From an uncultured bacterium (GTDB taxonomy: Bacteria; Bdellovibrionota_G; JALEGL01; DATDPG01), in assembly GCA_964397255.1 (NCBI GenBank), contig CAYNHQ010000004.1, positions 118,363 through 182,362 on the forward strand: a stretch of 64,000 bases of DNA, read 5' to 3'. The position numbers and the translations under genes were made by a program. Below the pieces are notes generated by a model. It had not been told where the DNA came from. It did not search any database and worked only from the letters and a program-made list of their open reading frames with translations. This document shows positions 1 to 64,000 of this stretch, one piece after another (positions within the stretch are counted from its first letter, which is position 1; every line of letters begins with the position of its first letter).

Positions 1-947
1 CTGACAAAGAAGAGATCGATTATCAATGTGATTGTGGAGACAAAGGAACTGTTACAGCGAAAGGTGGAGGGAAACTCACCTGGCGTGTGGATTGGCCGGC
101 CCGGTGGGAGATGCTCGGCGTAACCATCGAGCCGTTTGGGAAAGATCATGCTTCCGCCGGGGGATCCTATGACACCGGCGTTCGGATCGTTCGCGAAGTT
201 TTTGGCGCCGAACCTCCATTCCCGATCGTTTACGAATGGATCAGCCTCCGCGGGGGGGGGGACATGTCGTCGAGCAAGGGGAATGTTATTTCCATAGCCG
301 ACATGCTTGAAACTGTTCCCCCGGATGTTCTGAAATATTCTGTTCTCAAAACGAAGCCGAACCGAAGCATCGTATTTGATCCGGGTCTTCCCCTTCTTTC
401 TCTGATCGATGAATATGACGACCTGACCTCGGCAAATCGAAATGCCCGCGCGGCGGAATTTGCCACCGTTCATGGTCGGGCGCCGGTCGGGGCTCCGTTT
501 CGACATCTCGTCATGTTGACGCAGACGACACAAGACAAAGTTACTGAGATTGCGGCGATCCTCAAACGCAATGGATATGAGGCTCTAGACATGGAAATGC
601 TGGCGGCGCGTGTGAAATATGCGAGGAAATGGCTCGATCGCTTCGCTCCAGAAGATTTGAAATTTTCTCTTCAACCTAAATTGCCGGAAATGGCTCGATC
701 CCTCACGCCGCAACAGAAAAGTGCGCTGCGAATCATTTCAGAAAAACTTCGCTCCGGCATGAACGCGGACGATATTCATCAACTGATTTATTCCGTGAAA
801 GACGAAGCCGCCCTCACGCCTAATCTTCTCTTTGAAGCGATTTACAAATCGCTTCTGGGCAAAGCGAAGGGGCCCCGCGCCGGATTTTTTCTGGCAAGTC
901 TTGATGCCGGATTTGTAAAACGTCGTTTTGAAGAGGCGGCTGCCTAA
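1..947 (+). CDS. lysK: Class I lysyl-tRNA synthetase, C-terminal portion (5' end lies outside the window)
   Basis: ORF 87..947 is open back to the window edge. A class I aaRS KMSKS-type motif 'GGGDMSSSKGN' is followed by an anticodon-binding-like region. No start codon is found within the window. Confidence 0.6.
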   Translation, partial: DKEEIDYQCDCGDKGTVTAKGGGKLTWRVDWPARWEMLGVTIEPFGKDHASAGGSYDTGVRIVREVFGAEPPFPIVYEWISLRGGGDMSSSKGNVISIADMLETVPPDVLKYSVLKTKPNRSIVFDPGLPLLSLIDEYDDLTSANRNARAAEFATVHGRAPVGAPFRHLVMLTQTTQDKVTEIAAILKRNGYEALDMEMLAARVKYARKWLDRFAPEDLKFSLQPKLPEMARSLTPQQKSALRIISEKLRSGMNADDIHQLIYSVKDEAALTPNLLFEAIYKSLLGKAKGPRAGFFLASLDAGFVKRRFEEAAA

Positions 948-960
948 CTAGGCGTAAGGT

Positions 961-2190
961 ATGTCGTACGAATTCCGGATCGGCGTACGCTATCTACTTT
1001 CTCGAAAGCATAATGCGTTGCTTTCTTTAATTACCGTCATTTCTATGGTTGGCGTGGCGCTCGGTGTAACAGCCCTCTGCGTGGTTCTCTCGGTCGTCTC
1101 CGGGTTTCAAGAAGATTTCCAAAAAAAAATTTTGGGAAACAATGCGCCTCTTATTCTTTTCCGAACTTTGGGGCCGATCAAAGAAGCCCCAGAGCTTATA
1201 TCGAAGATCGAGGTGGTCCCTGGGGTAACGGCCGCGAGTCCCTTTCTCTATAGTGAGGTGCTTCTCCACTCGAGTAGCGGACGATCGGCGGGTGTCGTGG
1301 TCTACGGCGTGGACGGGAAAAAAATTGGAAGTGTTACTTCCCTCGGCCGGGATATGGTGACGGGGCAATTAGAGTCCCTGGCGGCTGCGGAAAAGTTACC
1401 GGGAATCATCGTTGGAAAACAATTGGCGGAGCGAACACTTTATTTATTCCCCGGCGACACGATTGATATTGTTTCACCCAGTGGGGAGCTGACACCGTTT
1501 GGCTTTGGCCCGAAGGTCCGCCGCTTCGAAGTCTCAGGAATGTTTAAGAGCGGTCTCTACGAATATGATTCGAAAAGCGCCTACATATCGTTGGAAGAAG
1601 CGCAGCGTTTCTTCGATCGGCGAGGAGAAGTCAGCGGGATTCAAATCAACGTCGCTGATGTTCCCAATGCCCGAAAGACTGCCGAAAAGATTCAGGCCGC
1701 GGTGGGAGATCGCTACTATATTCGACATTGGATGGAATTAAACGAAGATCTTTTTAACGCGTTCAAGCTGGAAAAAACTACATTCTTCATTGTGTTAACG
1801 ATGATCGTGCTCGTTGCATCCTTTAATATTGTTGGGACGCTCACACTTCTCGTCATGACGAAGGGAAAGGAAATTGCAATCCTCAAGGCGATGGGAGCGA
1901 CTCGGACTTCTGTGGCAAAAATTTTCATGGTTTCGGGAACTTTGATCGGAACCTTCGGTATGGTGGTCGGCCTCGCACTGGGATATCTTTTGTCCATCCT
2001 ATTGCGCGATTACGTTCACTTTCCTCTCAATGCGGATGTGTATCAGTTGGATCAATTGCCCATCCGAATGCATGCCTCGGAATTCGCCTTTGTCGGAATG
2101 TGCGCTCTTGTCATTAGCTTTCTTGCCACTCTTTATCCCTCTCTCCGGGCCGCGGGGGTCGATCCTGCAGAAGGGCTTCGCTATGAGTGA
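961..2190 (+). CDS. lolC: Lipoprotein-release ABC transporter permease, LolC/LolE (FtsX) family
   Basis: 409 aa. An N-terminal TM helix is followed by a large periplasmic loop and a C-terminal FtsX-like 3-TM bundle. It is directly followed by an overlapping LolD-like ATPase. Confidence 0.75.
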   Translation: MSYEFRIGVRYLLSRKHNALLSLITVISMVGVALGVTALCVVLSVVSGFQEDFQKKILGNNAPLILFRTLGPIKEAPELISKIEVVPGVTAASPFLYSEVLLHSSSGRSAGVVVYGVDGKKIGSVTSLGRDMVTGQLESLAAAEKLPGIIVGKQLAERTLYLFPGDTIDIVSPSGELTPFGFGPKVRRFEVSGMFKSGLYEYDSKSAYISLEEAQRFFDRRGEVSGIQINVADVPNARKTAEKIQAAVGDRYYIRHWMELNEDLFNAFKLEKTTFFIVLTMIVLVASFNIVGTLTLLVMTKGKEIAILKAMGATRTSVAKIFMVSGTLIGTFGMVVGLALGYLLSILLRDYVHFPLNADVYQLDQLPIRMHASEFAFVGMCALVISFLATLYPSLRAAGVDPAEGLRYE

Positions 2191-2869
2191 GCTTCTTCGA
2201 GGAGAGAATCTGGAAAAGGTGTACCGACTGGGATCCAACAACGTCGAAGTTTTTCGAAACCTGCAGATATCGATCGAAAAAGGGGAGCGTGTGGCCATTG
2301 TCGGAGCCTCCGGCGTGGGAAAGTCGACTCTACTTCACTTAATGGGGGCTCTCGACCGGCCCACAGCGGGGTGCGTGAAATTTCATAATGAGGTGGTTTC
2401 GAACAGGGACGATTCTGGAATGGCATGGTTTCGAAACCAATCGATCGGATTTATTTTTCAGTTTCATTATCTCCTCCCGGAATTCACAGCTTTAGAGAAT
2501 ACCGCGCTGCCCCTTTGGATGAGAGGCGTGAACAAGGAAACCGCGACTTCGAAGGCGAAAGGACTTTTGGGTGCCGTGGGTCTTGGTCATCGACTTTTAC
2601 ATCGCCCGGCCGAATTGTCGGGTGGAGAACAGCAGCGCGTGGCTATTGCGCGGGCGTTGGTTGGGGAACCGGAACTTCTCTTAGCCGACGAACCTACGGG
2701 TAATCTCGATATTGAAACCTCGCGTTCTGTAGTGGACCTTCTTTTTTCGATTACGCGGGAGGGGAAACGCAGTTTGGTCATTGCCACGCACAATCCTGAA
2801 ATTGCCAATGCGGTGGATCGAATTTTGCACATGCGCGAAGGCGCACTTTTCGAAGAAAGAAAAGGATGA
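2183..2869 (+). CDS. lolD: Lipoprotein-releasing system ATP-binding protein LolD (ABC ATPase)
   Basis: Walker A 'GASGVGKST', ABC signature 'LSGGEQQRVAIARAL' and Walker B 'LLLADEPTGNLD'. The likely start is ATG 2183 (MSELLRGENLEKVY), overlapping the permease stop by 8 nt. The ORF-track start at 2030 is an in-frame upstream extension. Confidence 0.85.
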   Translation: MSELLRGENLEKVYRLGSNNVEVFRNLQISIEKGERVAIVGASGVGKSTLLHLMGALDRPTAGCVKFHNEVVSNRDDSGMAWFRNQSIGFIFQFHYLLPEFTALENTALPLWMRGVNKETATSKAKGLLGAVGLGHRLLHRPAELSGGEQQRVAIARALVGEPELLLADEPTGNLDIETSRSVVDLLFSITREGKRSLVIATHNPEIANAVDRILHMREGALFEERKG

Positions 2870-5169
2870 AAAGAATACTTCTTCTTCCTTTTTTGTTCCT
2901 GTTCTGCTCAGAGGTCATAGCGGCTCCGCGCGAAATCGCTAAGGTGCAGATTTCAGGAAATCGGCGAATCGAGGCGGCGGCGATCCAGGCGATGATTCGA
3001 ACAAAGCCGGGTTCAATTTTGGAGCCCGCAAAATTGCGCGACGACATCCGGCGTATTTTTGGGATGGGATATTTTAAAGATGTTCGATCCTATTACGACG
3101 ACAAAACTTCGACACTCACTTATTGGGTGGCGGAAAAGACGATTATTCGGGAAATCAAATTTGAAGGAAACAAAGAGATCGATACAGAAGACCTTCAAAA
3201 GGAAGTTCAGACCAAGACGTTTTCCTACTACGACGACAATCGGATTCGCGAAGACATCGAGCGACTCAATAAACTCTACGATGGAAAGGGATATTACCTC
3301 GCCGACATATCCACAGAGACGGAGAAGATGGGAGAAGGCGAAATTCGTCTTAAGTATAAAATTCGAGAGGACCGGAGGGTTCGACTTCGACGATTGACGT
3401 TCATCGGTAACAAAGTTTTCTCAGACAAAGAGCTAAAAGCGATAATTCAGACCAAAGAAAAAGGTTTCCTGTCATTTCTCACGGACAGCGGTTCCTATCG
3501 TGAGGAAATGTTTGCGCAGGATCGGCAAATTCTCCGCGACTGGTATGGCCACCACGGCTACATCAAGGCGAAAATCGGGAATCCTCGAGTACAACTATCG
3601 CCGGACAAGCGTTCTCTCTCTCTGACTGTGACCATTGAAGAGGGTGATCCGTATACCGTTTCCGAAGTGGGGCTGGATGGTGAATTTATCAAGGCGAGAA
3701 GCGAATTGATGAAGGAGGTCAGTCTCAAAGAAGGAAAAACCGCCGATACTTTTCTCATTCAGCAAGACATCAGCAAGCTCACCACCATTTATGCCGATGA
3801 AGGCTATGCCTACGTCAACGTGATTCCACGCGATTCTTATGATGAAGAAAAGAAAACCGTTTCCATTGTCTATTTCCTGCAGCCGGGACAAAAAGTATAC
3901 ATCGAAAAAATTCGAATGACGGGAAATAGTCATACCCGTGACAAAGTTCTCCGGCGTGAAATACCGCTGAGGGAAGGTGACCTTTTCAATGCGACCAAAA
4001 TTCGGGAGGCGAGACAGAACCTCGAGAGACTTTCCATTTTCGAGAAAATTAACATATCTACTCCACGCTCATCGGCGGACGATCGTGTCGACCTTCTGGT
4101 GGATGTAACGGAAAAGTCAACCGGTACCTTTTCAATCGGCGCGGGTTTCAACACGCTTGAGTCTTTTCAAATTATTGGTCAGGTCGATAAGCGGAATCTG
4201 TTTGGTTACGGGGTGGACATTTCCCTTCAGGCGCGTGTGGGCACAAAAACACAAGCCTACAACCTTCGATATCGTGATGAATATTTTCTCGACTCAAAAT
4301 TCGGGTTGACGATCAACGCCTTCAATGTGAATCGCCGCTATCCCGATTTTGATCAAAAATCACTCGGCGGAACGCTTGGCTTCGATTATCCGTTTTATCG
4401 AAAGGGACTCGAAAGAATTCGAGGTGGAATCACTTACGGTCTGATAAACGAAAATCTTTCAAATCTTCGGCCTACGGTAGAGCATCTCTTTACCGATGGT
4501 CTTACGAGCAGCATCACCCTTAATTTCTCGCGCGATACGCGAAACCGAGTGTTTGAACCCTCGGCTGGTTCTTATCTGTCGGTTACGGAACAAATTGCTG
4601 GCGGACCGATCGGAGGAGACAATGACTTTTCGAAATCGGATTTTGATGCAAGTTGGTTTTATCCTGTGGCCGACGAAAGTCACGCGCCAGTTATTGGTGG
4701 ATCCGTTTTCGCCCTTCACTTTACCACCGGTTTTGTGGCTCCCATTAAAAACGATGAACGAGTTCCTCTCTTTGAGCGCTATTTCCCAGGGGGCATTACC
4801 TCCATTCGGGGGTTTGAACTTCGCTCTCTCGGACCCAAGATTCAAGTCGCATCAGACAACGATCCCAGTTCGTTCACCACGACCGATTTCAATGTCGGCG
4901 GCAACAAACAGGTGATCATGAATGCGGAATATATTTTCCCCATCATTCGTCCCGCCAACATCAAGGGAGTGTTCTTCTTCGATATGGGAAATGCGTTTAA
5001 TAACGGCGAAAGTATGCTAACGCTGACCGGCCAGCGCCAGAGCACCGGCTTTGGAATCCGCTGGTTTTCGCCGATCGGGCCTCTTCGCTTTGAGTGGGGC
5101 TTCCCGCTCGACAAGAAAGAGGATGAGAGTACGGTGGTGTTCGATTTTACGATTGGATCGTTATTCTAA
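2866..5169 (+). CDS. bamA: Outer membrane protein assembly factor BamA (Omp85, POTRA repeats plus beta-barrel)
   Basis: 767 aa with a signal peptide. Repeated POTRA-like segments are followed by a C-terminal Omp85 barrel ending '...GIRWFSPIGPLRFEWGFPL...F'. The context lolD-bamA-skp fits. Confidence 0.9.
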   Translation: MKRILLLPFLFLFCSEVIAAPREIAKVQISGNRRIEAAAIQAMIRTKPGSILEPAKLRDDIRRIFGMGYFKDVRSYYDDKTSTLTYWVAEKTIIREIKFEGNKEIDTEDLQKEVQTKTFSYYDDNRIREDIERLNKLYDGKGYYLADISTETEKMGEGEIRLKYKIREDRRVRLRRLTFIGNKVFSDKELKAIIQTKEKGFLSFLTDSGSYREEMFAQDRQILRDWYGHHGYIKAKIGNPRVQLSPDKRSLSLTVTIEEGDPYTVSEVGLDGEFIKARSELMKEVSLKEGKTADTFLIQQDISKLTTIYADEGYAYVNVIPRDSYDEEKKTVSIVYFLQPGQKVYIEKIRMTGNSHTRDKVLRREIPLREGDLFNATKIREARQNLERLSIFEKINISTPRSSADDRVDLLVDVTEKSTGTFSIGAGFNTLESFQIIGQVDKRNLFGYGVDISLQARVGTKTQAYNLRYRDEYFLDSKFGLTINAFNVNRRYPDFDQKSLGGTLGFDYPFYRKGLERIRGGITYGLINENLSNLRPTVEHLFTDGLTSSITLNFSRDTRNRVFEPSAGSYLSVTEQIAGGPIGGDNDFSKSDFDASWFYPVADESHAPVIGGSVFALHFTTGFVAPIKNDERVPLFERYFPGGITSIRGFELRSLGPKIQVASDNDPSSFTTTDFNVGGNKQVIMNAEYIFPIIRPANIKGVFFFDMGNAFNNGESMLTLTGQRQSTGFGIRWFSPIGPLRFEWGFPLDKKEDESTVVFDFTIGSLF

Positions 5170-5178
5170 GGAGAAAGC

Positions 5179-5700
5179 ATGAAACGTTTGGTTGGGGTGG
5201 TGGGAATATTGATGTTAATTGGCAGTCCGGTACGCACGGCGCGCGCGGAGAATCGATATGCCATTGTGAATGTTCAGGAAGTTCTTGAAACAGTAGATGA
5301 GGGGAAAAAAGCAAAAGCTCAGCTTGAAAAAGCCATGCTCGATCGAAAGAAGGAACTCGACGACAAACAGAAGGAATATAAAAAAATGGAGGAAAATTTT
5401 GATAAACAGAAACTGATTCTTTCTCCTTCAGCCCTTGCCGACAAGCAAAAGGAAATGGACAACAAGAAGTCCGATCTTCAGAAATATTTCATGTCTGCGC
5501 AGCAAGATATGCAAAAAAAGGAAATGGAGTTGACCGGCGATATCCTCAAAAAGATTCGGGCGGTGGTGGTCAAAATCGGTGCGGATGCGAAATATGATCT
5601 GATTTGGGAAAAGAATGAGGGGGGCGTCATTTATAATAAGGATACTCTCGACATCACCGCTAAAGTCATTGACCAATACAACAAGGCATATAAGAAGTAG
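5179..5700 (+). CDS. skp: Periplasmic chaperone Skp/OmpH
   Basis: 173 aa with a signal peptide. It is Lys/Glu/Gln-rich and coiled-coil, typical of OmpH, and lies immediately downstream of bamA. Confidence 0.8.
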   Translation: MKRLVGVVGILMLIGSPVRTARAENRYAIVNVQEVLETVDEGKKAKAQLEKAMLDRKKELDDKQKEYKKMEENFDKQKLILSPSALADKQKEMDNKKSDLQKYFMSAQQDMQKKEMELTGDILKKIRAVVVKIGADAKYDLIWEKNEGGVIYNKDTLDITAKVIDQYNKAYKK

Positions 5701-5725
5701 CGGCGAGATCGGTGCTTCATTTTAT

Positions 5726-5800
5726 AGGCGCGTAGCTCAGTGGGAGAGCGCTTCCCTGACACGGAAGAGGTCGGAGGTTCAATCCCTCTCGCGCCTACCA
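5726..5800 (+). tRNA. tRNA-Val (anticodon GAC)
   Basis: Manual cloverleaf fold. Acceptor AGGCGCG/CGCGCCT, D-stem GCTC/GAGC, anticodon stem CTTCC/GGAAG with loop CTGACAC, T-arm GGAGG-TTCAATC-CCTCT. Discriminator A plus an encoded CCA. Confidence 0.85.
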
Positions 5801-5957
5801 TGCGTGCCCTTTTGCCGCCATACTTCGTTGCTCGTCGTTCAGGATCCTCACGTACAAACCGATACGCTCCGGTGCCTCGTTCCTCGCTGCAATGGGTCAA
5901 AATTTTTGTTGACTCGTTGCGCTATCTTATCTAGAGGATGGGGGCGGTTGGAAAATC

Positions 5958-7253
5958 ATGTCGTATCGAATTTTCAGTGGGGGCCTGGCCCTCATTTTCC
6001 TTTTGTCCTTTCCCTTAGAGGCTATGTCTGAGCCTCCATGGGCGGAACCTCAAGATCTTCACTGCAGATCGATTGGAATTGTGGCCCAAGACGAAGCGAG
6101 GGAGATTCTTGCGTACATTACAAGGCAGGCGGCTTACGACGTAAAAAGCCCAGAAGCCAAAGGCCTCTTCGGCCATTCATTGCTGCTTAGAACCCTTGGA
6201 ATGAAATTTGGTTATGGATATGCACCTTCGCCGATTCTGCCACTCAAACAGAACCTTTCAGTGGATGAAAGAATTTTAAGATTGTGCCAACTTGAAATTG
6301 ATACTTACGTGACATACTCATTAATCGGGGATTTCGGGAAGGCTACCGGGGAAGCTCTATTTATCATCGTTTCAACGGTGCCCGCCGTGAAAGGACTAAT
6401 GGCGCTGGGCGAACTGGCTCCCCTCGGTTGGCGCAGTTTGACTTTATCGGAGCTTCCCAACCTGACCTGGCTGGCCGTCCGGCGCATGGGCCAGCAAGCA
6501 ATGCGGGACTCGGTCGAAAGTTTTCAAAAGGTAAGGCCCTATTGGCCGATGGCGCTGGCCTCCGTTGTCATATACAAGTATGTCGTTAAGCCTTTTCTGA
6601 CGATAGGTGAACAGCCCCTCGAACAAGAAGCCAATCGAAGGGTGAATAAGTTTTTCAAATCGGTACTCATGGACCATAAAAAATGGGCTGAGGGGCAAAC
6701 AGGAGGCAGCGAAAAGATTCCTTTCGAAGCCAGCCTCGAACGTTGGACGAACCTGAGTCGTACCTTCGATTCCGAGCTTACGCTGAGGGAAAGGGAGGGC
6801 CGTGACGATGAGCTCAATATCATCCGCGCGAAATCGTATATGTACTATCAGCTCTTGTTGATGACTGAGACCACGATCCTTTTAGAAGAGAACGCCGAGC
6901 GCACGATACAATACCAATTGGAGAACACAGGTCGTCAGCCCACAGCCCAAGAGCAGTTCCTTCTTACAGAGATCCCAAAGGAAATTCAGTTAAGACGCGA
7001 AGAGCAATACTGCGTACTGCAGCAATGGGTATATTTTAGGTCGAGATATCCGGAAGTGAAATCAGACATCCTCGAACAGATGAAACTATTTGGATTTCTC
7101 ACATTCGGAAAGCGATACAAAAAGGTCTTGGCCAAGGACATCGCGGCCTTTGCCAACGTAGACGATCAGAACGCGATCCATCTTCTCATGGAATCCGAGC
7201 CGGAAGTGGACAACAAGTTGTGGGACGGTACCAATTCTCCAAATGTAAATTGA
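5958..7253 (+). CDS. Hypothetical secreted protein (431 aa)
   Basis: Long ORF with N-terminal signal-peptide-like hydrophobic stretch. No recognisable motif. Confidence 0.5.
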   Translation: MSYRIFSGGLALIFLLSFPLEAMSEPPWAEPQDLHCRSIGIVAQDEAREILAYITRQAAYDVKSPEAKGLFGHSLLLRTLGMKFGYGYAPSPILPLKQNLSVDERILRLCQLEIDTYVTYSLIGDFGKATGEALFIIVSTVPAVKGLMALGELAPLGWRSLTLSELPNLTWLAVRRMGQQAMRDSVESFQKVRPYWPMALASVVIYKYVVKPFLTIGEQPLEQEANRRVNKFFKSVLMDHKKWAEGQTGGSEKIPFEASLERWTNLSRTFDSELTLREREGRDDELNIIRAKSYMYYQLLLMTETTILLEENAERTIQYQLENTGRQPTAQEQFLLTEIPKEIQLRREEQYCVLQQWVYFRSRYPEVKSDILEQMKLFGFLTFGKRYKKVLAKDIAAFANVDDQNAIHLLMESEPEVDNKLWDGTNSPNVN

Positions 7254-7404
7254 ACCTGGCATCACAATCATCGCCTTATGTATGCAAACCTTTCCATGTC
7301 GACACATTTTGCATACATTCCGTTGCAGGGGATGACTCGAAAGGGTAAAAACTGAAGTATTTTCAAATACCTATGCCGAGTTTCCTGGTCCAAGTTTTGC
7401 GTGC

Positions 7405-7824
7405 TTGAAGAGCATGGCCGGAGATCCCCCGAACAAGAATTCAAAACCCAAGAAAAGTATAGAGAGCGAGTGGGAGTCATTCATTTCAGATTATCCTCCC
7501 GACCCGCCGTCGATCGATCGTTTCACAAAAATTCTCGCCAAGGGATGCGCTGTTTTATTTGTCCTAGTGGTTGCCGCTTACATGTTTGATCATTATCGAG
7601 CGATGGCGCCCGTTCCTGTCGCTGAAACCTCGGCGCTCCAGAATCCGCCAACCACAAAAATGTATGGATTTCCCACGTTCAGCGAACCCGAGATGAACAC
7701 AGAGAAGGCTCCCCGAGTTCCATCAAAAGTAGCCAGTAAGCCAAAGCCAAAAGCGAGAACGAAAATCGCCTTGAAAAAACCGATCAAAAACTCCAAACAC
7801 CGGCCGTTGCTTTCAGTGAGGTAA
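7405..7824 (+). CDS. Hypothetical membrane-anchored Pro/Lys-rich protein (139 aa)
   Basis: ORF with a single TM helix 'CAVLFVLVVAAYMF' and a Lys/Pro-rich C-terminus. Confidence 0.4.
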   Translation: MKSMAGDPPNKNSKPKKSIESEWESFISDYPPDPPSIDRFTKILAKGCAVLFVLVVAAYMFDHYRAMAPVPVAETSALQNPPTTKMYGFPTFSEPEMNTEKAPRVPSKVASKPKPKARTKIALKKPIKNSKHRPLLSVR

Positions 7825-7998
7825 AAATTATAAATCGAGTTACACCGTCAACTCACCTGTCGCAAGGCTGGCGAAGGCCGATTGCAGTGAAGAAGGATGT
7901 TTCAAGAACCTATCATTCGGGATAAATTTCGAGTTGTGAAGGATCATCCAAAATCATCTCAGCTTCGCTACGGTACATTTTTACTTCACCGCTCACCT

Positions 7999-9279
7999 TC
8001 ACTCGCCGCCCGCGGTATCTTTCAGCCAGACGGTTGGGAAAATGCTCGACGTCGTTTTCGTCGTCCGGGCGGATAAACCGATGAAAAGCACGGCTGAAGA
8101 CTTTAATGTGCTCCTTTCGGCCTTCAAGGCGTAGAACGAGAAATACTCCGGTTTTGTACAATTCATAGCGAGAGTCCACGACGCGTCCTTCGAACGAGGT
8201 TGGCGCAAAGACAGTCGCACCTTTGGGTTTGAGTTCACTTTCTTGGTGGAGAGGACACGCACGAGGTCAGACCGAGTGGCGAGTCCGTTTCGTCCGCGGA
8301 GAAGACTGGGACTGACAAGAGCCCGATCGAGAGGGATCCACACAGGATTGTCAAAATAAGATGAGGGAGGACTGCGGCTCGGGTCAGCCACGGGGAAGAG
8401 ATCCACAAGAGGGAGTGAGGAAGGCTCATAATTCGAAGCGATATGTCCTGCAATCGGATTCGGTTGCTGATCCGGCCGAGTATTGAAGTCACCGATGGCG
8501 ACAAAATCCATTCCAAGACCCTCGGCCTTGTTGGCGCGCCTTCGAACGACCTCGGCAACGACCCACCGCTCAATCGCAGGATGAGCAAGTGATGGCCAAT
8601 GGTTCGCGGCGACAGCGAGATGAGCGACCGTCTTCCCGTGTTGGACAAGAAAACGATCTTCGAGAATGTCTCGTGTCGCGCGATCGGTTCCGTATTGCGA
8701 AAGATCGACGGGATATGCCGCCGCGCTTTCAATCGGTATCCTGCTGACGATTGCCGTCAGAGTCTCGTGACCGAACCCTTTCGAACTCATAATCACAGGA
8801 AGCGAAGCCTGGCAGTACCCGTCGTTTCGAAGGCTGTTCAAAACGTCTCCGACTACCCGCCGATTCTCAACTTCTTCAAGGATGAGAATGTCGGGAAGTT
8901 GTCGACTGGCGAAAAGCTCATGTAGCGCAGAGATCAGTCGCTCGAGTTTTCGTTCGTACATATCTGGTGTCCAGTCGAGCTGTTTGCACATTTGTTGATA
9001 ATTTGGTGATTTGATTTGATCGCAACGCTTTCCTCCGTCTTTGAGGGAGAGGGGGAGGTAGGTTGGATCCTGTACAGTAGATAACTTTGAATCGGACGAA
9101 CCGCGCTCATCATCGGTGGCGTCGAAAAGATTCTCCACATTGTATGAGAGGATTTGAAAGGGTTGATTCGGTGCGGAACAGTTTGCGCCGTTCTTGAGAA
9201 TTTCAGCGGGATCGCTCCTGACCGTTCCTGTCAGGAATAAATGAAGGAAAAGTGCTAGAGCGCCACGTCTCATGTCCAT
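7999..9279 (-). CDS. Secreted endonuclease/exonuclease/phosphatase (EEP) family nuclease
   Basis: Signal peptide begins 'MDMRRGALALFLHLFL'. EEP motifs 'ILSYNVENLF', 'ILILEEVEN' and 'AIGDFNTRPD'. The C-terminal ~60 aa look non-protein-like; see the frameshift finding at 7913-8230. Confidence 0.65.
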   Translation of the reverse strand: MDMRRGALALFLHLFLTGTVRSDPAEILKNGANCSAPNQPFQILSYNVENLFDATDDERGSSDSKLSTVQDPTYLPLSLKDGGKRCDQIKSPNYQQMCKQLDWTPDMYERKLERLISALHELFASRQLPDILILEEVENRRVVGDVLNSLRNDGYCQASLPVIMSSKGFGHETLTAIVSRIPIESAAAYPVDLSQYGTDRATRDILEDRFLVQHGKTVAHLAVAANHWPSLAHPAIERWVVAEVVRRRANKAEGLGMDFVAIGDFNTRPDQQPNPIAGHIASNYEPSSLPLVDLFPVADPSRSPPSSYFDNPVWIPLDRALVSPSLLRGRNGLATRSDLVRVLSTKKVNSNPKVRLSLRQPRSKDASWTLAMNCTKPEYFSFYALKAERSTLKSSAVLFIGLSARTTKTTSSIFPTVWLKDTAGGE

Positions 9280-9407
9280 GGTTCTACCCTTTTCGCAAGA
9301 CGCGTGCCTTCGAATATCTAATAATTTCAAGATGTTGTTAGCAAAAATTTTTGGCTAAAAAGTGCCAAATCACGGTTCGACGGTCGCAGATCGTAAGGTC
9401 GAAGTGA

Positions 9408-9995
9408 TTACTTTCGCTTCTTAGCCGATGATGCCCAAAGCCCCTTCTTCGCAGTTTTCGCCTGGTCCTGGAGTTCCTGAGCGACTGGATCCTTCCCTGA
9501 CTTCGGGTCCCAAATCACATCTCCGTCCCGTACTAACTCATGATTGAGGTTGGTTCCCGGGGGGAGAATGACGATCGCGAGAATGTGTCCCGCTCCATCC
9601 TTCCCTTTGACTTCCAAACGCACTGATTTTCCGAGCACCAGTTTCTCCGCAAGTTTTTTCCCTCTCGCAAGAATCGCGGACTTCCCCTTCGGCAAGTGGA
9701 CACCATAAAGTCGAACCAACTCTTTCTTTTTCTGTTCGAGGATCTTGAGCGTGTCGGCTTGAATCACTTGTATCACCTTCCCATGTTGTTCCGGCGAGTG
9801 GGTCGGAGGAGCGGGTGATAGAGTTGCCGGTGGAGTTGCTTGGGCTTGGACTTCCACCGCTGGGGCGGAAGTTGCAACGGGTGGGGAAATTTCCGACTCT
9901 TTCTCCTTTTTCGAACATCCCGCGGGAAAATGTAAAAGAACCACGACAACGAGCGTAACAACCGCCCTGATAAGAATTAAGTTATGACGGGGCAT
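9408..9995 (-). CDS. Thermonuclease (staphylococcal-nuclease-like) lipoprotein
   Basis: Lipobox 'HFPAGC', a Pro/Ala-rich linker, then an SNase fold 'VIQADTLKIL...VRLYGVHLPK' and 'GLWA'. It lies adjacent to the EEP nuclease gene. Confidence 0.7.
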   Translation of the reverse strand: MPRHNLILIRAVVTLVVVVLLHFPAGCSKKEKESEISPPVATSAPAVEVQAQATPPATLSPAPPTHSPEQHGKVIQVIQADTLKILEQKKKELVRLYGVHLPKGKSAILARGKKLAEKLVLGKSVRLEVKGKDGAGHILAIVILPPGTNLNHELVRDGDVIWDPKSGKDPVAQELQDQAKTAKKGLWASSAKKRK

Positions 9996-10142
9996 AGAAC
10001 CTCCTCTTAACAATTTTCGATACTCGCTTACCATACTCCAATCTCGATGTTTGGAAATTGAATAGCTCGATGGCCGCAGTTACCCTCGACGGCTTTACAA
10101 CTGCGTCAGTACGGACTTATCGGACCGGGCTGTTGTTGTGGC

Positions 10143-10297
10143 GCCAATTTGAAGTTCGCCCCAAATGCCGTACATTCGGCAGGTGATGGTGGATGTGAAG
10201 CTTCCGGATGGGAGTATCAAGAAAATAGAGACGGGAAAGACCGTCCTGGATGTGGCGAGGTTGATAGGTGCCGGCCTGGCGAAGACAGCCATTGCGG
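10143..10297 (+). repeat. thrS 5'-leader/start-codon copy A (displaced duplicate, ~155 nt)
   Basis: Near-identical to 18222-18376 (the true thrS 5' end). It starts at the shared boundary ATTTGAAGTTCGC and diverges after ~codon 45. Confidence 0.85.
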
Positions 10298-10640
10298 CTC
10301 TTCCGGAAAGAATTGACGGTGAGGTTTATTGGTGCGGTTTTGCTTCGAAAGATTCGTATGGTGCGCAAAGTTATTTTATCCGACGCAACGACGGCAATGT
10401 CTTGGTGGATTCTCCGCGGTATGCCGCTCCGATTCAAACGGTTCATTAACCGTTATCGAAAGGCAGTTGGAAGGAAAGGGCCCGTGGGATTTTGCACCGG
10501 ATCTTAAGACCATCTCCACACCGGGACATACCCAGGGACATATCGTCCTTCTCTACAAAGAAGATTATCTCTTTACGGGAGATCATCTTTCATTTTCTCC
10601 CCATCGAAAACATCTCAACGCGTTCAGAGATTGTGGATGA
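10165..10640 (+). pseudogene. Chimeric thrS'-metallo-beta-lactamase-fold fragment, frameshifted
   Basis: ORF 10165..10449 begins with thrS codons (MPYIRQVMVDVKLPDGSIKKIETGKTVLDVARLIGAGLAK) and continues into an MBL-fold sequence ('YFIRRNDGNVLVDSP'). A second frame, 10329..10640, carries the 'TPGHTQGHIVLL' MBL motif. Confidence 0.5.
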
Positions 10641-10714
10641 AAAGTCTGAGGAACAAGAATAAACTTCGCAGTGGCGAGTAGCTCCATTAGAAGTTAATAG
10701 GCCGACCCGGTCGC

Positions 10715-12217
10715 CTAGTGTTGGTACCAGCACCCGTCGTGCAAGCTGCCATCGTTTGCATCTTCTCCTCCCAAAATCAGGACATGCGGGTTGCCGCTTT
10801 TGTCCACGAAGTAAGCAGTTGCTTGGTTAAAGAAGCTGTAACCTCCTCCTGTTCCCGAGATCGTGTGAGATCCTGTAGCTCCATTAAAACTGGAGAGTGA
10901 ACCATCGGTTTTGATTTGGGCGTAGCTTTGTTCACTCGAGCCCGGTGAACCGCTATACAACCCTCCGCTTACCAAAATATAACTTCCCGCTACGGTCGCC
11001 GTAAATTTTTCTCGTGATTTGGTCAGGCCACTCGAATTCGCCGTCCAACTCTTTCCGACAAGTGATCCGTCCCGAATATTGATCTGGTTATAATAAACGG
11101 TGCTTTGTTTACTCGTGCTTGCGGATTGTGAAATCGGATCGACCGCAGCACTGTCTCCACCCAAAACGTAGAGATAGCCCGCCGAAACCACTAGCTGATG
11201 GTAAGCACGGGCGGCGGGGAGATTAACCAGCGTCTGCCAACTCCCTAGCGTTCCGTCACTTTTGATGTCTGCCGAATACACTTTTGAAATCGGTTTACCA
11301 CTGGAATTGTTTCCACCAACCACATAAAACCTTCCATGGAAAATCACGGCCCCTTCGGCGAAAAGGGCCTGGGGAAGCGCTGTTGTGGTGTCCCAAGTGC
11401 CGCTTTCACCGCTTGCGGGTAAAGTGCCATTGTCTTTTATAGACGAATAGTAAACCTTCGAGGTGGCCTTGCCTGTCCCATCCAGGCCGCCGAGAACATA
11501 GACATATCCGTTGCCCGTGACGAGCGAATTGAATTCGTTAGCCACTCCGGCCGCCGCAAAACTTCGTTTAGCGGGTAAAGCGGTCGTGGAGCTCCAACTT
11601 GTTTTCGCGAGCGCACCACTGCTCTTGTTCAACGAATTGTAATAAACCGTATCAACATTCGAAGTGTTGTCATCCATCGTTCCCGTTGAAGTGTTCCCTC
11701 CGAGAGCGTAGATGTAGGTGGTTGTTCCGATGGGTGTGGTGACGGACGAGAAACCTTGCTGTGCGGTCGGAAGGCTCGCTGTGGCCGTCCAAACAATCGT
11801 GGAAGGGCTAAAGCTCACGCTCGATACGATCAGAAAACTGAGTTCATTGCTGGTGCCGCCCGGCGTAGTGACCGAAACTTTATAGGTGGTACCCGCAGTC
11901 AAGCCGTTTGGGACGGTTCCTACAATGTAAACATTCGTCCAATTTTTATTTTCAAAATCGATCTTCGCCGAGGCCACGACATCATCCGTAGTGGGATTTC
12001 GAAAATCAACCGAGTACCCATCGGAAGGTGTGGAAGTAAGATCTCCAAAGTTGTTTCCGTCAATGATAAAGAGGCTACCAATCGTACCGCTTCCCGTTAC
12101 TCCTCCGTTGATATCCGTCAACGTAGGTGGCCCATTCCCGTCACTTCCGCAGGAATGGACGAATAAAACCAATCCGAAAAGAATACCAAAAACGTGAAAG
12201 CTTTTTTTAGTATGCAT
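10715..12217 (-). CDS. Cell-surface lipoprotein with IPT/TIG domain and Kelch-type beta-propeller repeats
   Basis: Lipobox 'FVHSCGSDG'. An IPT-like segment is followed by repeated Kelch signatures 'YVYVLGG', 'FYVVGG', 'YLYVLGG', 'YILVSGG'. Confidence 0.65.
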   Translation of the reverse strand: MHTKKSFHVFGILFGLVLFVHSCGSDGNGPPTLTDINGGVTGSGTIGSLFIIDGNNFGDLTSTPSDGYSVDFRNPTTDDVVASAKIDFENKNWTNVYIVGTVPNGLTAGTTYKVSVTTPGGTSNELSFLIVSSVSFSPSTIVWTATASLPTAQQGFSSVTTPIGTTTYIYALGGNTSTGTMDDNTSNVDTVYYNSLNKSSGALAKTSWSSTTALPAKRSFAAAGVANEFNSLVTGNGYVYVLGGLDGTGKATSKVYYSSIKDNGTLPASGESGTWDTTTALPQALFAEGAVIFHGRFYVVGGNNSSGKPISKVYSADIKSDGTLGSWQTLVNLPAARAYHQLVVSAGYLYVLGGDSAAVDPISQSASTSKQSTVYYNQINIRDGSLVGKSWTANSSGLTKSREKFTATVAGSYILVSGGLYSGSPGSSEQSYAQIKTDGSLSSFNGATGSHTISGTGGGYSFFNQATAYFVDKSGNPHVLILGGEDANDGSLHDGCWYQH

Positions 12218-12346
12218 ATTTCGTCTCCAGAAAGAAGATCTGCGAGAACTTTGGAACTAAGTAGTCCTACCACAAGAAACTCTCAAAAACTATACCAGCT
12301 GAATGTTCGACGAATAATGTGGCGTCAAATCGGCGTAAATTGCACC

Positions 12347-12360
12347 GATTTGAAATTCGC
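12347..12360 (+). repeat. Isolated copy of the array boundary/core motif (GATTTGAAATTCGC)
   Basis: Matches the left boundary shared by all thrS-leader copies (GATTTGAAGTTCGC) with no thrS sequence to its right. It is preceded by the inverted repeat AAATCGG-N11-CCGATTT and sits between two cassette genes. Confidence 0.4.
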
Positions 12361-12374
12361 TACAAGATCGTTGA

Positions 12375-12650
12375 TTATTTTTCCGACGTCGTCGGGTCGA
12401 TCACTGTGCGAACTTGGGAAATCTTGTTCGCAGGGAAATCCCCTTTTTGCGCATGCTCGCGAACCATTTTCTCGTTCGGGGCGATGTAAACGCAGTAGAT
12501 CTTGTTATCGGTGACATAGCTTTGGACCCATTGAATTTTGGGTCCCATTTCATTCAAAACATCACACGACTTTTGTGAGATGATTTGAAGTTGGTCTTTC
12601 GACAATTTACCAGCGCCCGGAATCTCTCGTTCAATGACGTACTTCGGCAT
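12375..12650 (-). CDS. DUF4242-family small protein (putative nickel-binding, SCO4226-like)
   Basis: 91 aa 'MPKYVIEREIPGAGKLSKDQLQ...WVQSYVTDNKIYCVYIAPNEKMVREHAQKGDFPANKISQVRTVIDP'. This matches the DUF4242 pattern as recalled from memory. Confidence 0.5.
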   Translation of the reverse strand: MPKYVIEREIPGAGKLSKDQLQIISQKSCDVLNEMGPKIQWVQSYVTDNKIYCVYIAPNEKMVREHAQKGDFPANKISQVRTVIDPTTSEK

Positions 12651-12806
12651 GTCTGACCTCCTGAGGTGTGGTGGTATACGTCGATTTGAGCCGGAATGAA
12701 AAGTTTTTAGTGACTCTTGAGGGGATACTCTTCAAAAATTGGGTAGAGGTCAGCTTCTTATGCCAATTGACACATATATAGGTATAAGTGGTATACTTGA
12801 GTCCCT

Positions 12807-13031
12807 ATGGCGCAAGTAACTCTTTATCTCCCTGAGAAAATGGAAAAATTCCTTCGTAAGGAGGCGGGTCGAAAGAAGAAGAGTATATCGGCATTTCTGG
12901 CGGAGCTCCTGCAGCAAAAAAGAGAACCTCAAGGGTGGTCGAAAAATTTTTTTTCAAAAATTATTGGTGGCTGGCGTGGGGAATTTCCAAATATTGAAGA
13001 ACTGCCACATCAAGATCGCGACGATTGGTGA
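12807..13031 (+). CDS. vapB: VapB-type antitoxin (ribbon-helix-helix/AbrB-like)
   Basis: 74-aa ORF overlapping the start of a PIN-domain gene by 7 nt. Classic TA organisation. Confidence 0.6.
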   Translation: MAQVTLYLPEKMEKFLRKEAGRKKKSISAFLAELLQQKREPQGWSKNFFSKIIGGWRGEFPNIEELPHQDRDDW

Positions 13032-13423
13032 GCTTTCTCCTCGATACGAACGCCTGCATCGCACTGTTGAAAGGGACCGATGCCGATCTTGCCAAACGGC
13101 TTCGTGTTTCGAAACCTGAGCAATTTAAACTCTGCAGCCCTGTCAAAGCTGAACTCTTTTATGGCGCTCGTAAGAGCGAAAGAGTGAATGACAATCTCGC
13201 GCTATTGACGAAATTCTTCGAACCCTTCGAAAGTTTTACGTTCGACGATAGTGCCGCCGAACAATACGGAATCGTACGAGCCATATTATCCCGTTCCGGC
13301 AACCCGATTGGATCCAACGATCTGCTGATTGCCAGCATTGCTCTGGCGCATGATCTTACGCTCCTGACCAAGAATCTCCGTGAGTTTGTAAAAGTACCTG
13401 GCCTAAGGACGGAAAGCTGGTAG
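13025..13423 (+). CDS. vapC: VapC PIN-domain ribonuclease toxin
   Basis: 132 aa 'FLLDTNACIALL...' with PIN acidic residues (D, E, D...D). It follows the small antitoxin ORF. Confidence 0.75.
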   Translation: MVSFLLDTNACIALLKGTDADLAKRLRVSKPEQFKLCSPVKAELFYGARKSERVNDNLALLTKFFEPFESFTFDDSAAEQYGIVRAILSRSGNPIGSNDLLIASIALAHDLTLLTKNLREFVKVPGLRTESW

Positions 13424-13819
13424 GAGTCTCCATGCATGAGCAGAAATGAGCTTTCGGAACAAACTAGTTTACAAAAATGCGAACAAGAGAAAATTTCCTT
13501 CCAACCAATCCCCGTAGCCCTAGAGATCTTCTCTCCTTTATGACCTTACGTTGATATACTCGGAACCGTGCGACTCGCAGCGATAATATGCGGCATCTTA
13601 GTTTGGTTGCTCAGCAACGATTTCAAACGTCATCTTATCTCTCGGAGTTATACTGTATTGTTCTTCGCTGGTCTCTTCACATTATTTTTTGTTCATAGGG
13701 ATATTTCGGCTCAAGGAATAGGTGGGGAGCCGATGAGCGCGGCCACTTTAGGCCTCTGCTACAGTCGAACGGTTACTCTGGAACATTACTAAAATCATGG
13801 AGGAACTCTCTGATTTCTG

Positions 13820-14050
13820 GTGAATGTGAGTGCTCGCATGTGTAATTTATACCTCTGTGAAGAAGAAGGAAATCGAACGGAAGTTGAGGAAGTTCGGGTG
13901 GTGTTTGCTCCGACATGGGAGCAACCACGACGTATGATGAATGGCGAAGACCAAGTTGAAGTACCCCGACACCCTGAAATCCATGAGAAGTTAGCACGTT
14001 ATGCCATTCTCAGAATTGCCGAGCGAAACCCCGGTCCAAGAAGGGGTTGA
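13820..14050 (+). CDS. Possible degenerate HicA-like toxin partner of the downstream HicB
   Basis: 76 aa. The C-terminus 'VEVPRHPEIHEKLARYAILRIAE' loosely resembles the HicA 'VTVPHH..L..GTLKSILKQAG' region. It sits immediately upstream of a HicB-like gene. Confidence 0.25.
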   Translation: MNVSARMCNLYLCEEEGNRTEVEEVRVVFAPTWEQPRRMMNGEDQVEVPRHPEIHEKLARYAILRIAERNPGPRRG

Positions 14051-14094
14051 TCGTTATACAAATATATTTGTATAATAGCCAAAGGATAGATCGC

Positions 14095-14508
14095 ATGCTC
14101 GCATTTGATGGTCATATTTATAAGGACGGAAAATTCTGGTTGGTCGAGATTCCAGGTCTAAATCTGATGAGTCAGGGACGCTCAAGATCGGAGGCATATA
14201 AAATGGCAAAAAGTGTCGTCATCGATGCCTCTGGAAATGGCCGACTGAAATTACATCTAGTAAAGAGCCCTGGTAATGGTTTTCTCATTCTTTCGGAGGA
14301 TTTCGACACCCTCATTCCTTTGCTTCTTAAAAAGCAACGACAGAAGGCGAATCTCACGGTCGCAGAAGCAGCCAAACGTCTCGGCTCCAAATCCCCGAAT
14401 GCCTACGGAGTTTATGAATATGGCCGGGCGAAACCAACGCTTAAAAAACTTGAGCAGCTACTCTCAGCTGTAAATCCAGAACATCAAGTAATGCTAAAAT
14501 GTGCGTAA
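14095..14508 (+). CDS. hicB: HicB-family antitoxin with C-terminal XRE-type HTH
   Basis: 'MLAFDGHIYKDGKFWLVEIPGLNLMSQGRSRSEAYKMAKSVV' matches the HicB/UPF0150 fold pattern. The C-terminal 'LTVAEAAKRLGSKSPNAYGVYEYGRAKPTLKKLEQLL' is an HTH. The preferred start is the internal ATG 14095 of ORF 14047..14508. Confidence 0.6.
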   Translation: MLAFDGHIYKDGKFWLVEIPGLNLMSQGRSRSEAYKMAKSVVIDASGNGRLKLHLVKSPGNGFLILSEDFDTLIPLLLKKQRQKANLTVAEAAKRLGSKSPNAYGVYEYGRAKPTLKKLEQLLSAVNPEHQVMLKCA

Positions 14509-14602
14509 ACCAATTGTAGAAAAACCCCAGAAGAACCCTACTTACCCACTCTGAAAAGAGAAGAACCTAATATGCGTCCGGTATATACCCAAACCAAAGA
14601 AG

Positions 14603-14667
14603 TGGCGGCGCAGGGAATCGAACCCCGGACCTAGGGCTTATGAGACCCTCGCTCTAACCGACTGTTG
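14603..14667 (-). pseudogene. Truncated tRNA-Met(CAU) gene: 3' ~65 nt only (D-loop to acceptor 3' end)
   Basis: Reverse complement reads AGTCGGTTAGAGC-G-AGGGT-CTCATAA-GCCCT-AGGTC-CGGGG-TTCGATT-CCCTG-CGCCGCC-A. The anticodon loop carries CAT, and the T-arm and acceptor 3' strand are intact. The 5' acceptor strand and D-stem 5' half are absent. Confidence 0.6.
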
Positions 14668-14877
14668 AGAACTTTCACAAAATTGCTGGAGCTATTGTGG
14701 ACGGAATGGGGGAACGAAAGAGGCAGGGTCTCGTGTGGAGTGGATTCGAGTGTTTTTGGAGGGGAGGGAGTGGAGGGAAACGGGAAATGGGGATCGGTGG
14801 GAAGGGTCAAAGGCGTTCGCGGCTGTGTTCGGAGAGGGTTTTGGTAGAGGGCGCGTAGGGGAGGGCGTTATCCGTTG

Positions 14878-15045
14878 ACAGTTTGATCAAATCCGGGGAA
14901 GGCGATTTGAAGTTCGCTGGAAATGTCGTACATTCGGCGGGTTATGGTGGAAGTGAAGCTACCGGATGGGAGCATTAAGAAAATAGAGGCGGGAAAGACC
15001 GTTCTGGATGTGGCGAGGTTAATTGGGTCGGGCCTGGCGAAGGCA
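14878..15045 (+). repeat. thrS 5'-leader/start copy B (plus 25-nt upstream extension shared only with copy C)
   Basis: 'ACAGTTTGATCAAATCCGGGGAAGGC' + GATTTGAAGTTCGCTGGAAATGTCGTACATTCGGCGGGTTATGGTGGAAGTGAAGCTACCGGATGGG... ~90% identical to the thrS 5' end for ~140 nt. ORF 14923..15237 is a thrS' fusion. Confidence 0.85.
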
Positions 15046-15927
15046 GTCTACCATCCTGCGCAAGAAGCACTCGCGCATCCCTCCTTTGTGGTAAGAAATG
15101 GAGGACGGGGCAACGGACCCGTCGGAATTCATTTTCAAGAAATCCATAACGGCATCACCATCGGTAGAATTCCATACATATTTCATCCTTCTTACGTCTT
15201 TATGAGGCATTCCATCGTACCAGTCTTCTTCGGCTAGGCTCTTCTCAAAAACAAGGGAAATATCGGGTAAAGCGAATTCGCTTAATAACTCCATAAGATG
15301 TCCCAAGTTGTCTTTGGTTACATATACAACTCTAGGAAGGTCAAAAGAATTACCAGGCACTTCAGTCACAAGAACGGTTCGGTTATCAACGTTCAGTAGT
15401 CGCCCGTGCTCCCGAATATAACTTGTCACATCTCCAAATGTGGGATCAGTCATGAACTCGTGTGCCGGATCCATGTATGATTCGACTTCATCCCACACAG
15501 ACTGAAGAAGGGTTTGACCCCTTTCTATGTCTTGAAAAAAAATATTCTCACCGCTGTCAAAGCGAGTTTGAGTGATACCAAGATTTTGTAATTTAGCCGT
15601 TGCCATCGCGTGGCTCATATTTTTTACGTCCGCGGAGGAGTTAACTTTTCCTTCCCCTCCAATTTTTTTGACGATTAAGGCAGCGATTGAATTCTCCTTT
15701 TCGACAAAGCAGGCTTGTTCAATCTGCTTATATTCATCAAGAAACAAGGGCCGACTTACTTCAAATCCACCTGCGGCCTCAAATTGCCGATGATCGAGCC
15801 GAGGAACATAATTGAGGTAGGTTGGCCCACCTGGTTTCGTAAAGTACAAATGTTCCGGAAAGTACAAATCGCTGGCCTTAACAGCTGCTGCCATTAAACA
15901 AATCGTAATCAATATAAAATTTTTCAT
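15019..15927 (-). CDS. Hypothetical secreted protein (302 aa)
   Basis: Signal peptide 'MKNFILITICLMAAAVKA'. No recognised domain. The 3' end overlaps thrS copy B on the opposite strand. Confidence 0.5.
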   Translation of the reverse strand: MKNFILITICLMAAAVKASDLYFPEHLYFTKPGGPTYLNYVPRLDHRQFEAAGGFEVSRPLFLDEYKQIEQACFVEKENSIAALIVKKIGGEGKVNSSADVKNMSHAMATAKLQNLGITQTRFDSGENIFFQDIERGQTLLQSVWDEVESYMDPAHEFMTDPTFGDVTSYIREHGRLLNVDNRTVLVTEVPGNSFDLPRVVYVTKDNLGHLMELLSEFALPDISLVFEKSLAEEDWYDGMPHKDVRRMKYVWNSTDGDAVMDFLKMNSDGSVAPSSISYHKGGMRECFLRRMVDCLRQARPN

Positions 15928-16039
15928 AACATCCCCTGTTCCAAGTTAATGAGCTGGTTCATTCAAAGTTTAGGCCATACCAGACTCTTGAAATTATGGT
16001 GTTTTTTTTTAGATCGTTTGATCTCCTCTGCGACATTGA

Positions 16040-16127
16040 ACAGTTTGATCAAATCCGGGGAAGGCGATTTGAAGTTCGCTGGAAATGCCGTACATTCGGC
16101 GGGTGATGGTGGAAGTGAAGCTTCCGG
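16040..16127 (+). repeat. thrS 5'-leader/start copy C (short, ~62 nt of thrS similarity plus shared upstream 25 nt)
   Basis: Same upstream extension as copy B, then GATTTGAAGTTCGCTGGAAATGCCGTACATTCGGCGGGTGATGGTGGAAGTGAAGCTTCCGG. Similarity ends abruptly. Confidence 0.8.
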
Positions 16128-16343
16128 TCAAGCCTTTGTTGCATCGATAATTAGAAGTCCTTTTTCTGCGCAGAACTTTCGAAGCGTCAAATTGATAAGG
16201 GTCTGGTAAGGCACGCCCACTTTTCGAGCCAGCCGTTGGTAAAATTTAAGTACGCTAGCGTCAATCCGAATGGTCTTTTGTACCTTGGCCGGTCGAAAAA
16301 ACTTCCCTCGAACTCCTTTTGAAAAATCATATTCCTTCTTCAT
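16128..16343 (-). CDS. brnA: BrnA antitoxin (RHH/CopG-like)
   Basis: 71 aa 'MKKEYDFSKGVRGKF...PYQTLINLTLRKF'. Located downstream of, and overlapping, the BrnT gene. Confidence 0.65.
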   Translation of the reverse strand: MKKEYDFSKGVRGKFFRPAKVQKTIRIDASVLKFYQRLARKVGVPYQTLINLTLRKFCAEKGLLIIDATKA

Positions 16344-16617
16344 AGTCTTTTTTCTCCTTTCTCGTAGCCCTTCGAGCCGAAATAATACGAATCACTTCTT
16401 CGTTCCCCTCAAGCACCCGATAGGTGTGAACCACCAATGTGACCCGGCGATCCATAGAACATCCAATGGTGACCCAGCGCTCCTCTTTTATCGATGACTC
16501 CGGATCGACAATTGAAACGTGAAGTGGGTCGTCAAAAACAGTGACGGCAAGCTCAAAAGAAATTCCATGCTTCCGAACATTTTTCTCCGCTTTGTGCGGA
16601 TCCCATTGAAATTGCAC
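16327..16617 (-). CDS. brnT: BrnT toxin (DUF497 ribonuclease)
   Basis: 96 aa 'FQWDPHKAEKNVRKHGISFELAVTVFDDPL...RIISARRATRKEKKDY'. This is the canonical BrnT pattern. Confidence 0.7.
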   Translation of the reverse strand: MQFQWDPHKAEKNVRKHGISFELAVTVFDDPLHVSIVDPESSIKEERWVTIGCSMDRRVTLVVHTYRVLEGNEEVIRIISARRATRKEKKDYEEGI

Positions 16618-16674
16618 ACACTACATTGTAGTTATTTTGTATGCCCGAGTCTACGCATTTTTGCAAATGGAGCC

Positions 16675-16875
16675 GATTTGAAGTTCGCGCAAAATGCCGT
16701 ACATTCGGTGGGTGATGGTGGAAGTGAAACTTCCGGATGGGAGCACCAAGAAAATAGAGGCGGGGAAGACCGTCCTGGATGTGGCCAAGCTCATTGGAGC
16801 GGGCCTGGCCAAAGCCGCGATTGCGGGAAAGCTCGATGGCAAAATCGTGGATCTCCGTATGCCGATTCGGGAAAA
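16675..16875 (+). repeat. thrS 5'-leader/start copy D (longest, ~200 nt, ~92% identity)
   Basis: GATTTGAAGTTCGCGCAAAATGCCGTACATTCGGTGGGTGATGG... through '...ATCGTGGATCTCCGTATGCCGATTCGGGAAAA' (thrS codons 1-~62), then it diverges and hits a stop. ORF 16694..16909 is a thrS' fragment. Confidence 0.85.
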
Positions 16876-16921
16876 CACCTCTCTACTAATCGCTCCGAAA
16901 AGAGCCTGAAAGGAGTTTTTC

Positions 16922-17578
16922 CTATCGACCTTGATCAAGAGGGCCATAATTATAATCAAACGCCTGTCTCCCCTCGATTTTGAAGTTACGCCAATAGGTG
17001 TCCCCATTAGCTAACTTAATGCCAAGTGCCATTCCTTCCCAAGATGAACAAGTCAGACTTTCATCCAATATGAGAGCTCTCACAGCTTCGCGTTCGGCGT
17101 AATTGTACATGCCCATGACAGATTGCGAACAAATGAAGGCGACCACAGATATTACCACCCATGGTGAGTTACCCATCCACATTGCCCATCCTCCGAGGAT
17201 TACAATAATCGCAGTGATCACGATGCGAATTTTAGGCCGCATCGGCTTCGGAACTGTGGGCTGCGATAGAAGGGAAATAAAAAAGAGAACTGGTAGAGAT
17301 GCCAATAATGACCAGTGTCTAAAGAGAATAATCCAACTTATGAAGAGTAAAATAGAAACATACGGTACTAGCATCAGGAAATTAAAATAAACCCGAACAG
17401 CGCGTCTTAAATGTTTGGACTGCGCCCATTGCAAAGCAGCGCTTGGTTGAACCGTCAAGAATACAGAACTGTTTAAACAAGAAGTCTTAAACTCATCAAA
17501 TGTTCGAAATGGGAAATTCAAAAGTTCACCGACATTATGAGCCCCTTCATGTTTTTGATTCATTTTTTTAATTTCCAA
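16922..17578 (-). CDS. Hypothetical integral membrane protein (218 aa)
   Basis: Several hydrophobic helices (e.g. 'VPYVSILLFISWIILF', 'IVITAIIVILGGWAMWM'). No recognised family. Confidence 0.45.
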   Translation of the reverse strand: MEIKKMNQKHEGAHNVGELLNFPFRTFDEFKTSCLNSSVFLTVQPSAALQWAQSKHLRRAVRVYFNFLMLVPYVSILLFISWIILFRHWSLLASLPVLFFISLLSQPTVPKPMRPKIRIVITAIIVILGGWAMWMGNSPWVVISVVAFICSQSVMGMYNYAEREAVRALILDESLTCSSWEGMALGIKLANGDTYWRNFKIEGRQAFDYNYGPLDQGR

Positions 17579-17701
17579 GGTCCTGTTTCAGTGGAGCAAG
17601 TGATTAGCAGCACACCTGCGAATGAAAGAACGAATGAATATGCTTGTCAATCATGTGTGAAGTTCGCTGGAAAGCCCTACTTTTGGCGGGTTAGGGGGGT
17701 G

Positions 17702-17932
17702 CTATTTAGAAAAGAACTTTTTCGCAGCGCTTTTTTCTATTCTTGCTTGTCGAAGGATAGAAAGAACGGTGCCCAGGGGAATCACTTTGTTTCCGTGTCG
17801 CGGAACAATAGCAGTGTCGCCGGACTTGTTTTGGAATGCGACGTGAGAGCCTTCTTGGCGCACGGGGACGAAGCCGAACTGAGTAAGCAAGTTAACGATG
17901 TTTCGATAGTTAAGATTAGCGAGCTTCGGCAT
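17702..17932 (-). CDS. hicA: HicA mRNA-interferase toxin
   Basis: 76 aa '...NLLTQFGFVPVRQEGSHVAFQNKSGDTAIVPRHGNKVIPLGTVLSILRQA'. This is the HicA/YcfA signature (GSH...VP.H....LGT...IL+QA). Confidence 0.75.
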   Translation of the reverse strand: MPKLANLNYRNIVNLLTQFGFVPVRQEGSHVAFQNKSGDTAIVPRHGNKVIPLGTVLSILRQARIEKSAAKKFFSK

Positions 17933-17941
17933 GCCAGCGAA

Positions 17942-18160
17942 CTACGACGCTAGTCGAAGTTGCGTGACAAAAACAGGATCCTTCACTTTCGAGCGGAGAG
18001 GTTTTTTAGCAGCGCGGAAGTAAAGACGAATAGCTTTGCGAAGACCGTCAATTGCATCTGGAATGGAATCACCCGCACTAGCGATATCAAGCTCGGGGCA
18101 GAGGGATGAGTATCTCTTCCCCTCTTTCCGGATGATAGCTGTGAATGTTTCGTTTCGCAT
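17942..18160 (-). CDS. hicB: HicB antitoxin
   Basis: 'MRNETFTAIIRKEGKRYSSLCPELDIASAGDSIPDAIDGLRKAIRLYF' matches the HicB/UPF0150 fold. The ORF-track TTG start at 18223 would run into the thrS leader, so the internal ATG at 18160 is preferred. Confidence 0.65.
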   Translation of the reverse strand: MRNETFTAIIRKEGKRYSSLCPELDIASAGDSIPDAIDGLRKAIRLYFRAAKKPLRSKVKDPVFVTQLRLAS

Positions 18161-18240
18161 ATTTTCAGTATAGGCCCCCCTCTTTTGGGGCGCAACGTTG
18201 CTAAACTTGAAGACTTGGGCCAATTTGAAGTTCGCCCCAA

Positions 18241-20178
18241 ATGCCGTACATTCGGCGGGTGATGGTGGAAGTGAAGCTACCGGATGGGAGCATCAAGAAA
18301 ATAGAGACGGGAAAGACCGTCCTGGATGTGGCCAAGCTCATCGGGGCGGGCCTGGCCAAAGCCGCGATTGCGGGAAAGCTCGATGGCAAAATCGTGGATC
18401 TCCGGATGCCGATTCGGGAGAATGCTTTGCTTCAAATCATTACGGAAAAAGATCCCTTCGCGAATGAAGTGATTCGCCACTCGGCGGAACATGTCATGGC
18501 CGACGCGGTCAAACAGCTCTGGCCCAAAGTGCAAATCGATGTGGGACGAACCGATCACTCTGAAAAATTTCAATACGATTTTAAAATCGATCATCCGTTT
18601 ACGCCGCAGGATCTCGAAAAAATCGAATTGAAAATGAATGAGATTTTAAAAAAAGAATCCACGTTCACACGCGAAGTGGTTTCACGTGAAGAGGCAAAGA
18701 AACTATTTAAGTCGATGGGAGAAGAACTCAAAATTTCCCGTATCGACGATATTCCCAAAGGAGAAAATATTTCTCTGTTTCGGCATGGAAATTTTGTCGA
18801 TCTCTGTCGCGGGCCGCATGTCCAGACCACATCTCAAATCGGCGCGATTAAGTTGTTGGAAACTTCCGCTTCTTATTGGCGGGGCGATGAAAAAAACGAA
18901 GTTCTTCAGCGCGTGTACGGCACCGCATTTCGGACGAAGAAAGAATTAGAAGAGCATCTTGCCCGAGTCGAAGAAGCGAAACACCGAGATCATCGGCGAA
19001 TCGGAAAAGATCTCGATCTCTTTAGTATCTCGGACGAAATTGGACCCGGCCTGATTTTATGGCATCCCAAAGGGGCACTGGTTCGCTACCTGATCGAAGA
19101 ATTTTGGCGAAAAGAGCATTTCAAAGCGGGATACGATTTGGTGGTTTCACCTCACCTCGCCCGTCTCGATCTCTGGAATACGTCAGGTCACACCAGCTTC
19201 TATAAAGAGAACATGTTTTCACCGATGGAAGTGGAAAAGCAACCGTACATGGTTAAACCCATGAACTGCCCCTTCCATATTCAAATTTACAAATCGAAAC
19301 TGCGTTCGTACCGCGATCTACCCCTGCGGTATGCAGAACTGGGGACAGTATATAGATATGAACGTTCAGGTGTTCTCCATGGTCTACTTCGGGTCCGGGG
19401 ATTCACACAGGACGATGCGCACCTATTTGTAACTCCAGATCGGCTCAATGACGAAATCGAAAAGGTTCTCCAGTTTTGCGTCTATATATTTAAAACCTTT
19501 GGGTTTTCCGAGTATGAGATCTACTTATCCACACGCCCGCCAAAGTCCGTTGGCAGCGACGAAGAATGGGCCAATGCCACGACAGCCCTAAAGAACGCCC
19601 TCGAGAAGAGCAAGCTTCCTTTTTCAATCGATCCGGGGGAAGGAGTGTTTTACGGCCCGAAGATCGATGTGAAGGTCAAAGACTCTTTGGGGAGGGCCTG
19701 GCAATGCGCGACCATACAGGTCGATTTCAACCTACCTGCCCGATTTCAGTTGGAATTTATTGACCGGGATGGTACAAGGCGCACCCCGATTATGATCCAT
19801 CGGGCCCTCTTGGGATCGATGGAACGGTTCTTCGGCTGCCTGGTCGAACATTATGTCGGAGCCTTCCCGCTCTGGCTCAGTCCGGTACAGGTCAAACTTC
19901 TGCCCATCACGGATGGGCAGCATTCTTTTGCCGAGGAAGTTCGCCTTAAGCTCAACGCGGAAGGGTTCCGGGCTGAAGTGGACGGGCGTAACGAAAAGCT
20001 GGGCTTTAAAATACGGGAAGCGCAGCTGGAAAAGGTTCCCTTTATGGCGGTCATAGGGGAACAAGAAGTTGCCAAGCGTGAGCTTTCCCTTCGGAAACGA
20101 AGCGGAGAGCAGGTCTCCGGAGTTTCCGTGGATCAATTTGCGAAGCTTCTTCGAGAGGAGGAACAGGCGAGTAGGTGA
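18241..20178 (+). CDS. thrS: Threonyl-tRNA synthetase
   Basis: N-terminal TGS domain '...VKLPDGSIKKIETGKTVLDVAKLI'. Class II motifs are present and the C-terminus ends '...EQEVAKRELSLRKRSGEQVSGVSVDQFAKLL'. The true start may be the second in-frame ATG at 18262 (M-VEVKLPDGS, compared with E. coli MPVITLPDGS). Confidence 0.9.
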   Translation: MPYIRRVMVEVKLPDGSIKKIETGKTVLDVAKLIGAGLAKAAIAGKLDGKIVDLRMPIRENALLQIITEKDPFANEVIRHSAEHVMADAVKQLWPKVQIDVGRTDHSEKFQYDFKIDHPFTPQDLEKIELKMNEILKKESTFTREVVSREEAKKLFKSMGEELKISRIDDIPKGENISLFRHGNFVDLCRGPHVQTTSQIGAIKLLETSASYWRGDEKNEVLQRVYGTAFRTKKELEEHLARVEEAKHRDHRRIGKDLDLFSISDEIGPGLILWHPKGALVRYLIEEFWRKEHFKAGYDLVVSPHLARLDLWNTSGHTSFYKENMFSPMEVEKQPYMVKPMNCPFHIQIYKSKLRSYRDLPLRYAELGTVYRYERSGVLHGLLRVRGFTQDDAHLFVTPDRLNDEIEKVLQFCVYIFKTFGFSEYEIYLSTRPPKSVGSDEEWANATTALKNALEKSKLPFSIDPGEGVFYGPKIDVKVKDSLGRAWQCATIQVDFNLPARFQLEFIDRDGTRRTPIMIHRALLGSMERFFGCLVEHYVGAFPLWLSPVQVKLLPITDGQHSFAEEVRLKLNAEGFRAEVDGRNEKLGFKIREAQLEKVPFMAVIGEQEVAKRELSLRKRSGEQVSGVSVDQFAKLLREEEQASR

Positions 20179-20699
20179 AAGAAAATATCCCTAGACAGCG
20201 AGTGAACCACATGATTCGGGTTCCACGGGTTCGAGTCATCGGCCCCGAGGGAAATCAATTGGGGATCCTGGATACCTCTGAAGCGCTCCGTACCGCGATT
20301 GAAGTCTACAATCTGGACTTGATCGAAATCTCGCCATCGGCCTCACCGCCGGTGTGCAAGATTATGGATTTCGGGAAGTTTAAGTACCAACAGAAGAAAA
20401 AAACGCAGGAGGCGAAAAAGAATCAAAACATCATCCAGGTCAAAGAGATCAAGCTGCGCCCGGCGACCGACGACCATGATTTGGAAGTGAAAGTGAAGCA
20501 TATTCTTCGGTTCCTCGACGAAGGAAACAAGGCGAAAGTGACGATTCGCTTTAAGGGACGTGAATTGATGCACAGCCAGTTGGGGCGCGTCATGCTGGAC
20601 CGAATTATTCAAGCGGTCGGTGCAAAGGCGGCGGTGGAACAGGAGGCCCGGCTGGAAGGAAAGATGATGTTTATGGTATTGGCGCCTAAACCGCACTAA
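20175..20699 (+). CDS. infC: Translation initiation factor IF-3
   Basis: '...RVPRVRVIGPEGNQLGILDTSEALRTAIEVYNLDLIEISPSASPPVCKIMDFGKFKY' is the canonical IF3 pattern. GTG at 20175 or another non-ATG start, typical for infC. It overlaps the thrS stop. Confidence 0.8.
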   Translation: MKENIPRQRVNHMIRVPRVRVIGPEGNQLGILDTSEALRTAIEVYNLDLIEISPSASPPVCKIMDFGKFKYQQKKKTQEAKKNQNIIQVKEIKLRPATDDHDLEVKVKHILRFLDEGNKAKVTIRFKGRELMHSQLGRVMLDRIIQAVGAKAAVEQEARLEGKMMFMVLAPKPH

Positions 20700-20710
20700 A
20701 GGAAAACGAT

Positions 20711-20914
20711 ATGCCGAAGATGAAAACAAATAGCGCAGCCGCAAAGCGATTTTTAGTGAAGAAGTCGGGCAAGGTGAAACACAAGAAGGCCAACCTTCGC
20801 CACAACCTGACGCTCGGGAAAAGCCCCAAGGGGAAGCGGCATATGACCGGACCCGCCTATGTGAACCAGAGTGATGTTCACAAGGTGTATGCCGTCATGC
20901 CGTATTCGAGATAA
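20711..20914 (+). CDS. rpmI: 50S ribosomal protein L35
   Basis: 67 aa 'MPKMKTNSAAAKRF...KHKKANLRH'. The infC-rpmI-rplT order supports the call. Confidence 0.85.
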   Translation: MPKMKTNSAAAKRFLVKKSGKVKHKKANLRHNLTLGKSPKGKRHMTGPAYVNQSDVHKVYAVMPYSR

Positions 20915-20923
20915 GGAGAGCAT

Positions 20924-21277
20924 ATGGCACGAGTAAAACGAGGACCCAAAGCCCGCCGCCGTCGAAAGCGCACGATGAACCTGGCCGAAGGATATTACGG
21001 CCGAAGAAAGAACTGCTTTACGATCTCGACCGTGGCGGTCGAGCATGCGCTCGCGTATGCCTATGTGGGGCGCAAGCAGAAGAAGCGGGATTTCCGCGCC
21101 CTCTGGATTCAGCGAATCAATGCTGCCGCGCGCAAATGCGGAACGACCTACAGCAAGCTGATCCCCCTGCTCCAAAAGGCCAAGATCGAATTGGATCGAA
21201 AAAACCTCGCCCAGATTGCGGTGAGCGATTTTGATTCATTTTCAAAAATCGTTTCCGCTGCTAAATCAGCAGCGTGA
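20924..21277 (+). CDS. rplT: 50S ribosomal protein L20
   Basis: 117 aa 'MARVKRGPKARRRRKR...GRRKN...RDFRALWIQRINAAAR'. Confidence 0.9.
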   Translation: MARVKRGPKARRRRKRTMNLAEGYYGRRKNCFTISTVAVEHALAYAYVGRKQKKRDFRALWIQRINAAARKCGTTYSKLIPLLQKAKIELDRKNLAQIAVSDFDSFSKIVSAAKSAA

Positions 21278-22326
21278 GCGACCGCCTCGCGCAAATTGAA
21301 CGATCCTTTGAGAAGTCTCTTTCGGGGACGAACGACCTCGATTCATTAGAACAACTCCGTGTAGATGTTTTAGGGAAAAAAGGGACACTCACGACCACTC
21401 TCCGATCGATTGGCAAACTGCCCGCGAAAGAGAGACCTCTTTTTGGCGAAAAAGTAAATGCTCTGCGGATGAAACTTGAAGAAAATCTGCGCCAAAAGAA
21501 AGAGAAGCTCGAAAACTCGGAAGAAGAAAAAAAGATTCGTGACGAAGCCATCGACGTCACCCTTCCGGGCCGGCAGCCGGCCCGCGGGAGCCTTCATCCG
21601 TTAAGCCAGATTGAAAAGAAAATCGTCACGATTTTTCGGTCACTCGGTTTTTCGGTCGCCGAAGGGCCCGACATCGAAACCGACTACTACAATTTTGAAG
21701 CGCTGAATTTCCCTAAAGATCATCCCGCCCGTGACATGCAAGACACGATTTTTGTCGAAGGGGGGCTTCTCCTACGAACGCACACGTCGCCCGTTCAAAT
21801 TCGGACGATGGAGGTCAAACCCCCTCCTGTTCGAATTGTCATTCCAGGGCGTGTCTATCGTCATGACGATGATTCGACGCACTCTCCCGTCTTTCATCAG
21901 GTGGAAGGACTGTGTGTAGGAACCGATGTCACGTTCGCCCATCTCAAGGGAACGATCGAAGCCTTCATTCACATGATGTTCGGGAAAGAGATCAAAGCTC
22001 GTTTTCGCCCCAGCTTCTTTCCGTTTACGGAGCCGAGTGCGGAAGTCGACATGGCCTGCGGAAGTTGCAAAGGGAAGGGATGCCGTGTGTGCAAGCAGAC
22101 TGGCTGGGTTGAAATTTTAGGCTGCGGAATGGTGGATCCAAATGTGTACGATTTTGTCGGCAAAGCGTGGAAAAAAAGAGGAGAGCCAAACCCCTACGAT
22201 CCTGAAAAGATCAGCGGCTTTGCCTGGGGCATGGGCGTGGAGCGTGTAGCGATGGTGCTTCACGGCATCGACGACATCCGTCTCTTCTATGAAAATGACA
22301 TCCGTTTTCTGGAGCAGTTCGAATGA
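21274..22326 (+). CDS. pheS: Phenylalanyl-tRNA synthetase alpha subunit
   Basis: 350 aa. Class II core '...LRTHTSPVQIRTM...FRPSFFPFTEPSAEVD...GCGMVDPNV'. It overlaps rplT and pheT. Confidence 0.9.
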   Translation: MSDRLAQIERSFEKSLSGTNDLDSLEQLRVDVLGKKGTLTTTLRSIGKLPAKERPLFGEKVNALRMKLEENLRQKKEKLENSEEEKKIRDEAIDVTLPGRQPARGSLHPLSQIEKKIVTIFRSLGFSVAEGPDIETDYYNFEALNFPKDHPARDMQDTIFVEGGLLLRTHTSPVQIRTMEVKPPPVRIVIPGRVYRHDDDSTHSPVFHQVEGLCVGTDVTFAHLKGTIEAFIHMMFGKEIKARFRPSFFPFTEPSAEVDMACGSCKGKGCRVCKQTGWVEILGCGMVDPNVYDFVGKAWKKRGEPNPYDPEKISGFAWGMGVERVAMVLHGIDDIRLFYENDIRFLEQFE

Positions 22327-24695
22327 AAATTCTATTGAGTTGGCTCCACGAAATGCTTCCGACAAAACCTTCGGCAGAGGAGGTGGCCAAGGCGTTGACG
22401 TCCGTGGGTGTCGAAGTGACAGACATTCAGCATCTCGCCAAAGGATTTGAAAAAGTTTCTGTCGCTCGGATTGAATCGATGCGACCCCATTCCAACGCGG
22501 ATCGTCTGACTCTCTGCAAAGTGTTCGAAGGCTCGCAAACACTCGACATTGTTTGTGGCGCGAAAAACATGAAAGAGGGAGATTACGTGGCTCTTGCTCA
22601 TGAAGGAGCCCACCTTCCCAACGGCTTGACGATTAAAAAAGGGAAGATTCGGGGAGAAAACTCCGAAGGGATGCTCTGTTCGGAAAGTGAGCTGGGTCTT
22701 TCAGAAGAATCGGAAGGAATTTTAATTCTCTCCAAAGAAAATTTGGTTGGGACTGCGCTTGCAGATGTGTTGGGACGAAATGATTGGCTGTTGGAGCTCG
22801 AAATCGGCCCAAACCGTGGCGATTGTCTAAGTATCATGGGTGTAGCGCGCGAAGCCGCAGCGGCGCTTAAGATTACACCCAAACTTCCCCTGGCGCAGGG
22901 GGAGGGACCGAAAGAGAGCTCGCTTCGCGTGAATGTTCTCGACCGCGACGGGGCCCCTCGATTTACGATTCGTGCGCTCGAGGGAATCAAAGTCAAACCT
23001 TCATCGGATCTGATTCGCCGACGCTTGGAAACCTGCGGAATCCGATCCATTAATAATGTGGTGGATGTCACGAACTACGTCAGTCTTGAATGGGGGCAGC
23101 CAGAGCATGCCTTTGATGCGGCCAAAATCGTCGGAGGACTTCAAGTTCGACGGGCCAAAAAGGGAGAAAAGATTCTCTGTCTGGACGGTGAAGAACGAGT
23201 TCTTGCAGACGAAGATATTGTTATTGCGGATGATGAAGGGCCGATCGGAATCGCGGGCGTGATGGGCGGAGCGCGAACGGCGGTCTCGGAGTCGACCACG
23301 TCGATTTGGTTGGAGACGGCTCATTTTAGTCCATCGGCGATTCGTCAAACATCAAAACGTTTAAATCTTCACACGGAAGCCTCTCATCGATTTGAGAGAT
23401 CGGTAGACCCGGCCGCGACATGGGCGGCCTCTTCGCGCGCAGTAGCTCTGCTCTTACAACAGGCGGGAGGAAAAGAAGAAGGAAGTGTCGATATTCGAGC
23501 CAAGCCGATATCTCCCCGCCATATTGTTCTTCGAAAAGAAACACTTCGTCGAATCACAGGCGTGACGATTGCCGAAGCAGGCGAACCCCTTTCTCAAATC
23601 GGATTGCCCGTGGAAAAATTAGAAGAGGGATGGAAGGTCGAAATCCCCCCCCGCCGTCCCGATCTGGAGCGAGAGGTGGATTTGGTGGAAGAAGTGGCGC
23701 GCATTTACGGTTACGACAAAATTCCCGCTGCCATTCCTTCGCTCATGAGTGAACCGGAAGGGGGCTCTCTATTTGAGCAAGTTGATTCGATCAAGAACGC
23801 ACTTTCTTCGGCGGGTCTCCGTGAGGTTCGAGGCTATAGTTTTGTTGGAGAAGAGGATGGCGGATTTGCTCTCTCGTCTTTAGGCAAAAGAGTCAGGATC
23901 GAAAATCCTTTATCGAGCGAAATGACGTTCATGCGCCAGTCGCTTTTTCCGTCGCTTCTCAAAGCTTGGAATGTGAGCCGGTCACATCAAGCGAAAGGAG
24001 CCAGACTTTACGAAATCGGGCATCTCTATGGCGCGGGCGAGGGCATGAACGATTCTCCGGCGAAGGAGGAGTTGCATCTGGCGGCCTTCGTTGCGGGCGA
24101 AATGGAAGGACAGGAGTGGTACCGAAAAGAACGAACGGCTCAATTTTTTGATCTCCGTGGAGTGATGGAGTTTTTGGCTGATCAGCTTCGTTGGGGAGGA
24201 GTTTCATTTGGCGGTGACGCAAGCTTCCCAGAGCTTCATCCTGCGCAGTCGGCGGCGATTCTCTGGCGGAATCACCCCATCGGACGAATGGGTGTTCTCC
24301 ACCCCCGATTGGCAAGAACGTGGGATGTCGGAAATGTAATTCTCTTGGATCTTCATCTCGATCCTCTATTGGAAGGAGAAATTCCAAAAGTTCGTTACAA
24401 GCCTCTTTCACCGTTCCCACGAGTGGAACGAGATTTGGCTTTCATTCTTCCCAAGTCGACATCGGCCGAAAAAATTCCCGCGGAAATTCAAAAGCTCAAA
24501 GATCCTTTGTTGCGTTCTGTGAAGCTTTTTGACCTCTATGAAGGAAAAGGGATCCCCTCGGGCGAAAAGAGTTTGGCCTACCGATTGACGTTCGGCCTGC
24601 CTGACCGCACCCTCACCGACGCCGAAATCGATGCCTCGGTCAAAAAGATGGTTGACACGATCACCAAATCCACCGGCGCCAAACTCCGAGCATAA
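22323..24695 (+). CDS. pheT: Phenylalanyl-tRNA synthetase beta subunit
   Basis: 790 aa. N-terminal tRNA-binding domain, B3/B4 and B5 domains, and a C-terminal FDX-ACB-like domain. 4-nt overlap with pheS. Confidence 0.9.
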   Translation: MKILLSWLHEMLPTKPSAEEVAKALTSVGVEVTDIQHLAKGFEKVSVARIESMRPHSNADRLTLCKVFEGSQTLDIVCGAKNMKEGDYVALAHEGAHLPNGLTIKKGKIRGENSEGMLCSESELGLSEESEGILILSKENLVGTALADVLGRNDWLLELEIGPNRGDCLSIMGVAREAAAALKITPKLPLAQGEGPKESSLRVNVLDRDGAPRFTIRALEGIKVKPSSDLIRRRLETCGIRSINNVVDVTNYVSLEWGQPEHAFDAAKIVGGLQVRRAKKGEKILCLDGEERVLADEDIVIADDEGPIGIAGVMGGARTAVSESTTSIWLETAHFSPSAIRQTSKRLNLHTEASHRFERSVDPAATWAASSRAVALLLQQAGGKEEGSVDIRAKPISPRHIVLRKETLRRITGVTIAEAGEPLSQIGLPVEKLEEGWKVEIPPRRPDLEREVDLVEEVARIYGYDKIPAAIPSLMSEPEGGSLFEQVDSIKNALSSAGLREVRGYSFVGEEDGGFALSSLGKRVRIENPLSSEMTFMRQSLFPSLLKAWNVSRSHQAKGARLYEIGHLYGAGEGMNDSPAKEELHLAAFVAGEMEGQEWYRKERTAQFFDLRGVMEFLADQLRWGGVSFGGDASFPELHPAQSAAILWRNHPIGRMGVLHPRLARTWDVGNVILLDLHLDPLLEGEIPKVRYKPLSPFPRVERDLAFILPKSTSAEKIPAEIQKLKDPLLRSVKLFDLYEGKGIPSGEKSLAYRLTFGLPDRTLTDAEIDASVKKMVDTITKSTGAKLRA

Positions 24696-24734
24696 GTATA
24701 TTGAACTTTTTAGAGAGTTTGGTTAAATAGCGCT

Positions 24735-25802
24735 ATGCGTCAATTTGGGATAGCTTTATTGTTTCTAGGGATACTCATCTCTCCCTACGCTGCTCGCGCT
24801 GCAAACCCAAAGAAAAATTTACCTATGACAGGGCCGCCTCCTGAGCCTCTTTCATCCGAAGAAATTGCAGCCGTAGACTCCTGGCTTCATGATCCAAGTA
24901 AGGGGATTGCCAACAACAATCGGTTGGTGGTTCCCGGAAGTTGGTCAACAACTTTGCGGCGGAACGTTGTTAAAGTGGGAATGAATCAGGGGATCACAAA
25001 TGCCGAAGATGCAATGGCAGCACTGGAACAGAGGGTAGATTTCGATAGAATACCCGATGTAAGAAAAAGGGTGTTTGAGTTTTTTCAAAAAATGTTTACC
25101 GCAGAGCAACGGCTCATACCGGTGGATCCGATCCTGAATAATTCTTCTCTCATACAATCCAATGGAGATTCAAAGCTTTCGGTATTTATCGAAGGATCGC
25201 GTTCGTTCAAAAGCCCCATTGTGAAAGAAACCGCTCAGGCAAACTACGTTGCAGATCTTTTAAAATGGAATGAATCCCTATCACCGGGAAATATGGCATC
25301 TGTAATCGGCGATCTTGAAGAATTTCATGCGTCTGCATTTCCGAACTACACCAAGGGACTAGAAATCGCAGCTGAAGACAAACAGCGACAAAAATATTTG
25401 AAAGCCGTGACGAAGCTATTCGCATACTTCTATAAGCAGTCACCGGAATATATTGCGGCAGTCAGGACCTTGTTGGACAAGAGATGCGCCACATTTCTCA
25501 GGTGGGGAGGGAAGGTGTCCTTTATTGCCGGACTATTAGTCATGTCGTGGGAACTGGGAGGAGATGTTGTCGAAGCTTCGGAAGGAGACGTGAGGCCACT
25601 TGTCTCTGACAGTGCTGATGCCGCCATTCCGGGGGGGAGTTTTCTTCTGAAAAAAGCGTGGCGGGAGTTTAGAGCCTGGTGTGAGGAGGTGGGACAGCAC
25701 CTGCGCCTGGGTGAATATGGGAATTTAGAAATTGAAGGCTATACGTACGATTCGAGAGATTGTGAAAGAGTCAACGACCCGTCCGCATGGAGAGGACGAT
25801 AG
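24735..25802 (+). CDS. Hypothetical secreted protein (355 aa)
   Basis: Signal peptide 'MRQFGIALLFLGILISPYAARA'. No recognised domain. Confidence 0.45.
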   Translation: MRQFGIALLFLGILISPYAARAANPKKNLPMTGPPPEPLSSEEIAAVDSWLHDPSKGIANNNRLVVPGSWSTTLRRNVVKVGMNQGITNAEDAMAALEQRVDFDRIPDVRKRVFEFFQKMFTAEQRLIPVDPILNNSSLIQSNGDSKLSVFIEGSRSFKSPIVKETAQANYVADLLKWNESLSPGNMASVIGDLEEFHASAFPNYTKGLEIAAEDKQRQKYLKAVTKLFAYFYKQSPEYIAAVRTLLDKRCATFLRWGGKVSFIAGLLVMSWELGGDVVEASEGDVRPLVSDSADAAIPGGSFLLKKAWREFRAWCEEVGQHLRLGEYGNLEIEGYTYDSRDCERVNDPSAWRGR

Positions 25803-26622
25803 CGCCGAGGAAAAGAAGAAAGGCGCCGGCGATTCCTTTCCAAGAGAGAGATTCGGAAAGAAGAAAATAGCCGAAAAGAAGCGACAGGGGTCCCTTCACA
25901 TTTGAAAAAATGGCAGCGGGAAGAACCCCCGCCAAACCGATGCCCCGATTCCAAAACATGAACCCAATTCCCGTCGGAACCGTTCCAAGCCAGAGAAGAA
26001 GCGAGAGATTTTTAAGTGTGAGAGCCTGCGGAAGGTGAAAACTGTCTCCGGTGAAAAGCATGTATGCGCAAATGAGAAGTGCTCCGATGCCTTGACCCCA
26101 AATGGAATTTCCAATCAGGCGTTCGCGATGGCGGGCGACCCAAATATTGCCGATGGAGAACGAAAGATTGCTCAAAAGAATCAGGCCGACACCGATAGAG
26201 AGAAAATGAGCTTCAAGGGTTTGGTGAAACACTTGTGGAGGAATGGCGAGGAGGCCACCCGCAATGGAGAGAAGTATCGCGATTCCGCCGCTCAAACTTG
26301 GAGAAACGACACCAAATGGAATTCCAAGGAGGTAATGACTTAACGGTGTCAGGAGAGTGAGAGTTCCGACAACGCCGCTGGGAAGATAGGCCAGCGAATG
26401 AATATAAAGGAGATAGGTAAGGGCGAACTCGAAGAGGCCGATGAGAAGCGCCGGAATGAATTGGAATCTTCGAATCTCTCGCCGGTAGATGAAGGCGGCG
26501 GTAAGAAAGCCGAGACCCAGTCGATAAAAAGCAAGCTGGCTCGGATGGAAGCCGGCCAGGGCCATCTTCGCCAGGGCAAACGAAAACCCCCAGATGAGGG
26601 CCGTAACAGCCAGAAAATACAT
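25771..26622 (-). CDS. EamA/DMT-superfamily transporter
   Basis: 283 aa with ~10 predicted TM helices. The N-terminus 'ALIWGFSFALAKMAL' is EamA-like. Confidence 0.65.
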   Translation of the reverse strand: MYFLAVTALIWGFSFALAKMALAGFHPSQLAFYRLGLGFLTAAFIYRREIRRFQFIPALLIGLFEFALTYLLYIHSLAYLPSGVVGTLTLLTPLSHYLLGIPFGVVSPSLSGGIAILLSIAGGLLAIPPQVFHQTLEAHFLSIGVGLILLSNLSFSIGNIWVARHRERLIGNSIWGQGIGALLICAYMLFTGDSFHLPQALTLKNLSLLLWLGTVPTGIGFMFWNRGIGLAGVLPAAIFSNVKGPLSLLFGYFLLSESLSWKGIAGAFLLFLGAIVLSMRTGR

Positions 26623-26742
26623 GCCGTCACTATGCCCGTTAGCCCATTTTCATTCCATGGTTGACGAGAGGGGGGACGATTGGTAGCCTGCATCCGGTTG
26701 AACTTCAGTCTTGCAAACATTAACTAAGGGGCTGAACTTGTT

Positions 26743-27126
26743 ATGAAAACATCGATTTCGGAAAAGCTCTTTTATAAAATTGGGGAAGTTGCGACCCTTA
26801 CAGAACTGGAACCCTACGTTCTTCGATATTGGGAAGGGGAGTTTAACTTCAAACTGACGAAGTCGAAAAATAATCAGCGTCTTTATCAACGAAAAGACAT
26901 CGATCAGATTCAACGCATTAAAACGCTTCTTTATGGCGAGAAGTTCACGATCGCCGGAGCAAAAAAGCGCCTTCGTGAAATGAACAAGAAGAAAGGTGAA
27001 AACGGTCAAATGGCATTGGCTCTTCCCCCGTCCATCGAGCGAAAGGTGGTCGAACGAAGAGAGCAGCTTCTCGAAATTCGTCGTGAGGTTCAATCCATAC
27101 TGGAGGCGCTGGAGCCTACGAATTGA
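26743..27126 (+). CDS. MerR-family transcriptional regulator
   Basis: 'YKIGEVATLTELEPYVLRYWEGEF...RLYQRKDIDQIQRIKTLL' is a MerR HTH. The coiled-coil C-terminus also fits. Confidence 0.65.
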   Translation: MKTSISEKLFYKIGEVATLTELEPYVLRYWEGEFNFKLTKSKNNQRLYQRKDIDQIQRIKTLLYGEKFTIAGAKKRLREMNKKKGENGQMALALPPSIERKVVERREQLLEIRREVQSILEALEPTN

Positions 27127-28307
27127 AACTGCCGGTCTACCTCGACCACCATGCCACGACCCCATGCGATCCACGGGTCCTGGAGAGGATGACCCCCTTC
27201 TTCACTGAACAATTTAGCAACCCATCAAGTCCCTACGAATCGGGGAAAAAAGTTCGAACTGCCGTCGAAAATGCGCGCGAAGAAGTCGCTCAATTGATCG
27301 GCGCCGAAGGCCGGGAGATTTGTTTCACGAGCGGTGCCACAGAATCGAACAACCTGGCTCTTATGGGCGCCTTTTCCGCCTATCGCGAAAAGGGAAACGA
27401 GATTATTACCGCCACCACGGAACACAAAGCAGTCCTCGATACACTGAAAGCTCTAGAAGATGCAGGTGCTAAGGTCATGTATCTTCCTGTGGATAAGTAC
27501 GGACAGGTATCTCCCGATGAAGTTCGAAAGGCGATCACCAGGAAAACCATTTTGGTTTCCATCATGTTTGCCAACAATGAAATTGGAACGATTCAACCGA
27601 TTAAAGAAATAGGAAAAGTCACAAAAGAAAAAAACGTCCTTTTCCATTCTGATGCCGCCCAAGCCGTCGGGAAGATTCCTGTGGATGTAAACCAATGTGA
27701 AATTGATCTTCTTTCGATTTCGGCTCACAAAATCTATGGTCCCAAGGGAATCGGTGCACTTTACGTCAGAGGAAAGAACCCTCGGGTGAGACTTTCTCCC
27801 TTTATTCATGGTGGAGGCCACGAGAGGGGACTTCGATCGGGAACACTTAATGCCCCCGGCATTGTCGGCCTGGGTGCCGCCGCGGCCATCGCTATCGAAA
27901 ATATGAAAGAAGAAGGAGAGCGAATCGGAAAACTTCGTGATCACCTACAGGAAACGATTTTTTCCAAAACCAAGAACGCCTATGTCAACGGTCACCCGAC
28001 CAACCGCCTCCCGAACAACCTCAGTATTAGCTTTGATGATGTCGCGCGCGAATCTTTTCTCTCCTGCTTTGAGGGAATCGAAGTGTCTTCGGGCTCGGCC
28101 TGTTCGTCGGCAAATGTGGAGCCATCCCATGTTCTCAAAGCCATCGGTCTTGCCGATGCCAGGGCGCTAGGTACACTTCGATTCGGCCTGGGTCGTTTTA
28201 CCACCCAAGAAGAAATCGACTTTGCGGCAAAACGTGTCATCGAAACGATTGCGACCCTTCGAAGTCATTCCCCATTCTGGAAAAATGGGGAAAGAATTGG
28301 TACATAA
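27123..28307 (+). CDS. iscS: Cysteine desulfurase (IscS/NifS family, PLP-dependent)
   Basis: 'MKLPVYLDHHATTPCDPRVLE...SAHKIYGPKGIGALYVR...' contains the PLP-binding Lys motif SxHK. TTG start at 27123. Confidence 0.85.
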   Translation: MKLPVYLDHHATTPCDPRVLERMTPFFTEQFSNPSSPYESGKKVRTAVENAREEVAQLIGAEGREICFTSGATESNNLALMGAFSAYREKGNEIITATTEHKAVLDTLKALEDAGAKVMYLPVDKYGQVSPDEVRKAITRKTILVSIMFANNEIGTIQPIKEIGKVTKEKNVLFHSDAAQAVGKIPVDVNQCEIDLLSISAHKIYGPKGIGALYVRGKNPRVRLSPFIHGGGHERGLRSGTLNAPGIVGLGAAAAIAIENMKEEGERIGKLRDHLQETIFSKTKNAYVNGHPTNRLPNNLSISFDDVARESFLSCFEGIEVSSGSACSSANVEPSHVLKAIGLADARALGTLRFGLGRFTTQEEIDFAAKRVIETIATLRSHSPFWKNGERIGT

Positions 28308-28312
28308 GCCAT

Positions 28313-28615
28313 ATGGCATTTCAAAAAATTGCAGCTACAAGTGAGCTGGCTCCTGGAAGTTCCAAAATGGTCACGGTGGAAGGGCGCGAAATCGCTCTTT
28401 TTCACGTCGATGGAAAATTTTTCGCCATTGAAAATTCCTGTGCTCATCGCGGAGGGCCATTGGCGGAGGGTGCGATCGAAGGATGTATCGTCACGTGCCC
28501 CTGGCATGGGTACAAATTTGATGTCGCTTCTGGAAAGTCGATATCTCATCCTTTGTCTTCTGTCGGATGTTTTACGGTGAAGGTGGAAGGTCAAGATATC
28601 TGGGTGGAAGTCTAA
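28313..28615 (+). CDS. Rieske [2Fe-2S] ferredoxin-like protein (NirD-like)
   Basis: 'CAHRGGPL...CPWHGYKF' carries both Rieske CxH boxes. Confidence 0.75.
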   Translation: MAFQKIAATSELAPGSSKMVTVEGREIALFHVDGKFFAIENSCAHRGGPLAEGAIEGCIVTCPWHGYKFDVASGKSISHPLSSVGCFTVKVEGQDIWVEV

Positions 28616-29082
28616 TGTCGGCTCTCTCTCCAGGAATGAAAGCACCTTTTTCAGGTATCGTCCCGCCAATTCAGCCGAACGAAGTGGGAGTGATCACATT
28701 TTATAAAGAAACCTGTCCCACTTGCATGCTCGGGCTTCCCTATATCGAAAAGCTTTATCTGCATCATCGGAATGATTCGAACATTAAATTCCTCGCCGTG
28801 GCCCAGGAAGATAGAGCCGGAGCCGATCGATTTTCAAAACAGTTCGGAATCACCATGCCAACCTCCCTCGACTCCAAACCTTATAGCGCTTCCGACCAAT
28901 ATGGCCTCACGAATGTTCCGACGACATTTTTGGTACGTGGAGATGGAACGATCGAACAAACCACTGTTGGGTTTATAAAGAAAGATTACGAAACGCTCGC
29001 TCAAAAATTAGCGGCTTTTACGAAAAAATCGCCCGCTCCGATCTTTCAGGGAGTGACTGTACCGGAGCTCAAGCCTGGTTGA
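28615..29082 (+). CDS. Thioredoxin-fold thiol-disulfide oxidoreductase (redoxin/TlpA-like)
   Basis: CxxC 'CPTC' in 'VITFYKETCPTCM' with a thioredoxin-fold pattern. The start is chosen at ATG 28615, internal to ORF 28567..29082. Confidence 0.55.
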   Translation: MSALSPGMKAPFSGIVPPIQPNEVGVITFYKETCPTCMLGLPYIEKLYLHHRNDSNIKFLAVAQEDRAGADRFSKQFGITMPTSLDSKPYSASDQYGLTNVPTTFLVRGDGTIEQTTVGFIKKDYETLAQKLAAFTKKSPAPIFQGVTVPELKPG

Positions 29083-29112
29083 GGCTCTCGCAACGTGGCC
29101 TAGGTTAGGCCA

Positions 29113-29709
29113 ATGATCATAGGTCTCGTTCTCTTTTTAGCTCAATCTTTTGCTATTCATAACGGGGATCTCCTATTTCTTCATCTCGACTGCGTTCCTC
29201 TCTGCGGCGCTATTGAAGATGTCACCAAGCGACAGTTTCATGTCTCAGGTCCCGATTTGAGCCACGTGGGAGTTGTCGCGAAGGAGAAAGAAGAATGGGT
29301 GGTCTACGAAGCCTGGGATGGTGTTCAGCGGACGCCGCTTTCAACATTTCTCTCGCGTGTGAAATCAAAAAAAGATTGGCATCTTGCACGAGTCAAAGAT
29401 CCTAAGACCATTGGTCCCGCGCTGGCGTTTGTTCGGGGGCAAGTCGGAAAGCCATATGATGACGACTTCATTAAAGACAATGGAAAATTTTACTGCTCGG
29501 AACTGGTGGCCGATGCTTTTCACTTTGAATACCATCCGATGTTTTATGGGGACCCGAGTAACTCAAATGATGCTTCGTGGAAGATTTGGTCGGAATATTT
29601 TTCCAAGAGAAATCGATCCGTCCCCCAAAATCAGCCGGGTGTGAGCCCTCTTGGAATTTGGCTGGATCCGAAATTGATTCAGGTTAAGAAGGAAAGTGTT
29701 CGGAAATGA
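29113..29709 (+). CDS. YiiX/YebB-like permuted papain-fold hydrolase (Peptidase_C92/DUF830-like)
   Basis: 'GDLLFLH...SHVGVV...' and 'YCSELVADAF' resemble the conserved Cys/His blocks of the permuted papain-like family. Moderate recollection only. Confidence 0.4.
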   Translation: MIIGLVLFLAQSFAIHNGDLLFLHLDCVPLCGAIEDVTKRQFHVSGPDLSHVGVVAKEKEEWVVYEAWDGVQRTPLSTFLSRVKSKKDWHLARVKDPKTIGPALAFVRGQVGKPYDDDFIKDNGKFYCSELVADAFHFEYHPMFYGDPSNSNDASWKIWSEYFSKRNRSVPQNQPGVSPLGIWLDPKLIQVKKESVRK

Positions 29710-30625
29710 TGTAAGTGGGACGTTGTTTGACCTCGATGTAAATGCGGCCGAGGTACTCGCCGATGATTCCAAGAATGATGAGAAAAATTCCCCCCAAGAA
29801 AAATACTCCCACCGCGAGGGAGGCCAGACCGGGTGTTTCTGTGGCGTAGTGTCCGAAAATGGGAAATCGAAAAATTCGGTGAATCACGAAGAAGATACCC
29901 ACAAGAAATGAGGGGATGGCGATAGCAAAGCCGAGGAACGAGGCGAGTCGAAGAGGCAAAAGCGAAAACCCAAATATTCCGTCGAATGCCAAGCCAAACA
30001 ATTTGGACCAAGAATATTTTGTTTCTCCTCCGGCGCGTGGTGGGCGGTCGTATGGTATACCGATTTGTTTGAATCCCGCGAAGGCGCGCAATCCTCTGAC
30101 AAATCGAATCCGTTCCGGAAGCTCATGTTTAAGAACGTTGACGACTTTCCGATCCATCAAGCAAAAGTCTCCCGAGTCGACGGGAATTTCCACATCGCTC
30201 ATTCTCGAAAGAATCCGGTAAAATAATTGATAGAGAACTTGTTTTTCCGTCGATTCTGCGCGAGAGGCTCGGACGGCGTACACGACTTCGTACCCTTCCC
30301 TCCACTTTTCAATCAGCCGAGAGAGCTCTTCCGGAGGATCCTGCAGATCGGAATCCATGATTACGACCGCGTCTCCCTTGGAATGCTCAATGCCCGCAGA
30401 AACGGCGGCCTGGTGGCCGAAATTTCGTGAAAACGAAATGATCCGAATACGGGAATCCTTCTCTGCCCTTTCTTTTAATAAGTGGAGGGACTGATCTTGC
30501 GAGCCATCATTTACAAAAATCAGTTCGACGGTCTCATTCCATCCTTTCGCCACCGCCACTAATCGGTCATAGAGGCTCGGTATACAGGCTGCCTCATTAT
30601 AGATAGGGAGGACGATGGAAAGCAT
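29684..30625 (-). CDS. Family-2 glycosyltransferase (polyprenyl-phosphate sugar transferase, DPM1/ArnC-like) with C-terminal TM helices
   Basis: 'MLSIVLPIYNEAACIPSLYDRL...VNDGSQD...VIMDSDLQDPPE' is a GT2 DxD pattern. Two C-terminal TM helices are present. Confidence 0.75.
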   Translation of the reverse strand: MLSIVLPIYNEAACIPSLYDRLVAVAKGWNETVELIFVNDGSQDQSLHLLKERAEKDSRIRIISFSRNFGHQAAVSAGIEHSKGDAVVIMDSDLQDPPEELSRLIEKWREGYEVVYAVRASRAESTEKQVLYQLFYRILSRMSDVEIPVDSGDFCLMDRKVVNVLKHELPERIRFVRGLRAFAGFKQIGIPYDRPPRAGGETKYSWSKLFGLAFDGIFGFSLLPLRLASFLGFAIAIPSFLVGIFFVIHRIFRFPIFGHYATETPGLASLAVGVFFLGGIFLIILGIIGEYLGRIYIEVKQRPTYIISEHFPS

Positions 30626-30630
30626 GGGTG

Positions 30631-31947
30631 CTATCTTAGCCTGTCCATTATGGCTGACACGGTCTTTTTCGCCATGTCGACTCCGTTGGAGACCTGGCGA
30701 TCATGAGGAAAGATCTGCGCCATGGTGCACAGAAAGAAATTGGGGATCGGAGTTTGAATCGATGGGATTTTTTTTCGATAGCCGACCGTCACAATCGGTT
30801 GAGCGTAATTGGCCGTCCAGAACCAGGACTCGAGGACATCTTCCTTAGAAAAGCGCGGGAACATCTTTTCGAGCCAAGGCAGATAGTAAGTAAGAATTTC
30901 CGCGGCGTTCATTTTCAGCCGAGGATCTGTAGCCGGCACATAGGCGGAAATGTACGCGATGTTTTGCCTGTCAACATCACGCGGATCCACCCAATTGGAA
31001 TGCTCGATGATTCCTACAAATGGAGAGGAAGGATCTTTAATGTTCGTCCAATAAAAGGAAGAAAGAGGTTGGCGGAGCGACAGTATGAGGCAAACATTGG
31101 CCAAGAATCGAATGTCTTGAATGGAAGCTCGGTATTCCTTCATGGACTCAGGAAGAATTGAGATAAGGTCGGGAAGTTGTGCGGCGCTAATAACAACATC
31201 GGTCCGAAATCGGCCTTCTTCGGTTTCAATCTCCGAAATTTCTCGACCATCGCTGTGCAGGGCTTTTACGGCCTTCCCCAAATGAATGTGATGGCCTTTT
31301 TGCTCCACCCTTTGGGCCAGCTCGCGAAACATTTTGCCCAGACCTCCTCGCAAATAACCCAGCACTTCATGGCCTGTACGATCACGGGATCCTCCACGAT
31401 CGACAAATTTGGACCAGAGCCACGCGGCGGAGACTTGACCCGCATCCTTTCCGAATTTAGAAACCAACAGTGGTTCCCAAAAAAGACGATAGACATTTTC
31501 TCCGGCACATCGAGTAACATACTCACGCGCTGTTTCGTCATCGAGCGCTTCCCAATTTTTTATCTGTTTCGCCGATACGACCAACTTAGCTAGGCGCAAA
31601 CGATCAAAAAAAGGAAGGGGAGAGTAACGGAGAAGATCCAACGGCGTGCTGAGGCGGTACGATCGCCGGGCGTAATAGGAACCGGTGATGGCAGGCCGCC
31701 ATTCCAGCTGATCTCCCAAGCCTATTTCTCGAAGCAATTCCTGAAGAGCTACATCCGAACGATAGGTGTGGTGGTAAAATTTTTCGACTGAAAATCGCGA
31801 TGTGGAAAAGGTTCCGGCCAATCCGCCCGGTGCGACTTCACGTTCCCAAAGATGTAAATCAATATCGGTGCAATCCCGTGAAAGAAAGTAGGCAGTGGCC
31901 AGCCCACTAATTCCCCCGCCAATAATGTCGATTCGATGTTTAGACAC
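30631..31947 (-). CDS. FAD-dependent oxidoreductase (amine oxidase/protoporphyrinogen-oxidase-like)
   Basis: Rossmann 'IDIIGGGISGLATAYFL' near the N-terminus. GTG start at 31947. The upstream part of ORF-track entry 30631..32001 is translation of the tRNA-Pro gene. Confidence 0.65.
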   Translation of the reverse strand: MSKHRIDIIGGGISGLATAYFLSRDCTDIDLHLWEREVAPGGLAGTFSTSRFSVEKFYHHTYRSDVALQELLREIGLGDQLEWRPAITGSYYARRSYRLSTPLDLLRYSPLPFFDRLRLAKLVVSAKQIKNWEALDDETAREYVTRCAGENVYRLFWEPLLVSKFGKDAGQVSAAWLWSKFVDRGGSRDRTGHEVLGYLRGGLGKMFRELAQRVEQKGHHIHLGKAVKALHSDGREISEIETEEGRFRTDVVISAAQLPDLISILPESMKEYRASIQDIRFLANVCLILSLRQPLSSFYWTNIKDPSSPFVGIIEHSNWVDPRDVDRQNIAYISAYVPATDPRLKMNAAEILTYYLPWLEKMFPRFSKEDVLESWFWTANYAQPIVTVGYRKKIPSIQTPIPNFFLCTMAQIFPHDRQVSNGVDMAKKTVSAIMDRLR

Positions 31948-31956
31948 GAAGAATAT

Positions 31957-32033
31957 TGGTCGGGGCGGCGAGATTCGAACTCGCGACCCCTTGCACCCCA
32001 TGCAAGTGCGCTACCAGGCTGCGCCACGCCCCG
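31957..32033 (-). tRNA. tRNA-Pro (anticodon GGG)
   Basis: Minus-strand fold. Acceptor CGGGGCG/CGCCCCG, D-arm GCGC-AGCCTGGTA-GCGC, anticodon stem CTTGC/GCAAG with loop ATGGGGT, T-arm GCGAG-TTCGAAT-CTCGC. Discriminator A plus CCA. 77 nt. Confidence 0.85.
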
Positions 32034-32039
32034 ACTTGG
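31994..32039 (-). repeat. attL-like 46-nt direct repeat (tRNA-Pro nt 1-40 plus 6 nt upstream)
   Basis: Identical 46-mer CACCCCATGCAAGTGCGCTACCAGGCTGCGCCACGCCCCGACTTGG also at 37797-37842. Confidence 0.85.
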
Positions 32040-32107
32040 ATAATTATTTAATCGTTTTGGTGAGTTGTGTCTACGTTCGTCGATATGATTTTTGGTTCGT
32101 TTCGTCA

Positions 32108-32137
32108 TGGTATCAAATAGGTATCAATTTACGGTCG
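32108..32137 (+). repeat. Island-end arm-type repeat TGGTATCAAATAGGTATCAATTTACGGTCGC
   Basis: GGTATCA-N4-GGTATCA. A near-identical copy, TGGTATCAAATAGGTATCACTTTGGACGACGC, lies at 37624-37655 in the same orientation near the other island end. Confidence 0.5.
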
Positions 32138-33392
32138 CATTTTTCGCCAACAACATCTGCTCGACCGTGTCTTTCATCTCAGGCGGAAGGTTCAACATCT
32201 TGCGCTTCAGTTCCAACAAAATGGGATTCGTATAGTGGGCTTGGTTGACCTCTGGGCTGTTCCGCATGACTCTCGACGCTTCGTCCTGGGTCAACTGGCA
32301 GTAGATCTTGAAGTACGTGTTCGCCGTGGATCGAAGGTCTTTGAACGTATATTTACCAGCCAGGCCAGCGTTTTTGAGTAGCTGTGCCCAAGCTCTACGG
32401 ACGGTATCGATTCTAACGTAACGGTTATCTTCCTTTCTAAAGAATACAAAGTCAGTGGCCATCATTTTGTCCTGGCCATTCAACCGATAGACGCCCACTA
32501 CGTCGTCTCTTTTTTCGATGGATTCGAGAACTAGAAGTGAAACAGGGTTCAAGGGCACCTCACCCTCAACGTCCCATTTCGGACGCCAGCCCATACCATT
32601 GCGTGTAGGGCAGTCGGGCTTGACACGTATTCGTATTTCACCTGTGACGAGATCGATGTCAGACCAACGTAGGTGGAGAATTTCTCCAAGCCTAAAGCCT
32701 GTGGCGGTTGTGAACGTGGCGATCAACTTGATATCAAAGCCGAAGCCTTTTGGGGTCGGGGCAAGCATGATCTGCTTCCATTCATGCAGCTGGATGACCT
32801 TATTGCGTACCCGTTCAGATTTGGCCAACCTCAACGGAGTGACACCAGACAGAGGATTTCGCTCAATATATTTTTTCTTCACGAACCAGTTGAACGCGGT
32901 GTTGAGCCACTTTTGATAACAGTGAACCGTCAATTTTTTCGTGGCTTTTTTGAAGCCAGTGGTCAAAAGAAAGTCACGCAGGGTCAAAAAATCATCTTCT
33001 GTGATCTCGTCCAGAAAGGTTCTGCCACATTGGTCGATGAAATAGGTGAATAACTTCTTTACCGTAGGGGCAACACTCGCTTTACCTTGGTGACTGTACG
33101 TGGCGATGCTTTTGCCCAAGTAAAGGTCAACGGCTTCAACGATGGTAAAACGAGTTGGCGGTAGTATTCCTCTTCGTTTGTTGTCCCAATCGTCAAATAC
33201 ATGGTTCAGTAGCTGGGCTTCCTTGCGTTTGCCCTTGGCCTCGGCATCTCGTCTGTCATTTCCAGCTGGGCGAAAGAAACGTTTTACTGTTTTCCCAACG
33301 GGTAGGTAGTAGCGGTACCAATACTTTGGGTTCTTGTCTTTCCACTCGATGACCTTGAGACGCGGTCTATAGAGGAGTTGGTCGTTCAACAC
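32124..33392 (-). CDS. int: Tyrosine-type site-specific integrase
   Basis: 422 aa. The C-terminal catalytic region 'LHLRWSDID...KDLRSTANTY...HY' has the R..H.R..Y pattern. It lies adjacent to the tRNA-Pro 5' end. Confidence 0.85.
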   Translation of the reverse strand: MLNDQLLYRPRLKVIEWKDKNPKYWYRYYLPVGKTVKRFFRPAGNDRRDAEAKGKRKEAQLLNHVFDDWDNKRRGILPPTRFTIVEAVDLYLGKSIATYSHQGKASVAPTVKKLFTYFIDQCGRTFLDEITEDDFLTLRDFLLTTGFKKATKKLTVHCYQKWLNTAFNWFVKKKYIERNPLSGVTPLRLAKSERVRNKVIQLHEWKQIMLAPTPKGFGFDIKLIATFTTATGFRLGEILHLRWSDIDLVTGEIRIRVKPDCPTRNGMGWRPKWDVEGEVPLNPVSLLVLESIEKRDDVVGVYRLNGQDKMMATDFVFFRKEDNRYVRIDTVRRAWAQLLKNAGLAGKYTFKDLRSTANTYFKIYCQLTQDEASRVMRNSPEVNQAHYTNPILLELKRKMLNLPPEMKDTVEQMLLAKNATVN

Positions 33393-33716
33393 TGGTCACC
33401 CCCATACACTGCCTTTACGTTGATTTTCAACAAATAGGTCGAGATCCGGAAATCAATTTACCCAAGTAAACCGAAAAATATTCCCCTGCCCTGCGTGTTG
33501 ATGATGGGACATTTGCGTTTCGTAATTTTCCACAATGATTTGCCAAAAAAATAGTGCTGGTCTCATAAATTCGAACTTGGTTCCATAGAGTGGACAATGC
33601 AAACGGCACTTAATCTTATTCTTGCGGTATACACCGCCATTGAACGTGGTCTCCAACCAACGGGCCATTCCTGGTAATTGGAAAGAATGGTCCCGTGTTT
33701 CTAAAACGAGGTATCG

Positions 33717-33887
33717 ATGAGTCAAAAACGAACACGACAGAATTTCAGCCAACACGAGCGCGAGCGTATCGTTCAGGAAATTACGGCCTCTGGTCTCACT
33801 CCTACAGCCTACGCCAAGACGCATGGACTCATACCTCGAAGTATCCGCAACACCTTTACGTTGTCGAGCGGCATAGGCGCGGCATAA
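33717..33887 (+). CDS. Short ORF with IS3-family transposase OrfA-like HTH (56 aa; possible remnant or excisionase-like)
   Basis: 'MSQKRTRQNFSQHERERIVQEITASGLTPTAYAKTHGLIPRSIRN' resembles the transposase N-terminal HTH (KR..FS.EFK...V......G.....A...GI....I..W). It is below the 60-aa ORF-track cutoff and was read manually. Confidence 0.3.
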   Translation: MSQKRTRQNFSQHERERIVQEITASGLTPTAYAKTHGLIPRSIRNTFTLSSGIGAA

Positions 33888-34138
33888 GCCAGCAGGCCCG
33901 TATAAAGGACGCTATTGGCGACAGCAAGGCGCATGGGCTGGACGGTGTTCCTCGACAGGTCGAGCGTGAGAATAAGCCAATTCCTCGCCGCCCACCTCCT
34001 TTCACCGAGCAAGATCTCTTCCAATACGTCATCAGAACCATCAACCAGCGTCCAGAGCGACGCATTTCGAACATCCCCTACATCCGTACCATCATCAACT
34101 GTTAGGGCGGCGGCAATCTTGATGAGTAGGAGATCACA

Positions 34139-34396
34139 GTGAAGAAATCTAATCGACTTGATATTGAATTGCCGCCAGCACACACACGTTCATATCAACC
34201 GTGGCCTGGTTCCAAGAGTATCCAGAAATTCAAAGAGGAGAGAGCCGCGCTGATGGAAAATGAGAACGGCATCCAGCCGAGCACGGCGGGTGCAATGCCA
34301 CAGATCAAAATACCTGGACTAACAACCACTGTGGGCGCGGTGCCCAAGATGTCTATCCCGAAGCCCCCAAAAGCAGCTATGAAGGGAAAACCTTAA
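34139..34396 (+). CDS. Hypothetical small protein (85 aa)
   Basis: ORF only. Confidence 0.25.
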   Translation: MKKSNRLDIELPPAHTRSYQPWPGSKSIQKFKEERAALMENENGIQPSTAGAMPQIKIPGLTTTVGAVPKMSIPKPPKAAMKGKP

Positions 34397-34417
34397 AGGA
34401 CGCTCGTAAAACAAGTG

Positions 34418-35084
34418 TTAAACGATCAAGACGTTTTGGTCGGAAAACGTCATTTCCGACCGCCTCATTTCCCTGATTTCGGCGGCGACAGCGCCGTGGG
34501 AGGCACCCGTTAGCTTGGCGATCTCGCGGTAGGTGTGCCCTTCGTTCGCGAGCGTACGGATCAAGTCCCCAGGACGGGTCCTGGGCCGTTCCCACACGTT
34601 TACCCTTGGCCTTTGCGTTCTGTAAGCCATTACGAACCTTTTCGCCGATCAGTTCACGTTCGAGCTGGGCTATCGCCGATATGATCGTGAAGAGCGCCTT
34701 ACCAATCAGGCTAAAAGTGTCTACCTTTTCGGTTAGGCTGACGAACGATACGTTACGCCGCTGGAACTCGTCCAGGGCATCCAGAAGGTGGCGTGTAGAC
34801 CGGGCGAATCGGCTAAACGAATAAACTACGACGGAGTCGAACTCGCCCCGTCTGACTGCTTCCATCAGACCATCGAGAGCGGGCCTGGACGTTTTTGCCC
34901 CGGAGATGTTCTCGTCCTCAAAGACCTGGTAGTCGGTGATGCCGGTGGTCTGGCAATAGGCTTCTAAGGCTCGTCGTTGGGCTTCTAGGCCATTCCCCTG
35001 GCGATCCATCGAGACGCGGCAATACAGCGCGGTTCGTTTTCCCTCCACAAAGACCAATATACCGCATATATGAAGTAGATTCAA
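34418..35084 (-). pseudogene. Serine recombinase (resolvase/invertase family) disrupted by a frameshift
   Basis: The catalytic domain 'ALYCRVSMDRQ...SGAKTSRPALDGL...VVYSFSRFARS...' is in frame 34377..35084. The HTH domain 'RPRVNVWERPRTRPGDLIRTLANEGHTYREIAKLTGASHGAV' is in a different frame, 34418..34630. The frame switch is near 34630. Confidence 0.55.
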
Positions 35085-35114
35085 TTATGTATTATACTGT
35101 GATACAGGGTACTT

Positions 35115-35324
35115 ATGGCCAAACTCATTCTCCAGAAAGTCTTGGATCGCAAAGGGATCACACAGTATCGATTTGCCAAGATGCTGGGCATTAGCCCTGG
35201 CGAGGCGTTTCGATGGTGCCAGGAGGGCTATAATCCGACGCTAAAGACGTTGATCCGTATAGCCGATGTTCTGAATGTAGGGCTGGATGACCTTGTTGAT
35301 CGCGCTAAAATCAGGCGCTCCTGA
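35115..35324 (+). CDS. XRE-family (Cro/CI-type) HTH transcriptional regulator
   Basis: 69 aa '...LDRKGITQYRFAKMLGISPGEAFRWCQEGYNPTLKTLIRIADVLNVGLDDL'. Confidence 0.7.
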   Translation: MAKLILQKVLDRKGITQYRFAKMLGISPGEAFRWCQEGYNPTLKTLIRIADVLNVGLDDLVDRAKIRRS

Positions 35325-35448
35325 CGGGGCATAATTGGAGCAGTTGGGACATTTTGGCCCACGAAGGCGCTATTATATCCTGTTGAATTCACAGAGATTT
35401 GTTTTGGCATCCTCCCTGCTCTATAAGTGCCTCGAAAGGGGTACGACT

Positions 35449-35895
35449 ATGAATTCGAAGTACATACATTTCTCGATTCTGATTGGTTCGCTCATTTTTG
35501 CCACCGCCGCCTTAAGTGAAGACAAGACGGACACTAAAGAGCTTCTCGGGACGAAGGAATGCAGTGTGGTAATCCCCAAAAACGGCCCTGAACCGACGGC
35601 TTTACGTCCCGAGATGGTCGATCAGAAATCAGGCGTAATTTTTGTCGAAGTCAAAAAGACCATCGGTCAAAACATTCAGTCATTCGGGCCATTACAAAAA
35701 TACTACGTCTTCGTGGCACTTAAAAAAGTAGGGCACGACAAAATCGAGTACAGCCTCGGAACTTATGACACGTTTAACGGAGCCAAATCGGCTGATGCGG
35801 CTAGTACGACCGTAGGAATTAACGACGACGCCAACGTTTCCAAGGAACGGGCTGTGGGTGTTTTCCAAGGTAAATCTACTCTATCCTGTCATTGA
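35449..35895 (+). CDS. Hypothetical secreted protein
   Basis: Signal peptide 'MNSKYIHFSILIGSLIFATAALS'. The start is ATG 35449, preceded by AAAGGGG. Confidence 0.45.
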   Translation: MNSKYIHFSILIGSLIFATAALSEDKTDTKELLGTKECSVVIPKNGPEPTALRPEMVDQKSGVIFVEVKKTIGQNIQSFGPLQKYYVFVALKKVGHDKIEYSLGTYDTFNGAKSADAASTTVGINDDANVSKERAVGVFQGKSTLSCH

Positions 35896-35901
35896 TAGTT
35901 T

Positions 35902-36312
35902 ATGTCTTTTAGGAAGTTCACTGCATTGTTAATTTTTTTCGTGGGTGGATCTGCACTCGCGGAGGAATTGGGAGCGCCTCGACTCCGCTGCAAAGCGAGT
36001 TACGGTATTGCAGGTCCATCTGGTCCCGCCGATATTCCCTTGAGGCCGTTCTTCCCTTCGTCAACTATCCGAGGACTCGTGAACGGAAAAGTCACAGACA
36101 CCGAAGTGTTTTTTGACGCTGTTTCGTTAGACAGCATAACGAAGAAAATTAACGACCGATATCCAGGCTATGCAACCATGGGGAAAATTGAGCCACTTCG
36201 CGTCGATTTTGCTAGGGGGATTGGCCAAGACTCCGAAATCGACCTGAGTATGGAGATTGATATCACGTCATCTGGTCACGACTCTTGTTCGCTAGTGAAA
36301 CCAAATTCCTAA
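35902..36312 (+). CDS. Hypothetical secreted protein
   Basis: Signal peptide 'MSFRKFTALLIFFVGGSALA'. Confidence 0.45.
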   Translation: MSFRKFTALLIFFVGGSALAEELGAPRLRCKASYGIAGPSGPADIPLRPFFPSSTIRGLVNGKVTDTEVFFDAVSLDSITKKINDRYPGYATMGKIEPLRVDFARGIGQDSEIDLSMEIDITSSGHDSCSLVKPNS

Positions 36313-36453
36313 AAAGCCCCATCGGTTTTACCTCTACCTATAGCTATTCCGAAGGGTATGAGAAAATTCGTGTTTCTGGCAAATTCTCATCAACTGGGCT
36401 ATTTACCGTAGGTCCTTTGCCGTTGAAACGAACGGCGAAAGGGTGGATAATGA

Positions 36454-36696
36454 ATGACGATGGTTCACGAAAATAAATTTCGATCTTCTTCAGAAGCTGA
36501 TGTTGACCTTTCTCGGCTGCCAGAGGGTCGGCTCGAAGAAATCCAGCAGGTCTTCAAAGTGCTCGGTATTGAAAAAGGGACATATCAGGGTGCCACTGAA
36601 TTGGGTAAACAGCTTCAAAAGGCGAGCAAACTACAATACGAAGGGATCGTCTTTACGACCAGTGGCAGTACGTCGTCGCCTCCCGAAACAAAGTAA
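36454..36696 (+). CDS. Hypothetical small protein (80 aa)
   Basis: ORF immediately upstream of the protease gene. Confidence 0.3.
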   Translation: MTMVHENKFRSSSEADVDLSRLPEGRLEEIQQVFKVLGIEKGTYQGATELGKQLQKASKLQYEGIVFTTSGSTSSPPETK

Positions 36697-36702
36697 ATTG
36701 CA

Positions 36703-37611
36703 ATGCCAAATTGGAGTGAGGTACTCAACGAGATCCAGCAATCGAAGCGTGTTGATGGTCTCGATTATGTTCGGCGCTCCTATCTGAAGAAACTCCACGA
36801 GAAACGGAACCGAAATATCATCTGCTACTATTCTGGCTGGCTACAAAAACCAGGAATCGGTGGCGTTGAAATCGACGACAACGACAAGAATGCCTTTATG
36901 GCGGCAATTCACAAACTTGACCGAGATAAAGGCTTGGATCTTCTGATCCACACCCCTGGTGGGCAGGTGGCGGCGACAGAGTCGATTGTCCACTACCTGC
37001 GAACGATGTTTAAGAACGACATCCAGGCGTTTATCCCACAGATTGCCATGTCGGCGGGGACGATGATCGCTTGTGCCTGTAGAAAAATTCACATGGGCAA
37101 ACAGTCGAACCTTGGGCCGATAGATCCACAATTTAGCGGTATTCCTGCGTATGGTGTCTTGGAGGAATTCAACCGTGCGGCCAAAGAAATCAAGGAAGAG
37201 CCAGCGAAGATCCCTCTCTGGCAGGTCATCATTGGCAAGTATCACCCGACATTCATTGGTGAGTGTGAAAATGCCATTGACTGGTCGCGGGACATCGCCT
37301 CCGAATGGTTGAAGGCAGGTATGTTCGAAGGGAAGAAGAACGCCCAAGAGTCTGCCGATAAAGTAGTCAAGGCCTTGACGGATCGTTCGGTGATGAAGAC
37401 CCATTCGAGGCATCTTGGTGCCGAGAAATGCAAGGAGATCGGCCTCGATATCGAGGATCTAGAGAAGGATAACGACCTACAGGATTTGATTCTGACGGTT
37501 CATCATGCCTATATGCACACGTTCTCGAACTCGTCGGCGATCAAGATAGTGGAAAATCATGAGGGCAGGGCAACTGTGATTCATGCCCAGATCCAAGTTC
37601 AAGCTCGGTAG
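36703..37611 (+). CDS. ClpP/crotonase-fold serine protease of the S49/SDH (serine dehydrogenase proteinase) family
   Basis: 'LDLLIHTPGGQVAATESI...IPQIAMSAGTMIACAC' is the ClpP-like catalytic Ser (A-M-S-A-G) context. 302 aa and cytoplasmic. Confidence 0.5.
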   Translation: MPNWSEVLNEIQQSKRVDGLDYVRRSYLKKLHEKRNRNIICYYSGWLQKPGIGGVEIDDNDKNAFMAAIHKLDRDKGLDLLIHTPGGQVAATESIVHYLRTMFKNDIQAFIPQIAMSAGTMIACACRKIHMGKQSNLGPIDPQFSGIPAYGVLEEFNRAAKEIKEEPAKIPLWQVIIGKYHPTFIGECENAIDWSRDIASEWLKAGMFEGKKNAQESADKVVKALTDRSVMKTHSRHLGAEKCKEIGLDIEDLEKDNDLQDLILTVHHAYMHTFSNSSAIKIVENHEGRATVIHAQIQVQAR

Positions 37612-37623
37612 TTTGCGAGTTTT

Positions 37624-37655
37624 TGGTATCAAATAGGTATCACTTTGGACGACGC
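37624..37655 (+). repeat. Second copy of the island-end arm-type repeat
   Basis: See 32108-32137. Confidence 0.5.
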
Positions 37656-37796
37656 ATCAACGACTTTTGTGCGTAGGGGAACGTATGTGGAACGAAGAGA
37701 GGAATTCCTTTTTGTTTTAACTGATTGTCTGCAAGCCCTTGTCGTGAAAGGGTTTTAGAGAAGCTGTGACTTTAGGCTGACTGAAAATTTCAATGC

Positions 37797-37842
37797 CACC
37801 CCATGCAAGTGCGCTACCAGGCTGCGCCACGCCCCGACTTGG
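37797..37842 (-). repeat. attR-like displaced tRNA-Pro 5'-half fragment (46 nt)
   Basis: Exact copy of 31994-32039. No tRNA 3' half follows, so this is a fragment rather than a gene. Confidence 0.85.
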
Positions 37843-37928
37843 GAAATCTTGTAATGGTTTTAACAAATTATGTCCAACAGAGCGCCCGCTTGCGAAAAGT
37901 AACGCCATGCACCATAATGCGACCGAGC

Positions 37929-40724
37929 ATGAAGCCTAAGGCGCTAATATTACTACTATTTTTATTTGCCACCCCAGGTGGTTTTGCGGCGGGGACACTT
38001 GTGGAGCTTACTCCTCCGCTTGAGCCATCTATCGAGGAAAAAATCGATCGTTTTTTTTATGATTACGCTGATGAAGATCCCTATGCCCCCGAAAAGTATG
38101 TTCCTTCCCCCCGATATGCCCCCTGGGCGATTGATCCAAGTCGATATCATTTTCGTCCCCACAGTCCGAAGTCGATTGAATTAGAAAATTTTAAGCTTCT
38201 GCTTCTCAAAGAAGGACTTCGTTACGAACAAGATCTGCGATCTTATGCGAAACAGGAATTTGTCGATTACTCAGCCCTTGTTTTCCACTCCAACCTTCTT
38301 TATTTGGTTTGGCTAGAGCGAAAATGGAGAAACACCTGCCTTTGGGGGTATCGTGCGCCAAGATTTCAAAATCCAGGTTCTTCCTGCGGGGATATTCAAT
38401 CTTCGTTAAATCAAAAGCTTCGTAGCCTGGATCGGACAGAGGCATTTCTTTCGTCGTTACAAAGTACCGCGTTCGATGATTTTTACGCAGTTCGGTTTAA
38501 TCATCAAAGCAAACCGGACACTCCGCTTCAAAAGGGCTTTGCCCGCGGGATCAATGAACTAAATGATGATCCCATTTCAGAAGCTATTTGGAAGTGGGTG
38601 AACGGTGGCAAAAAAGAAATCACCCTCACTCCTTTCGAAGCCAAATATGAATTCCGAAATGCTTCAGATGATTCCAAATCCTCCTCGAGAAACTTTTCCG
38701 CTTCCAGAAATCGGGGGGGAGGCGGGCCTCCCTTGGAAGATGTGCGCACCTGGTTTCGGAACCTTCAAAGTGTACCTTCCCCAAAAGCCATCGAGAGATT
38801 TTTGGAAGGTGGTTCTTTTAAAGTGGAAATTCAAGAGGGCTCCGCCTTTTCACGATTGAGCATGAATATACGTCGTGTACGCTATGAGGGGGTTGACTTA
38901 ACCAGAAGCGTCCCCATCAGCCTCGGTTATCAAGAGATTCAATTTGGGGGAAAAAGGATATTACAAAGCTGGCTCATTACAGATGATTGCCCAGCATTGA
39001 TTGAAACAGCGAATTTCAAGACCACCCGCACTCTGTTTCCAAGCGGATTCGACGGAACTCAGAAATTGTTCCGGCAATTGATACCCTTCAATCATCTGAT
39101 TGTTCGAGCGGCGCTTTCCGATCTTGAAAAGGTCAGCGCAGCGCAAAAAGGGATTCCAAGGGCATTCGCTGAGGTCGTGGTGTCAGTATTGAAAGATCCG
39201 AAAGTCGATTTGCAAGACGTGGTCAAAAATATTGACGTGGCCTCCAAAGAGACCGGAAACGAGGCAGTCGTCCAAGAGGGAAGATTTTTAAGTGAATGGG
39301 TGATGAATGTTCGTGAAATTGACCATCCGGAGAAGCAATTGGCCATTTTCCCCTTGAGACCATCCGGAGAACTCTTGACTCGATCTATTTATTTGCATGC
39401 TTATAAGACTCACGCCGATATTTTCGGCCCCGATCATGAAAACCTGCTTCCTCGATTGGAGTTGGGGGAGTTCAATTTGCTTTCCGCCTTAAGGAAACAG
39501 GCAAGGCATCAATTCGATGACCTGATTGCGGCCCTCACAAACGAAGGGTTCAAGCAGGCCGATCTCGGGCATTCCGTCCCCGGAATGATTCAGTTTATGG
39601 ATAGAGCGGAAATCGCTTATCCCTCTCGAGCGGTAGAGTCGATGGCCCTGCCCGAGCATGCTCATTTGAATGAGCTTATTACCAGGACGCAACATTTGAG
39701 TTCAGAGGAGCGCTCACGGGTTCGACTCTATTGTTGGAAGAAAGGAAAGGACGAGCGCCCCTACGAATACGTAGTTATTCTTTCACAGCCGCTGCGGATT
39801 GTTACCGGATTCTTTAATGAAGCCACACACACCGCCGAGCTCGCCACATTCAGCCGTGTAACAGGAACACAGTATAGCCGATTTCGTGTGGATGAGACCA
39901 AGGCGCTCGGACGATATCTTCGTAAGCAAAAAGTGCCCTCATTCTCTGATCTGCCTAAGGAGCGAGCGGATCAATATATTCAACAAGCGTCAATCTATGC
40001 GTTGGATAAATTAGTTGAGAATTTTATTGAGCGGATTCCTCTTGTCTCCATTGACTGGGATGACGATCCGGAGGATTTTGATGACGCTCTTATTCATGTT
40101 TTTATTCCCGGAGAGGTAAATATCTATCGGGATCCTAAGATGAACAGTCTCTATTGGCGGCGAATGCGATTCGATCTCACTACAATCGAAAAAATTCCGG
40201 GCCTTAAATCATTGGCGGAGTACCATACTCGAGAAGAAATTGAGAAATCTCCGGAGCTCATTGCTCTCGATGCGGATCGTCTCCTCCAGATAGGTGCGGA
40301 TCGGTACGGAGCGACCGAGATCGCGAAGTTTGTGGTTCGCACGCTAGGTGCGGAAGAGGTGCACTATATGGAGACCATGCTTGAATCACTGACGGAAGAT
40401 CATTTCAGCGAAGTGAAGGGGATAGGAAAAGTTCCTCCATTCGGTCCCTTTATTTACTCCCATTTTTACATTCCATCGGCGGGGAAGGATTCGGAGGGGA
40501 ACGTGAGAATTGTGGGAATATTTGATTATGATGCGAGAGGCGCGAACCTTCAAAAAGGAGACGCTCTTTTTCGTGTACACATTGTGGAGTGGGTGGCGGT
40601 CCGGGAGGGCGATAAGTTAATCATTGAGCGGCAGCGACTTGTGTATAGCGAGCCGAACCGCCCCCCGTCCGAACCTCACGATAATGTGGTCATCCAAATG
40701 CCCCTCGACAACATTCTCCATTAA
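37929..40724 (+). CDS. Large hypothetical secreted protein (931 aa)
   Basis: Signal peptide 'MKPKALILLLFLFATPGGFAAG'. ORF-track start 37803 is translation of the tRNA fragment. No recognised domain. Confidence 0.5.
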   Translation: MKPKALILLLFLFATPGGFAAGTLVELTPPLEPSIEEKIDRFFYDYADEDPYAPEKYVPSPRYAPWAIDPSRYHFRPHSPKSIELENFKLLLLKEGLRYEQDLRSYAKQEFVDYSALVFHSNLLYLVWLERKWRNTCLWGYRAPRFQNPGSSCGDIQSSLNQKLRSLDRTEAFLSSLQSTAFDDFYAVRFNHQSKPDTPLQKGFARGINELNDDPISEAIWKWVNGGKKEITLTPFEAKYEFRNASDDSKSSSRNFSASRNRGGGGPPLEDVRTWFRNLQSVPSPKAIERFLEGGSFKVEIQEGSAFSRLSMNIRRVRYEGVDLTRSVPISLGYQEIQFGGKRILQSWLITDDCPALIETANFKTTRTLFPSGFDGTQKLFRQLIPFNHLIVRAALSDLEKVSAAQKGIPRAFAEVVVSVLKDPKVDLQDVVKNIDVASKETGNEAVVQEGRFLSEWVMNVREIDHPEKQLAIFPLRPSGELLTRSIYLHAYKTHADIFGPDHENLLPRLELGEFNLLSALRKQARHQFDDLIAALTNEGFKQADLGHSVPGMIQFMDRAEIAYPSRAVESMALPEHAHLNELITRTQHLSSEERSRVRLYCWKKGKDERPYEYVVILSQPLRIVTGFFNEATHTAELATFSRVTGTQYSRFRVDETKALGRYLRKQKVPSFSDLPKERADQYIQQASIYALDKLVENFIERIPLVSIDWDDDPEDFDDALIHVFIPGEVNIYRDPKMNSLYWRRMRFDLTTIEKIPGLKSLAEYHTREEIEKSPELIALDADRLLQIGADRYGATEIAKFVVRTLGAEEVHYMETMLESLTEDHFSEVKGIGKVPPFGPFIYSHFYIPSAGKDSEGNVRIVGIFDYDARGANLQKGDALFRVHIVEWVAVREGDKLIIERQRLVYSEPNRPPSEPHDNVVIQMPLDNILH

Positions 40725-40738
40725 CCGCCGCCAAATCC

Positions 40739-41299
40739 CTACCGACAGTTGTTGACTGGGGGCATGACTCTCGTGGGATGATATTTTCCATTCGCGTCCT
40801 TCCAATTCCCAGTCCAAACCCAACCGACAATATCACCGTCTCCCACTATTTGTTTGTCAATTCCCCAGTCCGCGTACGTCCACTCACTCGAGCCTGGCTT
40901 TAGCAAATAAAATGACCAGTAATATGCCATCTTGTCCTTCGTATGACAGAAATCAAAAGGTACTTCAGGGGGCATGCCGGACTTTGACGGTGGCGGGAGT
41001 GGCGGCACTCCAAGCATCCGACAAACGGCCGTTCCCAATGATTTCTTGGTTAAGACGAGCTGAAGTTTCTGCGAAATGGAATTCATTACATCGAGGATGG
41101 CTGGACCGGATCCATCGGCTTGAGCGACAAAGGTAGAGAATTTATTGTCGTCCGTGAATACAACGAATCCCACTTGCACTCCCGGCTCACGCTGAGATTG
41201 ATCTGCGAATGAATGAATGAATGGACAAACGTCCGCGCAAAATGCAGTTGGGACAACCACGATGGTTCCCAAAAAGAATGCGAATTGAAACATTTTCAT
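40739..41299 (-). CDS. Hypothetical secreted protein (186 aa)
   Basis: Signal peptide. Cys- and Trp-rich. Confidence 0.4.
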   Translation of the reverse strand: MKMFQFAFFLGTIVVVPTAFCADVCPFIHSFADQSQREPGVQVGFVVFTDDNKFSTFVAQADGSGPAILDVMNSISQKLQLVLTKKSLGTAVCRMLGVPPLPPPSKSGMPPEVPFDFCHTKDKMAYYWSFYLLKPGSSEWTYADWGIDKQIVGDGDIVGWVWTGNWKDANGKYHPTRVMPPVNNCR

Positions 41300-42462
41300 T
41301 TGGATACGACCTCCTCCGGGTATTCATGTAGAAACGCCACACTGTCGAGTGCTGCAGGCGGCATGTTTGTGGCTTTTTCTGGATCCGACGGAACCCCAAG
41401 TAGGTCGCTTATCCGGACATACTTCACCTTATCCATTCGTACATCTGCTAAGTCGAACTTGTCACCACCCGCCACGCCCTCAGGTGACTGACGAGCTGGA
41501 CGCGCGGGAATGTTTCCTGCACATTTGTTTTTATCTGTGAGGCAGGGAAACGACACGTAATGCCGATTGTCAGTGGAAACTTCAACGAGGAGAGGTCGAC
41601 CTCCTTTATGTTCTTTATCAATTACGGCAAAGATCACAAAATCGTTTTTGTCCATATTTCGCAATTCGCCCTGCATTCGAAATGTCACATATCCATGGCT
41701 TCCAAGATCCACGAGGTGGGGCTCTTCGTTTTTCTTGCCATCTTCATCTTTGGCATCCTCAAAATATGAAGGGCGCTTTTTCAGATATTGAAGAATGGTT
41801 TCCCGTGAGAGCTTTTCGGGGGCGCCCGGTCCAATCTTGAAGTCCTCAATCTCAAATGACCACTTATCGAGAGGCTTTGGCTCGACATTTTCTGTTTGCG
41901 ACTCCGCTTTCTTTGGTGCGACGACTGAACGCCGGGTGTAATTACCGGCATCCATTGGTCCTCGCCATGCCAATACTTGATCTAATTGTGTTGCAGGCTT
42001 TTGAATTTCTTTGCGTTTAGGGATCACTCCTAAATTGCCCCAAATCGGCGGGATTCGAAAATCAGGTTCCATCGATCCGTAGAGTGCCGCCTCATTTACT
42101 GGCGTATTTGAACGGCCCTGAATGATCGAACGCGAAGGCGAATGACTGACTCCAGAAATGGGCTCGTATCTTTCGTAGACAGAGGAATCAGGTGAGTTAG
42201 GTAAAGAAGCCCTCTTTGTACTCGGAGAAGTTTGGGCAAAGGAACGTGAAGTGGGATTCGCTGGCACATCATCCAAAATACTTTTCTGAATTAGTTTTCG
42301 GGGAGGAGAGAAGACTCGGCTGAACGGGTCATCAGTGGCCAATGAATCGGCGGCGAATTTGCCCCAAAGGGAAACCAAAGAAATAGGGAGGAGAATCCAG
42401 GCCCATTTCCAATTCGATTTCTTTTTGTGCGCGACGCGCACGTGAAACGTTTTTCGAGACAC
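41296..42462 (-). CDS. Hypothetical membrane-anchored protein (388 aa)
   Basis: N-terminal TM 'WAWILLPISLVSLWG' followed by a Pro-rich region. Confidence 0.4.
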   Translation of the reverse strand: MSRKTFHVRVAHKKKSNWKWAWILLPISLVSLWGKFAADSLATDDPFSRVFSPPRKLIQKSILDDVPANPTSRSFAQTSPSTKRASLPNSPDSSVYERYEPISGVSHSPSRSIIQGRSNTPVNEAALYGSMEPDFRIPPIWGNLGVIPKRKEIQKPATQLDQVLAWRGPMDAGNYTRRSVVAPKKAESQTENVEPKPLDKWSFEIEDFKIGPGAPEKLSRETILQYLKKRPSYFEDAKDEDGKKNEEPHLVDLGSHGYVTFRMQGELRNMDKNDFVIFAVIDKEHKGGRPLLVEVSTDNRHYVSFPCLTDKNKCAGNIPARPARQSPEGVAGGDKFDLADVRMDKVKYVRISDLLGVPSDPEKATNMPPAALDSVAFLHEYPEEVVSK

Positions 42463-42852
42463 TCGCGCCTCTCCTCGAAGGTGAGTTTTTTTGCATTGGG
42501 CAGGTCTCCTGGCTTGCGCTTTATTCCGACCCTTCCCACATTCCTGGCGAACGCAGTGGGTATCGAAATCTTCATTAGCGCTGACAGTGGCGGGACCGCT
42601 TCGGTATCACACCGAATTCCCTTTTAAGCCACCTTGGCACCCAAACGCCGTTGTGCATTCGATAACATGAGTGGCCTTGGAAGTCCCGATTTCTCACAAG
42701 AATGTGAGAAAAGTTGCACAGAGATGAAAACTTTTCTTCCTCTGCCGAAATTCTCCGATCGTAAGTGCCCAATATAATGAGAGAAAATTTCTGGCATCTC
42801 TGTTGCTACATTATAGAAGGGCCCCGCCAAATTTGGCTTAACTTTCGGAGGT

Positions 42853-43842
42853 TTGGGTTTCATGAGCTCTTCAGCTTCATCCGTCGTCACGGAAATGTTC
42901 TCCCGAACGGGATCATTTCGTACGATTCGCGTCGGGCCATCTTCTGCGACCGTGGCCGTAGTTTGTGTCATTGCTCTGGCATTTTTCTCCGTCGTGGATT
43001 TCCGTGAAATTGGTCTCATCCGAAAGCAGCAAGATATTTCCGAACAAAACGCTGTTCTCAAGAAGCAACAGGAGGAATTTTCCGCATGGCTTGGCCAAAA
43101 GGAAGAAGACCTCAATCGATTTCTTTTAGTCACGGGCGAAGAGTCCGTTGACAACGCTGTTCCCGCACCAAAGGAAACCGTGGGCACCATCAATGAGTTG
43201 CAAGAAAAGTTGGAACGAATCGAATCCAAATTTCAGCAGCTCGCGGAATTCCAAGCCGGCGAGGAAGACACATTCTGGTACGTCCCGACCATTTCTCCCG
43301 TGGCATTAAGTGAAAAATTTATGATTGCCTCCGCACCGTTGGTCGCTGAAGGAGCGAAGGTGGGGCTTTCCGGCCTTTCTTCCACCTATGGAATGCGGAT
43401 TCATCCGATCAAGAAAGTGGAACAAATGCATTATGGCGTCGATATCTTCTGTCCGCAGGGAACCGAAGTCAAAGCGACGGCAAATGGCCAAGTTCTCTTT
43501 TCAGAAAGTTATAAGGCGGACGAAGACAATCTTCGACATTCGTTCGGCCAATTTGTCCTCATTCGTCATGGCGACAGTGGAATCGAAACTCTCTACGCCC
43601 ATCTCTCACGCGTCTTGGTGGTCAAAGGGCAACTTGTGAAAAGAGGAGATCCGATCGGTTATACCGGGCAGACGGGGATCAGCACTGCGCCGCATCTCCA
43701 TTATGAGGTGGTACGTAATGGCATCAAAGTAGATCCCCTCAATTACATTCATGATGTGCCTCTCGTGGAACGAGGAAAGAAAGTTTTTTATGCTCGCACC
43801 GACAAGGTTACAAAGCGCGCACGAGCCAGGAGTCGATCATGA
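42853..43842 (+). CDS. M23-family (LytM/EnvC-like) peptidoglycan endopeptidase
   Basis: N-terminal TM helix and coiled coil. The C-terminal M23 motifs 'HYGVDI' and 'GYTGQTGISTAPHLHYEV' are present. Confidence 0.8.
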   Translation: MGFMSSSASSVVTEMFSRTGSFRTIRVGPSSATVAVVCVIALAFFSVVDFREIGLIRKQQDISEQNAVLKKQQEEFSAWLGQKEEDLNRFLLVTGEESVDNAVPAPKETVGTINELQEKLERIESKFQQLAEFQAGEEDTFWYVPTISPVALSEKFMIASAPLVAEGAKVGLSGLSSTYGMRIHPIKKVEQMHYGVDIFCPQGTEVKATANGQVLFSESYKADEDNLRHSFGQFVLIRHGDSGIETLYAHLSRVLVVKGQLVKRGDPIGYTGQTGISTAPHLHYEVVRNGIKVDPLNYIHDVPLVERGKKVFYARTDKVTKRARARSRS

Positions 43843-44435
43843 TTCCTGTAGCGTTCAGCATCAATTATCCGGCGGCAGCCTGCCTGTTTATTTTGGCATG
43901 CATGGGGATCTACCATTTGATCATGGCTCGCAAAGAGGAATTTGATACGACCATCCTGCCTTCATCCTTAAATATTCAGGATGGAGGTCAGCCGATGTCA
44001 ATTTGGACGGATAAAGACATTGCCGTGAACTGTCCGTTAACGCTGGATCAACTTCATTGCCGAACACTCACGATAGGGTCGAAGGGAATCCTTCAGGTCC
44101 GGGAAGTCGTCGCAGAAAAAATCCTGAATCATGGAATCTTGCATGTGGCGGGCAGGATTGAAGCGAAGGATGAAATTACGATTACACAGAAAGTTCAGGC
44201 GCTTCAGCTGGACAGCCCTCGATTGATCCTCAAGAAACGGGCGGAAGCTTATATTCAGGTGGTTTCGCGCGGAACACATGTGATACGCAGCCGAAAGGCC
44301 CACACACGCGGTTTCTATCATTCGTTCGAGGAGTTCGAGAAGGCCCAGCGGGCTACGCCGCCGACGGATGCCGCCTCGCTTGAGCGTCGTCAACGTGTAC
44401 TGGCCGCTACCAAAGTCCGCATGGTGCGGAGTTAA
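43839..44435 (+). CDS. Hypothetical protein, possibly bactofilin-like
   Basis: N-terminal TM helix. The central 'IGSKGILQVREVVAEKILNHGILHVAGRIEAKDEITI' resembles bactofilin beta-helix repeats. Weak. Confidence 0.3.
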   Translation: MIPVAFSINYPAAACLFILACMGIYHLIMARKEEFDTTILPSSLNIQDGGQPMSIWTDKDIAVNCPLTLDQLHCRTLTIGSKGILQVREVVAEKILNHGILHVAGRIEAKDEITITQKVQALQLDSPRLILKKRAEAYIQVVSRGTHVIRSRKAHTRGFYHSFEEFEKAQRATPPTDAASLERRQRVLAATKVRMVRS

Positions 44436-44450
44436 AATTGAAAACAAAAA

Positions 44451-44480
44451 AGCCCGAGGGATTTCTCCCACGGGCTTTTT
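44451..44480. terminator. Bidirectional rho-independent terminator
   Basis: GCCCGAGGG-ATTTCT-CCCACGGGC hairpin flanked by an A-run upstream and a T-run downstream. It lies between convergent genes. Confidence 0.6.
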
Positions 44481-44500
44481 GAAGAAAATTCCTAAAAAAA

Positions 44501-44779
44501 TTAGAGGCTCTTCTTCACTTCCGGCGAAGGACGGAAACCGATCGTCTTCGACGCGGCGATATTGATCACTGCGCCAGTCTGCGGATTACGTCCCTTGCGG
44601 GCCTTCCGTGTACGAACGGTCCAAGTGCCGAAGCCAGGATAGGTGAAGCGTTTGTCCTTCTTAATGCCCTTCGTGAGGTTGTCGAACATCGCGTCGCATA
44701 CCTCATTGATCGCTGCCTTTGAAAGGTCGCGATGCTTGCAGGTGCTATATACTTTTTCTACCAGTTCTGCCTTTGTCAT
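44501..44779 (-). CDS. HU/IHF-family DNA-binding protein
   Basis: 92 aa 'MTKAELVEKV...FGTWTVRTRKARKGRNPQTGAVINIAASKTIGFRPS'. Confidence 0.85.
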   Translation of the reverse strand: MTKAELVEKVYSTCKHRDLSKAAINEVCDAMFDNLTKGIKKDKRFTYPGFGTWTVRTRKARKGRNPQTGAVINIAASKTIGFRPSPEVKKSL

Positions 44780-45000
44780 GTGTCTTCTCTCCTAACCCGT
44801 TACGGATTGTTGATGATTATTTAAAAAACATTTACTGACTGCCGCTCCGATAACAAGTGCGCGGAGCAATGTCAACACAAAAGAATGTCGCTGATCCACA
44901 TGCGATGCGAATTTCCGAGTCGTGCCTCGCAAAGGTCGACTATATAAACGTTGCGAAGCGCGTCTCTGCAATCCTGATGCCAAGCGGATTTTCGGAATAT

Positions 45001-47268
45001 TTATGTCTTCGGCGCGGGGACCAAATCGGAAAGGTGAAGCGTTCGATTCTCCAACATCTTCGCATAGAACGAAAAGTTCCTCGAAATCGCTTTCACATAA
45101 TTCCGTGTTTCTTCAAATGGAATGAACTCGATAAATGCTTCAGGAGGCAACTCTTTCCACCGAGCGATCCAGGCATCGACATGATTGGTTCCGGCATTGT
45201 AGGCCGCGAGAGCTAGGATGATGTTTCCTGAATAATGCTTCACGAGACTTCCAAGGTAGTGCGCGCCAAATTTAATGTTACGGGGGCCCACCGCAAGTAC
45301 ACTTCGATCGTACGATGGTTCATTTAGTTCTCTAGCCGCCAATTTCGCCGTATCTGGCATGAGCTGCATCAGTCCTACGGCTCCCGTGCGGCTCTCGGCA
45401 TCTTCACGAAACGCGCTTTCCTGCTTTATTAACGCGTAGATAAGAAGGGGATCGATTCCGTTGGCGGCGGCCTCCGCGCGAACGATGGGTTCCATTGGCC
45501 GGGGAAATAAAATTTCGAGGATGCGCCTCGAAACCGCGCCATTCGGATCGGGCGTAGCCAGTATGGCTCCAAGCGGAAAGGCCGACGAATAACTTCCGGA
45601 ATAGGCAAACAGCGTCGCGACATATTCCTGAGCCCCCGGATCAGGATCGAGATCGATTTCCTTCACCACCGCAGCGGCTGCAAAGGGAACTCCCGCGCTC
45701 AAAAAGGCCCTCGCACGATCAAACCGAAAGACATTCCACGGGTTACGGGGGGAATAATCCTTAATTGGGCCTGGGTCATAAAGAGAAGGAAGCCGGTCTG
45801 CCAAAAAAGAATAGAAAGAGAGGGGGGCCACTTTTGGAATCGAATCGAGATAACGTTTCGCCTCGGCCGAATTCCCCATTCGCTCATGAACCTTGGCTAG
45901 CCAGTAGAGATCCTGGGTGATGAGCGTGGTGTCTTGCACCTTGGCCCGGTCTGCTTCAAGCCACTCTTTTGCTTTCTTATCGTCATTGAGAACATAGGAG
46001 AGCCAGCCCACTTTGAAATGACATCGATCATAGAAATTGCTTCCCGAATGTTCATTCACCACTTTTTCAAAGTAAGCCCGGGCATCTTTCCAGGCCCCAC
46101 GATTTTCTGCGATGCGGCCAAGAAAATAATAAACATTCCCCGCTTGCGGATAAGTGGGGGAAGTTTCAATAATGTGTTCAAAAAGCTCTTGCGCCGGTTT
46201 GTCATGTTCATCCTCCCAAATGCTTCGCGCGAGAGAATAAAGGAAGTCAGGGGGGAGGCGCTTGGCATTCTTAACAAAATAAGCAGGGGGCCGGGGCTGA
46301 GCGAAATAAGATGTGGCCACTGTGCGAAGACGTGCGGCAGCTTTTCGAGCGGCAATGGAACCCGAATAATCCCGTTGAATTTTGACCAATAGCTCGATCG
46401 CCTCTTTGCTTTCTTTTCGATTCAATAGACGAACGGCGGTGGAAAATAGGGCGTCCTCTTCCGGCTCACGGGGTTTTAGCTCCGGAACCTCGGGTTTATA
46501 TGAAGGGCGACGGCTGGGGGGCGGCAGCGGGGGAAGGCCGCTCTCAAGAGAGGAAAGCTCTCGATTTCGAGGAAAGGAGTCTCTCGTTTTCTCCCAAAGT
46601 GCACGAGCTTCTTCCAGTTGGTTATCCCGTTTTAAGATTCCAATGAGTGTCGTCTGAAGAAACTCACGGTCGGCCGACTCGAGGTCATTTCCATCTTTCA
46701 GGAGCATGAATATGAGGTTTCTTGTTTCGGAGGGCCGCTTCAATGCCGTCAAACCCCGGATGTAACAGAGGGTGGCCTTTCGATATTCGCCGGTTTGCAG
46801 GTCACGAAAGACGGAAGAAGGAAAATCCAGCAGCTCATGAAGATGATCGCGAGCCTCGCGGCAAGGGATCGTCGCTCCCGCCGATTGATTTGCTTTTATG
46901 GCTCCCTCGCCCGTTAATCGGAGAGCCTGTGACCGATAGAAGAGCGCAGCGTCGGAGAGAAGGCTGGTGGCAGGTAGACCGGCAAGAATCGCCGCGGCGG
47001 TTCCAAAATGTTGGCGCTCTAATTCGATCAGGCCCTGCGCCAACAAAATCTCATCTTTTCGCGGCGGGGTGATGTTGGAAGCCTTCATTTCCGATTCAAG
47101 CCAGGCCGAAATCGGCGCGATCGTCGCCTCGGGTTGAGGTTTTGTGAGGTCGACCGTCAGAAATTTTGAAGTTCCCACTTCGGAAAAAAATGTGGGTATA
47201 GGAGGGGCTTGATCCGGTACCGACGATGCCGCTACGAGTAATGATAAAGAGACAATTCTTGAGATCAT
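45001..47268 (-). CDS. Soluble lytic murein transglycosylase (Slt family)
   Basis: Signal peptide. The long superhelical N-terminus precedes a C-terminal SLT catalytic motif '...ESAFREDAESRTGAVGLMQLMPDTA...AYNAG'. Confidence 0.8.
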   Translation of the reverse strand: MISRIVSLSLLVAASSVPDQAPPIPTFFSEVGTSKFLTVDLTKPQPEATIAPISAWLESEMKASNITPPRKDEILLAQGLIELERQHFGTAAAILAGLPATSLLSDAALFYRSQALRLTGEGAIKANQSAGATIPCREARDHLHELLDFPSSVFRDLQTGEYRKATLCYIRGLTALKRPSETRNLIFMLLKDGNDLESADREFLQTTLIGILKRDNQLEEARALWEKTRDSFPRNRELSSLESGLPPLPPPSRRPSYKPEVPELKPREPEEDALFSTAVRLLNRKESKEAIELLVKIQRDYSGSIAARKAAARLRTVATSYFAQPRPPAYFVKNAKRLPPDFLYSLARSIWEDEHDKPAQELFEHIIETSPTYPQAGNVYYFLGRIAENRGAWKDARAYFEKVVNEHSGSNFYDRCHFKVGWLSYVLNDDKKAKEWLEADRAKVQDTTLITQDLYWLAKVHERMGNSAEAKRYLDSIPKVAPLSFYSFLADRLPSLYDPGPIKDYSPRNPWNVFRFDRARAFLSAGVPFAAAAVVKEIDLDPDPGAQEYVATLFAYSGSYSSAFPLGAILATPDPNGAVSRRILEILFPRPMEPIVRAEAAANGIDPLLIYALIKQESAFREDAESRTGAVGLMQLMPDTAKLAARELNEPSYDRSVLAVGPRNIKFGAHYLGSLVKHYSGNIILALAAYNAGTNHVDAWIARWKELPPEAFIEFIPFEETRNYVKAISRNFSFYAKMLENRTLHLSDLVPAPKT

Positions 47269-47296
47269 TAGAGAGACAGGTTACACAATTAAGAAA

Positions 47297-48571
47297 ATGC
47301 TCAAAACAATCCTTCGAACTGTCCTAATCATATTGGTATTAGCCGGCGTCTTTTTCTTCGCTTTACGCATGTGGGAGGGAAAACGGGGCGCGCTTCCCAC
47401 GGCCACAGTGCCTGGGACACCTGAAGCGGCCATCACCGTTCGCCAGGTGAGTGTCGTGCCGACGGCGGAAGGCGCGCTAATCCAGATCGATGAAGTTTCC
47501 GGGCCCGGGTATACGATTACGCCGCTCGACACCGGTATTGGATTCGTTGTGGATATTCCCGGGGCAAAGGTGGGTATGCTCCAGAGTTCCATCCCGAATC
47601 CTCATCCGATGATCCGCAACATCGACGCTTCTCAAGTATTTGCCCAGGGCGCCGTGCATGCGAGGATTCGAGTCGAGCTCGCGCAGGAAGCAACGCATCG
47701 TGATCGGTTGCAGGCCTCCATCCTCTATATTGATGTTTTGTCCAAGGTCACGCCGACCGCAGCGCCTACGCCTGAATTAACTCCCATACCCAAACCAAAG
47801 CCAGTGGCGAAGAGTTCGAAGGCAAAAACGCATAAGCCCGTAGCCAAGAAGAAAGCGCCTTCGCGAAGAGCTTCACACACGGTAGCGACTTCGTCTCCCA
47901 AACGGTCAGCCCCGCCAAAACCTCGAGCTACACCCGCACCGATGGCGAAAGAAGGAGACTCCGATGCCTTGTTACGAGATTTAGGAATTGGCTCTGCCCC
48001 TCCGGCGGCTGCACCCGCACCTGAGCCGGTGGCTCCAGTGAAGGAACCTCCCCCTCCTGCTTTGGCTGCCGAGGCTGCGCCCCCTGCTGAGGCCACGCCC
48101 GCTGCGCCCGTGACGGATCTCGAATCCCTTTTTGTGGAGTCGCAGGGGGGAAAACCTGCCGAGGCCGCTCCGCCGCCTGCGGAGGAAGCCCCACCTAAAG
48201 TGGCCGCTATTCCACCCCCAGAAGCTGGAAAATTTGATTCGTCTCAAATCGCCCGGGATCTACCGGCGCTGACGGCACTCGCCGTGACCAGCGAAGGAGA
48301 GGCTACAGTTATCCGTTTCTCGCGTGAGCAATCCATACCTTTCAAAGTATTTAAAATGGTCAACCCGAATCGAATCACTGTCGATTTCAAAAATTCCGCG
48401 AATCATTTAAAGGCGAATTATCCCGCATTCCCTGGAACCAGGGTAAAGAAAGTGACGACGCAGAATTTTCCCGGCCAAGATGGGCTAACTCGCGTCACAT
48501 TTTTTATTGATGGTCTTCCGAAATATGAGTCGGCTACCGAAGGTAACGATCTCATACTGAAGTTGCCGTAG
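47297..48571 (+). CDS. AMIN-domain protein with Pro/Ala-rich linker
   Basis: N-terminal TM helix. One AMIN-like domain lies at ~aa 50-140 and another at the C-terminus ('ITVDFKNSANHLKANYPAFPGTRVKKVTTQNF...LTRVTFFIDGL'). Confidence 0.6.
   Translation: MLKTILRTVLIILVLAGVFFFALRMWEGKRGALPTATVPGTPEAAITVRQVSVVPTAEGALIQIDEVSGPGYTITPLDTGIGFVVDIPGAKVGMLQSSIPNPHPMIRNIDASQVFAQGAVHARIRVELAQEATHRDRLQASILYIDVLSKVTPTAAPTPELTPIPKPKPVAKSSKAKTHKPVAKKKAPSRRASHTVATSSPKRSAPPKPRATPAPMAKEGDSDALLRDLGIGSAPPAAAPAPEPVAPVKEPPPPALAAEAAPPAEATPAAPVTDLESLFVESQGGKPAEAAPPPAEEAPPKVAAIPPPEAGKFDSSQIARDLPALTALAVTSEGEATVIRFSREQSIPFKVFKMVNPNRITVDFKNSANHLKANYPAFPGTRVKKVTTQNFPGQDGLTRVTFFIDGLPKYESATEGNDLILKLP
48390..48571 (+). repeat. 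182-bp direct repeat, copy 1 (3' end of the AMIN-domain gene including its stop)
   Basis: 100% identical to 50015-50196. Confidence 0.9.
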
Positions 48572-48573
48572 AG

Positions 48574-48613
48574 GTATTCTGTATTTCGAATACTGAATTC
48601 CGTATTCCGAAAG
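48574..48613. repeat. GTATTC/GAATAC hexamer-rich palindromic element
   Basis: GTATTCTGTATTTCGAATACTGAATTCCGTATTCCGAAAG. A related element abuts the tRNA-Leu 3' end at 61901-61948. Confidence 0.5.
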
Positions 48614-48678
48614 TTCACCTGATTTCATCAACGATGTTACTACGGATATGGTCGGCCGGGCGATCTCGGCTTTAACCT

Positions 48679-48915
48679 TCACGCGGCTCGTTTTAATCGT
48701 TCCACACCTTCGACGACCAACATCCGCATGAGAGTCTGGTATGGCATGCCTTTTTGGGCCGCCAATTGTTTGAGTTCCGCTACGGTTTCCTCGGAAAGAT
48801 TGATGCTGGTGGGGTGTTTCTTTTGACTTTTTAGCTTTTTATAAGCGGAAACGATCTTCTTCGTTTCGAACGTTACCTTTTGATATCCCTTTTCACTCTT
48901 TACATAGTTCGGCAT
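48679..48915 (-). CDS. brnA: BrnA antitoxin
   Basis: 'MPNYVKSEKGYQKVTFETKKIVSAYKKLKSQ...INLSEETVAELKQLAAQKGMPYQTLMRMLV' (RHH). The start is the internal ATG of ORF 48679..49098. Confidence 0.6.
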   Translation of the reverse strand: MPNYVKSEKGYQKVTFETKKIVSAYKKLKSQKKHPTSINLSEETVAELKQLAAQKGMPYQTLMRMLVVEGVERLKRAA

Positions 48916-49237
48916 ATAGCTTTCTCTCCTTTCGGCTCGTATTGCGAATCGAAACGATCCGGATTCCAGTCCCTCGAATCGCAAAAACAACGAATACATG
49001 GCGCCCCGATTTGGTAACTCCCAGCAGCCCAAATCTTGGTTCATCCACTGAAGGTGAAACCTGCTCGCCCAAGATTCGAATGGCTTCGTTTTGCTCAAAA
49101 ACTTCTTCAGCTTCTATGCATGTAATCCCATGCTTTTTCAGGCTTTTGGTTTCATTTCCCTCATCCCACTCGTAGCGAAACTCATTCTGAGCGAGAATCC
49201 ACTCAGCGAGCCACGCTACAAATCGGAAATGCGCCAT
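48893..49237 (-). CDS. brnT: BrnT toxin (DUF497)
   Basis: 'FRYEWDEGNETKSLKKHGITCIEAEEVF...IRIVSIRNTSRKERKLY'. Confidence 0.7.
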   Translation of the reverse strand: MAHFRFVAWLAEWILAQNEFRYEWDEGNETKSLKKHGITCIEAEEVFEQNEAIRILGEQVSPSVDEPRFGLLGVTKSGRHVFVVFAIRGTGIRIVSIRNTSRKERKLYAELCKE

Positions 49238-49418
49238 CTGAGTCTAAGTATAGTGAAATTCACTATAGTAGTCAAAATGACTTAAGACTGATCTCTATCC
49301 AAGTTTGACGACAAGCTGGCGCAAGTCATTGCAAGCTTTAATTATTCTTCGCTTTTTTGTGTTGCGCGTTGCGCTAATTCGACCACTGTGGTACTAGCCG
49401 GTGCTTCCGGTGAGGATC

Positions 49419-50009
49419 ATGAAAACAGGCATTCTATTCATTCTAGGTTGTACCCTACTGTCATCGACTTCCATGGCCGAAAGACAGGTTTCAAAAGCCG
49501 GCCCCATCGGCAGGAACGTGACGCATTTTTACCATCCGACCTGCAATCTTTATCTGCGCGCGGAAAACGATCCAGAAGACGAGATCACCAAACGCCTCGA
49601 TCTTGGAGGCTCGACCACAACATTCCACCGTTCACCTCAGACGATTCAGAGATTGGCCGCTTCAAAGGGGTTCAGGCTAGACCTTCGTCGACCGTTGGCT
49701 GAAACGGAATCAACTGATCGAGACCTTGGGAAGTTGGTTCTCTCTCTTCAGAGTGGCCGCGAATCACGCGATCCTTTTAGTGGAAAAGATTACTCTGGCT
49801 ATCGAGCAAATGTTCAGATTCTCGAAATTGTCCAAAATGGAGAAGGGGGTTTTTCGTTCCACGTCCATTACAGCGAATACCAGAACGATTACATCCATCG
49901 GCTGGATCGGACGAGGCCGGAAACACCTTATGGCAAGCTGTTAGAACAAGCGTTTGAACGTATTCCCGACTGTGTAGTCACGGGCCTTCAAACGAATTCA
50001 AGAAAGTAA
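49419..50009 (+). CDS. Hypothetical secreted protein
   Basis: Signal peptide 'MKTGILFILGCTLLSSTSMA'. Confidence 0.45.
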   Translation: MKTGILFILGCTLLSSTSMAERQVSKAGPIGRNVTHFYHPTCNLYLRAENDPEDEITKRLDLGGSTTTFHRSPQTIQRLAASKGFRLDLRRPLAETESTDRDLGKLVLSLQSGRESRDPFSGKDYSGYRANVQILEIVQNGEGGFSFHVHYSEYQNDYIHRLDRTRPETPYGKLLEQAFERIPDCVVTGLQTNSRK

Positions 50010-50014
50010 TTTTT

Positions 50015-50196
50015 AAAATTCCGCGAATCATTTAAAGGCGAATTATCCCGCATTCCCTGGAACCAGGGTAAAGAAAGTGACGACGCAGAATTTTCCCGGC
50101 CAAGATGGGCTAACTCGCGTCACATTTTTTATTGATGGTCTTCCGAAATATGAGTCGGCTACCGAAGGTAACGATCTCATACTGAAGTTGCCGTAG
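50015..50196 (+). repeat. 182-bp direct repeat, copy 2 (displaced gene-3'-end duplicate)
   Basis: 100% identical to 48390-48571. Confidence 0.9.
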
Positions 50197-50481
50197 TTAA
50201 AAGAGAAACGTCGCAGAGAGAGAAGTGTAGCAATCGGAACTGTAGGTATGTGGGGTATTGCTACAACTCCTCTCCTCCGCGAATTCGTTTCACGCTTTGA
50301 GTAACGCATACTCTAGGCCACATACGAACAGAATTAATTGATTAATATTAATGACTTGTAAAATATGGCTCTTTACTACTCGAAAGTAGAGTTTCCTATA
50401 GGTGCCACCATCTTCGAAAAATAATTATTGATATTAAATACTTAAATCAGTTTATGAACTTTATTTGGCTTATGCTAAGAA

Positions 50482-53400
50482 TTGCATCATTTAGTGTGCT
50501 ATTCTCAGGGTTCATTGAACTTCAAACAGATCCATTTTGCCCAACATTATAAGTTGATCGCCCCACTAGGTCAGGGTGGGATGGGGAAAGTATTTGAAGC
50601 AGAAGACCTTCGTTTCCCCGGCCGACGGATTGCGCTGAAGCAATTGAATGAAAGTGATCCCATCTGGGTCGCCACATTTCGCCAAGAATTTTCCCTATTG
50701 GCCGCTTCGCAACATCCCAACATTCTCGATGTATACGAATTTGGCAGGGACGAGGAAACGGGGATCTCTTTTTATACGGCGGAATTGATTCGAGGAGAGT
50801 CTCTCGCCCATCGTCGATTGTCTTGGAGCGAGAGGGAGCTGATCGAAGTTTTACTTCACATCGGTCGTGCCCTTCGATTCCTCGGCAGTCGAAGCATTAT
50901 CCATGGGGACATCAAACCGGGAAATATTTTATGGGATGCGAGGAATGAGGAATATCGATTGGTTGATTTCGGTCTTGCGCGCACGCGGACGGGCCGAGAT
51001 GTGCATGGCCAATCGGGAACCCCTCTCTATATGGCGCCCGAAATTTGGGAAGGCAATAGGGCCGACAGTCGTTCAGACCTCTTTTCCCTCGGTGTCACGA
51101 TCGAGCGACTCGCTTCTCATACGGACCCGCCGACCGCTCTTCGCTCGTCCCTTCGAACCGTCATCACTCGCATGACCGAGAAAAATCCAGATGCGCGATT
51201 TCGCGATGCGGATGCGCTGCTGGAAAATCTTTGTCGTACGGTCGACCCATCATTGGCAAAGGAAACTGAGGCCACTCTTAATGCCTATTCGGTTTCCCCT
51301 CGGCTGAGTGGTCGGCAAGAAGTGCTGACAGAAATTGCACAAGAGTTACGGGAGGGGAGGTCGCCGGTGGTGGTAACGGGGGCTCCCGGAATGGGCAAAT
51401 CGAGGCTCCTCGTCGAAATATGTCGGCGATTCCAATTGGAGGGAATTTCCACCACACTCATTCACTGTCAGCTTCATCAGGCGTTTGCGGATCAGATTGG
51501 GCATGCGATATCCGAACAAGAGCATTTATTGGTACTGGACGATGTTGAGTTTCTTCCCGAGAAAGATCAGGAACTTCTTCTCGAGGTGGTAAGGCGAATC
51601 GGACGAGAGAAAAAAGAAAAATTCTCCATCCTCTTCAGCACTGAACAAATTGAGCACGCGCAAGAATTTCCCGGGTTGAAACATCATCTCCTCAAGCCGT
51701 TCTCCTCTGAAGAAGTACACGACTACATGGAATCGCTTGGGGTGGAAGTCCATCCGGAAGTTCTCCGTGTATTGGTCCGGCTTTCGGGAGGGGTTCCCCT
51801 CTTGCTCGAGTCGATGGTTCGCGATGGGCTGCCGAATGTGGAAATGTTTTCAAAAGTCGAAGCCGCAGAAGAATTGAATAAACTGCACCCCCCGAAAGAT
51901 TATGAACGAATTTGGTCCGAACGAATTTTCACACTTTCATCCGATGAACGGCGTCTCTTGGAGTTTCTCGCGATCGCTGACGCCCCATTGCCGATAAATT
52001 ATGGGGTCGACGACAGTCGCCAAAGCGCCCGCCTGATGTCTCTTCACCTCGCTCGCGGAGCGATTTTGGGTAATCGTTCCGCCTGCGTGATCGAGAGCCC
52101 TGCGGTAGCTGAATTGGCATTGAAGAATTTGTCTTCCGCCGACCTCCGGAATCGGCATCGGGAGGTAGCGGATCTCTTCGAAGGCGTCCTCTCCTCCGAA
52201 GCCGGACGCCCTTTGGAATTAATTACCCAGGTGGCGGTACATAGGTCTCTTTCAGGAGACCTGACCCAAGCCTCGCCTTTTCTTGCGGAAGCTCTAGGAC
52301 AATTTCTCAAATCGCATGCGAATGATGAAGGAATACTGATGTTGCGACGTATTCCGATCGAGGGGCATTGGAGCGGATCCGCTCGCTCCACGGCCGCAGA
52401 ACTTTGGGCTCGTGTAGGGGAATACGACCGCGCATTTGAACAATTGATCCAGCTCCAAAAAGAAAAGGGAGAATCGAAAGCCATCATTCTTCGTCGAATG
52501 GCTGATTTGCAACTCAAAAGGAGAAAGTTCAAAGAGGCTTTGGAACAAGTCACTGAAGCGGAAAATGAGATCTCTGCCCTCGAGGAGAACCAGAGAAAAG
52601 AAGAACGGGTTCACCTTCTCTTGGTTCGACAAACCATCGCGCTTTTACAAGGGGGCTACCCCCTGGTGGAAGCTACCGGCCGCGAAATCGAAAAGAAAGC
52701 TCCGGAAGGTATGGTGCGCGAGCGCGCTTCATCGCTCTGCATGCGTGGCCATGCAGCGCAGATGGAAGGGCGTCTACAAGAAGCAGGAAAAAAATTTCGC
52801 GCGGCACTTCAATTAGGAGAAGAAAGTAAAAACCTCTCGGCACAGTCAATGGCCTGGGGAAATCTCGGAAAGTTGGCACAGCATGAAAGCCGATTCGCGG
52901 ATGCGGAAAAGGATTTTAGAAAGGCCATGGAATTTGCGGAAAAAGCGCGAGATTATCTGGCCCTTGCCACGCTTCAGATGAACGTTTCGGCGCTTTGCCA
53001 AAAAATAGGAAAGTATCGTGAAGCCTGTGACTCGATTGAACGGAGCGTCGAAATTTATCGGCGACTTGGAAATCATGAAGAGTTTGCGCTGGCGCTTTAT
53101 ACGCGAGCCTCGCTTCGATTTTCTCTCTTTGGTTCCGATACAGCAGTGACCGACGATGTCCAAAACGCTTTGGAGTTGGCCGAAGCGGCTGGCAATGAGG
53201 ATGCTGCCGCATATGCGCATCTTTTATTGGCAAGAGTTTCAAAAAACTCCGCGAGCCGATCCCATTGGGATACCGCTCGCCGATCTTTTCGAAAACGAAT
53301 GGACTCCTCGGGTCTTCGCGAGGCTGCGTTGGTTGCACTGGAAGAGCACTTCGCTCCAGAAACGAAAGAACTCGAGATCGATGAAATGGATCTTGAGCAA

Positions 53401-55416
53401 CGCCTACGTTTTGCGGCGTGGAAGTTCGTCGAAGGAAAAGGGAGTCAAGAGGGAGAACTATTGAGCCCCGTGTTGCGGAAAATGGCCGATAAAAATCCCA
53501 ATCCGGAGCTGCTGGCTCAGTTTCTTTCTCTTCAGGTTCAATTCAAGAAGGGGCAACCAAGGGACCCAATGGCGGCTTCACAAGCCATTTTGATATTTGA
53601 AGGCTTGAGTGCTTCGCTGGGAGAAGAAGATCAAGAGGCCTATCTCTCGGTACGCCGAGTCGATGACTTGAAAAAATTAGTGACCGAAGATGATGAATTG
53701 CCAGGATCCCCTTCCGTGATTCACGCCGAGGTTGATGAGAAAGCGACGATTCAGGACTATAGAAAAAACTCGCTTTCAGAGGAAGACCTTATTACGACCC
53801 GCGCGGGGCGTGAGCTCCCTGCGAATTCACTCGGCAGACTTCTTGGAATGATCAAATTGCTAAATGATGAAATTGAATTTCAAAAAACGGTTGATCTTCT
53901 TCTCGATTTTGCCGTCGCGGAAACAAAGGCGGAGCGTGGGTTTTTTGTAACCGAAGAGGGCGACGATTTCCGCGTCGTTTCGGCCCGGAACATGAAGCAG
54001 CTGTGGATTCGTGAGCCCAACTCTCGGTTTAGCCGAACGGCCGTAAAAAAGGCGCTCCGGTCAGGCGCGACGATTACCGAAGGAGATGTAGCCGAGTCAA
54101 AATCTTGGAAAAATTCGCCCAGCCTTGTGAACCAAGAGGTTCGATCATTCCTGGCCGTTCCGTTGCGATCTCAAGAAAAAATTATGGGAGTTATTTATTT
54201 GGATCGCCGCAAGTCCCCGAAGGCGTTTAGCAGCACGGAAGTCCTCATTGTGGAAGCGCTGGCGGAACAAGGGAGCACGGCCCTTCGAAAGAATGAGTTG
54301 ATGAGCGAACTCAAAATTCAAGCGGAACGAATTGCGCAGTTCAATGGAAAATTGGAGGACGAACTTGAATCCAAAGAAACGCAAATTCAGCAGACGGAGA
54401 CCCTGTTACAAAAAACCGGTTCGGAAGATTCCATATTTCACCGCCACGCACAAATCATCGCGAAGAGTGATCGCATGCGAAACATTCTTCGTACGGTAGA
54501 GACCATTGCCGCCTCAAGATCCTATTGTTACATCTCTGGAGAGTCTGGAACTGGCAAGGAGTTGATTGCGCAAGCGTTGCACGAACGATCTCCTCAGGCT
54601 CGGGGCCCTTGGGTTCCGGTGCAATGCGGGAGCATTCCCGAAGATCTTTTTGACGCGCTCTTCTTTGGGCATGAAAAAGGGGCTTTCACTGGTGCGGATA
54701 AGGCGCGGGTCGGTTTTTTCGTGGCCGCGAATGGGGGAACTCTTTTTCTGGATGAGATAGACCAACTCAAGCCGGATCAACAAGCGAAACTGCTCCGGGC
54801 TCTTCAGGAATCGAAGGTCTTGCCGGTCGGCAAAACTGCAGAAGTTTCTTTCTCGATACGTGTCGTAACGGCATCCAACCGGGATCTCGAGAAGCTGAGA
54901 GCGGCGGGGGATTTTCGAGAGGATCTTTTTTATCGCCTCCATGTGATTCGGATCGACCTTCCTCCCTTACGCGAAAGAATCGAAGATATTCCGCTTCTCA
55001 TCCATCATTTTCTAAAGATGTCAGCGCTGACCCAAAAATACCCTCTGACAGTGGCGGATAATGCGCTTGAGGCTCTGATGAGATACCGCTGGCCGGGAAA
55101 TATACGCGAACTGAAAAATGAGATGGACCGAATTGTGGCACTCCTTCCGCTCTCTTCCGGAGGCAAACGTAGAATTAAGCTGGAGGACCTTTCGCCTGTG
55201 ATCCGTGGGGGATCCATGGGAGAGGCGATAAGCGATGATGAACCGTTTCATGAAGCAATTGATCGGTTTACGGCACAGCGAATTTTGCTTGTTCTCAAGA
55301 AGACCAAAGGGAACCGAACCAAGGCCGCGCAGCTCGTCGGAATGCACCGAAACGGGTTCAATCGAATGCTTCAGCGACTCAAAATTAAAGTCCTACCTCG
55401 TTCAGCTTATGATTAA
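50482..55416 (+). CDS. Multidomain regulator: Ser/Thr protein kinase + STAND/AAA ATPase + TPR repeats + GAF + sigma-54 interaction (AAA+) domain + Fis-type HTH
   Basis: Kinase: 'LGQGGMGKVFEA', 'HGDIKPGNILW', 'GTPLYMAPE'. P-loop 'VVTGAPGMGKSRLL'. TPR-like helical repeats span ~aa 600-1000. GAF domain lies at ~aa 1180-1290. EBP core 'ISGESGTGKELIA...EKGAFTGA...GGTLFLDEI'. C-terminal HTH 'KGNRTKAAQLVGMHRNGFNRMLQRL'. TTG or GTG start. Confidence 0.8.
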   Translation: MHHLVCYSQGSLNFKQIHFAQHYKLIAPLGQGGMGKVFEAEDLRFPGRRIALKQLNESDPIWVATFRQEFSLLAASQHPNILDVYEFGRDEETGISFYTAELIRGESLAHRRLSWSERELIEVLLHIGRALRFLGSRSIIHGDIKPGNILWDARNEEYRLVDFGLARTRTGRDVHGQSGTPLYMAPEIWEGNRADSRSDLFSLGVTIERLASHTDPPTALRSSLRTVITRMTEKNPDARFRDADALLENLCRTVDPSLAKETEATLNAYSVSPRLSGRQEVLTEIAQELREGRSPVVVTGAPGMGKSRLLVEICRRFQLEGISTTLIHCQLHQAFADQIGHAISEQEHLLVLDDVEFLPEKDQELLLEVVRRIGREKKEKFSILFSTEQIEHAQEFPGLKHHLLKPFSSEEVHDYMESLGVEVHPEVLRVLVRLSGGVPLLLESMVRDGLPNVEMFSKVEAAEELNKLHPPKDYERIWSERIFTLSSDERRLLEFLAIADAPLPINYGVDDSRQSARLMSLHLARGAILGNRSACVIESPAVAELALKNLSSADLRNRHREVADLFEGVLSSEAGRPLELITQVAVHRSLSGDLTQASPFLAEALGQFLKSHANDEGILMLRRIPIEGHWSGSARSTAAELWARVGEYDRAFEQLIQLQKEKGESKAIILRRMADLQLKRRKFKEALEQVTEAENEISALEENQRKEERVHLLLVRQTIALLQGGYPLVEATGREIEKKAPEGMVRERASSLCMRGHAAQMEGRLQEAGKKFRAALQLGEESKNLSAQSMAWGNLGKLAQHESRFADAEKDFRKAMEFAEKARDYLALATLQMNVSALCQKIGKYREACDSIERSVEIYRRLGNHEEFALALYTRASLRFSLFGSDTAVTDDVQNALELAEAAGNEDAAAYAHLLLARVSKNSASRSHWDTARRSFRKRMDSSGLREAALVALEEHFAPETKELEIDEMDLEQRLRFAAWKFVEGKGSQEGELLSPVLRKMADKNPNPELLAQFLSLQVQFKKGQPRDPMAASQAILIFEGLSASLGEEDQEAYLSVRRVDDLKKLVTEDDELPGSPSVIHAEVDEKATIQDYRKNSLSEEDLITTRAGRELPANSLGRLLGMIKLLNDEIEFQKTVDLLLDFAVAETKAERGFFVTEEGDDFRVVSARNMKQLWIREPNSRFSRTAVKKALRSGATITEGDVAESKSWKNSPSLVNQEVRSFLAVPLRSQEKIMGVIYLDRRKSPKAFSSTEVLIVEALAEQGSTALRKNELMSELKIQAERIAQFNGKLEDELESKETQIQQTETLLQKTGSEDSIFHRHAQIIAKSDRMRNILRTVETIAASRSYCYISGESGTGKELIAQALHERSPQARGPWVPVQCGSIPEDLFDALFFGHEKGAFTGADKARVGFFVAANGGTLFLDEIDQLKPDQQAKLLRALQESKVLPVGKTAEVSFSIRVVTASNRDLEKLRAAGDFREDLFYRLHVIRIDLPPLRERIEDIPLLIHHFLKMSALTQKYPLTVADNALEALMRYRWPGNIRELKNEMDRIVALLPLSSGGKRRIKLEDLSPVIRGGSMGEAISDDEPFHEAIDRFTAQRILLVLKKTKGNRTKAAQLVGMHRNGFNRMLQRLKIKVLPRSAYD

Positions 55417-55570
55417 AGCGCGGTTAGGATTCTTTTCTTAAAGGTGAGAGAGGGAACTATAGTCTACTTTAGTATGAAAAATTTGTTTACGATATTTTCA
55501 ATTTCTCGAAATATACATTTATAACATATTGTTATTATTATGTTTATTTAATATAAATAAGAGTAATTTT

Positions 55571-55586
55571 TGGTACAGTTATGGCA
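55571..55586 (+). promoter_or_regulatory. Sigma-54 (-24/-12) promoter TGGTAC-AGTTA-TGGCA
   Basis: GG (55572-73) and GC (55584-85) are separated by exactly 10 nt, matching TGGCAC-N5-TTGCA at most positions. The site lies ~35 nt upstream of ATG 55621 in an AT-rich intergenic region, directly downstream of the sigma-54 activator gene. Confidence 0.55.
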
Positions 55587-55620
55587 AGAAAACGAAATGA
55601 TGTGGCATGGGGTATCTAGA

Positions 55621-58332
55621 ATGAGAGTTGTCATAACTCTCATTTTTGCGTTTAGCCTCTTAGGGGATATTTTCGGGTGCAAGTTCCCGGGAAGTTCTTC
55701 CAACGTTTCCGAAGCCACTTCACAGGATCGACTCGGAAAATCAAACGACCCGAACGCGCTTCCCGATTCAGGGCCCGCACTTCCACCACCGATTGCCTAC
55801 CTCGTCCCTCTGGATGGAAACTTGGTCGTCGCAAAAGCTATCGGCGCCAATAAAGTTTTGGTGACCGGTCTTCGTGGATCAGCCGACCCCAGGGCGGTCC
55901 AAGTTTGTAGTGTCAACCAGACCCTGGGACAAATCTCTCCGGACTGTTCGACGATTACGAACGGATCGTTCAATTACCTCACCACCGGTTCCGTAGGCGA
56001 CAAGATTTCAATTTGGGAGAAAGCCCCCCAATATCCCGACAGCAGCCCCATCATCGAAGAAGTTTTATTAATTCAGCCACAATTTTCTCCCAAACAAATA
56101 TTGGGATTCGCACGAAGTGAGAATGGATTGTTCATTCAGTATGCAGGAGGCAAACTCATTTTCTTCCCAAAAGGTGAATGGCTTAAATCGTTGGATCAAA
56201 TTCAAACGATAGATCTTTCCAAAGAACTACCCTCGAACAATGTGATGTTTATGGCGGAAGATGATCAGGGGGGTGTATGGGTTTCAGACCAACAACAAAT
56301 CGCTCACTTTGTGAAAAAAGGAAGCTCGGTCGCGTTGTCCAAAATCTATACCCTATTCGATCATCCTGAGATTATTGCTCTCAAGGTACATCCCGTCGGT
56401 AATATTTTGTGGTTGGTTACCTCTAGCGAACTAATCCGAGCCGATTTTCCCAACGGGCCCGACAACGACCCGGTTCTTACACATTTCTCTCAAGGACCCA
56501 TGACTCTCCAATTTATTTCCGCACTTCTTCCAAACCCGTTAGAAGCGCAGGGATTTTGGGTGGCATGTTCCACCAACGGCCTCTTTTATTTTAAGGGAGC
56601 GATCAATGGATCGGAGATTGAGGAATATCCTGGAAGAGGCACCAAAATTACGAGTCTTGCCCGAAGTAACGACGGTGGAAGTATTTATTTTGGCGCGAAA
56701 GAAAACATGTCACGACAAACCATAAATTCTACGAGTTCAGGAGGGAACACTGGGTCCGGTTCTATAAGCGCTGGAGGGGGCGGCGACGCCACTTACTATG
56801 GAGGGCTTCATCAAGTTACGCTACCCAACGGCCACCCGGTCGCCGACCGATCACAGGGCGAAGATTATACGGTGACTCATCTTCTCCTCAATATCTCAGG
56901 ACAAAACACCGTAGATGTGACGAGCCTTTATAATCCTGGAACGGGCGGGATGTTCGTGGGTACGACGCACGGACTCGTTGTGATCGATAATCTCAATGAT
57001 CCGGATGGATCTTCGTATCATCCCGACCCCACATTTGTGGGAACCCAAAATCCGATTTATGCCATTTCGTATGAGCCGAGTGAACGTTCGATATGGCTCG
57101 GTGAAGAATACGAAGGCGTAGAGTTTGATGAACAGGGAAATCCGATCGCGAGGTTTCGGAAATACGACATCGCGAACGACGTCTGGACCTATTTTGCAAG
57201 TTGGAGAATGGTCGACTGGCATGCGAATGCGATTGCAGGAAATGGAAATGAAATCGTGGTTGGAACGGAATCAGGGGGCGCGAATCAATTTCTGCCTCCC
57301 AGTCCGAGCATGCCGAATGGAACGATGACATCACTTTATCCGCTCGGTTCCGAAATCAGCAGCAAAGTATCTGCTCTCGGGTACGACCACTTAAGAAGAC
57401 TTTGGATTGGACTCAAGGGGAGCTTAAGCGAGCACAACGGCCACGCCATTCGCGAGCTGGATGGAACATTGCGACTCCTCCCGCCGCCGGTCGTTTCTAC
57501 CTCTTGGGATTCTTATTTACTAGATGCAAATCCAAATGCTTTTGTCGCTGCCGGGACCGATTCCATGTGGGAATTGGCCGGAGGAATGGGGGGCAATTCC
57601 ATTCGTTATGTGCACAACGATGGGTCGTTTGAACTTCTCGCTCCCGGGCATCCTGAACCAGAGAATGACTTTTATGTTTCGCAATATGCCGTGATGACCA
57701 CCGACGGAGCGGGCGGTGTTTTTCTGGCGAATGGGAGTGGATTTTACCCGATCGGATCGGGGGAATCTCCTGAAGGGGTTCCAATCACTGAGCTATTTCA
57801 CATTACATTTCATACGGGAACACGAAAATTTGAAATCCATTCTCTTGGAATGATCGAAGCTGGGGTCGAGAATGTTTATGGCGCACTTGGACGCATGATG
57901 TTTGATGGAGCATCCTTGTGGATTGGCACGATGAAAATGCAAATTTATCGAATTGATATGGTTGATGGGCTTTCTGTGTCCAGTCTAGATCACGTGGCCC
58001 CCGGGGGATTGGTCCGTTTTGTGTTCCCTACCGGAGACCTGAATCAGCTTCCCATCAAAGTCGAGACATTGACCGACCAGGAATCGGTCGCTCTAACTTC
58101 CGATGGTCGCGGTGGTGTGTTCATCAATGAATCGGCGGACAATGTCGCCTACCATGGCACCGGAATTCTTCACGTTCAGAAAAATTCAGACGGCACCTTT
58201 TCCACTCAGCACCTTTCCACCCCGATGCGCGTGGATGAAAATTATTCCCTGATGACCTGGGTTCCTTCGCTCTCAAGTCTCGCGATCGGCTATTTGGACA
58301 ATGGTTTCGCTCTTCTTCCCTATCGATTTTAG
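55621..58332 (+). CDS. Large secreted lipoprotein with beta-propeller-like repeats (~900 aa)
   Basis: Signal/lipobox 'MRVVITLIFAFSLLGDIFGC'. Gly/Asn/Thr-rich repeated blocks suggest a propeller or beta-rich fold. No specific family assigned. Confidence 0.6.
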   Translation: MRVVITLIFAFSLLGDIFGCKFPGSSSNVSEATSQDRLGKSNDPNALPDSGPALPPPIAYLVPLDGNLVVAKAIGANKVLVTGLRGSADPRAVQVCSVNQTLGQISPDCSTITNGSFNYLTTGSVGDKISIWEKAPQYPDSSPIIEEVLLIQPQFSPKQILGFARSENGLFIQYAGGKLIFFPKGEWLKSLDQIQTIDLSKELPSNNVMFMAEDDQGGVWVSDQQQIAHFVKKGSSVALSKIYTLFDHPEIIALKVHPVGNILWLVTSSELIRADFPNGPDNDPVLTHFSQGPMTLQFISALLPNPLEAQGFWVACSTNGLFYFKGAINGSEIEEYPGRGTKITSLARSNDGGSIYFGAKENMSRQTINSTSSGGNTGSGSISAGGGGDATYYGGLHQVTLPNGHPVADRSQGEDYTVTHLLLNISGQNTVDVTSLYNPGTGGMFVGTTHGLVVIDNLNDPDGSSYHPDPTFVGTQNPIYAISYEPSERSIWLGEEYEGVEFDEQGNPIARFRKYDIANDVWTYFASWRMVDWHANAIAGNGNEIVVGTESGGANQFLPPSPSMPNGTMTSLYPLGSEISSKVSALGYDHLRRLWIGLKGSLSEHNGHAIRELDGTLRLLPPPVVSTSWDSYLLDANPNAFVAAGTDSMWELAGGMGGNSIRYVHNDGSFELLAPGHPEPENDFYVSQYAVMTTDGAGGVFLANGSGFYPIGSGESPEGVPITELFHITFHTGTRKFEIHSLGMIEAGVENVYGALGRMMFDGASLWIGTMKMQIYRIDMVDGLSVSSLDHVAPGGLVRFVFPTGDLNQLPIKVETLTDQESVALTSDGRGGVFINESADNVAYHGTGILHVQKNSDGTFSTQHLSTPMRVDENYSLMTWVPSLSSLAIGYLDNGFALLPYRF

Positions 58333-58384
58333 GGGACATAGCCACCTCCGGGACCACCGACCCATACTCCGATTTAAGATTTTC

Positions 58385-60466
58385 TTAGGGTAAGGTCACA
58401 ACCGTAATTGCGCTACCACTATATTGTTTCTGCCAGACCAAATTTAGTTTTGTTTGATTCGTCTGGGGGAATAAGGGGGGCGGGGATATGCTCAGTGCAG
58501 GGTCGTGACGGAAAACAATCCGGTTAAATCCGCCTTGGGTTCGATCGTTATCTGGGTGTGTATACGCGTTGAGCTGGCTGAATCCTTTTGTCCCTAAAGA
58601 GCCATAGAGCCAAATTTTTGCCTGACCCGCGCGAGCTACATCCACAAGAGAGTTGCTAAAATCGCAGCTTGATCCCCACCAGGTGGTATCAGCATCATGA
58701 GCTCTGCAATAAAGGGGCCTCGCTTTTGCCGAAACCGGTTTCCCCTGGCCATCCACATTATAATAGTAGGGAATATGACCTGGATTGCTGGTGTTTACGG
58801 GTGAGTGGGCCCAAAGCGCGCCTGTGACATCGGGAACGACGATTCCATCGTCTGAGAGATCGTAATCATTAATATTTTCGACGTAGAGAATTCCGGTCGG
58901 CAGCCCATGCTGAGTTTTATCGTCGCCAAGGGCAATGAAGGCACCCGAAAGATCGAGAATTCCGGGGATGTTGTGAGCGTAGGGAACGTCGTTTTCACGA
59001 TATTCATTGTCTTCTGCATCCCGATCAACTTCTGTGTTCGGCACGCTAAAATTACTCTTTCCATCGAAATAGACTTGATTGCTGGACGGCGTGTCTGTCG
59101 GTGAATCCCAGTGACGAAAGACGCTGACATAATGAGGAACGTCGATATTTCGAAGTGCAACCATGCCGAATGAATCGCCGCTATTTTTCCCTTGATGAGC
59201 GTAGTCAATATCTCCTTCAATTTTGCAATTTCCGGGCGACGGATTGGGAAGGTTTCCCGTTCGCTGAATCGGATCGTGAGAAGAATCGGCGTCACAGGCC
59301 ACCGTCACACGACCATTTACGATACCCCGCACACCGATCTCGACATTGTTCCCATAAATGACCATGTTGGGTGTAATCGGATAAGTTGCGATCGGGGTAG
59401 AGCCGTATCTGTCCCTTGGAGGCAAACCATCGGGAGCTGGTGAAACAGAGGCCGGCAGAGGATCGTAGTAGAAATCGGCGGCGCTGGAGTTGCAATCATA
59501 ACGTTTCACATATCCATCGGCTGTAAATTCCAGGCAGACCTCACCGGTCGGCGCGCTGCTGGGATCGAGGTTGAATTCCAGCCTTGTAGGTTCTACGGCG
59601 AGTTTGTCTAAGAGATCGCGTGAGATGTAATTCGAAACGTGGAAATTTCCCTTCCAGCCGTATTGAAAATCGACATATGTGGCGGGGTCGTAGTCAAACG
59701 GCAGAGATCCGTCCGGAACATTTAATTCAAACGTGACGGGGCCTTTAAAGATATGCTTCGAGACTCCAAAAAGTGGGGTATCGAGGAAATAGGGCTGAAT
59801 GGGTCCGAAGTGAACATGCCCATCGTATGTGGCCGTGCGAAGGGGAAAAAGCTTGTTCGGATCGGCGTGGGGAAGGGGCTGAGGATTAAAGAGGGCATAG
59901 TCGAGCTCGGCGAAACCGATTCTTTGGAGTGAAATTTCAGCTTCATACGTATATTTACTACCGCTTTGGGGATTCTCGGCCGTGGAAACAATTCGATAGA
60001 ATCTGGGTGAATCCATACTGTTGTTTTCAGGATCGGTTGGATCGGCAATGAGGGGCTTATTTTCCGAACTGGGATAATACCAAACCGAAAGCTTTAACGA
60101 ATCTCGAGTGAACTGAATCCGCGGCAGAGAAGATTCACCGATGGTGCTTCGAACGAGGCCGACATACTCCGGATTATGGATTGGGTAGAAGGCGGGTCCC
60201 TCCGCTGGAACCCGCCAATCTGGCGGAGTGTTGAAATCGGGAAGAACCGGTGCCGCGCGTGCGAAGAGGTCAGCCTTGGCCATTTCAAATCCGCTTTGTG
60301 CCAATTCTTCCAATGTGCTCTTGGATCGAAAGAGTTGGCTGATATGAATTCCGTTATGAGTCGCAGCGATCCATCCGGCGCCTGCCACCGTAGCGACGAG
60401 AAGGAGAATGAGTACAGCAATTAGCGCCGAACCTTTGTCTGTGCGAATTTCGTTTCTTTCGGTCAT
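58385..60466 (-). CDS. PilX-N-domain protein (type IV pilus minor pilin / tip-associated, 693 aa)
   Basis: The N-terminus 'RTDKGSALIAVLILLLVATVAGAGWIA' matches the PilX_N pattern. It lies immediately downstream of a prepilin-type gene. Confidence 0.45.
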   Translation of the reverse strand: MTERNEIRTDKGSALIAVLILLLVATVAGAGWIAATHNGIHISQLFRSKSTLEELAQSGFEMAKADLFARAAPVLPDFNTPPDWRVPAEGPAFYPIHNPEYVGLVRSTIGESSLPRIQFTRDSLKLSVWYYPSSENKPLIADPTDPENNSMDSPRFYRIVSTAENPQSGSKYTYEAEISLQRIGFAELDYALFNPQPLPHADPNKLFPLRTATYDGHVHFGPIQPYFLDTPLFGVSKHIFKGPVTFELNVPDGSLPFDYDPATYVDFQYGWKGNFHVSNYISRDLLDKLAVEPTRLEFNLDPSSAPTGEVCLEFTADGYVKRYDCNSSAADFYYDPLPASVSPAPDGLPPRDRYGSTPIATYPITPNMVIYGNNVEIGVRGIVNGRVTVACDADSSHDPIQRTGNLPNPSPGNCKIEGDIDYAHQGKNSGDSFGMVALRNIDVPHYVSVFRHWDSPTDTPSSNQVYFDGKSNFSVPNTEVDRDAEDNEYRENDVPYAHNIPGILDLSGAFIALGDDKTQHGLPTGILYVENINDYDLSDDGIVVPDVTGALWAHSPVNTSNPGHIPYYYNVDGQGKPVSAKARPLYCRAHDADTTWWGSSCDFSNSLVDVARAGQAKIWLYGSLGTKGFSQLNAYTHPDNDRTQGGFNRIVFRHDPALSISPPPLFPQTNQTKLNLVWQKQYSGSAITVVTLP

Positions 60467-61668
60467 TAATGGGGCCCCGTATAATGTTGCGGATTTTGAG
60501 GAAACATTCCTTCATCTGATTGCAATGTCATAGCGATAAGGTTCTCCGGACGGCTGCTCCGATCGAAGTGAAAGGGGTTCACAGTCGAATGGCCTTCACT
60601 GTGGAGCGACGCGCCTGAATGAGAATCAGGGAGCATCGTCAGCGCGACGCGCACGCGCTTGATAGCCGGATAACCGAGTTGATTAAAACCGCAGGATGAC
60701 TTGTCGCTGATCTCTCCCGCTCGCGGAGTCCGCGTAGAGCCTACCATTTTAGTCGTTAAATCACTGATCACTTCATAGATCAGTTGAAAACTTTGTACAC
60801 CGGGAAGTGCGACACTCCAGTGAGGAGACCGCCCCGGAGAGCCGAAGGATCCCGAAGTGGGATTAAAGCCGTCATCCACGAGGTGGTCATCAAATACAAG
60901 AGATTGGTCACCGGGCCGATAGGCGTAGTCAAAGAATTCAACTTTCCGAACGTAGGATTTCAAGCCATCCTGGCCATAGTCGTGCTGAAAAGGGAGATTC
61001 CAGATCGAGGAAGAACTGTGCTCGATCTGTGTCGGCTGGCCGGGGTTGTTCGACAACGTGATTCGAGTGATTCGAATGAAATCACTTTGCGTGCGATCAC
61101 TAATCATAAGATAGTCTCCCACGCGCAAATCCTCTCCACCGACCACATCGATGGTTGGGTGAGGATGAGAAGGTTTATCACTCGTGGAGTGCGGCTTATG
61201 GGAGGTTGAATCGATGTAGAGAGGAATTTGAATGGAATCTTTTGCCATCACTACAAATCGAATTGCATCGCTATCGGCGGCATTATTTGGGAGGACGGAC
61301 GGATCTCGTAGATCGTCAATCGTTGTCGGCACCGTTAAAGTAGTTAAGCCCGGGTAGGCGACCAGACTGTTAGGAAGAGCGGTGCCCCGCGGTGTGAATT
61401 CGTTGCATCCAGAAGGAGCCGGAGCCGATGGGGAAAGATTTCCCAGCACCGTGGAATCGGCCACTGGGATCGCAGCAATGTTGGTTAGACGTGAGGCAAG
61501 TCGATCCAGCGCATCGTTTGAAACGTTTTTGGTGCGTGCTTGGACCAAACTATTTGTTCCCGATCTCACTTGTGTGGAAGTGATTCGAAATGCTCCCGCA
61601 GAGAGCATAGCGGCGAGAACCAGGGAGACGCTTAGCTCCGTAAGTGTGAACCCATTCGGTGAAAACAT
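60466..61668 (-). CDS. Type IV pilus minor pilin, PilW-like (prepilin N-terminal methylation motif)
   Basis: 'MFSPNGFTLTELSVSLVLAAMLSAG' carries the G/FTLxE prepilin peptidase site with Glu at +5. The start is ATG 61668; the ORF-track start at 61728 is an upstream extension. Confidence 0.6.
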   Translation of the reverse strand: MFSPNGFTLTELSVSLVLAAMLSAGAFRITSTQVRSGTNSLVQARTKNVSNDALDRLASRLTNIAAIPVADSTVLGNLSPSAPAPSGCNEFTPRGTALPNSLVAYPGLTTLTVPTTIDDLRDPSVLPNNAADSDAIRFVVMAKDSIQIPLYIDSTSHKPHSTSDKPSHPHPTIDVVGGEDLRVGDYLMISDRTQSDFIRITRITLSNNPGQPTQIEHSSSSIWNLPFQHDYGQDGLKSYVRKVEFFDYAYRPGDQSLVFDDHLVDDGFNPTSGSFGSPGRSPHWSVALPGVQSFQLIYEVISDLTTKMVGSTRTPRAGEISDKSSCGFNQLGYPAIKRVRVALTMLPDSHSGASLHSEGHSTVNPFHFDRSSRPENLIAMTLQSDEGMFPQNPQHYTGPH

Positions 61669-61701
61669 TTTATTTTCCACTCGCTCCACAGGCTCCAATG
61701 T

Positions 61702-61717
61702 CTCAATCCCTGTGCCA
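61702..61717 (-). promoter_or_regulatory. Sigma-54-like promoter candidate TGGCAC-AGGGA-TTGAG upstream of the pilW-like gene
   Basis: Perfect -24 TGGCAC with 5-nt spacing to TTGAG. The conserved -12 GC is replaced by GA. It lies ~33 nt upstream of ATG 61668. Confidence 0.3.
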
Positions 61718-61900
61718 AACAAATACAAAATAATTTCAATATGATACGTTGTTTTCCTCCATCATTTAGGTGTATTTGTTACGGAGCACTACACAGAAAA
61801 GTGTGCAATTTGGGCTACAAAAAAATAGGCGGCGGCACTATATTGCAATCAGCTATCCCGCCAGCGGCTTTTCCATTCTTCCGTACCGGTTTTAAAAGAC

Positions 61901-61948
61901 ATTCCGAATTCTGAATTCTGTATTCCATATTCCGAATACTGAATTTGG
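61901..61948. repeat. GTATTC/GAATAC/GAATTC hexamer-rich element abutting the tRNA-Leu 3' end
   Basis: ATTCCGAATTCTGAATTCTGTATTCCATATTCCGAATACTGAATTTGG. It shares the blocks ATTCTGTATT and CGAATACTGAATT with 48574-48613. Confidence 0.5.
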
Positions 61949-62037
61949 TGGTGCCGAGGGGGGGAATTGAACCCCCACATCTCTTCCGAGACTGTGGATT
62001 TTGAGTCCACCGCGTCTGCCAGTTCCGCCACCTCGGC
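61949..62037 (-). tRNA. tRNA-Leu (anticodon CAA), class II with long variable arm
   Basis: Acceptor GCCGAGG/CCTCGGC, anticodon stem GTGGA/TCCAC with loop CTCAAAA, variable arm AGTCTCGGAAGAGATGT, T-arm GGGGG-TTCAATT-CCCCC. Discriminator A plus CCA. Confidence 0.8.
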
Positions 62038-62137
62038 TAGGTTGGGGATGTGTTTGTATACACGAAATGAATTCCTGTTTCCAAATCGAATTTAATGAGG
62101 CACCATGGCTGAATCGTTTTTTTGGAAGGAGTAACAA

Positions 62138-62707
62138 ATGAAGAAAACAATTTATACAGGAATGGCAATTCTAGGAGCCATCGGTCTTTTAGCCTGTGGC
62201 GATGATACGACTGGGGGAACTACGAAATTGACAACCGCACAGACCCAAACCGTTCTCAGTCAAGCTAACCTTGCAGTTGTTCAAGCGATGCAGACTTTGG
62301 GTCGAACTTCGATAAGGGCCGCTACTAGCACTGCTAGCGCAACAGTCAGCTGCACCGGGGGAGGAACGGTCGGTGCATCGGGAACAGGAAGCGGAGACGC
62401 CAACAGCTTTTCTTATGACATCACTGCAACGTTTAACGACTGTGGGGTTACCGGAACCGATGGGAAGAGCTACACACTTGGTGGTTCGCTGGGGCTTACG
62501 GGCTCAGGTACCTTCGATGGAAACTCAACGTACGCGTTTGGAACCGCGTACAAGGGAACCGTTTCAATTACGGGAGACGGTCTAAATGCGAGCTGCGATT
62601 GGAATTTGACGAGCGATTTCTCCTTTAGTGGATCGAGCGCCTCGGGCAACTTCTCGGGATCTGTCTGCGGGCATGATGTCAGCGGGAATTATTCCGCCTC
62701 AATATAG
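62138..62707 (+). CDS. Hypothetical Gly/Thr/Ser-rich lipoprotein
   Basis: Lipobox 'LLACGDD'. Low-complexity G/T/S-rich secreted protein. Confidence 0.5.
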   Translation: MKKTIYTGMAILGAIGLLACGDDTTGGTTKLTTAQTQTVLSQANLAVVQAMQTLGRTSIRAATSTASATVSCTGGGTVGASGTGSGDANSFSYDITATFNDCGVTGTDGKSYTLGGSLGLTGSGTFDGNSTYAFGTAYKGTVSITGDGLNASCDWNLTSDFSFSGSSASGNFSGSVCGHDVSGNYSASI

Positions 62708-62734
62708 TTATTCTAAATCAGAGAAATCAAAAAA

Positions 62735-62766
62735 AGGGGTGCTTAACGGCGCCCCTTTTTTTCAGG
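62735..62766. terminator. Bidirectional rho-independent terminator
   Basis: AAAAAAA-GGGGTGC-TTAAC-GGCGCCCC-TTTTTTT between convergent genes. It overlaps the last codons of the cyclase gene. Confidence 0.6.
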
Positions 62767-63699
62767 CTTTAACGAAATTTCGACGACGCGAGATTCCTTC
62801 GGAGCCAACTTCACTATCTGTGTGGAATCTTCGAATCCTTCTTTCTGAACACGGATCTTAAGATTTCGATTGGGTGGGACCTGATTAATTTTCACCGGTG
62901 TTTGCTTGGCCACTTCTTTATTTTCTATGAACACTTCCACCGACTCCGGTTTCGACCGAATCGTAAGCGTGGCGTAAGTTCCTCCCTCGGAAGAAGAGCC
63001 TTTTCGAAAAAGAAGGAATGACGTGCTTCCCAAAATCACCGCCAAGGCAATGCCGATCGCAAGCGTGCCATGTCCTACACCGATCCCTTTCGCGATGGGT
63101 TCCACCGTGGGTGGGACTACCGAGAGTTTGGGAGCGGGCGCGGGTTGGTCTACTTTTTCCTGTGAGATGCCGCGGGCCACGGGTGACGGGGAGGGGACGG
63201 GAGGAGACTCTTTTTTTGGAGGTGGGGGTGGCGGGGCTTCCTCTTTTTCAGTCAATGCAAAGAGACGAACAGGCTGTGCCATTCCCTTAAATGTCCGAGG
63301 CCCGAGGTCCGTCAAATGAACGCCACGACCATCGGAAGCGAGACGATAAGATTCCGCGGTCAAAATTTCCCCGTTTCCGGCCACACCTTCCAGGCGGGCC
63401 GCCATGTTCACGGCCTCACCAAAAACATCGTTTTGGGCAACGGTCACTTCGCCAAACGCAATACCCGCTCTCCACTCGGTTTCTGCGGGAAGTGAACCGC
63501 GGAAGGAGAGTGCGGCGTCACAGGCTTCCCTGGGATCCGTAAATCCAAAGACGTATGCCTCTCCGAACGTTTTTAAGACAATTCCATGGAATTTTTCCAC
63601 ACACTCCAAGAGCTTCTTCCGGAGTTCGAGCGGAGGAATGGAAAACAGGATCGTAAGCTGCTCTTCCCGCACGGAGTAAGAATAGCAGATTCTATTCAT
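62743..63699 (-). CDS. Class III adenylate/guanylate cyclase with Pro-rich linker, TM helix and C-terminal PEGA domain
   Basis: The cyclase core 'VFGEAVNMAARLEGVAGNGEILTAESYRLA' precedes the TM 'LAIGIALAVILGSTSFLLF'. The PEGA-like C-terminus reads 'ATLTIRSKPESVEVFIENKEVAKQTPVKI'. Confidence 0.7.
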   Translation of the reverse strand: MNRICYSYSVREEQLTILFSIPPLELRKKLLECVEKFHGIVLKTFGEAYVFGFTDPREACDAALSFRGSLPAETEWRAGIAFGEVTVAQNDVFGEAVNMAARLEGVAGNGEILTAESYRLASDGRGVHLTDLGPRTFKGMAQPVRLFALTEKEEAPPPPPPKKESPPVPSPSPVARGISQEKVDQPAPAPKLSVVPPTVEPIAKGIGVGHGTLAIGIALAVILGSTSFLLFRKGSSSEGGTYATLTIRSKPESVEVFIENKEVAKQTPVKINQVPPNRNLKIRVQKEGFEDSTQIVKLAPKESRVVEISLKPEKKGRR

Positions 63700-63750
63700 T
63701 TGAGGATTGATTGCTCGCGACCGACGGCTCTGCTACCTTCCCCGCGAATT

Positions 63751-64000
63751 ATGGACTCGAAACCCCTACGTCAGAACTTGAAAAAGCCGGATGAATTTAC
63801 GACAGTCGTGGGAAATCTGTTTCAGTCGATGGTTGACCGTTCGCGGGAAGTTCTGATAGGGGTGGCTGCTCTTTTGGTATTCGCGTTGGCGCTGTTAGGG
63901 TGGCAGGCCTGGCGCGAGGTCAAGGATGAGCGAGCCGCGGACGCCTTGGAGAAAATCCTTGAAAAATCTCCCAGCGACGCCACGGCATGGAAGGCGACCT
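63751..64000 (+). CDS. Membrane-anchored protein, N-terminal part (possibly YfgM/TPR-like); 3' end beyond window
   Basis: ATG 63751 'MDSKPLRQNLKKPDEFTTVVGNLFQSMVDRSREVLIGVAALLVFALALLGWQAW...' has a short cytoplasmic N-terminus and a single TM helix. It is open to the window end. Confidence 0.35.
   Translation, partial: MDSKPLRQNLKKPDEFTTVVGNLFQSMVDRSREVLIGVAALLVFALALLGWQAWREVKDERAADALEKILEKSPSDATAWKAT

Follow-up and report, generated by a model that had tools for sequence, protein, structure and literature searches.

A fusion gene lies on the forward strand of a 64-kb stretch of DNA (the window) from a metagenome-assembled contig of an uncultured member of the Bdellovibrionota. Its open reading frame (50482–55416) runs through 1644 codons in a single frame without interruption. 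The start codon is ambiguous between TTG 50482, GTG 50494 and TTG 50515: the identical NCBI gene call (P0001, 1640 aa) begins at the GTG, and the last candidate has an AGGG 5 nt upstream and fits the N-termini of homologues best. The gene, the domains it encodes and the adjoining elements are as follows.

50310–50481, no strand assigned: AT-rich 5′ flank (GC 0.26 at 50332–50481)
50482–55416, + strand: whole gene, kinase-STAND-TPR-GAF-sigma-54 AAA+-HTH fusion (1644 aa with TTG start)
50548–51264, + strand: Hanks-type Ser/Thr protein kinase domain (residues 23–261; Pfam Pkinase and PDB)
51316–52122, + strand: STAND nucleotide-binding oligomerisation module (residues ~279–547; Pfam, AF2, Foldseek)
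52135–53688, + strand: all-alpha TPR-like solenoid (residues ~552–1069; Pfam, AF2)
53689–53877, + strand: linker, acidic and Ser/Thr-containing, with predicted disorder (residues ~1070–1132; AF2, alignment)
53878–54285, + strand: GAF domain (residues 1133–1268; Pfam GAF_2, E 1e-14)
54454–55212, + strand: sigma-54 interaction AAA+ domain plus lid (residues 1325–1577; Pfam, PDB)
55276–55377, + strand: Fis-type HTH_8 DNA-binding domain (residues 1599–1632; Pfam, 26.1 bits; cut-off 22)
55417–55570, no strand assigned: AT-rich 3′ flank, which precedes the following gene (lowest GC of the window, 0.213)
55571–55586, + strand: candidate sigma-54 promoter TGGTACAGTTATGGCA, 35 nt before ATG 55621
55621–58332, + strand: Reg_prop beta-propeller lipoprotein gene (Pfam Reg_prop, 29.2 bits; cut-off 20.4)

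Domains of the encoded protein

Pfam annotation bears out the order put forward in the original prediction—kinase, P-loop NTPase, TPR, GAF, sigma-54 AAA+ and Fis HTH—and every motif quoted there (HGDIKPGN, LVDFGLA, GAFTGA, GESGTGKE and the STAND P-loop GAPGMGKS) is found in the translation. The kinase motifs, whose catalytic residues had been singled out for scrutiny, and the AAA+ motifs are intact and conserved across 29 homologues.

The N-terminal domain matches Pfam Pkinase over residues 23–218 (E 5e-34) and the PDB structures of PknA and PknB (E 1e-23 to 1e-24), with PknB alignments reaching residue 261. Its motif set is complete, comprising the G-loop GQGGMGKV, K53, E69, H141-G-D143, N148, D162 (DFG) and the APE at 185–187. 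Across the 29 homologues, H141, D143, N148, D162, P186 and E187 are invariant, and K53 and E69 are kept in at least 90%. The RD motif, an Arg preceding the catalytic Asp, ties kinase activity to activation-loop phosphorylation. Here the sequence at this site is HGD, which makes the enzyme a non-RD kinase; HGD is likewise present in 21/29 aligned homologues and HRD in 4/29, so the family is mostly non-RD. Judged by its motifs, the N-terminal Hanks kinase is catalytically intact and belongs to the non-RD type.

A P-loop NTPase follows, with Pfam AAA_16/nSTAND matches at residues 275–374 (AAA_16, E 5e-10), the Walker A motif GAPGMGKS at 300–307 and a Walker B motif, LLVLDD, ending at D353. The P-loop residues G300 and G305 are conserved across the 29 homologues, 26 of which possess the pattern GxxGxGK[ST], and G300, G303, G305, K306 and D353 are invariant in the four closest orthologues. 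An AF2 model of the middle region (pLDDT 81.7, pTM 0.74) resolves the module into a P-loop NBD with five strands, then a helical domain (helices at model residues 155–245), then a winged helix (in model numbering, helix 257–266, strands 270–275 and 278–283, helix 286–293). The best Foldseek matches are STAND proteins at probability 1.00, namely 6mfv (STAND-TPR), Avs3/4, CED-4 and Apaf-1; global TM-scores are low (0.24–0.30) because these matches are multi-domain proteins. As modelled, residues ~279–547 thus have the NBD–helical–winged-helix arrangement by which STAND NTPases are recognised.

The model continues into an unbroken alpha-solenoid over model residues 298–815, presumably the arm of the STAND module together with its sensor. 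In Pfam, TPR_12 is matched at residues ~718–873 (E 4e-15), whereas TPR_MalT scores weakly (17.6 bits, cut-off 45; E 0.0025). By sequence and model, the N-terminal part of the protein is a PknK-like kinase-STAND-TPR module. It is joined to the C-terminal part by the linker, in which AF2 pLDDT falls below 50 (model residues 817–863) and conservation among the four closest orthologues is poor; the alignment of these orthologues revealed no conserved Ser/Thr in the linker regions as a candidate phospho-acceptor.

At the C-terminus, Pfam recognises Sigma54_activat (residues 1325–1491, E 7e-62) and AAA_lid_14 (1497–1577), and PDB structures of ZraR, NifA and NtrC1 match at E 1e-60 to 1e-67. The AAA+ domain has the Walker A motif GESGTGKE (1353–1360), GAFTGA, the Walker B motif LFLDEI (D1424/E1425) and the conserved arginines; G1353 through K1359, G1404 of GAFTGA and D1424/E1425 are invariant in the 29 homologues. 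GAFTGA, which is also the homologue consensus at this position, is the sigma-54 contact loop of bacterial enhancer-binding proteins (bEBPs) and is usually lost in non-activating relatives. As far as motifs and profile matches tell, the GAF-AAA+-HTH_8 part is a complete NifA/NorR-type bEBP core.

A widespread family and its known counterparts

A search for orthologues, as the original prediction had suggested, recovered the same fusion in several phyla. The identical six-domain order occurs in 43 of the 120 best clusters at 90% identity and in 55 of the 147 best representatives at 50% identity; when an N-terminal kinase plus a C-terminal sigma-54 module is taken as the criterion, ~84 of these 147 qualify. 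Named sources are Sorangium (including RefSeq-annotated genomes), Polyangiaceae, Gemmatimonadota and Planctomycetota, so that named members fall largely into predatory or social lineages (Myxococcota, Bdellovibrionota), plus the latter two phyla. The homologues are mostly stand-alone genes of about 1,600–1,850 aa annotated as 'sigma 54-interacting transcriptional regulator'. Members of this database family share the domain order and all catalytic motifs with the window protein at only 23–37% identity. Among full-length relatives, P0241 (37%) and P0242 (34%) come closest; the 29 aligned homologues lie at 23–27%. Such conservation points to purifying selection on every active site of kinase, STAND and AAA+ across the 29 homologues. 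A profile search from the four closest orthologues (alignment A4) yielded no further close relatives. A scan of genome contigs with generic bEBP peptide patterns returned mostly ordinary activators; matches extending beyond the C-terminal module were confined to L002, L005 and a handful more (L013, L032, L033, L055, L079).

The supposition that this architecture is uncharacterised holds insofar as a full-text literature search found no paper describing or testing a kinase-STAND-sigma-54 fusion, but the counts above show that it is not rare. Perez et al. 2008 and Schneiker et al. 2007 are said to list kinase–sigma54 fusions in Sorangium. The alignments place the window protein, a divergent representative from the Bdellovibrionota, in a widespread, database-known and apparently unstudied family.

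The C-terminal 520 residues share the GAF-AAA+-HTH_8 core of NifA/NorR/FhlA-type bEBPs, including GAFTGA and Walker A/B. Indeed, the best NCBIfam match is the NifA model TIGR01817 (E 8e-97, residues 1123–1553, its alignment thus beginning at residue 1123), and NifA (9qq6) and ZraR (1ojl) are matched in the PDB at E 1e-65 to 1e-67. Identity as NifA was nevertheless rejected, since the 325.1 bits obtained are far below the equivalog cut-off of 528.85; none of the genes seen in the window is a nif gene. Unlike NifA, NorR or FhlA, the fusion carries ~1,100 additional N-terminal residues (kinase, STAND, TPR), and we know of no characterised bEBP bearing such an extension.

This N-terminal part finds its counterpart in Mycobacterium tuberculosis PknK, likewise built from a Ser/Thr kinase, a P-loop STAND and a helical/TPR sensor, and some homologues of the fusion gene are annotated as 'PknK' by JGI. 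In contrast to the window protein, whose kinase is non-RD (HGD), PknK has no GAF, sigma-54 AAA+ or Fis HTH. It has been named as a STAND kinase (PMC4381067) and is reported to affect transcription indirectly, via phosphorylation of regulators (PMC9045387). E. coli MalT offers the parallel of a STAND NBD-HD-WHD, an arm and a TPR-like sensor fused to a DNA-binding output; its inducer promotes an ADP-to-ATP switch and multimerisation, which turn transcription on (PMC4381067). However, MalT acts through a LuxR-type HTH with sigma-70 RNA polymerase and lacks a kinase, a GAF and a second ATPase. In cyanobacterial 'dual protein kinases', a Hanks kinase precedes a GAF and a histidine kinase (Krupa and Srinivasan 2005, PMC1262709), the output being a histidine kinase where the window fusion has a sigma-54 activator.

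Relatives of the fusion show the same variety of outputs. The kinase-STAND-TPR-GAF front end is found elsewhere with GGDEF (P0076) or, recalling the cyanobacterial dual kinases, with HisKA/HATPase histidine-kinase outputs (P0093, P0100), and among the listed matches the kinase-STAND-TPR part also stands alone with no bEBP module. This recurrence is in keeping with a sensor front end whose output module can be exchanged. It also departs from the earlier expectation that kinase-STAND-TPR proteins normally end in a LuxR-type HTH, which appears to suit MalT rather than the listed kinase-bearing relatives.

Flanking DNA and the adjacent lipoprotein gene

Strong AT-richness on both sides of the gene, remarked upon in the original prediction, was confirmed: 50332–50481 (GC 0.26) and 55433–55582 (0.213) are the two lowest 150-bp windows in the 64 kb, against 0.494 for the stretch as a whole and 0.373 for the 1st percentile of such windows. 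Recent acquisition, one of the two explanations offered for it, finds no support in the gene itself, whose GC (0.51), GC3 (0.507) and codon-usage divergence (0.022, among the lowest in the window) are in line with its neighbours, nor in a related Bdellovibrionota genome with a 34%-identical orthologue and a conserved neighbour. The other, an extended regulatory region, is plausible for the 3′ flank, which ends in a sigma-54-like promoter before the next gene, but the IHF sites envisaged there did not materialise, no IHF consensus being present in the AT-rich flanks. Neither flank contains a convincing sigma-70 promoter or terminator, the + strand of the 5′ flank before the gene start has no sigma-70 or sigma-54 consensus match, and 48500–58500 is devoid of Rfam matches.

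The candidate promoter TGGTACAGTTATGGCA retains GG-N10-GC, with two mismatches to TGGCAC-N5-TTGC. Scored with position weights approximated from the published consensus and with a threshold set after the site was seen, it is a weak match (score 11.3, 15th best in the window), and a sigma-54-type −24/−12 match pointing at the neighbour lies in a flanking intergenic region in 6/6 loci (0.23 expected, Poisson 1.6e-7), those beside homologues being stronger than the window's own. The neighbour itself, preceded by TGGTACAGTTATGGCA, encodes a lipoprotein with the signal peptide MRVVITLIFAFSLLGDIFGC.

In the related genome (L087), where a ThrS 73% identical to that of the window is on the same contig as P0242, a Reg_prop lipoprotein gene also adjoins the orthologue and is preceded by an analogous site, TGGCACAAAAATAGCT. 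The two lipoproteins, both with lipobox signal peptides, are colinear at their N-termini (E 5e-5); overall they resemble each other little, and both are repeat proteins. The two genes are not arranged alike, the lipoprotein gene lying downstream of the fusion in the window and upstream in L087. Among distant homologues the neighbouring genes are unrelated, and no gene neighbourhood is conserved. Taken together with the promoter matches, the adjacent Reg_prop lipoprotein gene (55621–58332) is likely the direct target of the activator.

No upstream activator sequence shared between the orthologous loci was found, and the DNA upstream of the window gene is not conserved with that of L086. The inverted repeats of the flanks consist of AT-rich sequence, and the orthologous loci do not share them. 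Words resembling TTCCCGAA recur in the upstream DNA of both L086 and L087, with a single occurrence here; their frequency is near background, and they were therefore rejected as evidence of an activator site. Elsewhere, a perfect palindrome, TTTCTCACA-N4-TGTGAGAAA at 42690–42711, is unique in the window, and near-consensus −24/−12 sites lie at 42792–42807 and 44982–44967. As rpoN is absent from the 64-kb window, the presence of sigma-54 in the host genome is something we infer only from these two good promoter matches.

Proposed mode of action and alternatives

The fusion is probably a single-polypeptide, multi-input sigma-54 activator, with the adjacent Reg_prop lipoprotein gene as its most likely direct target. 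Following the MalT/STAND and NorR/NifA paradigms, the resting protein would have its STAND module closed and ADP-bound and its AAA+ domain kept inactive by the GAF. A ligand or partner protein at the TPR sensor, possibly together with a small molecule at the GAF, would then open the STAND module, allowing ATP binding and multimerisation. As this would raise the local AAA+ concentration, a hexameric ring could form at upstream sites and remodel the sigma-54 holoenzyme. Multimerisation might also juxtapose the kinase domains for trans-phosphorylation, with either the protein itself or other substrates as acceptors; the fused kinase could be an input, output or feedback element. The stoichiometry of known STAND oligomers need not match that of a hexameric AAA+ ring. 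A more tentative extension is that such proteins may form an unrecognised class of sigma-54 activators in which a STAND 'signalosome' nucleates the AAA+ ring, the non-RD kinase phosphorylates the complex or other proteins, and the protein controls, in Bdellovibrionota, a secreted Reg_prop lipoprotein.

That an assembly or annotation artefact stitched at least two neighbouring genes into a single ORF—the outcome named in the original prediction as fatal to it—is suggested solely by the unusual length of the gene and its origin from a metagenome-assembled contig. This explanation is refuted in practice, because independent genomes hold colinear full-length homologues. The frame is unbroken over all 1644 codons; P0241 aligns as one HMMER stretch over residues 462–1637, P0242 likewise, and P0004 spans 98% of the query. 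In the four-way alignment A4 the kinase/STAND junction is continuous, as is the GAF/AAA+ junction in its three full-length sequences (P0002 stops at a contig end within Walker A), and the same fusion recurs in dozens of independent assemblies, closed Sorangium chromosomes included. An arrangement in which the GAF alone governs the bEBP in NorR/NifA style and the kinase-STAND-TPR part is an accidental fusion with an independent function and no allosteric coupling is unlikely, even though known bEBPs function with the GAF-AAA+-HTH core alone and the halves are separated by a long, poorly conserved linker predicted to be disordered over residues ~1070–1117. Retention of the six-domain order across several phyla at 23–37% identity argues for selection on the combination, and where the front end recurs with other outputs it is always upstream of a GAF.

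Alternatively, the kinase might be the true output, the bEBP part being a degenerate or repressive DNA tether and the whole a PknK-type kinase that is GAF-regulated or DNA-recruited and acts without sigma-54 activation. The invariant catalytic residues of the kinase in 29 homologues and the existence of PknK-like kinase-STAND-TPR proteins without a bEBP module would suit this idea, as would some bEBP relatives, such as TyrR and myxobacterial PexR, that work without classical activation. It is rendered quite improbable by the AAA+ domain, whose Walker A, GAFTGA, Walker B and conserved arginines are intact and invariant across the family—GAFTGA being usually lost in non-activating relatives yet kept here—and by the sigma-54-type promoter matches flanking the gene in 6/6 loci. 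An Avs/NLR-type conflict or anti-phage STAND system with kinase and AAA+ as effectors was also considered, as Avs3, Avs4 and Avs5 are among the Foldseek matches and the PADLOC kinase models PD-T4-6, Mad6 and MkoA match the kinase domain. The PADLOC matches are, however, generic and at the level of single domains (kinase, RtcR-type AAA+), and no Avs or other STAND defence model of PADLOC matches the STAND region. Moreover, the gene sits among chromosomal housekeeping and envelope genes and outside any defence island, the one mobile element observed (32–37.8 kb) is 12.6 kb distant, and the C-terminus is that of a canonical transcription activator with an HTH, leaving little probability for a defence role.

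The link from bacterial Hanks kinases to transcription is mostly known through distinct substrate proteins, among them FHA-domain regulators and the targets of PknK, and to our knowledge the coupling of STAND switch to output is understood for very few bacterial proteins. As a natural union of kinase, STAND and sigma-54 activator, the fusion is a self-contained system for testing both links, amenable to simple point mutants (K53, D143, K306 and E1425 of the AAA+ Walker B) and provided with an adjacent candidate promoter. Because the window gene is one divergent member of a well-populated family, its value lies in that family and not in the locus alone. If the more tentative reading, an unrecognised class of sigma-54 activators, is true, three signalling logics—eukaryote-like phosphorylation, NLR-like oligomerisation and enhancer-dependent transcription—would be combined in one polypeptide. 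The fusion would also be a lead to a beta-propeller lipoprotein, at the surface or in the periplasm, that a Bdellovibrio-like bacterium keeps under regulation.

An unbroken kinase–STAND–sigma-54 reading frame

As originally predicted, the fusion gene occupies a single frame at 50482–55416 on the forward strand, running for 1644 codons from a TTG without internal stops; the NCBI gene call (P0001; 1640 aa from a GTG at 50494, on a 280,738-bp contig) is identical. The start codon is uncertain, with TTG 50482, GTG 50494 and TTG 50515 as candidates, the last of which has AGGG upstream and agrees with the short N-termini of homologues. Pfam returned the claimed order of kinase, P-loop NTPase, TPR, GAF, sigma-54 module and HTH:

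Pfam domains of the fusion protein, numbered from TTG 50482
Residues 23–218, Pkinase
Residues 275–374, AAA_16/nSTAND
Residues about 718–873, TPR_12
Residues 1133–1268, GAF
Residues 1325–1491, Sigma54_activat
Residues 1497–1577, AAA_lid_14
Residues 1599–1632, HTH_8

No NCBIfam equivalog reached its cut-off for this protein (NifA was best, at 325 bits vs. 528.85). Solved relatives in the PDB were found for the C-terminus (ZraR, NifA, NtrC1, FleQ, PspF) and for the N-terminus as far as residue 261 (PknA, PknB). Residues 255–1130, modelled from a 41-sequence alignment (A2), yielded a confident prediction (pLDDT 81.7, pTM 0.74) in which a five-stranded P-loop NBD is followed by a helical domain and a winged helix, then by an alpha-solenoid unbroken to about residue 1069, with a disordered acidic linker ahead of the GAF domain. 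A Foldseek search of the PDB placed the STAND-TPR protein 6mfv on top (E 1e-10), followed by Avs3, Avs4, CED-4 and Apaf-1. Given the model and this ranking of STAND proteins, predicted fold as well as P-loop motif support assigning the region to the STAND class.

Across 29 full-length homologues (alignment A1; 23–27% identity), every catalytic residue is kept, including those of the kinase that the original prediction had singled out for checking (H141, D143, N148, D162, P186, E187, K53 and E69), G300 and G305 of the STAND domain, and the Walker A, GAFTGA, Walker B and arginines of the AAA+ domain. The kinase is non-RD, with HGD in the fusion protein and 21 of the 29 homologues. Judged from sequence, the parts that kinase catalysis, nucleotide binding by the STAND, contact with sigma-54, ATP hydrolysis and DNA binding require are all there and conserved. 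The relatives P0241 (37% identity) and P0242 (34%) each gave a single continuous alignment that begins in the STAND region and ends at the HTH, and P0004 spanned 98% of the query. In the alignment of the four closest orthologues (A4), none of the sequences breaks at the kinase/STAND junction, and the three that are full-length also run on across GAF/AAA+; P0002 ends within Walker A at a contig end. Because these alignments run unbroken through both junctions, a mis-joined chimera is excluded, and the fusion gene appears to be under selection as a unit.

A populated and modular family

Homologues were classified with HMMs built from sub-regions of A1. The complete kinase–STAND–TPR–GAF–S54–HTH order, sought as a check on the original prediction, occurred in 43 of the 120 best-ranked clusters at 90% identity and in 55 of the 147 best-ranked representatives at 50% identity; about 84 of these 147 combine an N-terminal kinase with a C-terminal sigma-54 module. 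Named sources comprise several Sorangium strains, Polyangiaceae, Deltaproteobacteria MAGs, Gemmatimonadota and Planctomycetota, and a contig scan with A1 had a Rhodothermales contig among its matches. The Sorangium homologues carry the annotation 'sigma 54-interacting transcriptional regulator'; such proteins are reportedly listed in Perez 2008 and Schneiker 2007.

The kinase–STAND–TPR–GAF front end is also found as a stand-alone protein. In P0076 a GGDEF diguanylate cyclase takes the place of the sigma-54 module, and in P0093 and P0100 HisKA/HATPase does so, with or without a receiver domain. By these counts and alternative outputs, the architecture is a populated, modular family and no one-off. 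A permuted S54–HTH–STAND (AAA_16)–TPR form without kinase (proteins P0075, P0081–P0083, P0085–P0087, P0089, P0092 and P0095), to which HMM classification assigned nine clusters, shows that STAND and bEBP modules were joined more than once. Two further proteins, P0243 (942 aa) and P0244 (1027 aa), each gave three separate S54 HMM matches and apparently carry three tandem sigma-54 AAA+ domains per polypeptide, which is unusual among bEBPs.

Full-text literature searches, together with surveys of kinase architecture, reviews of myxobacterial genomics and a sigma-54 regulon survey from 2025 (PMC1262709, PMC2877116, PMC11032199, PMC8538405, PMC4880591, PMC12316311), yielded neither a description of the fusion nor an experiment on it. 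The claim of an uncharacterised architecture therefore holds for this literature, whereas in databases the architecture is widespread.

Genomic setting and a candidate target promoter

The window, which encodes BamA, ThrS and PheT, is chromosomal; its ThrS matches sequences named Bdellovibrionota, Bdellovibrionales or Oligoflexia at 67–76% identity. The suggested recent acquisition of the fusion gene is not supported by its GC (0.51), GC3 (0.507) and codon usage (Jensen–Shannon divergence 0.022), all typical of its neighbours, nor by the presence of the orthologue P0242 in a related genome. P0242 shares one 2.92-Mb contig with a ThrS 73% identical to that of the window, indicating that the gene is common to related genomes, but fast-evolving.

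A probable integrated element lies at tRNA-Pro (31957–32033), where a 78-nt direct repeat (31994–32071 and 37797–37874; first 46 nt identical) encloses about 5.8 kb with:

32124–33392, tyrosine integrase
34377–35084, serine resolvase

This element (31957–37874) excludes the fusion gene, which is 12.6 kb away. Just 5′ of the latter, in 48679–49098 (reverse strand) and 49401–50309, are a small CopG-antitoxin-like ORF (E 3.5e-6) and two ORFs (202 aa, forward; 88 aa, reverse) for which no family match was found. A perfect inverted repeat of 9 nt (TGTAGCAAT/ATTGCTACA) is located at 50226–50265.

The AT-rich flanks of the fusion gene are real and extreme for the window. Their suggested regulatory role is plausible for the 3′ flank: a simple –24/–12 weight matrix, whose weights are our own approximation of the published consensus, gave a sigma-54-like match (TGGTACAGTTATGGCA, 55571–55586). 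No common upstream activator sequence was found between loci and no IHF consensus in the flanks. TGGTACAGTTATGGCA lies 35 nt upstream of the start codon (ATG) of the gene that follows, which encodes a Reg_prop beta-propeller lipoprotein (55621–58332, forward strand). At the P0242 locus, a Reg_prop lipoprotein gene is located 48 bp upstream of the orthologue on the same strand (7583–14839) and is preceded by TGGCACAAAAATAGCT. As both genes are thus placed behind one sigma-54-like promoter, the activator gene there may be positively autoregulated. Gene order is reversed in the window, with a gap of 204 bp. The lipoproteins of the two genomes give a colinear alignment over their N-terminal parts (E 5e-5).

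At the P0002 locus, TGGCATGTGCATTGCT is directed at a divergent metallopeptidase-like gene, and similar sigma-54-type sites occur just 3′ of the fusion genes encoding P0004 and P0025. The match at the P0005 locus is probably non-functional, being weak and aimed at a convergent gene. Together the six loci have six observed flanking sites vs. 0.23 expected (Poisson 1.6e-7, at a threshold chosen post hoc), the window's own being the weakest. The adjacent lipoprotein gene is a plausible target of the fusion protein.

Elsewhere in the window, a near-consensus sigma-54 promoter (TGGCATCTCTGTTGCT, 42792–42807) lies about 55 nt ahead of the start codon of a gene for an M23 peptidase (ATG 42863). A perfect palindrome occurring once in the window (TTTCTCACA-N4-TGTGAGAAA, 42690–42711) lies about 85 nt further upstream, which gives 42690–42863 a classic enhancer-plus-promoter layout. 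An HU/IHF-like gene (44779–44501, reverse strand; Bac_DNA_binding E 3e-25) has another near-consensus sigma-54 promoter (TGGCATCAGGATTGCA, 44982–44967) about 190 nt upstream.

A putative route from signal to sigma-54

With the activation scheme of the STAND protein MalT as a model (PMC4381067), the TPR solenoid would sense a signal, possibly together with the GAF domain, the type of domain that controls bEBPs such as NorR (PMC2941729). The STAND module would then open and multimerise, which could both favour AAA+ ring assembly on DNA and draw the kinase domains together. Judged by sequence, the kinase may serve as input, output or feedback element; other readings would make it the only output, or have the front half act independently of the transcription half. 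A role as a defence STAND would have only generic PADLOC matches to point to, and an assembly artefact is countered by the unbroken alignment of the fusion in independent homologues.

The original observation of a sigma-54-wired kinase–STAND protein is confirmed, and its first interpretation was partly right: the gene is a divergent representative, from Bdellovibrionota, of a family of sigma-54 activators that is widespread and known from databases but experimentally untouched. If tested, this kinase–STAND–GAF family would be of greater interest than the single locus.

Follow-up and report, generated by a model that had tools for sequence, protein, structure and literature searches.

The 64-kb stretch of Bdellovibrionota_G DNA analysed here (the window) contains, in this order on the + strand, a gene for a giant sigma-54 activator of the bEBP type (50482–55416) and a gene for a secreted, probably lipid-anchored protein of 903 aa with very divergent Reg_prop-type beta-propeller blades (55621–58332). 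They are separated by an AT-rich intergenic region of 204 nt and 28% GC (55417–55620), within which a predicted sigma-54-type -24/-12 motif, TTGGTACAGTTATGGCA, lies at 55570–55586 and reads towards the propeller gene.

The activator gene, identified by Pfam scan, motif check and homologues, encodes 1640–1644 aa, its annotated start probably being GTG 50494. From N to C terminus the Pfam scan finds a regulatory module of Pkinase, AAA_16/STAND (nSTAND), TPR (TPR_12) and GAF (GAF_2) domains, the AAA+ domain expected of a bEBP (Sigma54_activat, PF00158; 6.7e-62, aa 1325–1491), AAA_lid_14, and a C-terminal DNA-binding HTH (HTH_8, PF02954; aa 1599–1632). The GAFTGA loop is intact at aa 1400, the Walker motifs GESGTGKE and TLFLDEI are present, and the kinase is of the Ser/Thr, non-RD type, with G-loop, Lys, HGD, DFG and APE all found; by its motifs the activator looks functional. 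The first-pass annotation had described it as the only sigma-54 activator in the window, with the motif directly downstream, and this holds: tblastn found no second copy of the activator AAA+ domain in the 64 kb, and the gene stops at 55416. No rpoN gene turned up in the 64 kb. With a rough preliminary matrix, no other candidate site of at least 7 bits was found in either flank of the activator gene.

The propeller gene is monocistronic, since the next genes are convergent. Its product begins with a signal peptide ending in Cys, MRVVITLIFAFSLLGDIFGC, and is a probable lipoprotein. The fit of I-F-G-C to the lipobox [LVI][ASTVI][GAS]C is loose, and the PROSITE PS51257 rule excludes Asp near the lipobox (-4); the call is not a strict one because the Asp at -4 violates that rule. 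Reg_prop blades are expected to build one or two seven-bladed propellers; here the repeats are weak: one stretch passes the Pfam Reg_prop model at 29.2 bits, and the weak repeat-level phmmer/HMMER matches are all to Reg_prop proteins. The earlier description of a propeller lipoprotein of about 900 aa agrees with the length of 903 aa, the signal peptide ending in Cys and the weak repeats, but the lipobox is not a strict one. A partial AlphaFold model is all-beta (residues 160–360 at pLDDT 70–88, mean pLDDT 49); a single-sequence model with pLDDT 32 was discarded. The best Foldseek matches in the PDB are tandem propellers, including BT4673, BT4663 and PorZ, with TM about 0.2, and a Y_Y_Y domain gave no match even at E=10. 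No orthologue was found in 15 billion proteins, an exhaustive HMMER search gave repeat-level matches only, and no relatives were found in a genome-contig collection or in a 5.8-billion-protein index. Judged by these searches, the propeller gene is an orphan, lineage-specific gene.

The 55571 site (TGGTAC-AGTTA-TGGCA; TGGTACAGTTATGGCA, 55571–55586, + strand) has the spacing of a sigma-54 promoter. GG 55572–73 (-25/-24) and GC 55584–85 (-13/-12) are separated by 10 nt, as had been stated, and the earlier estimate of some 35 nt from the GC to ATG 55621 agrees with the 36 nt counted from C55585 on the same strand. The predicted sigma-54 transcription start is at about 55597. The motif is co-directional with the propeller gene and well inside the roughly 300 nt before a start codon that a sigma-54 promoter may occupy, and it is intergenic and faces that start only if the start codon is not TTG 55570. 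The -12 element is TGGCA, not TTGCA, i.e., 55583, at -14, is G where the TGC core of the element has T.

Sites were scored with an empirical matrix built from 135 ChIP-seq-bound E. coli sigma-54 sites. Among these 135 sites the base at -14 is T in 127, C in 7, A in 1 and G in none. The 55571 site scores 9.8 bits, which ranks it 16th in the window. The bound sites span 6.5 to 20.3 bits with a median of 14.4, and only five of the 135 score as low; the G at -14, absent from the bound sites, thus puts the 55571 site among the lowest 4% of real sites. Over the 16 positions other than -14 it scores 16.9 bits, above 133 of the 135 real sites, and a match of that strength over those positions has a chance expectation of 4e-5 per region. 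G at -14 is also absent from all ten other candidate sites considered here (eight strong ones in relatives' loci and two in the window), which all have T, and from the Salmonella sites examined. A rougher first matrix, after Barrios et al. 1999, had put the site at 12.4 bits and rank 7, with 0.2% of shuffles scoring as high; it was superseded by the 135-site matrix because it underweighted -14. With three mismatches to TGGCACG-N4-TTGCW, one of them the G at -14, and 9.8 bits, the promoter should not be called "near-consensus", as the first-pass annotation did; the term overstated the match.

How often would such a site arise by chance? In dinucleotide shuffles of the intergenic region, 9.8 bits was reached on the + strand in 270 of 20000 (1.35%), and a crude likelihood ratio of real site to chance comes to about 2–14. 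The scores thus moderately favour something more than chance at 55571. Counted without weights, sites at this level of mismatch to TGGCACG-N4-TTGCW number 70 in the window on both strands, against 76.7 expected, so that no enrichment of sigma-54-like sites is seen by this measure. In the intergenic DNA of the window there are six sites of at least 9.7 bits, against 1.64 expected (P=0.006), an enrichment which suggests that the genome uses sigma-54. Two window sites are stronger than the 55571 site: 44967 on the - strand, with 14.1 bits, and 42791 on the + strand, with 13.6 bits, which lies before an M23 peptidase gene and is preceded, at about 80 nt, by a perfect 9-bp palindrome. A match at 2814 looked intergenic but is inside an ABC ATPase ORF (2030–2869).

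The intergenic region offers few other signals. No intrinsic terminator was found on the + strand in 55417–55620, after the activator gene, so read-through into the propeller gene could suffice for its expression. A sigma-70-like match, TATACA-18-TATTAT at 55512–55541, is no more than chance would give (one found against 1.0 expected). Another candidate, TTGTTA-N17-TATAAA (55529–55557), was not called by the scan and was rejected because its -10 element does not end in the invariant T. Enhancer sites (UAS) of sigma-54 promoters are usually inverted repeats 80–200 nt upstream. The first-pass annotation had pointed to the AT-rich upstream DNA as the place to look for them, and a search there found no convincing inverted repeat upstream of the motif, only AT-rich low-complexity or imperfect repeats such as ACTATAG-N4-CTTTAGT (55456–55473). 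Considered as an enhancer half-site common to the 42791 and 55571 promoters, the hexamers TGAGAG/GTGAGA were dropped, as the window shows no enrichment of them. The spacer's matches to the IHF consensus, all with one mismatch and in AT-rich DNA, were uninformative.

The start codon of the propeller gene is, from sequence reading, ambiguous. In the public annotation the ORF begins at TTG 55570 and has 920 aa, in which case the motif would fall inside coding sequence. A Shine-Dalgarno-like AAGAG lies 7 nt upstream of this TTG; initiation there would place 19 residues, two of them acidic, ahead of the signal peptide, an atypical N-terminal extension. Two in-frame ATG codons at 55597–55602 (+ strand) coincide exactly with the predicted sigma-54 start. 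As alternative starts they would give MMWHGVSRMRVV..., and they are possibly leaderless starts; the promoter of one relative of the activator gene (locus L003) has ATGATG at the same distance. ATG 55621 is preceded, at 7 nt, by what may be a Shine-Dalgarno sequence, GGGGT (55609–55613, + strand). This ATG is enclosed by a 13-bp hairpin with a 3-nt loop (55618–55646, + strand) with, at its core, the perfect 10-bp inverted repeat AATGAGAGTT-GTCAT-AACTCTCATT, the only perfect inverted repeat of at least 10 bp (loop 3–8) in the 64-kb window. The hairpin might act as an RNA stem that blocks translation, or as a palindrome to which a protein binds. Folding of RNA 55565–55650 gave z = -2.6 against shuffles, with 3 of 200 shuffles as good, and 55577–55587 is 91% complementary to 55628–55638.

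Homologues of the activator fall into more than 70 clusters; those with the same architecture, 1500–1850 aa long, occur in Sorangium, other Myxococcota, Gemmatimonadota and uncultured lineages, and are annotated as "sigma 54-interacting transcriptional regulator", "PknK" or "Nif-specific regulatory protein". The closest (P0003) is 32% identical, and its locus reaches the contig end, so that the downstream side is absent. In five of eight distant relatives the intergenic region beside the activator gene holds a strong sigma-54 site (12.4–20.4 bits with the empirical matrix) that faces the neighbour gene; three of the five are downstream and co-directional, as at 55571, and two are divergent. 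Among the relatives' loci, no site adjoins the activator gene in L008, and in L006 and L007 the adjacent sites are degenerate only. The neighbour genes faced by the five sites all encode signal-peptide or lipoprotein products. These targets (a distant, faint Peptidase_M11 match, CarboxypepD_reg and fn3 repeat proteins, and small lipoproteins) are homologous neither to each other nor to window proteins. Unlike the 55571 site, the promoters of L003, which has two TGCAAC-N5-GTTGCA palindromes upstream of its sigma-54 site, of L006 and of the 42791 M23 gene have enhancer-like repeats upstream. No experimental study of this activator architecture was found in the literature searched.

The best single explanation, to which we give a probability of roughly 0.55, is a dedicated regulator-target pair, plausible and ordinary in kind but unproven. 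The 17-mer at 55570–55586 would be the sigma-54 promoter of a single downstream gene, 55621–58332. Despite the G at -14, sigma-54 RNA polymerase would wait there as a closed complex, and the adjacent giant activator, switched on when its N-terminal kinase/STAND/TPR/GAF sensor part receives a signal, would remodel the complex by ATP hydrolysis via the GAFTGA loop. The transcript would begin near 55597, and a translational lock may, speculatively, be added by the hairpin that encloses ATG 55621. The best support is comparative, as the model fits the layout of the activator family elsewhere. The first-pass annotation had proposed that the kinase/STAND/GAF sensor protein activates the large lipoprotein gene; the recurrence of this layout in five of eight relatives and the functional look of the activator speak for that proposal, but the promoter is weaker than claimed, with its G at -14 and no enhancer-like repeat. 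For now it is a routine prediction that pairs a regulator with the gene next to it, and is to be treated as a hypothesis.

One competing explanation carries real, if lesser, weight: that the motif is a chance near-match unused by sigma-54, and that transcription of the propeller gene either begins at a sigma-70-type promoter in the AT-rich spacer or reads through from the activator gene, with translation perhaps from TTG 55570. The G that no bound site has at -14, the rank of only 16th in the window, the 1.6 or so sites of such score expected in the window's intergenic DNA and the flat mismatch count are all consistent with it, as are the lack of a + strand terminator and of a recognisable UAS, the sigma-70-like match at 55512–55541, and an annotated TTG start with AAGAG in front of it. 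Yet that sigma-70-like match is itself no better than chance, the TTG start brings the atypical acidic-residue-bearing extension before the signal peptide, the 16-position match would hardly arise in a 28% GC spacer, and the site is exactly where relatives of the activator carry their promoters.

If the 55571 site is instead a real sigma-54 site, it might be served by an activator encoded elsewhere, or be non-productive or regulatory, the adjacent kinase-EBP acting on other targets such as the 42791 M23 site. Any activator with a nearby binding site can serve sigma-54 promoters, many sigma-54 binding sites in vivo are not productive promoters (Bonocora et al. 2015, PMC4591121), the window has the two stronger sites, and the adjacent site is lacking in L008 and degenerate in L006 and L007. 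This arrangement is nevertheless improbable, given that the promoter immediately adjoins the activator gene in five of the eight relatives, that the 64-kb window holds no second activator, and that the M23 site is 7.7 kb away. Still less probable, to the point of being a long shot, is that the functional element is an RNA/DNA palindrome and not a promoter, TATGGCA and the 55618–55646 stem belonging to a longer transcript's structured 5' leader, which would control translation of the propeller gene. The folding score of RNA 55565–55650, the 13-bp stem around ATG 55621 with its core unique in the window, and the complementarity of 55577–55587 to 55628–55638 all point that way, but the strong stem forms without the motif, and where the motif does take part in pairing, that pairing is weak and in competition with the 13-bp stem. 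Moreover, no part of the strong stem reaches upstream of the predicted sigma-54 start, and stem and promoter can therefore coexist.

The regulator-target reading can be carried further, though this extension is doubtful. Giant kinase-STAND-TPR-GAF sigma-54 activators may form widespread "one regulator, one exoprotein" cassettes, each with its own adjacent sigma-54 promoter and a single, rapidly replaced secreted or lipoprotein target, and the copy described here may be under a double lock, made of the -14G variant and of the hairpin that hides the start codon, while translation may also begin leaderless where transcription is predicted to start. Should the regulator-target pair at this locus be real, a large uncharacterised class of signalling proteins, in which sigma-54 activation is coupled to a eukaryote-like kinase and a STAND switch, would have a defined output (one promoter, one gene) and become experimentally tractable, and sigma-54 would be able to use a GGC -12 element.

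As to known systems, the locus resembles the NifA-nifH, FhlA-hyc/hyp, PspF-pspA and ZraR-zraP pairs in having a GAFTGA AAA+ activator with a C-terminal Fis-type HTH beside the (here predicted) -24/-12 promoter of a neighbour gene; NifA and FhlA also share with the 50482–55416 activator a GAF sensory domain. The putative target here, a cell-envelope protein, is in keeping with Francke et al. 2011 (PMC3162934), who tie sigma-54 to the bacterial exterior. The locus differs from these textbook pairs in the TGGCA -12 element, with G at -14, in having no recognised upstream activator sites, and in the Ser/Thr kinase and STAND NTPase with TPR placed before GAF in its activator. The other Pkinase-AAA_16(STAND)-TPR-GAF-Sigma54_activat-HTH_8 proteins are like it in domain order, length and, in five of eight loci, an adjacent sigma-54 site, whereas identity is at most 32% and the target genes are unrelated to each other. 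The propeller protein shares with the Bacteroides BT4663/BT4673 sensors and with PorZ of the type IX secretion system a Reg_prop repeat match and an all-beta model that matches their tandem propellers, although at mean pLDDT 49 and TM about 0.2. It differs from them in being free-standing with a signal peptide, with no Y_Y_Y domain, transmembrane segment or kinase output, and in an identity of about 20%. Finally, the E. coli glmY promoter, TTGGCACAGTTACTGCA (site OS24, PMC4591121), is identical to the 55570–55586 motif at 14 of 17 bases, including the spacer AGTTA, and differs in its C at -23 and in its -12 element, which is the canonical CTGCA and has T at -14. The likeness is confined to the motif and is not one of homology.

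The best single explanation for the motif between the activator and propeller genes is a sigma-54 promoter for the propeller gene, controlled by the neighbouring kinase/STAND/GAF activator (probability about 0.55). The activator ORF (50482-55416, +; 1640 aa in the public annotation) encodes a protein in which Pfam identified Pkinase (aa 23-218), AAA_16/nSTAND (about aa 275-375), TPR_12, GAF_2 (aa 1133-1268), Sigma54_activat (aa 1325-1491, E=6.7e-62), AAA_lid_14 and HTH_8 (aa 1599-1632) segments. The GAFTGA loop is unbroken at aa 1400, Walker A (GESGTGKE) and Walker B (TLFLDEI) were both found, and the kinase domain retains the G-loop, the beta-3 Lys, HGD (non-RD), DFG and APE. The first-pass annotation took this gene to be the only sigma-54 activator of the window, and tblastn with its AAA+ domain indeed found no second copy in the 64 kb. 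Envelope genes are abundant upstream, including an AMIN-domain protein, a TPR-SLT lytic transglycosylase and an M23 peptidase (45001-47268, 47297-48571); the segment 961-5700 carries BamA, Skp and LolCDE-like genes.

The motif, TGGTAC-AGTTA-TGGCA (55571-55586, +), lies toward the 3' end of the 204-nt intergenic region 55417-55620, which is 28% GC versus about 49% for the window. As noted earlier, its GG (55572-73) and GC (55584-85) are exactly 10 nt apart. It is one of 70 sites in the window with no more than three mismatches to TGGCACG-N4-TTGCW, where 76.7 are expected; with GG and GC required at that mismatch limit, intergenic DNA holds 3 sites versus 1.9 expected. A first weighted matrix (12.4 bits, a score reached by 0.2% of shuffles) was too generous and gave way to an empirical matrix, derived from the 135 E. 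coli sigma-54 sites bound in ChIP-seq that Bonocora et al. 2015 list in their Tables 1 and 2 (PMC4591121). In that set 127 sites carry T at -14, 7 carry C, one carries A and none carries G, a conservation about equal to that of the -12 C (125/135). Here -14 is G (55583), a departure at one nearly invariant base that makes the description "near-consensus" wrong. Because of this G the site scores only 9.8 bits, ranking 16th in the window, and only 5 of the 135 bound E. coli sites score as low. The other 16 positions give 16.9 bits, above 133 of the 135, and a match of that strength is expected 4e-5 times in the spacer.

The main rival is that the match arose by chance and that the propeller gene is expressed by read-through or from a sigma-70 promoter, which we consider rather unlikely. 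The full 9.8-bit score was attained by 270 of 20,000 dinucleotide shuffles of the spacer, and a crude likelihood ratio for a real site over a chance match comes to 2-14, varying with the assumed rarity of G at -14 in real sites; the site is unlike the usual product of random AT-rich DNA. No + strand terminator was found after the activator gene, so that read-through could suffice, and the one sigma-70-like match in the spacer is at chance level. An inverted-repeat search of the AT-rich upstream region, where the first-pass annotation had suggested looking for UAS sites, gave no convincing enhancer repeat near the site. Confidence in the regulator-target reading is lowered by the -14 G, the missing enhancer, a search for rpoN confined to the window and an ambiguous start codon, and is raised by the otherwise excellent motif and by the layout of the activator's family. 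The dedicated regulator-target pair proposed at first has the support of the activator's relatives and of an intact activator; its putative promoter carries one flaw, the -14 G. Placement of a regulator next to its target is standard and is noted in the sigma-54 literature (PMC3162934).

The activator's domain architecture occurs widely, in Sorangium, other Myxococcota, Gemmatimonadota and many MAGs; the closest relative is only 32% identical. The loci of eight distant relatives with the same domain architecture (L001-L008; 131 kb) were scanned for sigma-54 sites and rescored with the empirical E. coli matrix. Five of the 11 sites of at least 11.5 bits adjoin the activator gene: TTGGCATGTGCATTGCT in L001 (15.0 bits) and ATGGTACGTCATCTGCA in L004 (12.4 bits), both divergent from it; GTGGCACAAACCGTGCA in L002 (13.8 bits), 107 nt past its stop and ending 24 nt ahead of the next start codon; TTGGCACAAAAATTGCA in L003 (20.4 bits), about 175 nt past its stop; and AAGGCACGCTTATTGCA in L005 (15.2 bits), downstream. 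L006 and L007 have degenerate sites with a TTGT-type -12 element downstream of the activator gene, and in L008 no sigma-54 site adjoins it. At -14 all five strong activator-adjacent sites carry T. The genes that these five sites point at show no homology to one another or to the window's genes; every one starts with a signal peptide, and three have a clear lipobox Cys. Judged from these loci, the family's target would usually lie next door and usually be a single gene, encoding an exported protein. This layout is the strongest argument for the regulator-target model, and in either flank of the window's activator gene 55570-55586 is the sole candidate site. A by-product that can be reused is the tendency of this large, unstudied activator family to have its own sigma-54 promoter, and one gene for an exported protein, next to it. 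Clear candidate enhancers were seen in L003, as two TGCAAC-N5-GTTGCA-type palindromes (11007-11093) 80-170 nt upstream of the promoter, and in L006, where GTCAAAA/TTGAC motifs recur on either side of the activator gene (5770-5850, 11205-11260). A PEGA gene lies near the activator in L002, and the window also has a PEGA-domain gene (62743-63699, -).

The genes of the 64-kb window do not include rpoN. By the empirical matrix, its intergenic DNA holds 6 sites of at least 9.7 bits versus 1.64 expected (P=0.006) and 2 of at least 13 bits versus 0.29 (P=0.03); this enrichment and the intact activator give indirect support for sigma-54 use by the genome. The organism is placed among uncultured Bdellovibrionota-like MAGs, to which its ThrRS is 72-76% identical. 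Of the two best intergenic sites, CTGGCATCTCTGTTGCT (42791-42807, +; 13.6 bits) lies upstream of an M23 peptidase gene (42862-43842), 55 nt ahead of its ATG at 42862. A perfect 9-bp palindrome, TTTCTCACA-AGAA-TGTGAGAAA (42690-42711), about 80 nt upstream of its -24 element, is in a textbook enhancer position, and as a sigma-54 candidate this site surpasses the one before the propeller gene. The other, TTGGCATCAGGATTGCA (44967-44983, -; 14.1 bits), has the top score among truly intergenic matches; it is directly 3' of the SLT transglycosylase stop, and about 190 nt separate it from an HU-like gene downstream (44501-44779, -), for which a TTGACA-type sigma-70 box and a clear terminator are also present.

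Three ATGs of the propeller ORF (55570-58332, +), at 55597, 55600 and 55621, are in frame. Sigma-54 transcription is predicted to start at about 55597, the A of the in-frame ATGATG; L003 has an identical ATGATG at an equal distance from its promoter, which is taken as a coincidence. In the public record (P0001) the 920-aa protein begins at TTG 55570, a codon whose first base immediately precedes the motif, so that the motif would fall within the ORF. This start is probably mis-set, to judge from the canonical signal peptide that begins at ATG 55621 and the atypical acidic extension that precedes it from TTG 55570. ATG 55621, with a Shine-Dalgarno-like GGGGT 7 nt before it, is the likely start codon and lies within a 13-bp hairpin (55618-55646), whose core, AATGAGAGTT-GTCAT-AACTCTCATT, is the sole perfect inverted repeat of at least 10 bp (loop 3-8) in the window. 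Its 5-nt spacer fits the geometry of NtrC-type activator sites, so this palindrome may equally well have a DNA-binding or an RNA role.

Translated from ATG 55621, the protein starts MRVVITLIFAFSLLGDIFGC-KFPGSSSN, a signal peptide with a terminal Cys; it is a probable lipoprotein, as first annotated, though not a strict one because of Asp at -4. A word-index search returned only the protein itself and no orthologue, and HMMER, run exhaustively against 1.84 billion representatives, yielded 16 weak matches at repeat level; the eight of these that were scanned are all Reg_prop propeller proteins. Pfam found one Reg_prop stretch (29 bits) and no Y_Y_Y domain. The AlphaFold model (15-sequence alignment) is all-beta, with mean pLDDT 49 and residues 160-360 at 70-88, and Foldseek against the PDB matched it at low TM to tandem beta-propellers including BT4673, BT4663 and PorZ. 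The label "propeller" is thus reasonable. With the next two genes (58385-60466 and 60466-61728) on the opposite strand, the propeller gene is monocistronic. Of this convergent pair (58385-61728, -), one encodes a 693-aa protein that matches no Pfam family; the 420-aa product of the other carries a prepilin-type N-terminal methylation motif (N_methyl, E=7e-4). The PEGA-domain gene (62743-63699, -) comes after them.

Two identical sigma-54-like matches elsewhere in the window are spurious, produced by the perfect 46-nt direct repeat (31994-32039 and 37797-37842) of a 5.8-kb integrated element. The element (31957-37874) adjoins tRNA-Pro(GGG) (31957-32033, -), the 5' part of which is spanned by the repeat, and carries genes for a tyrosine integrase (32124-33392, -), a serine resolvase (34377-35084, -) and a ClpP-like SDH protease (36703-37611, +).
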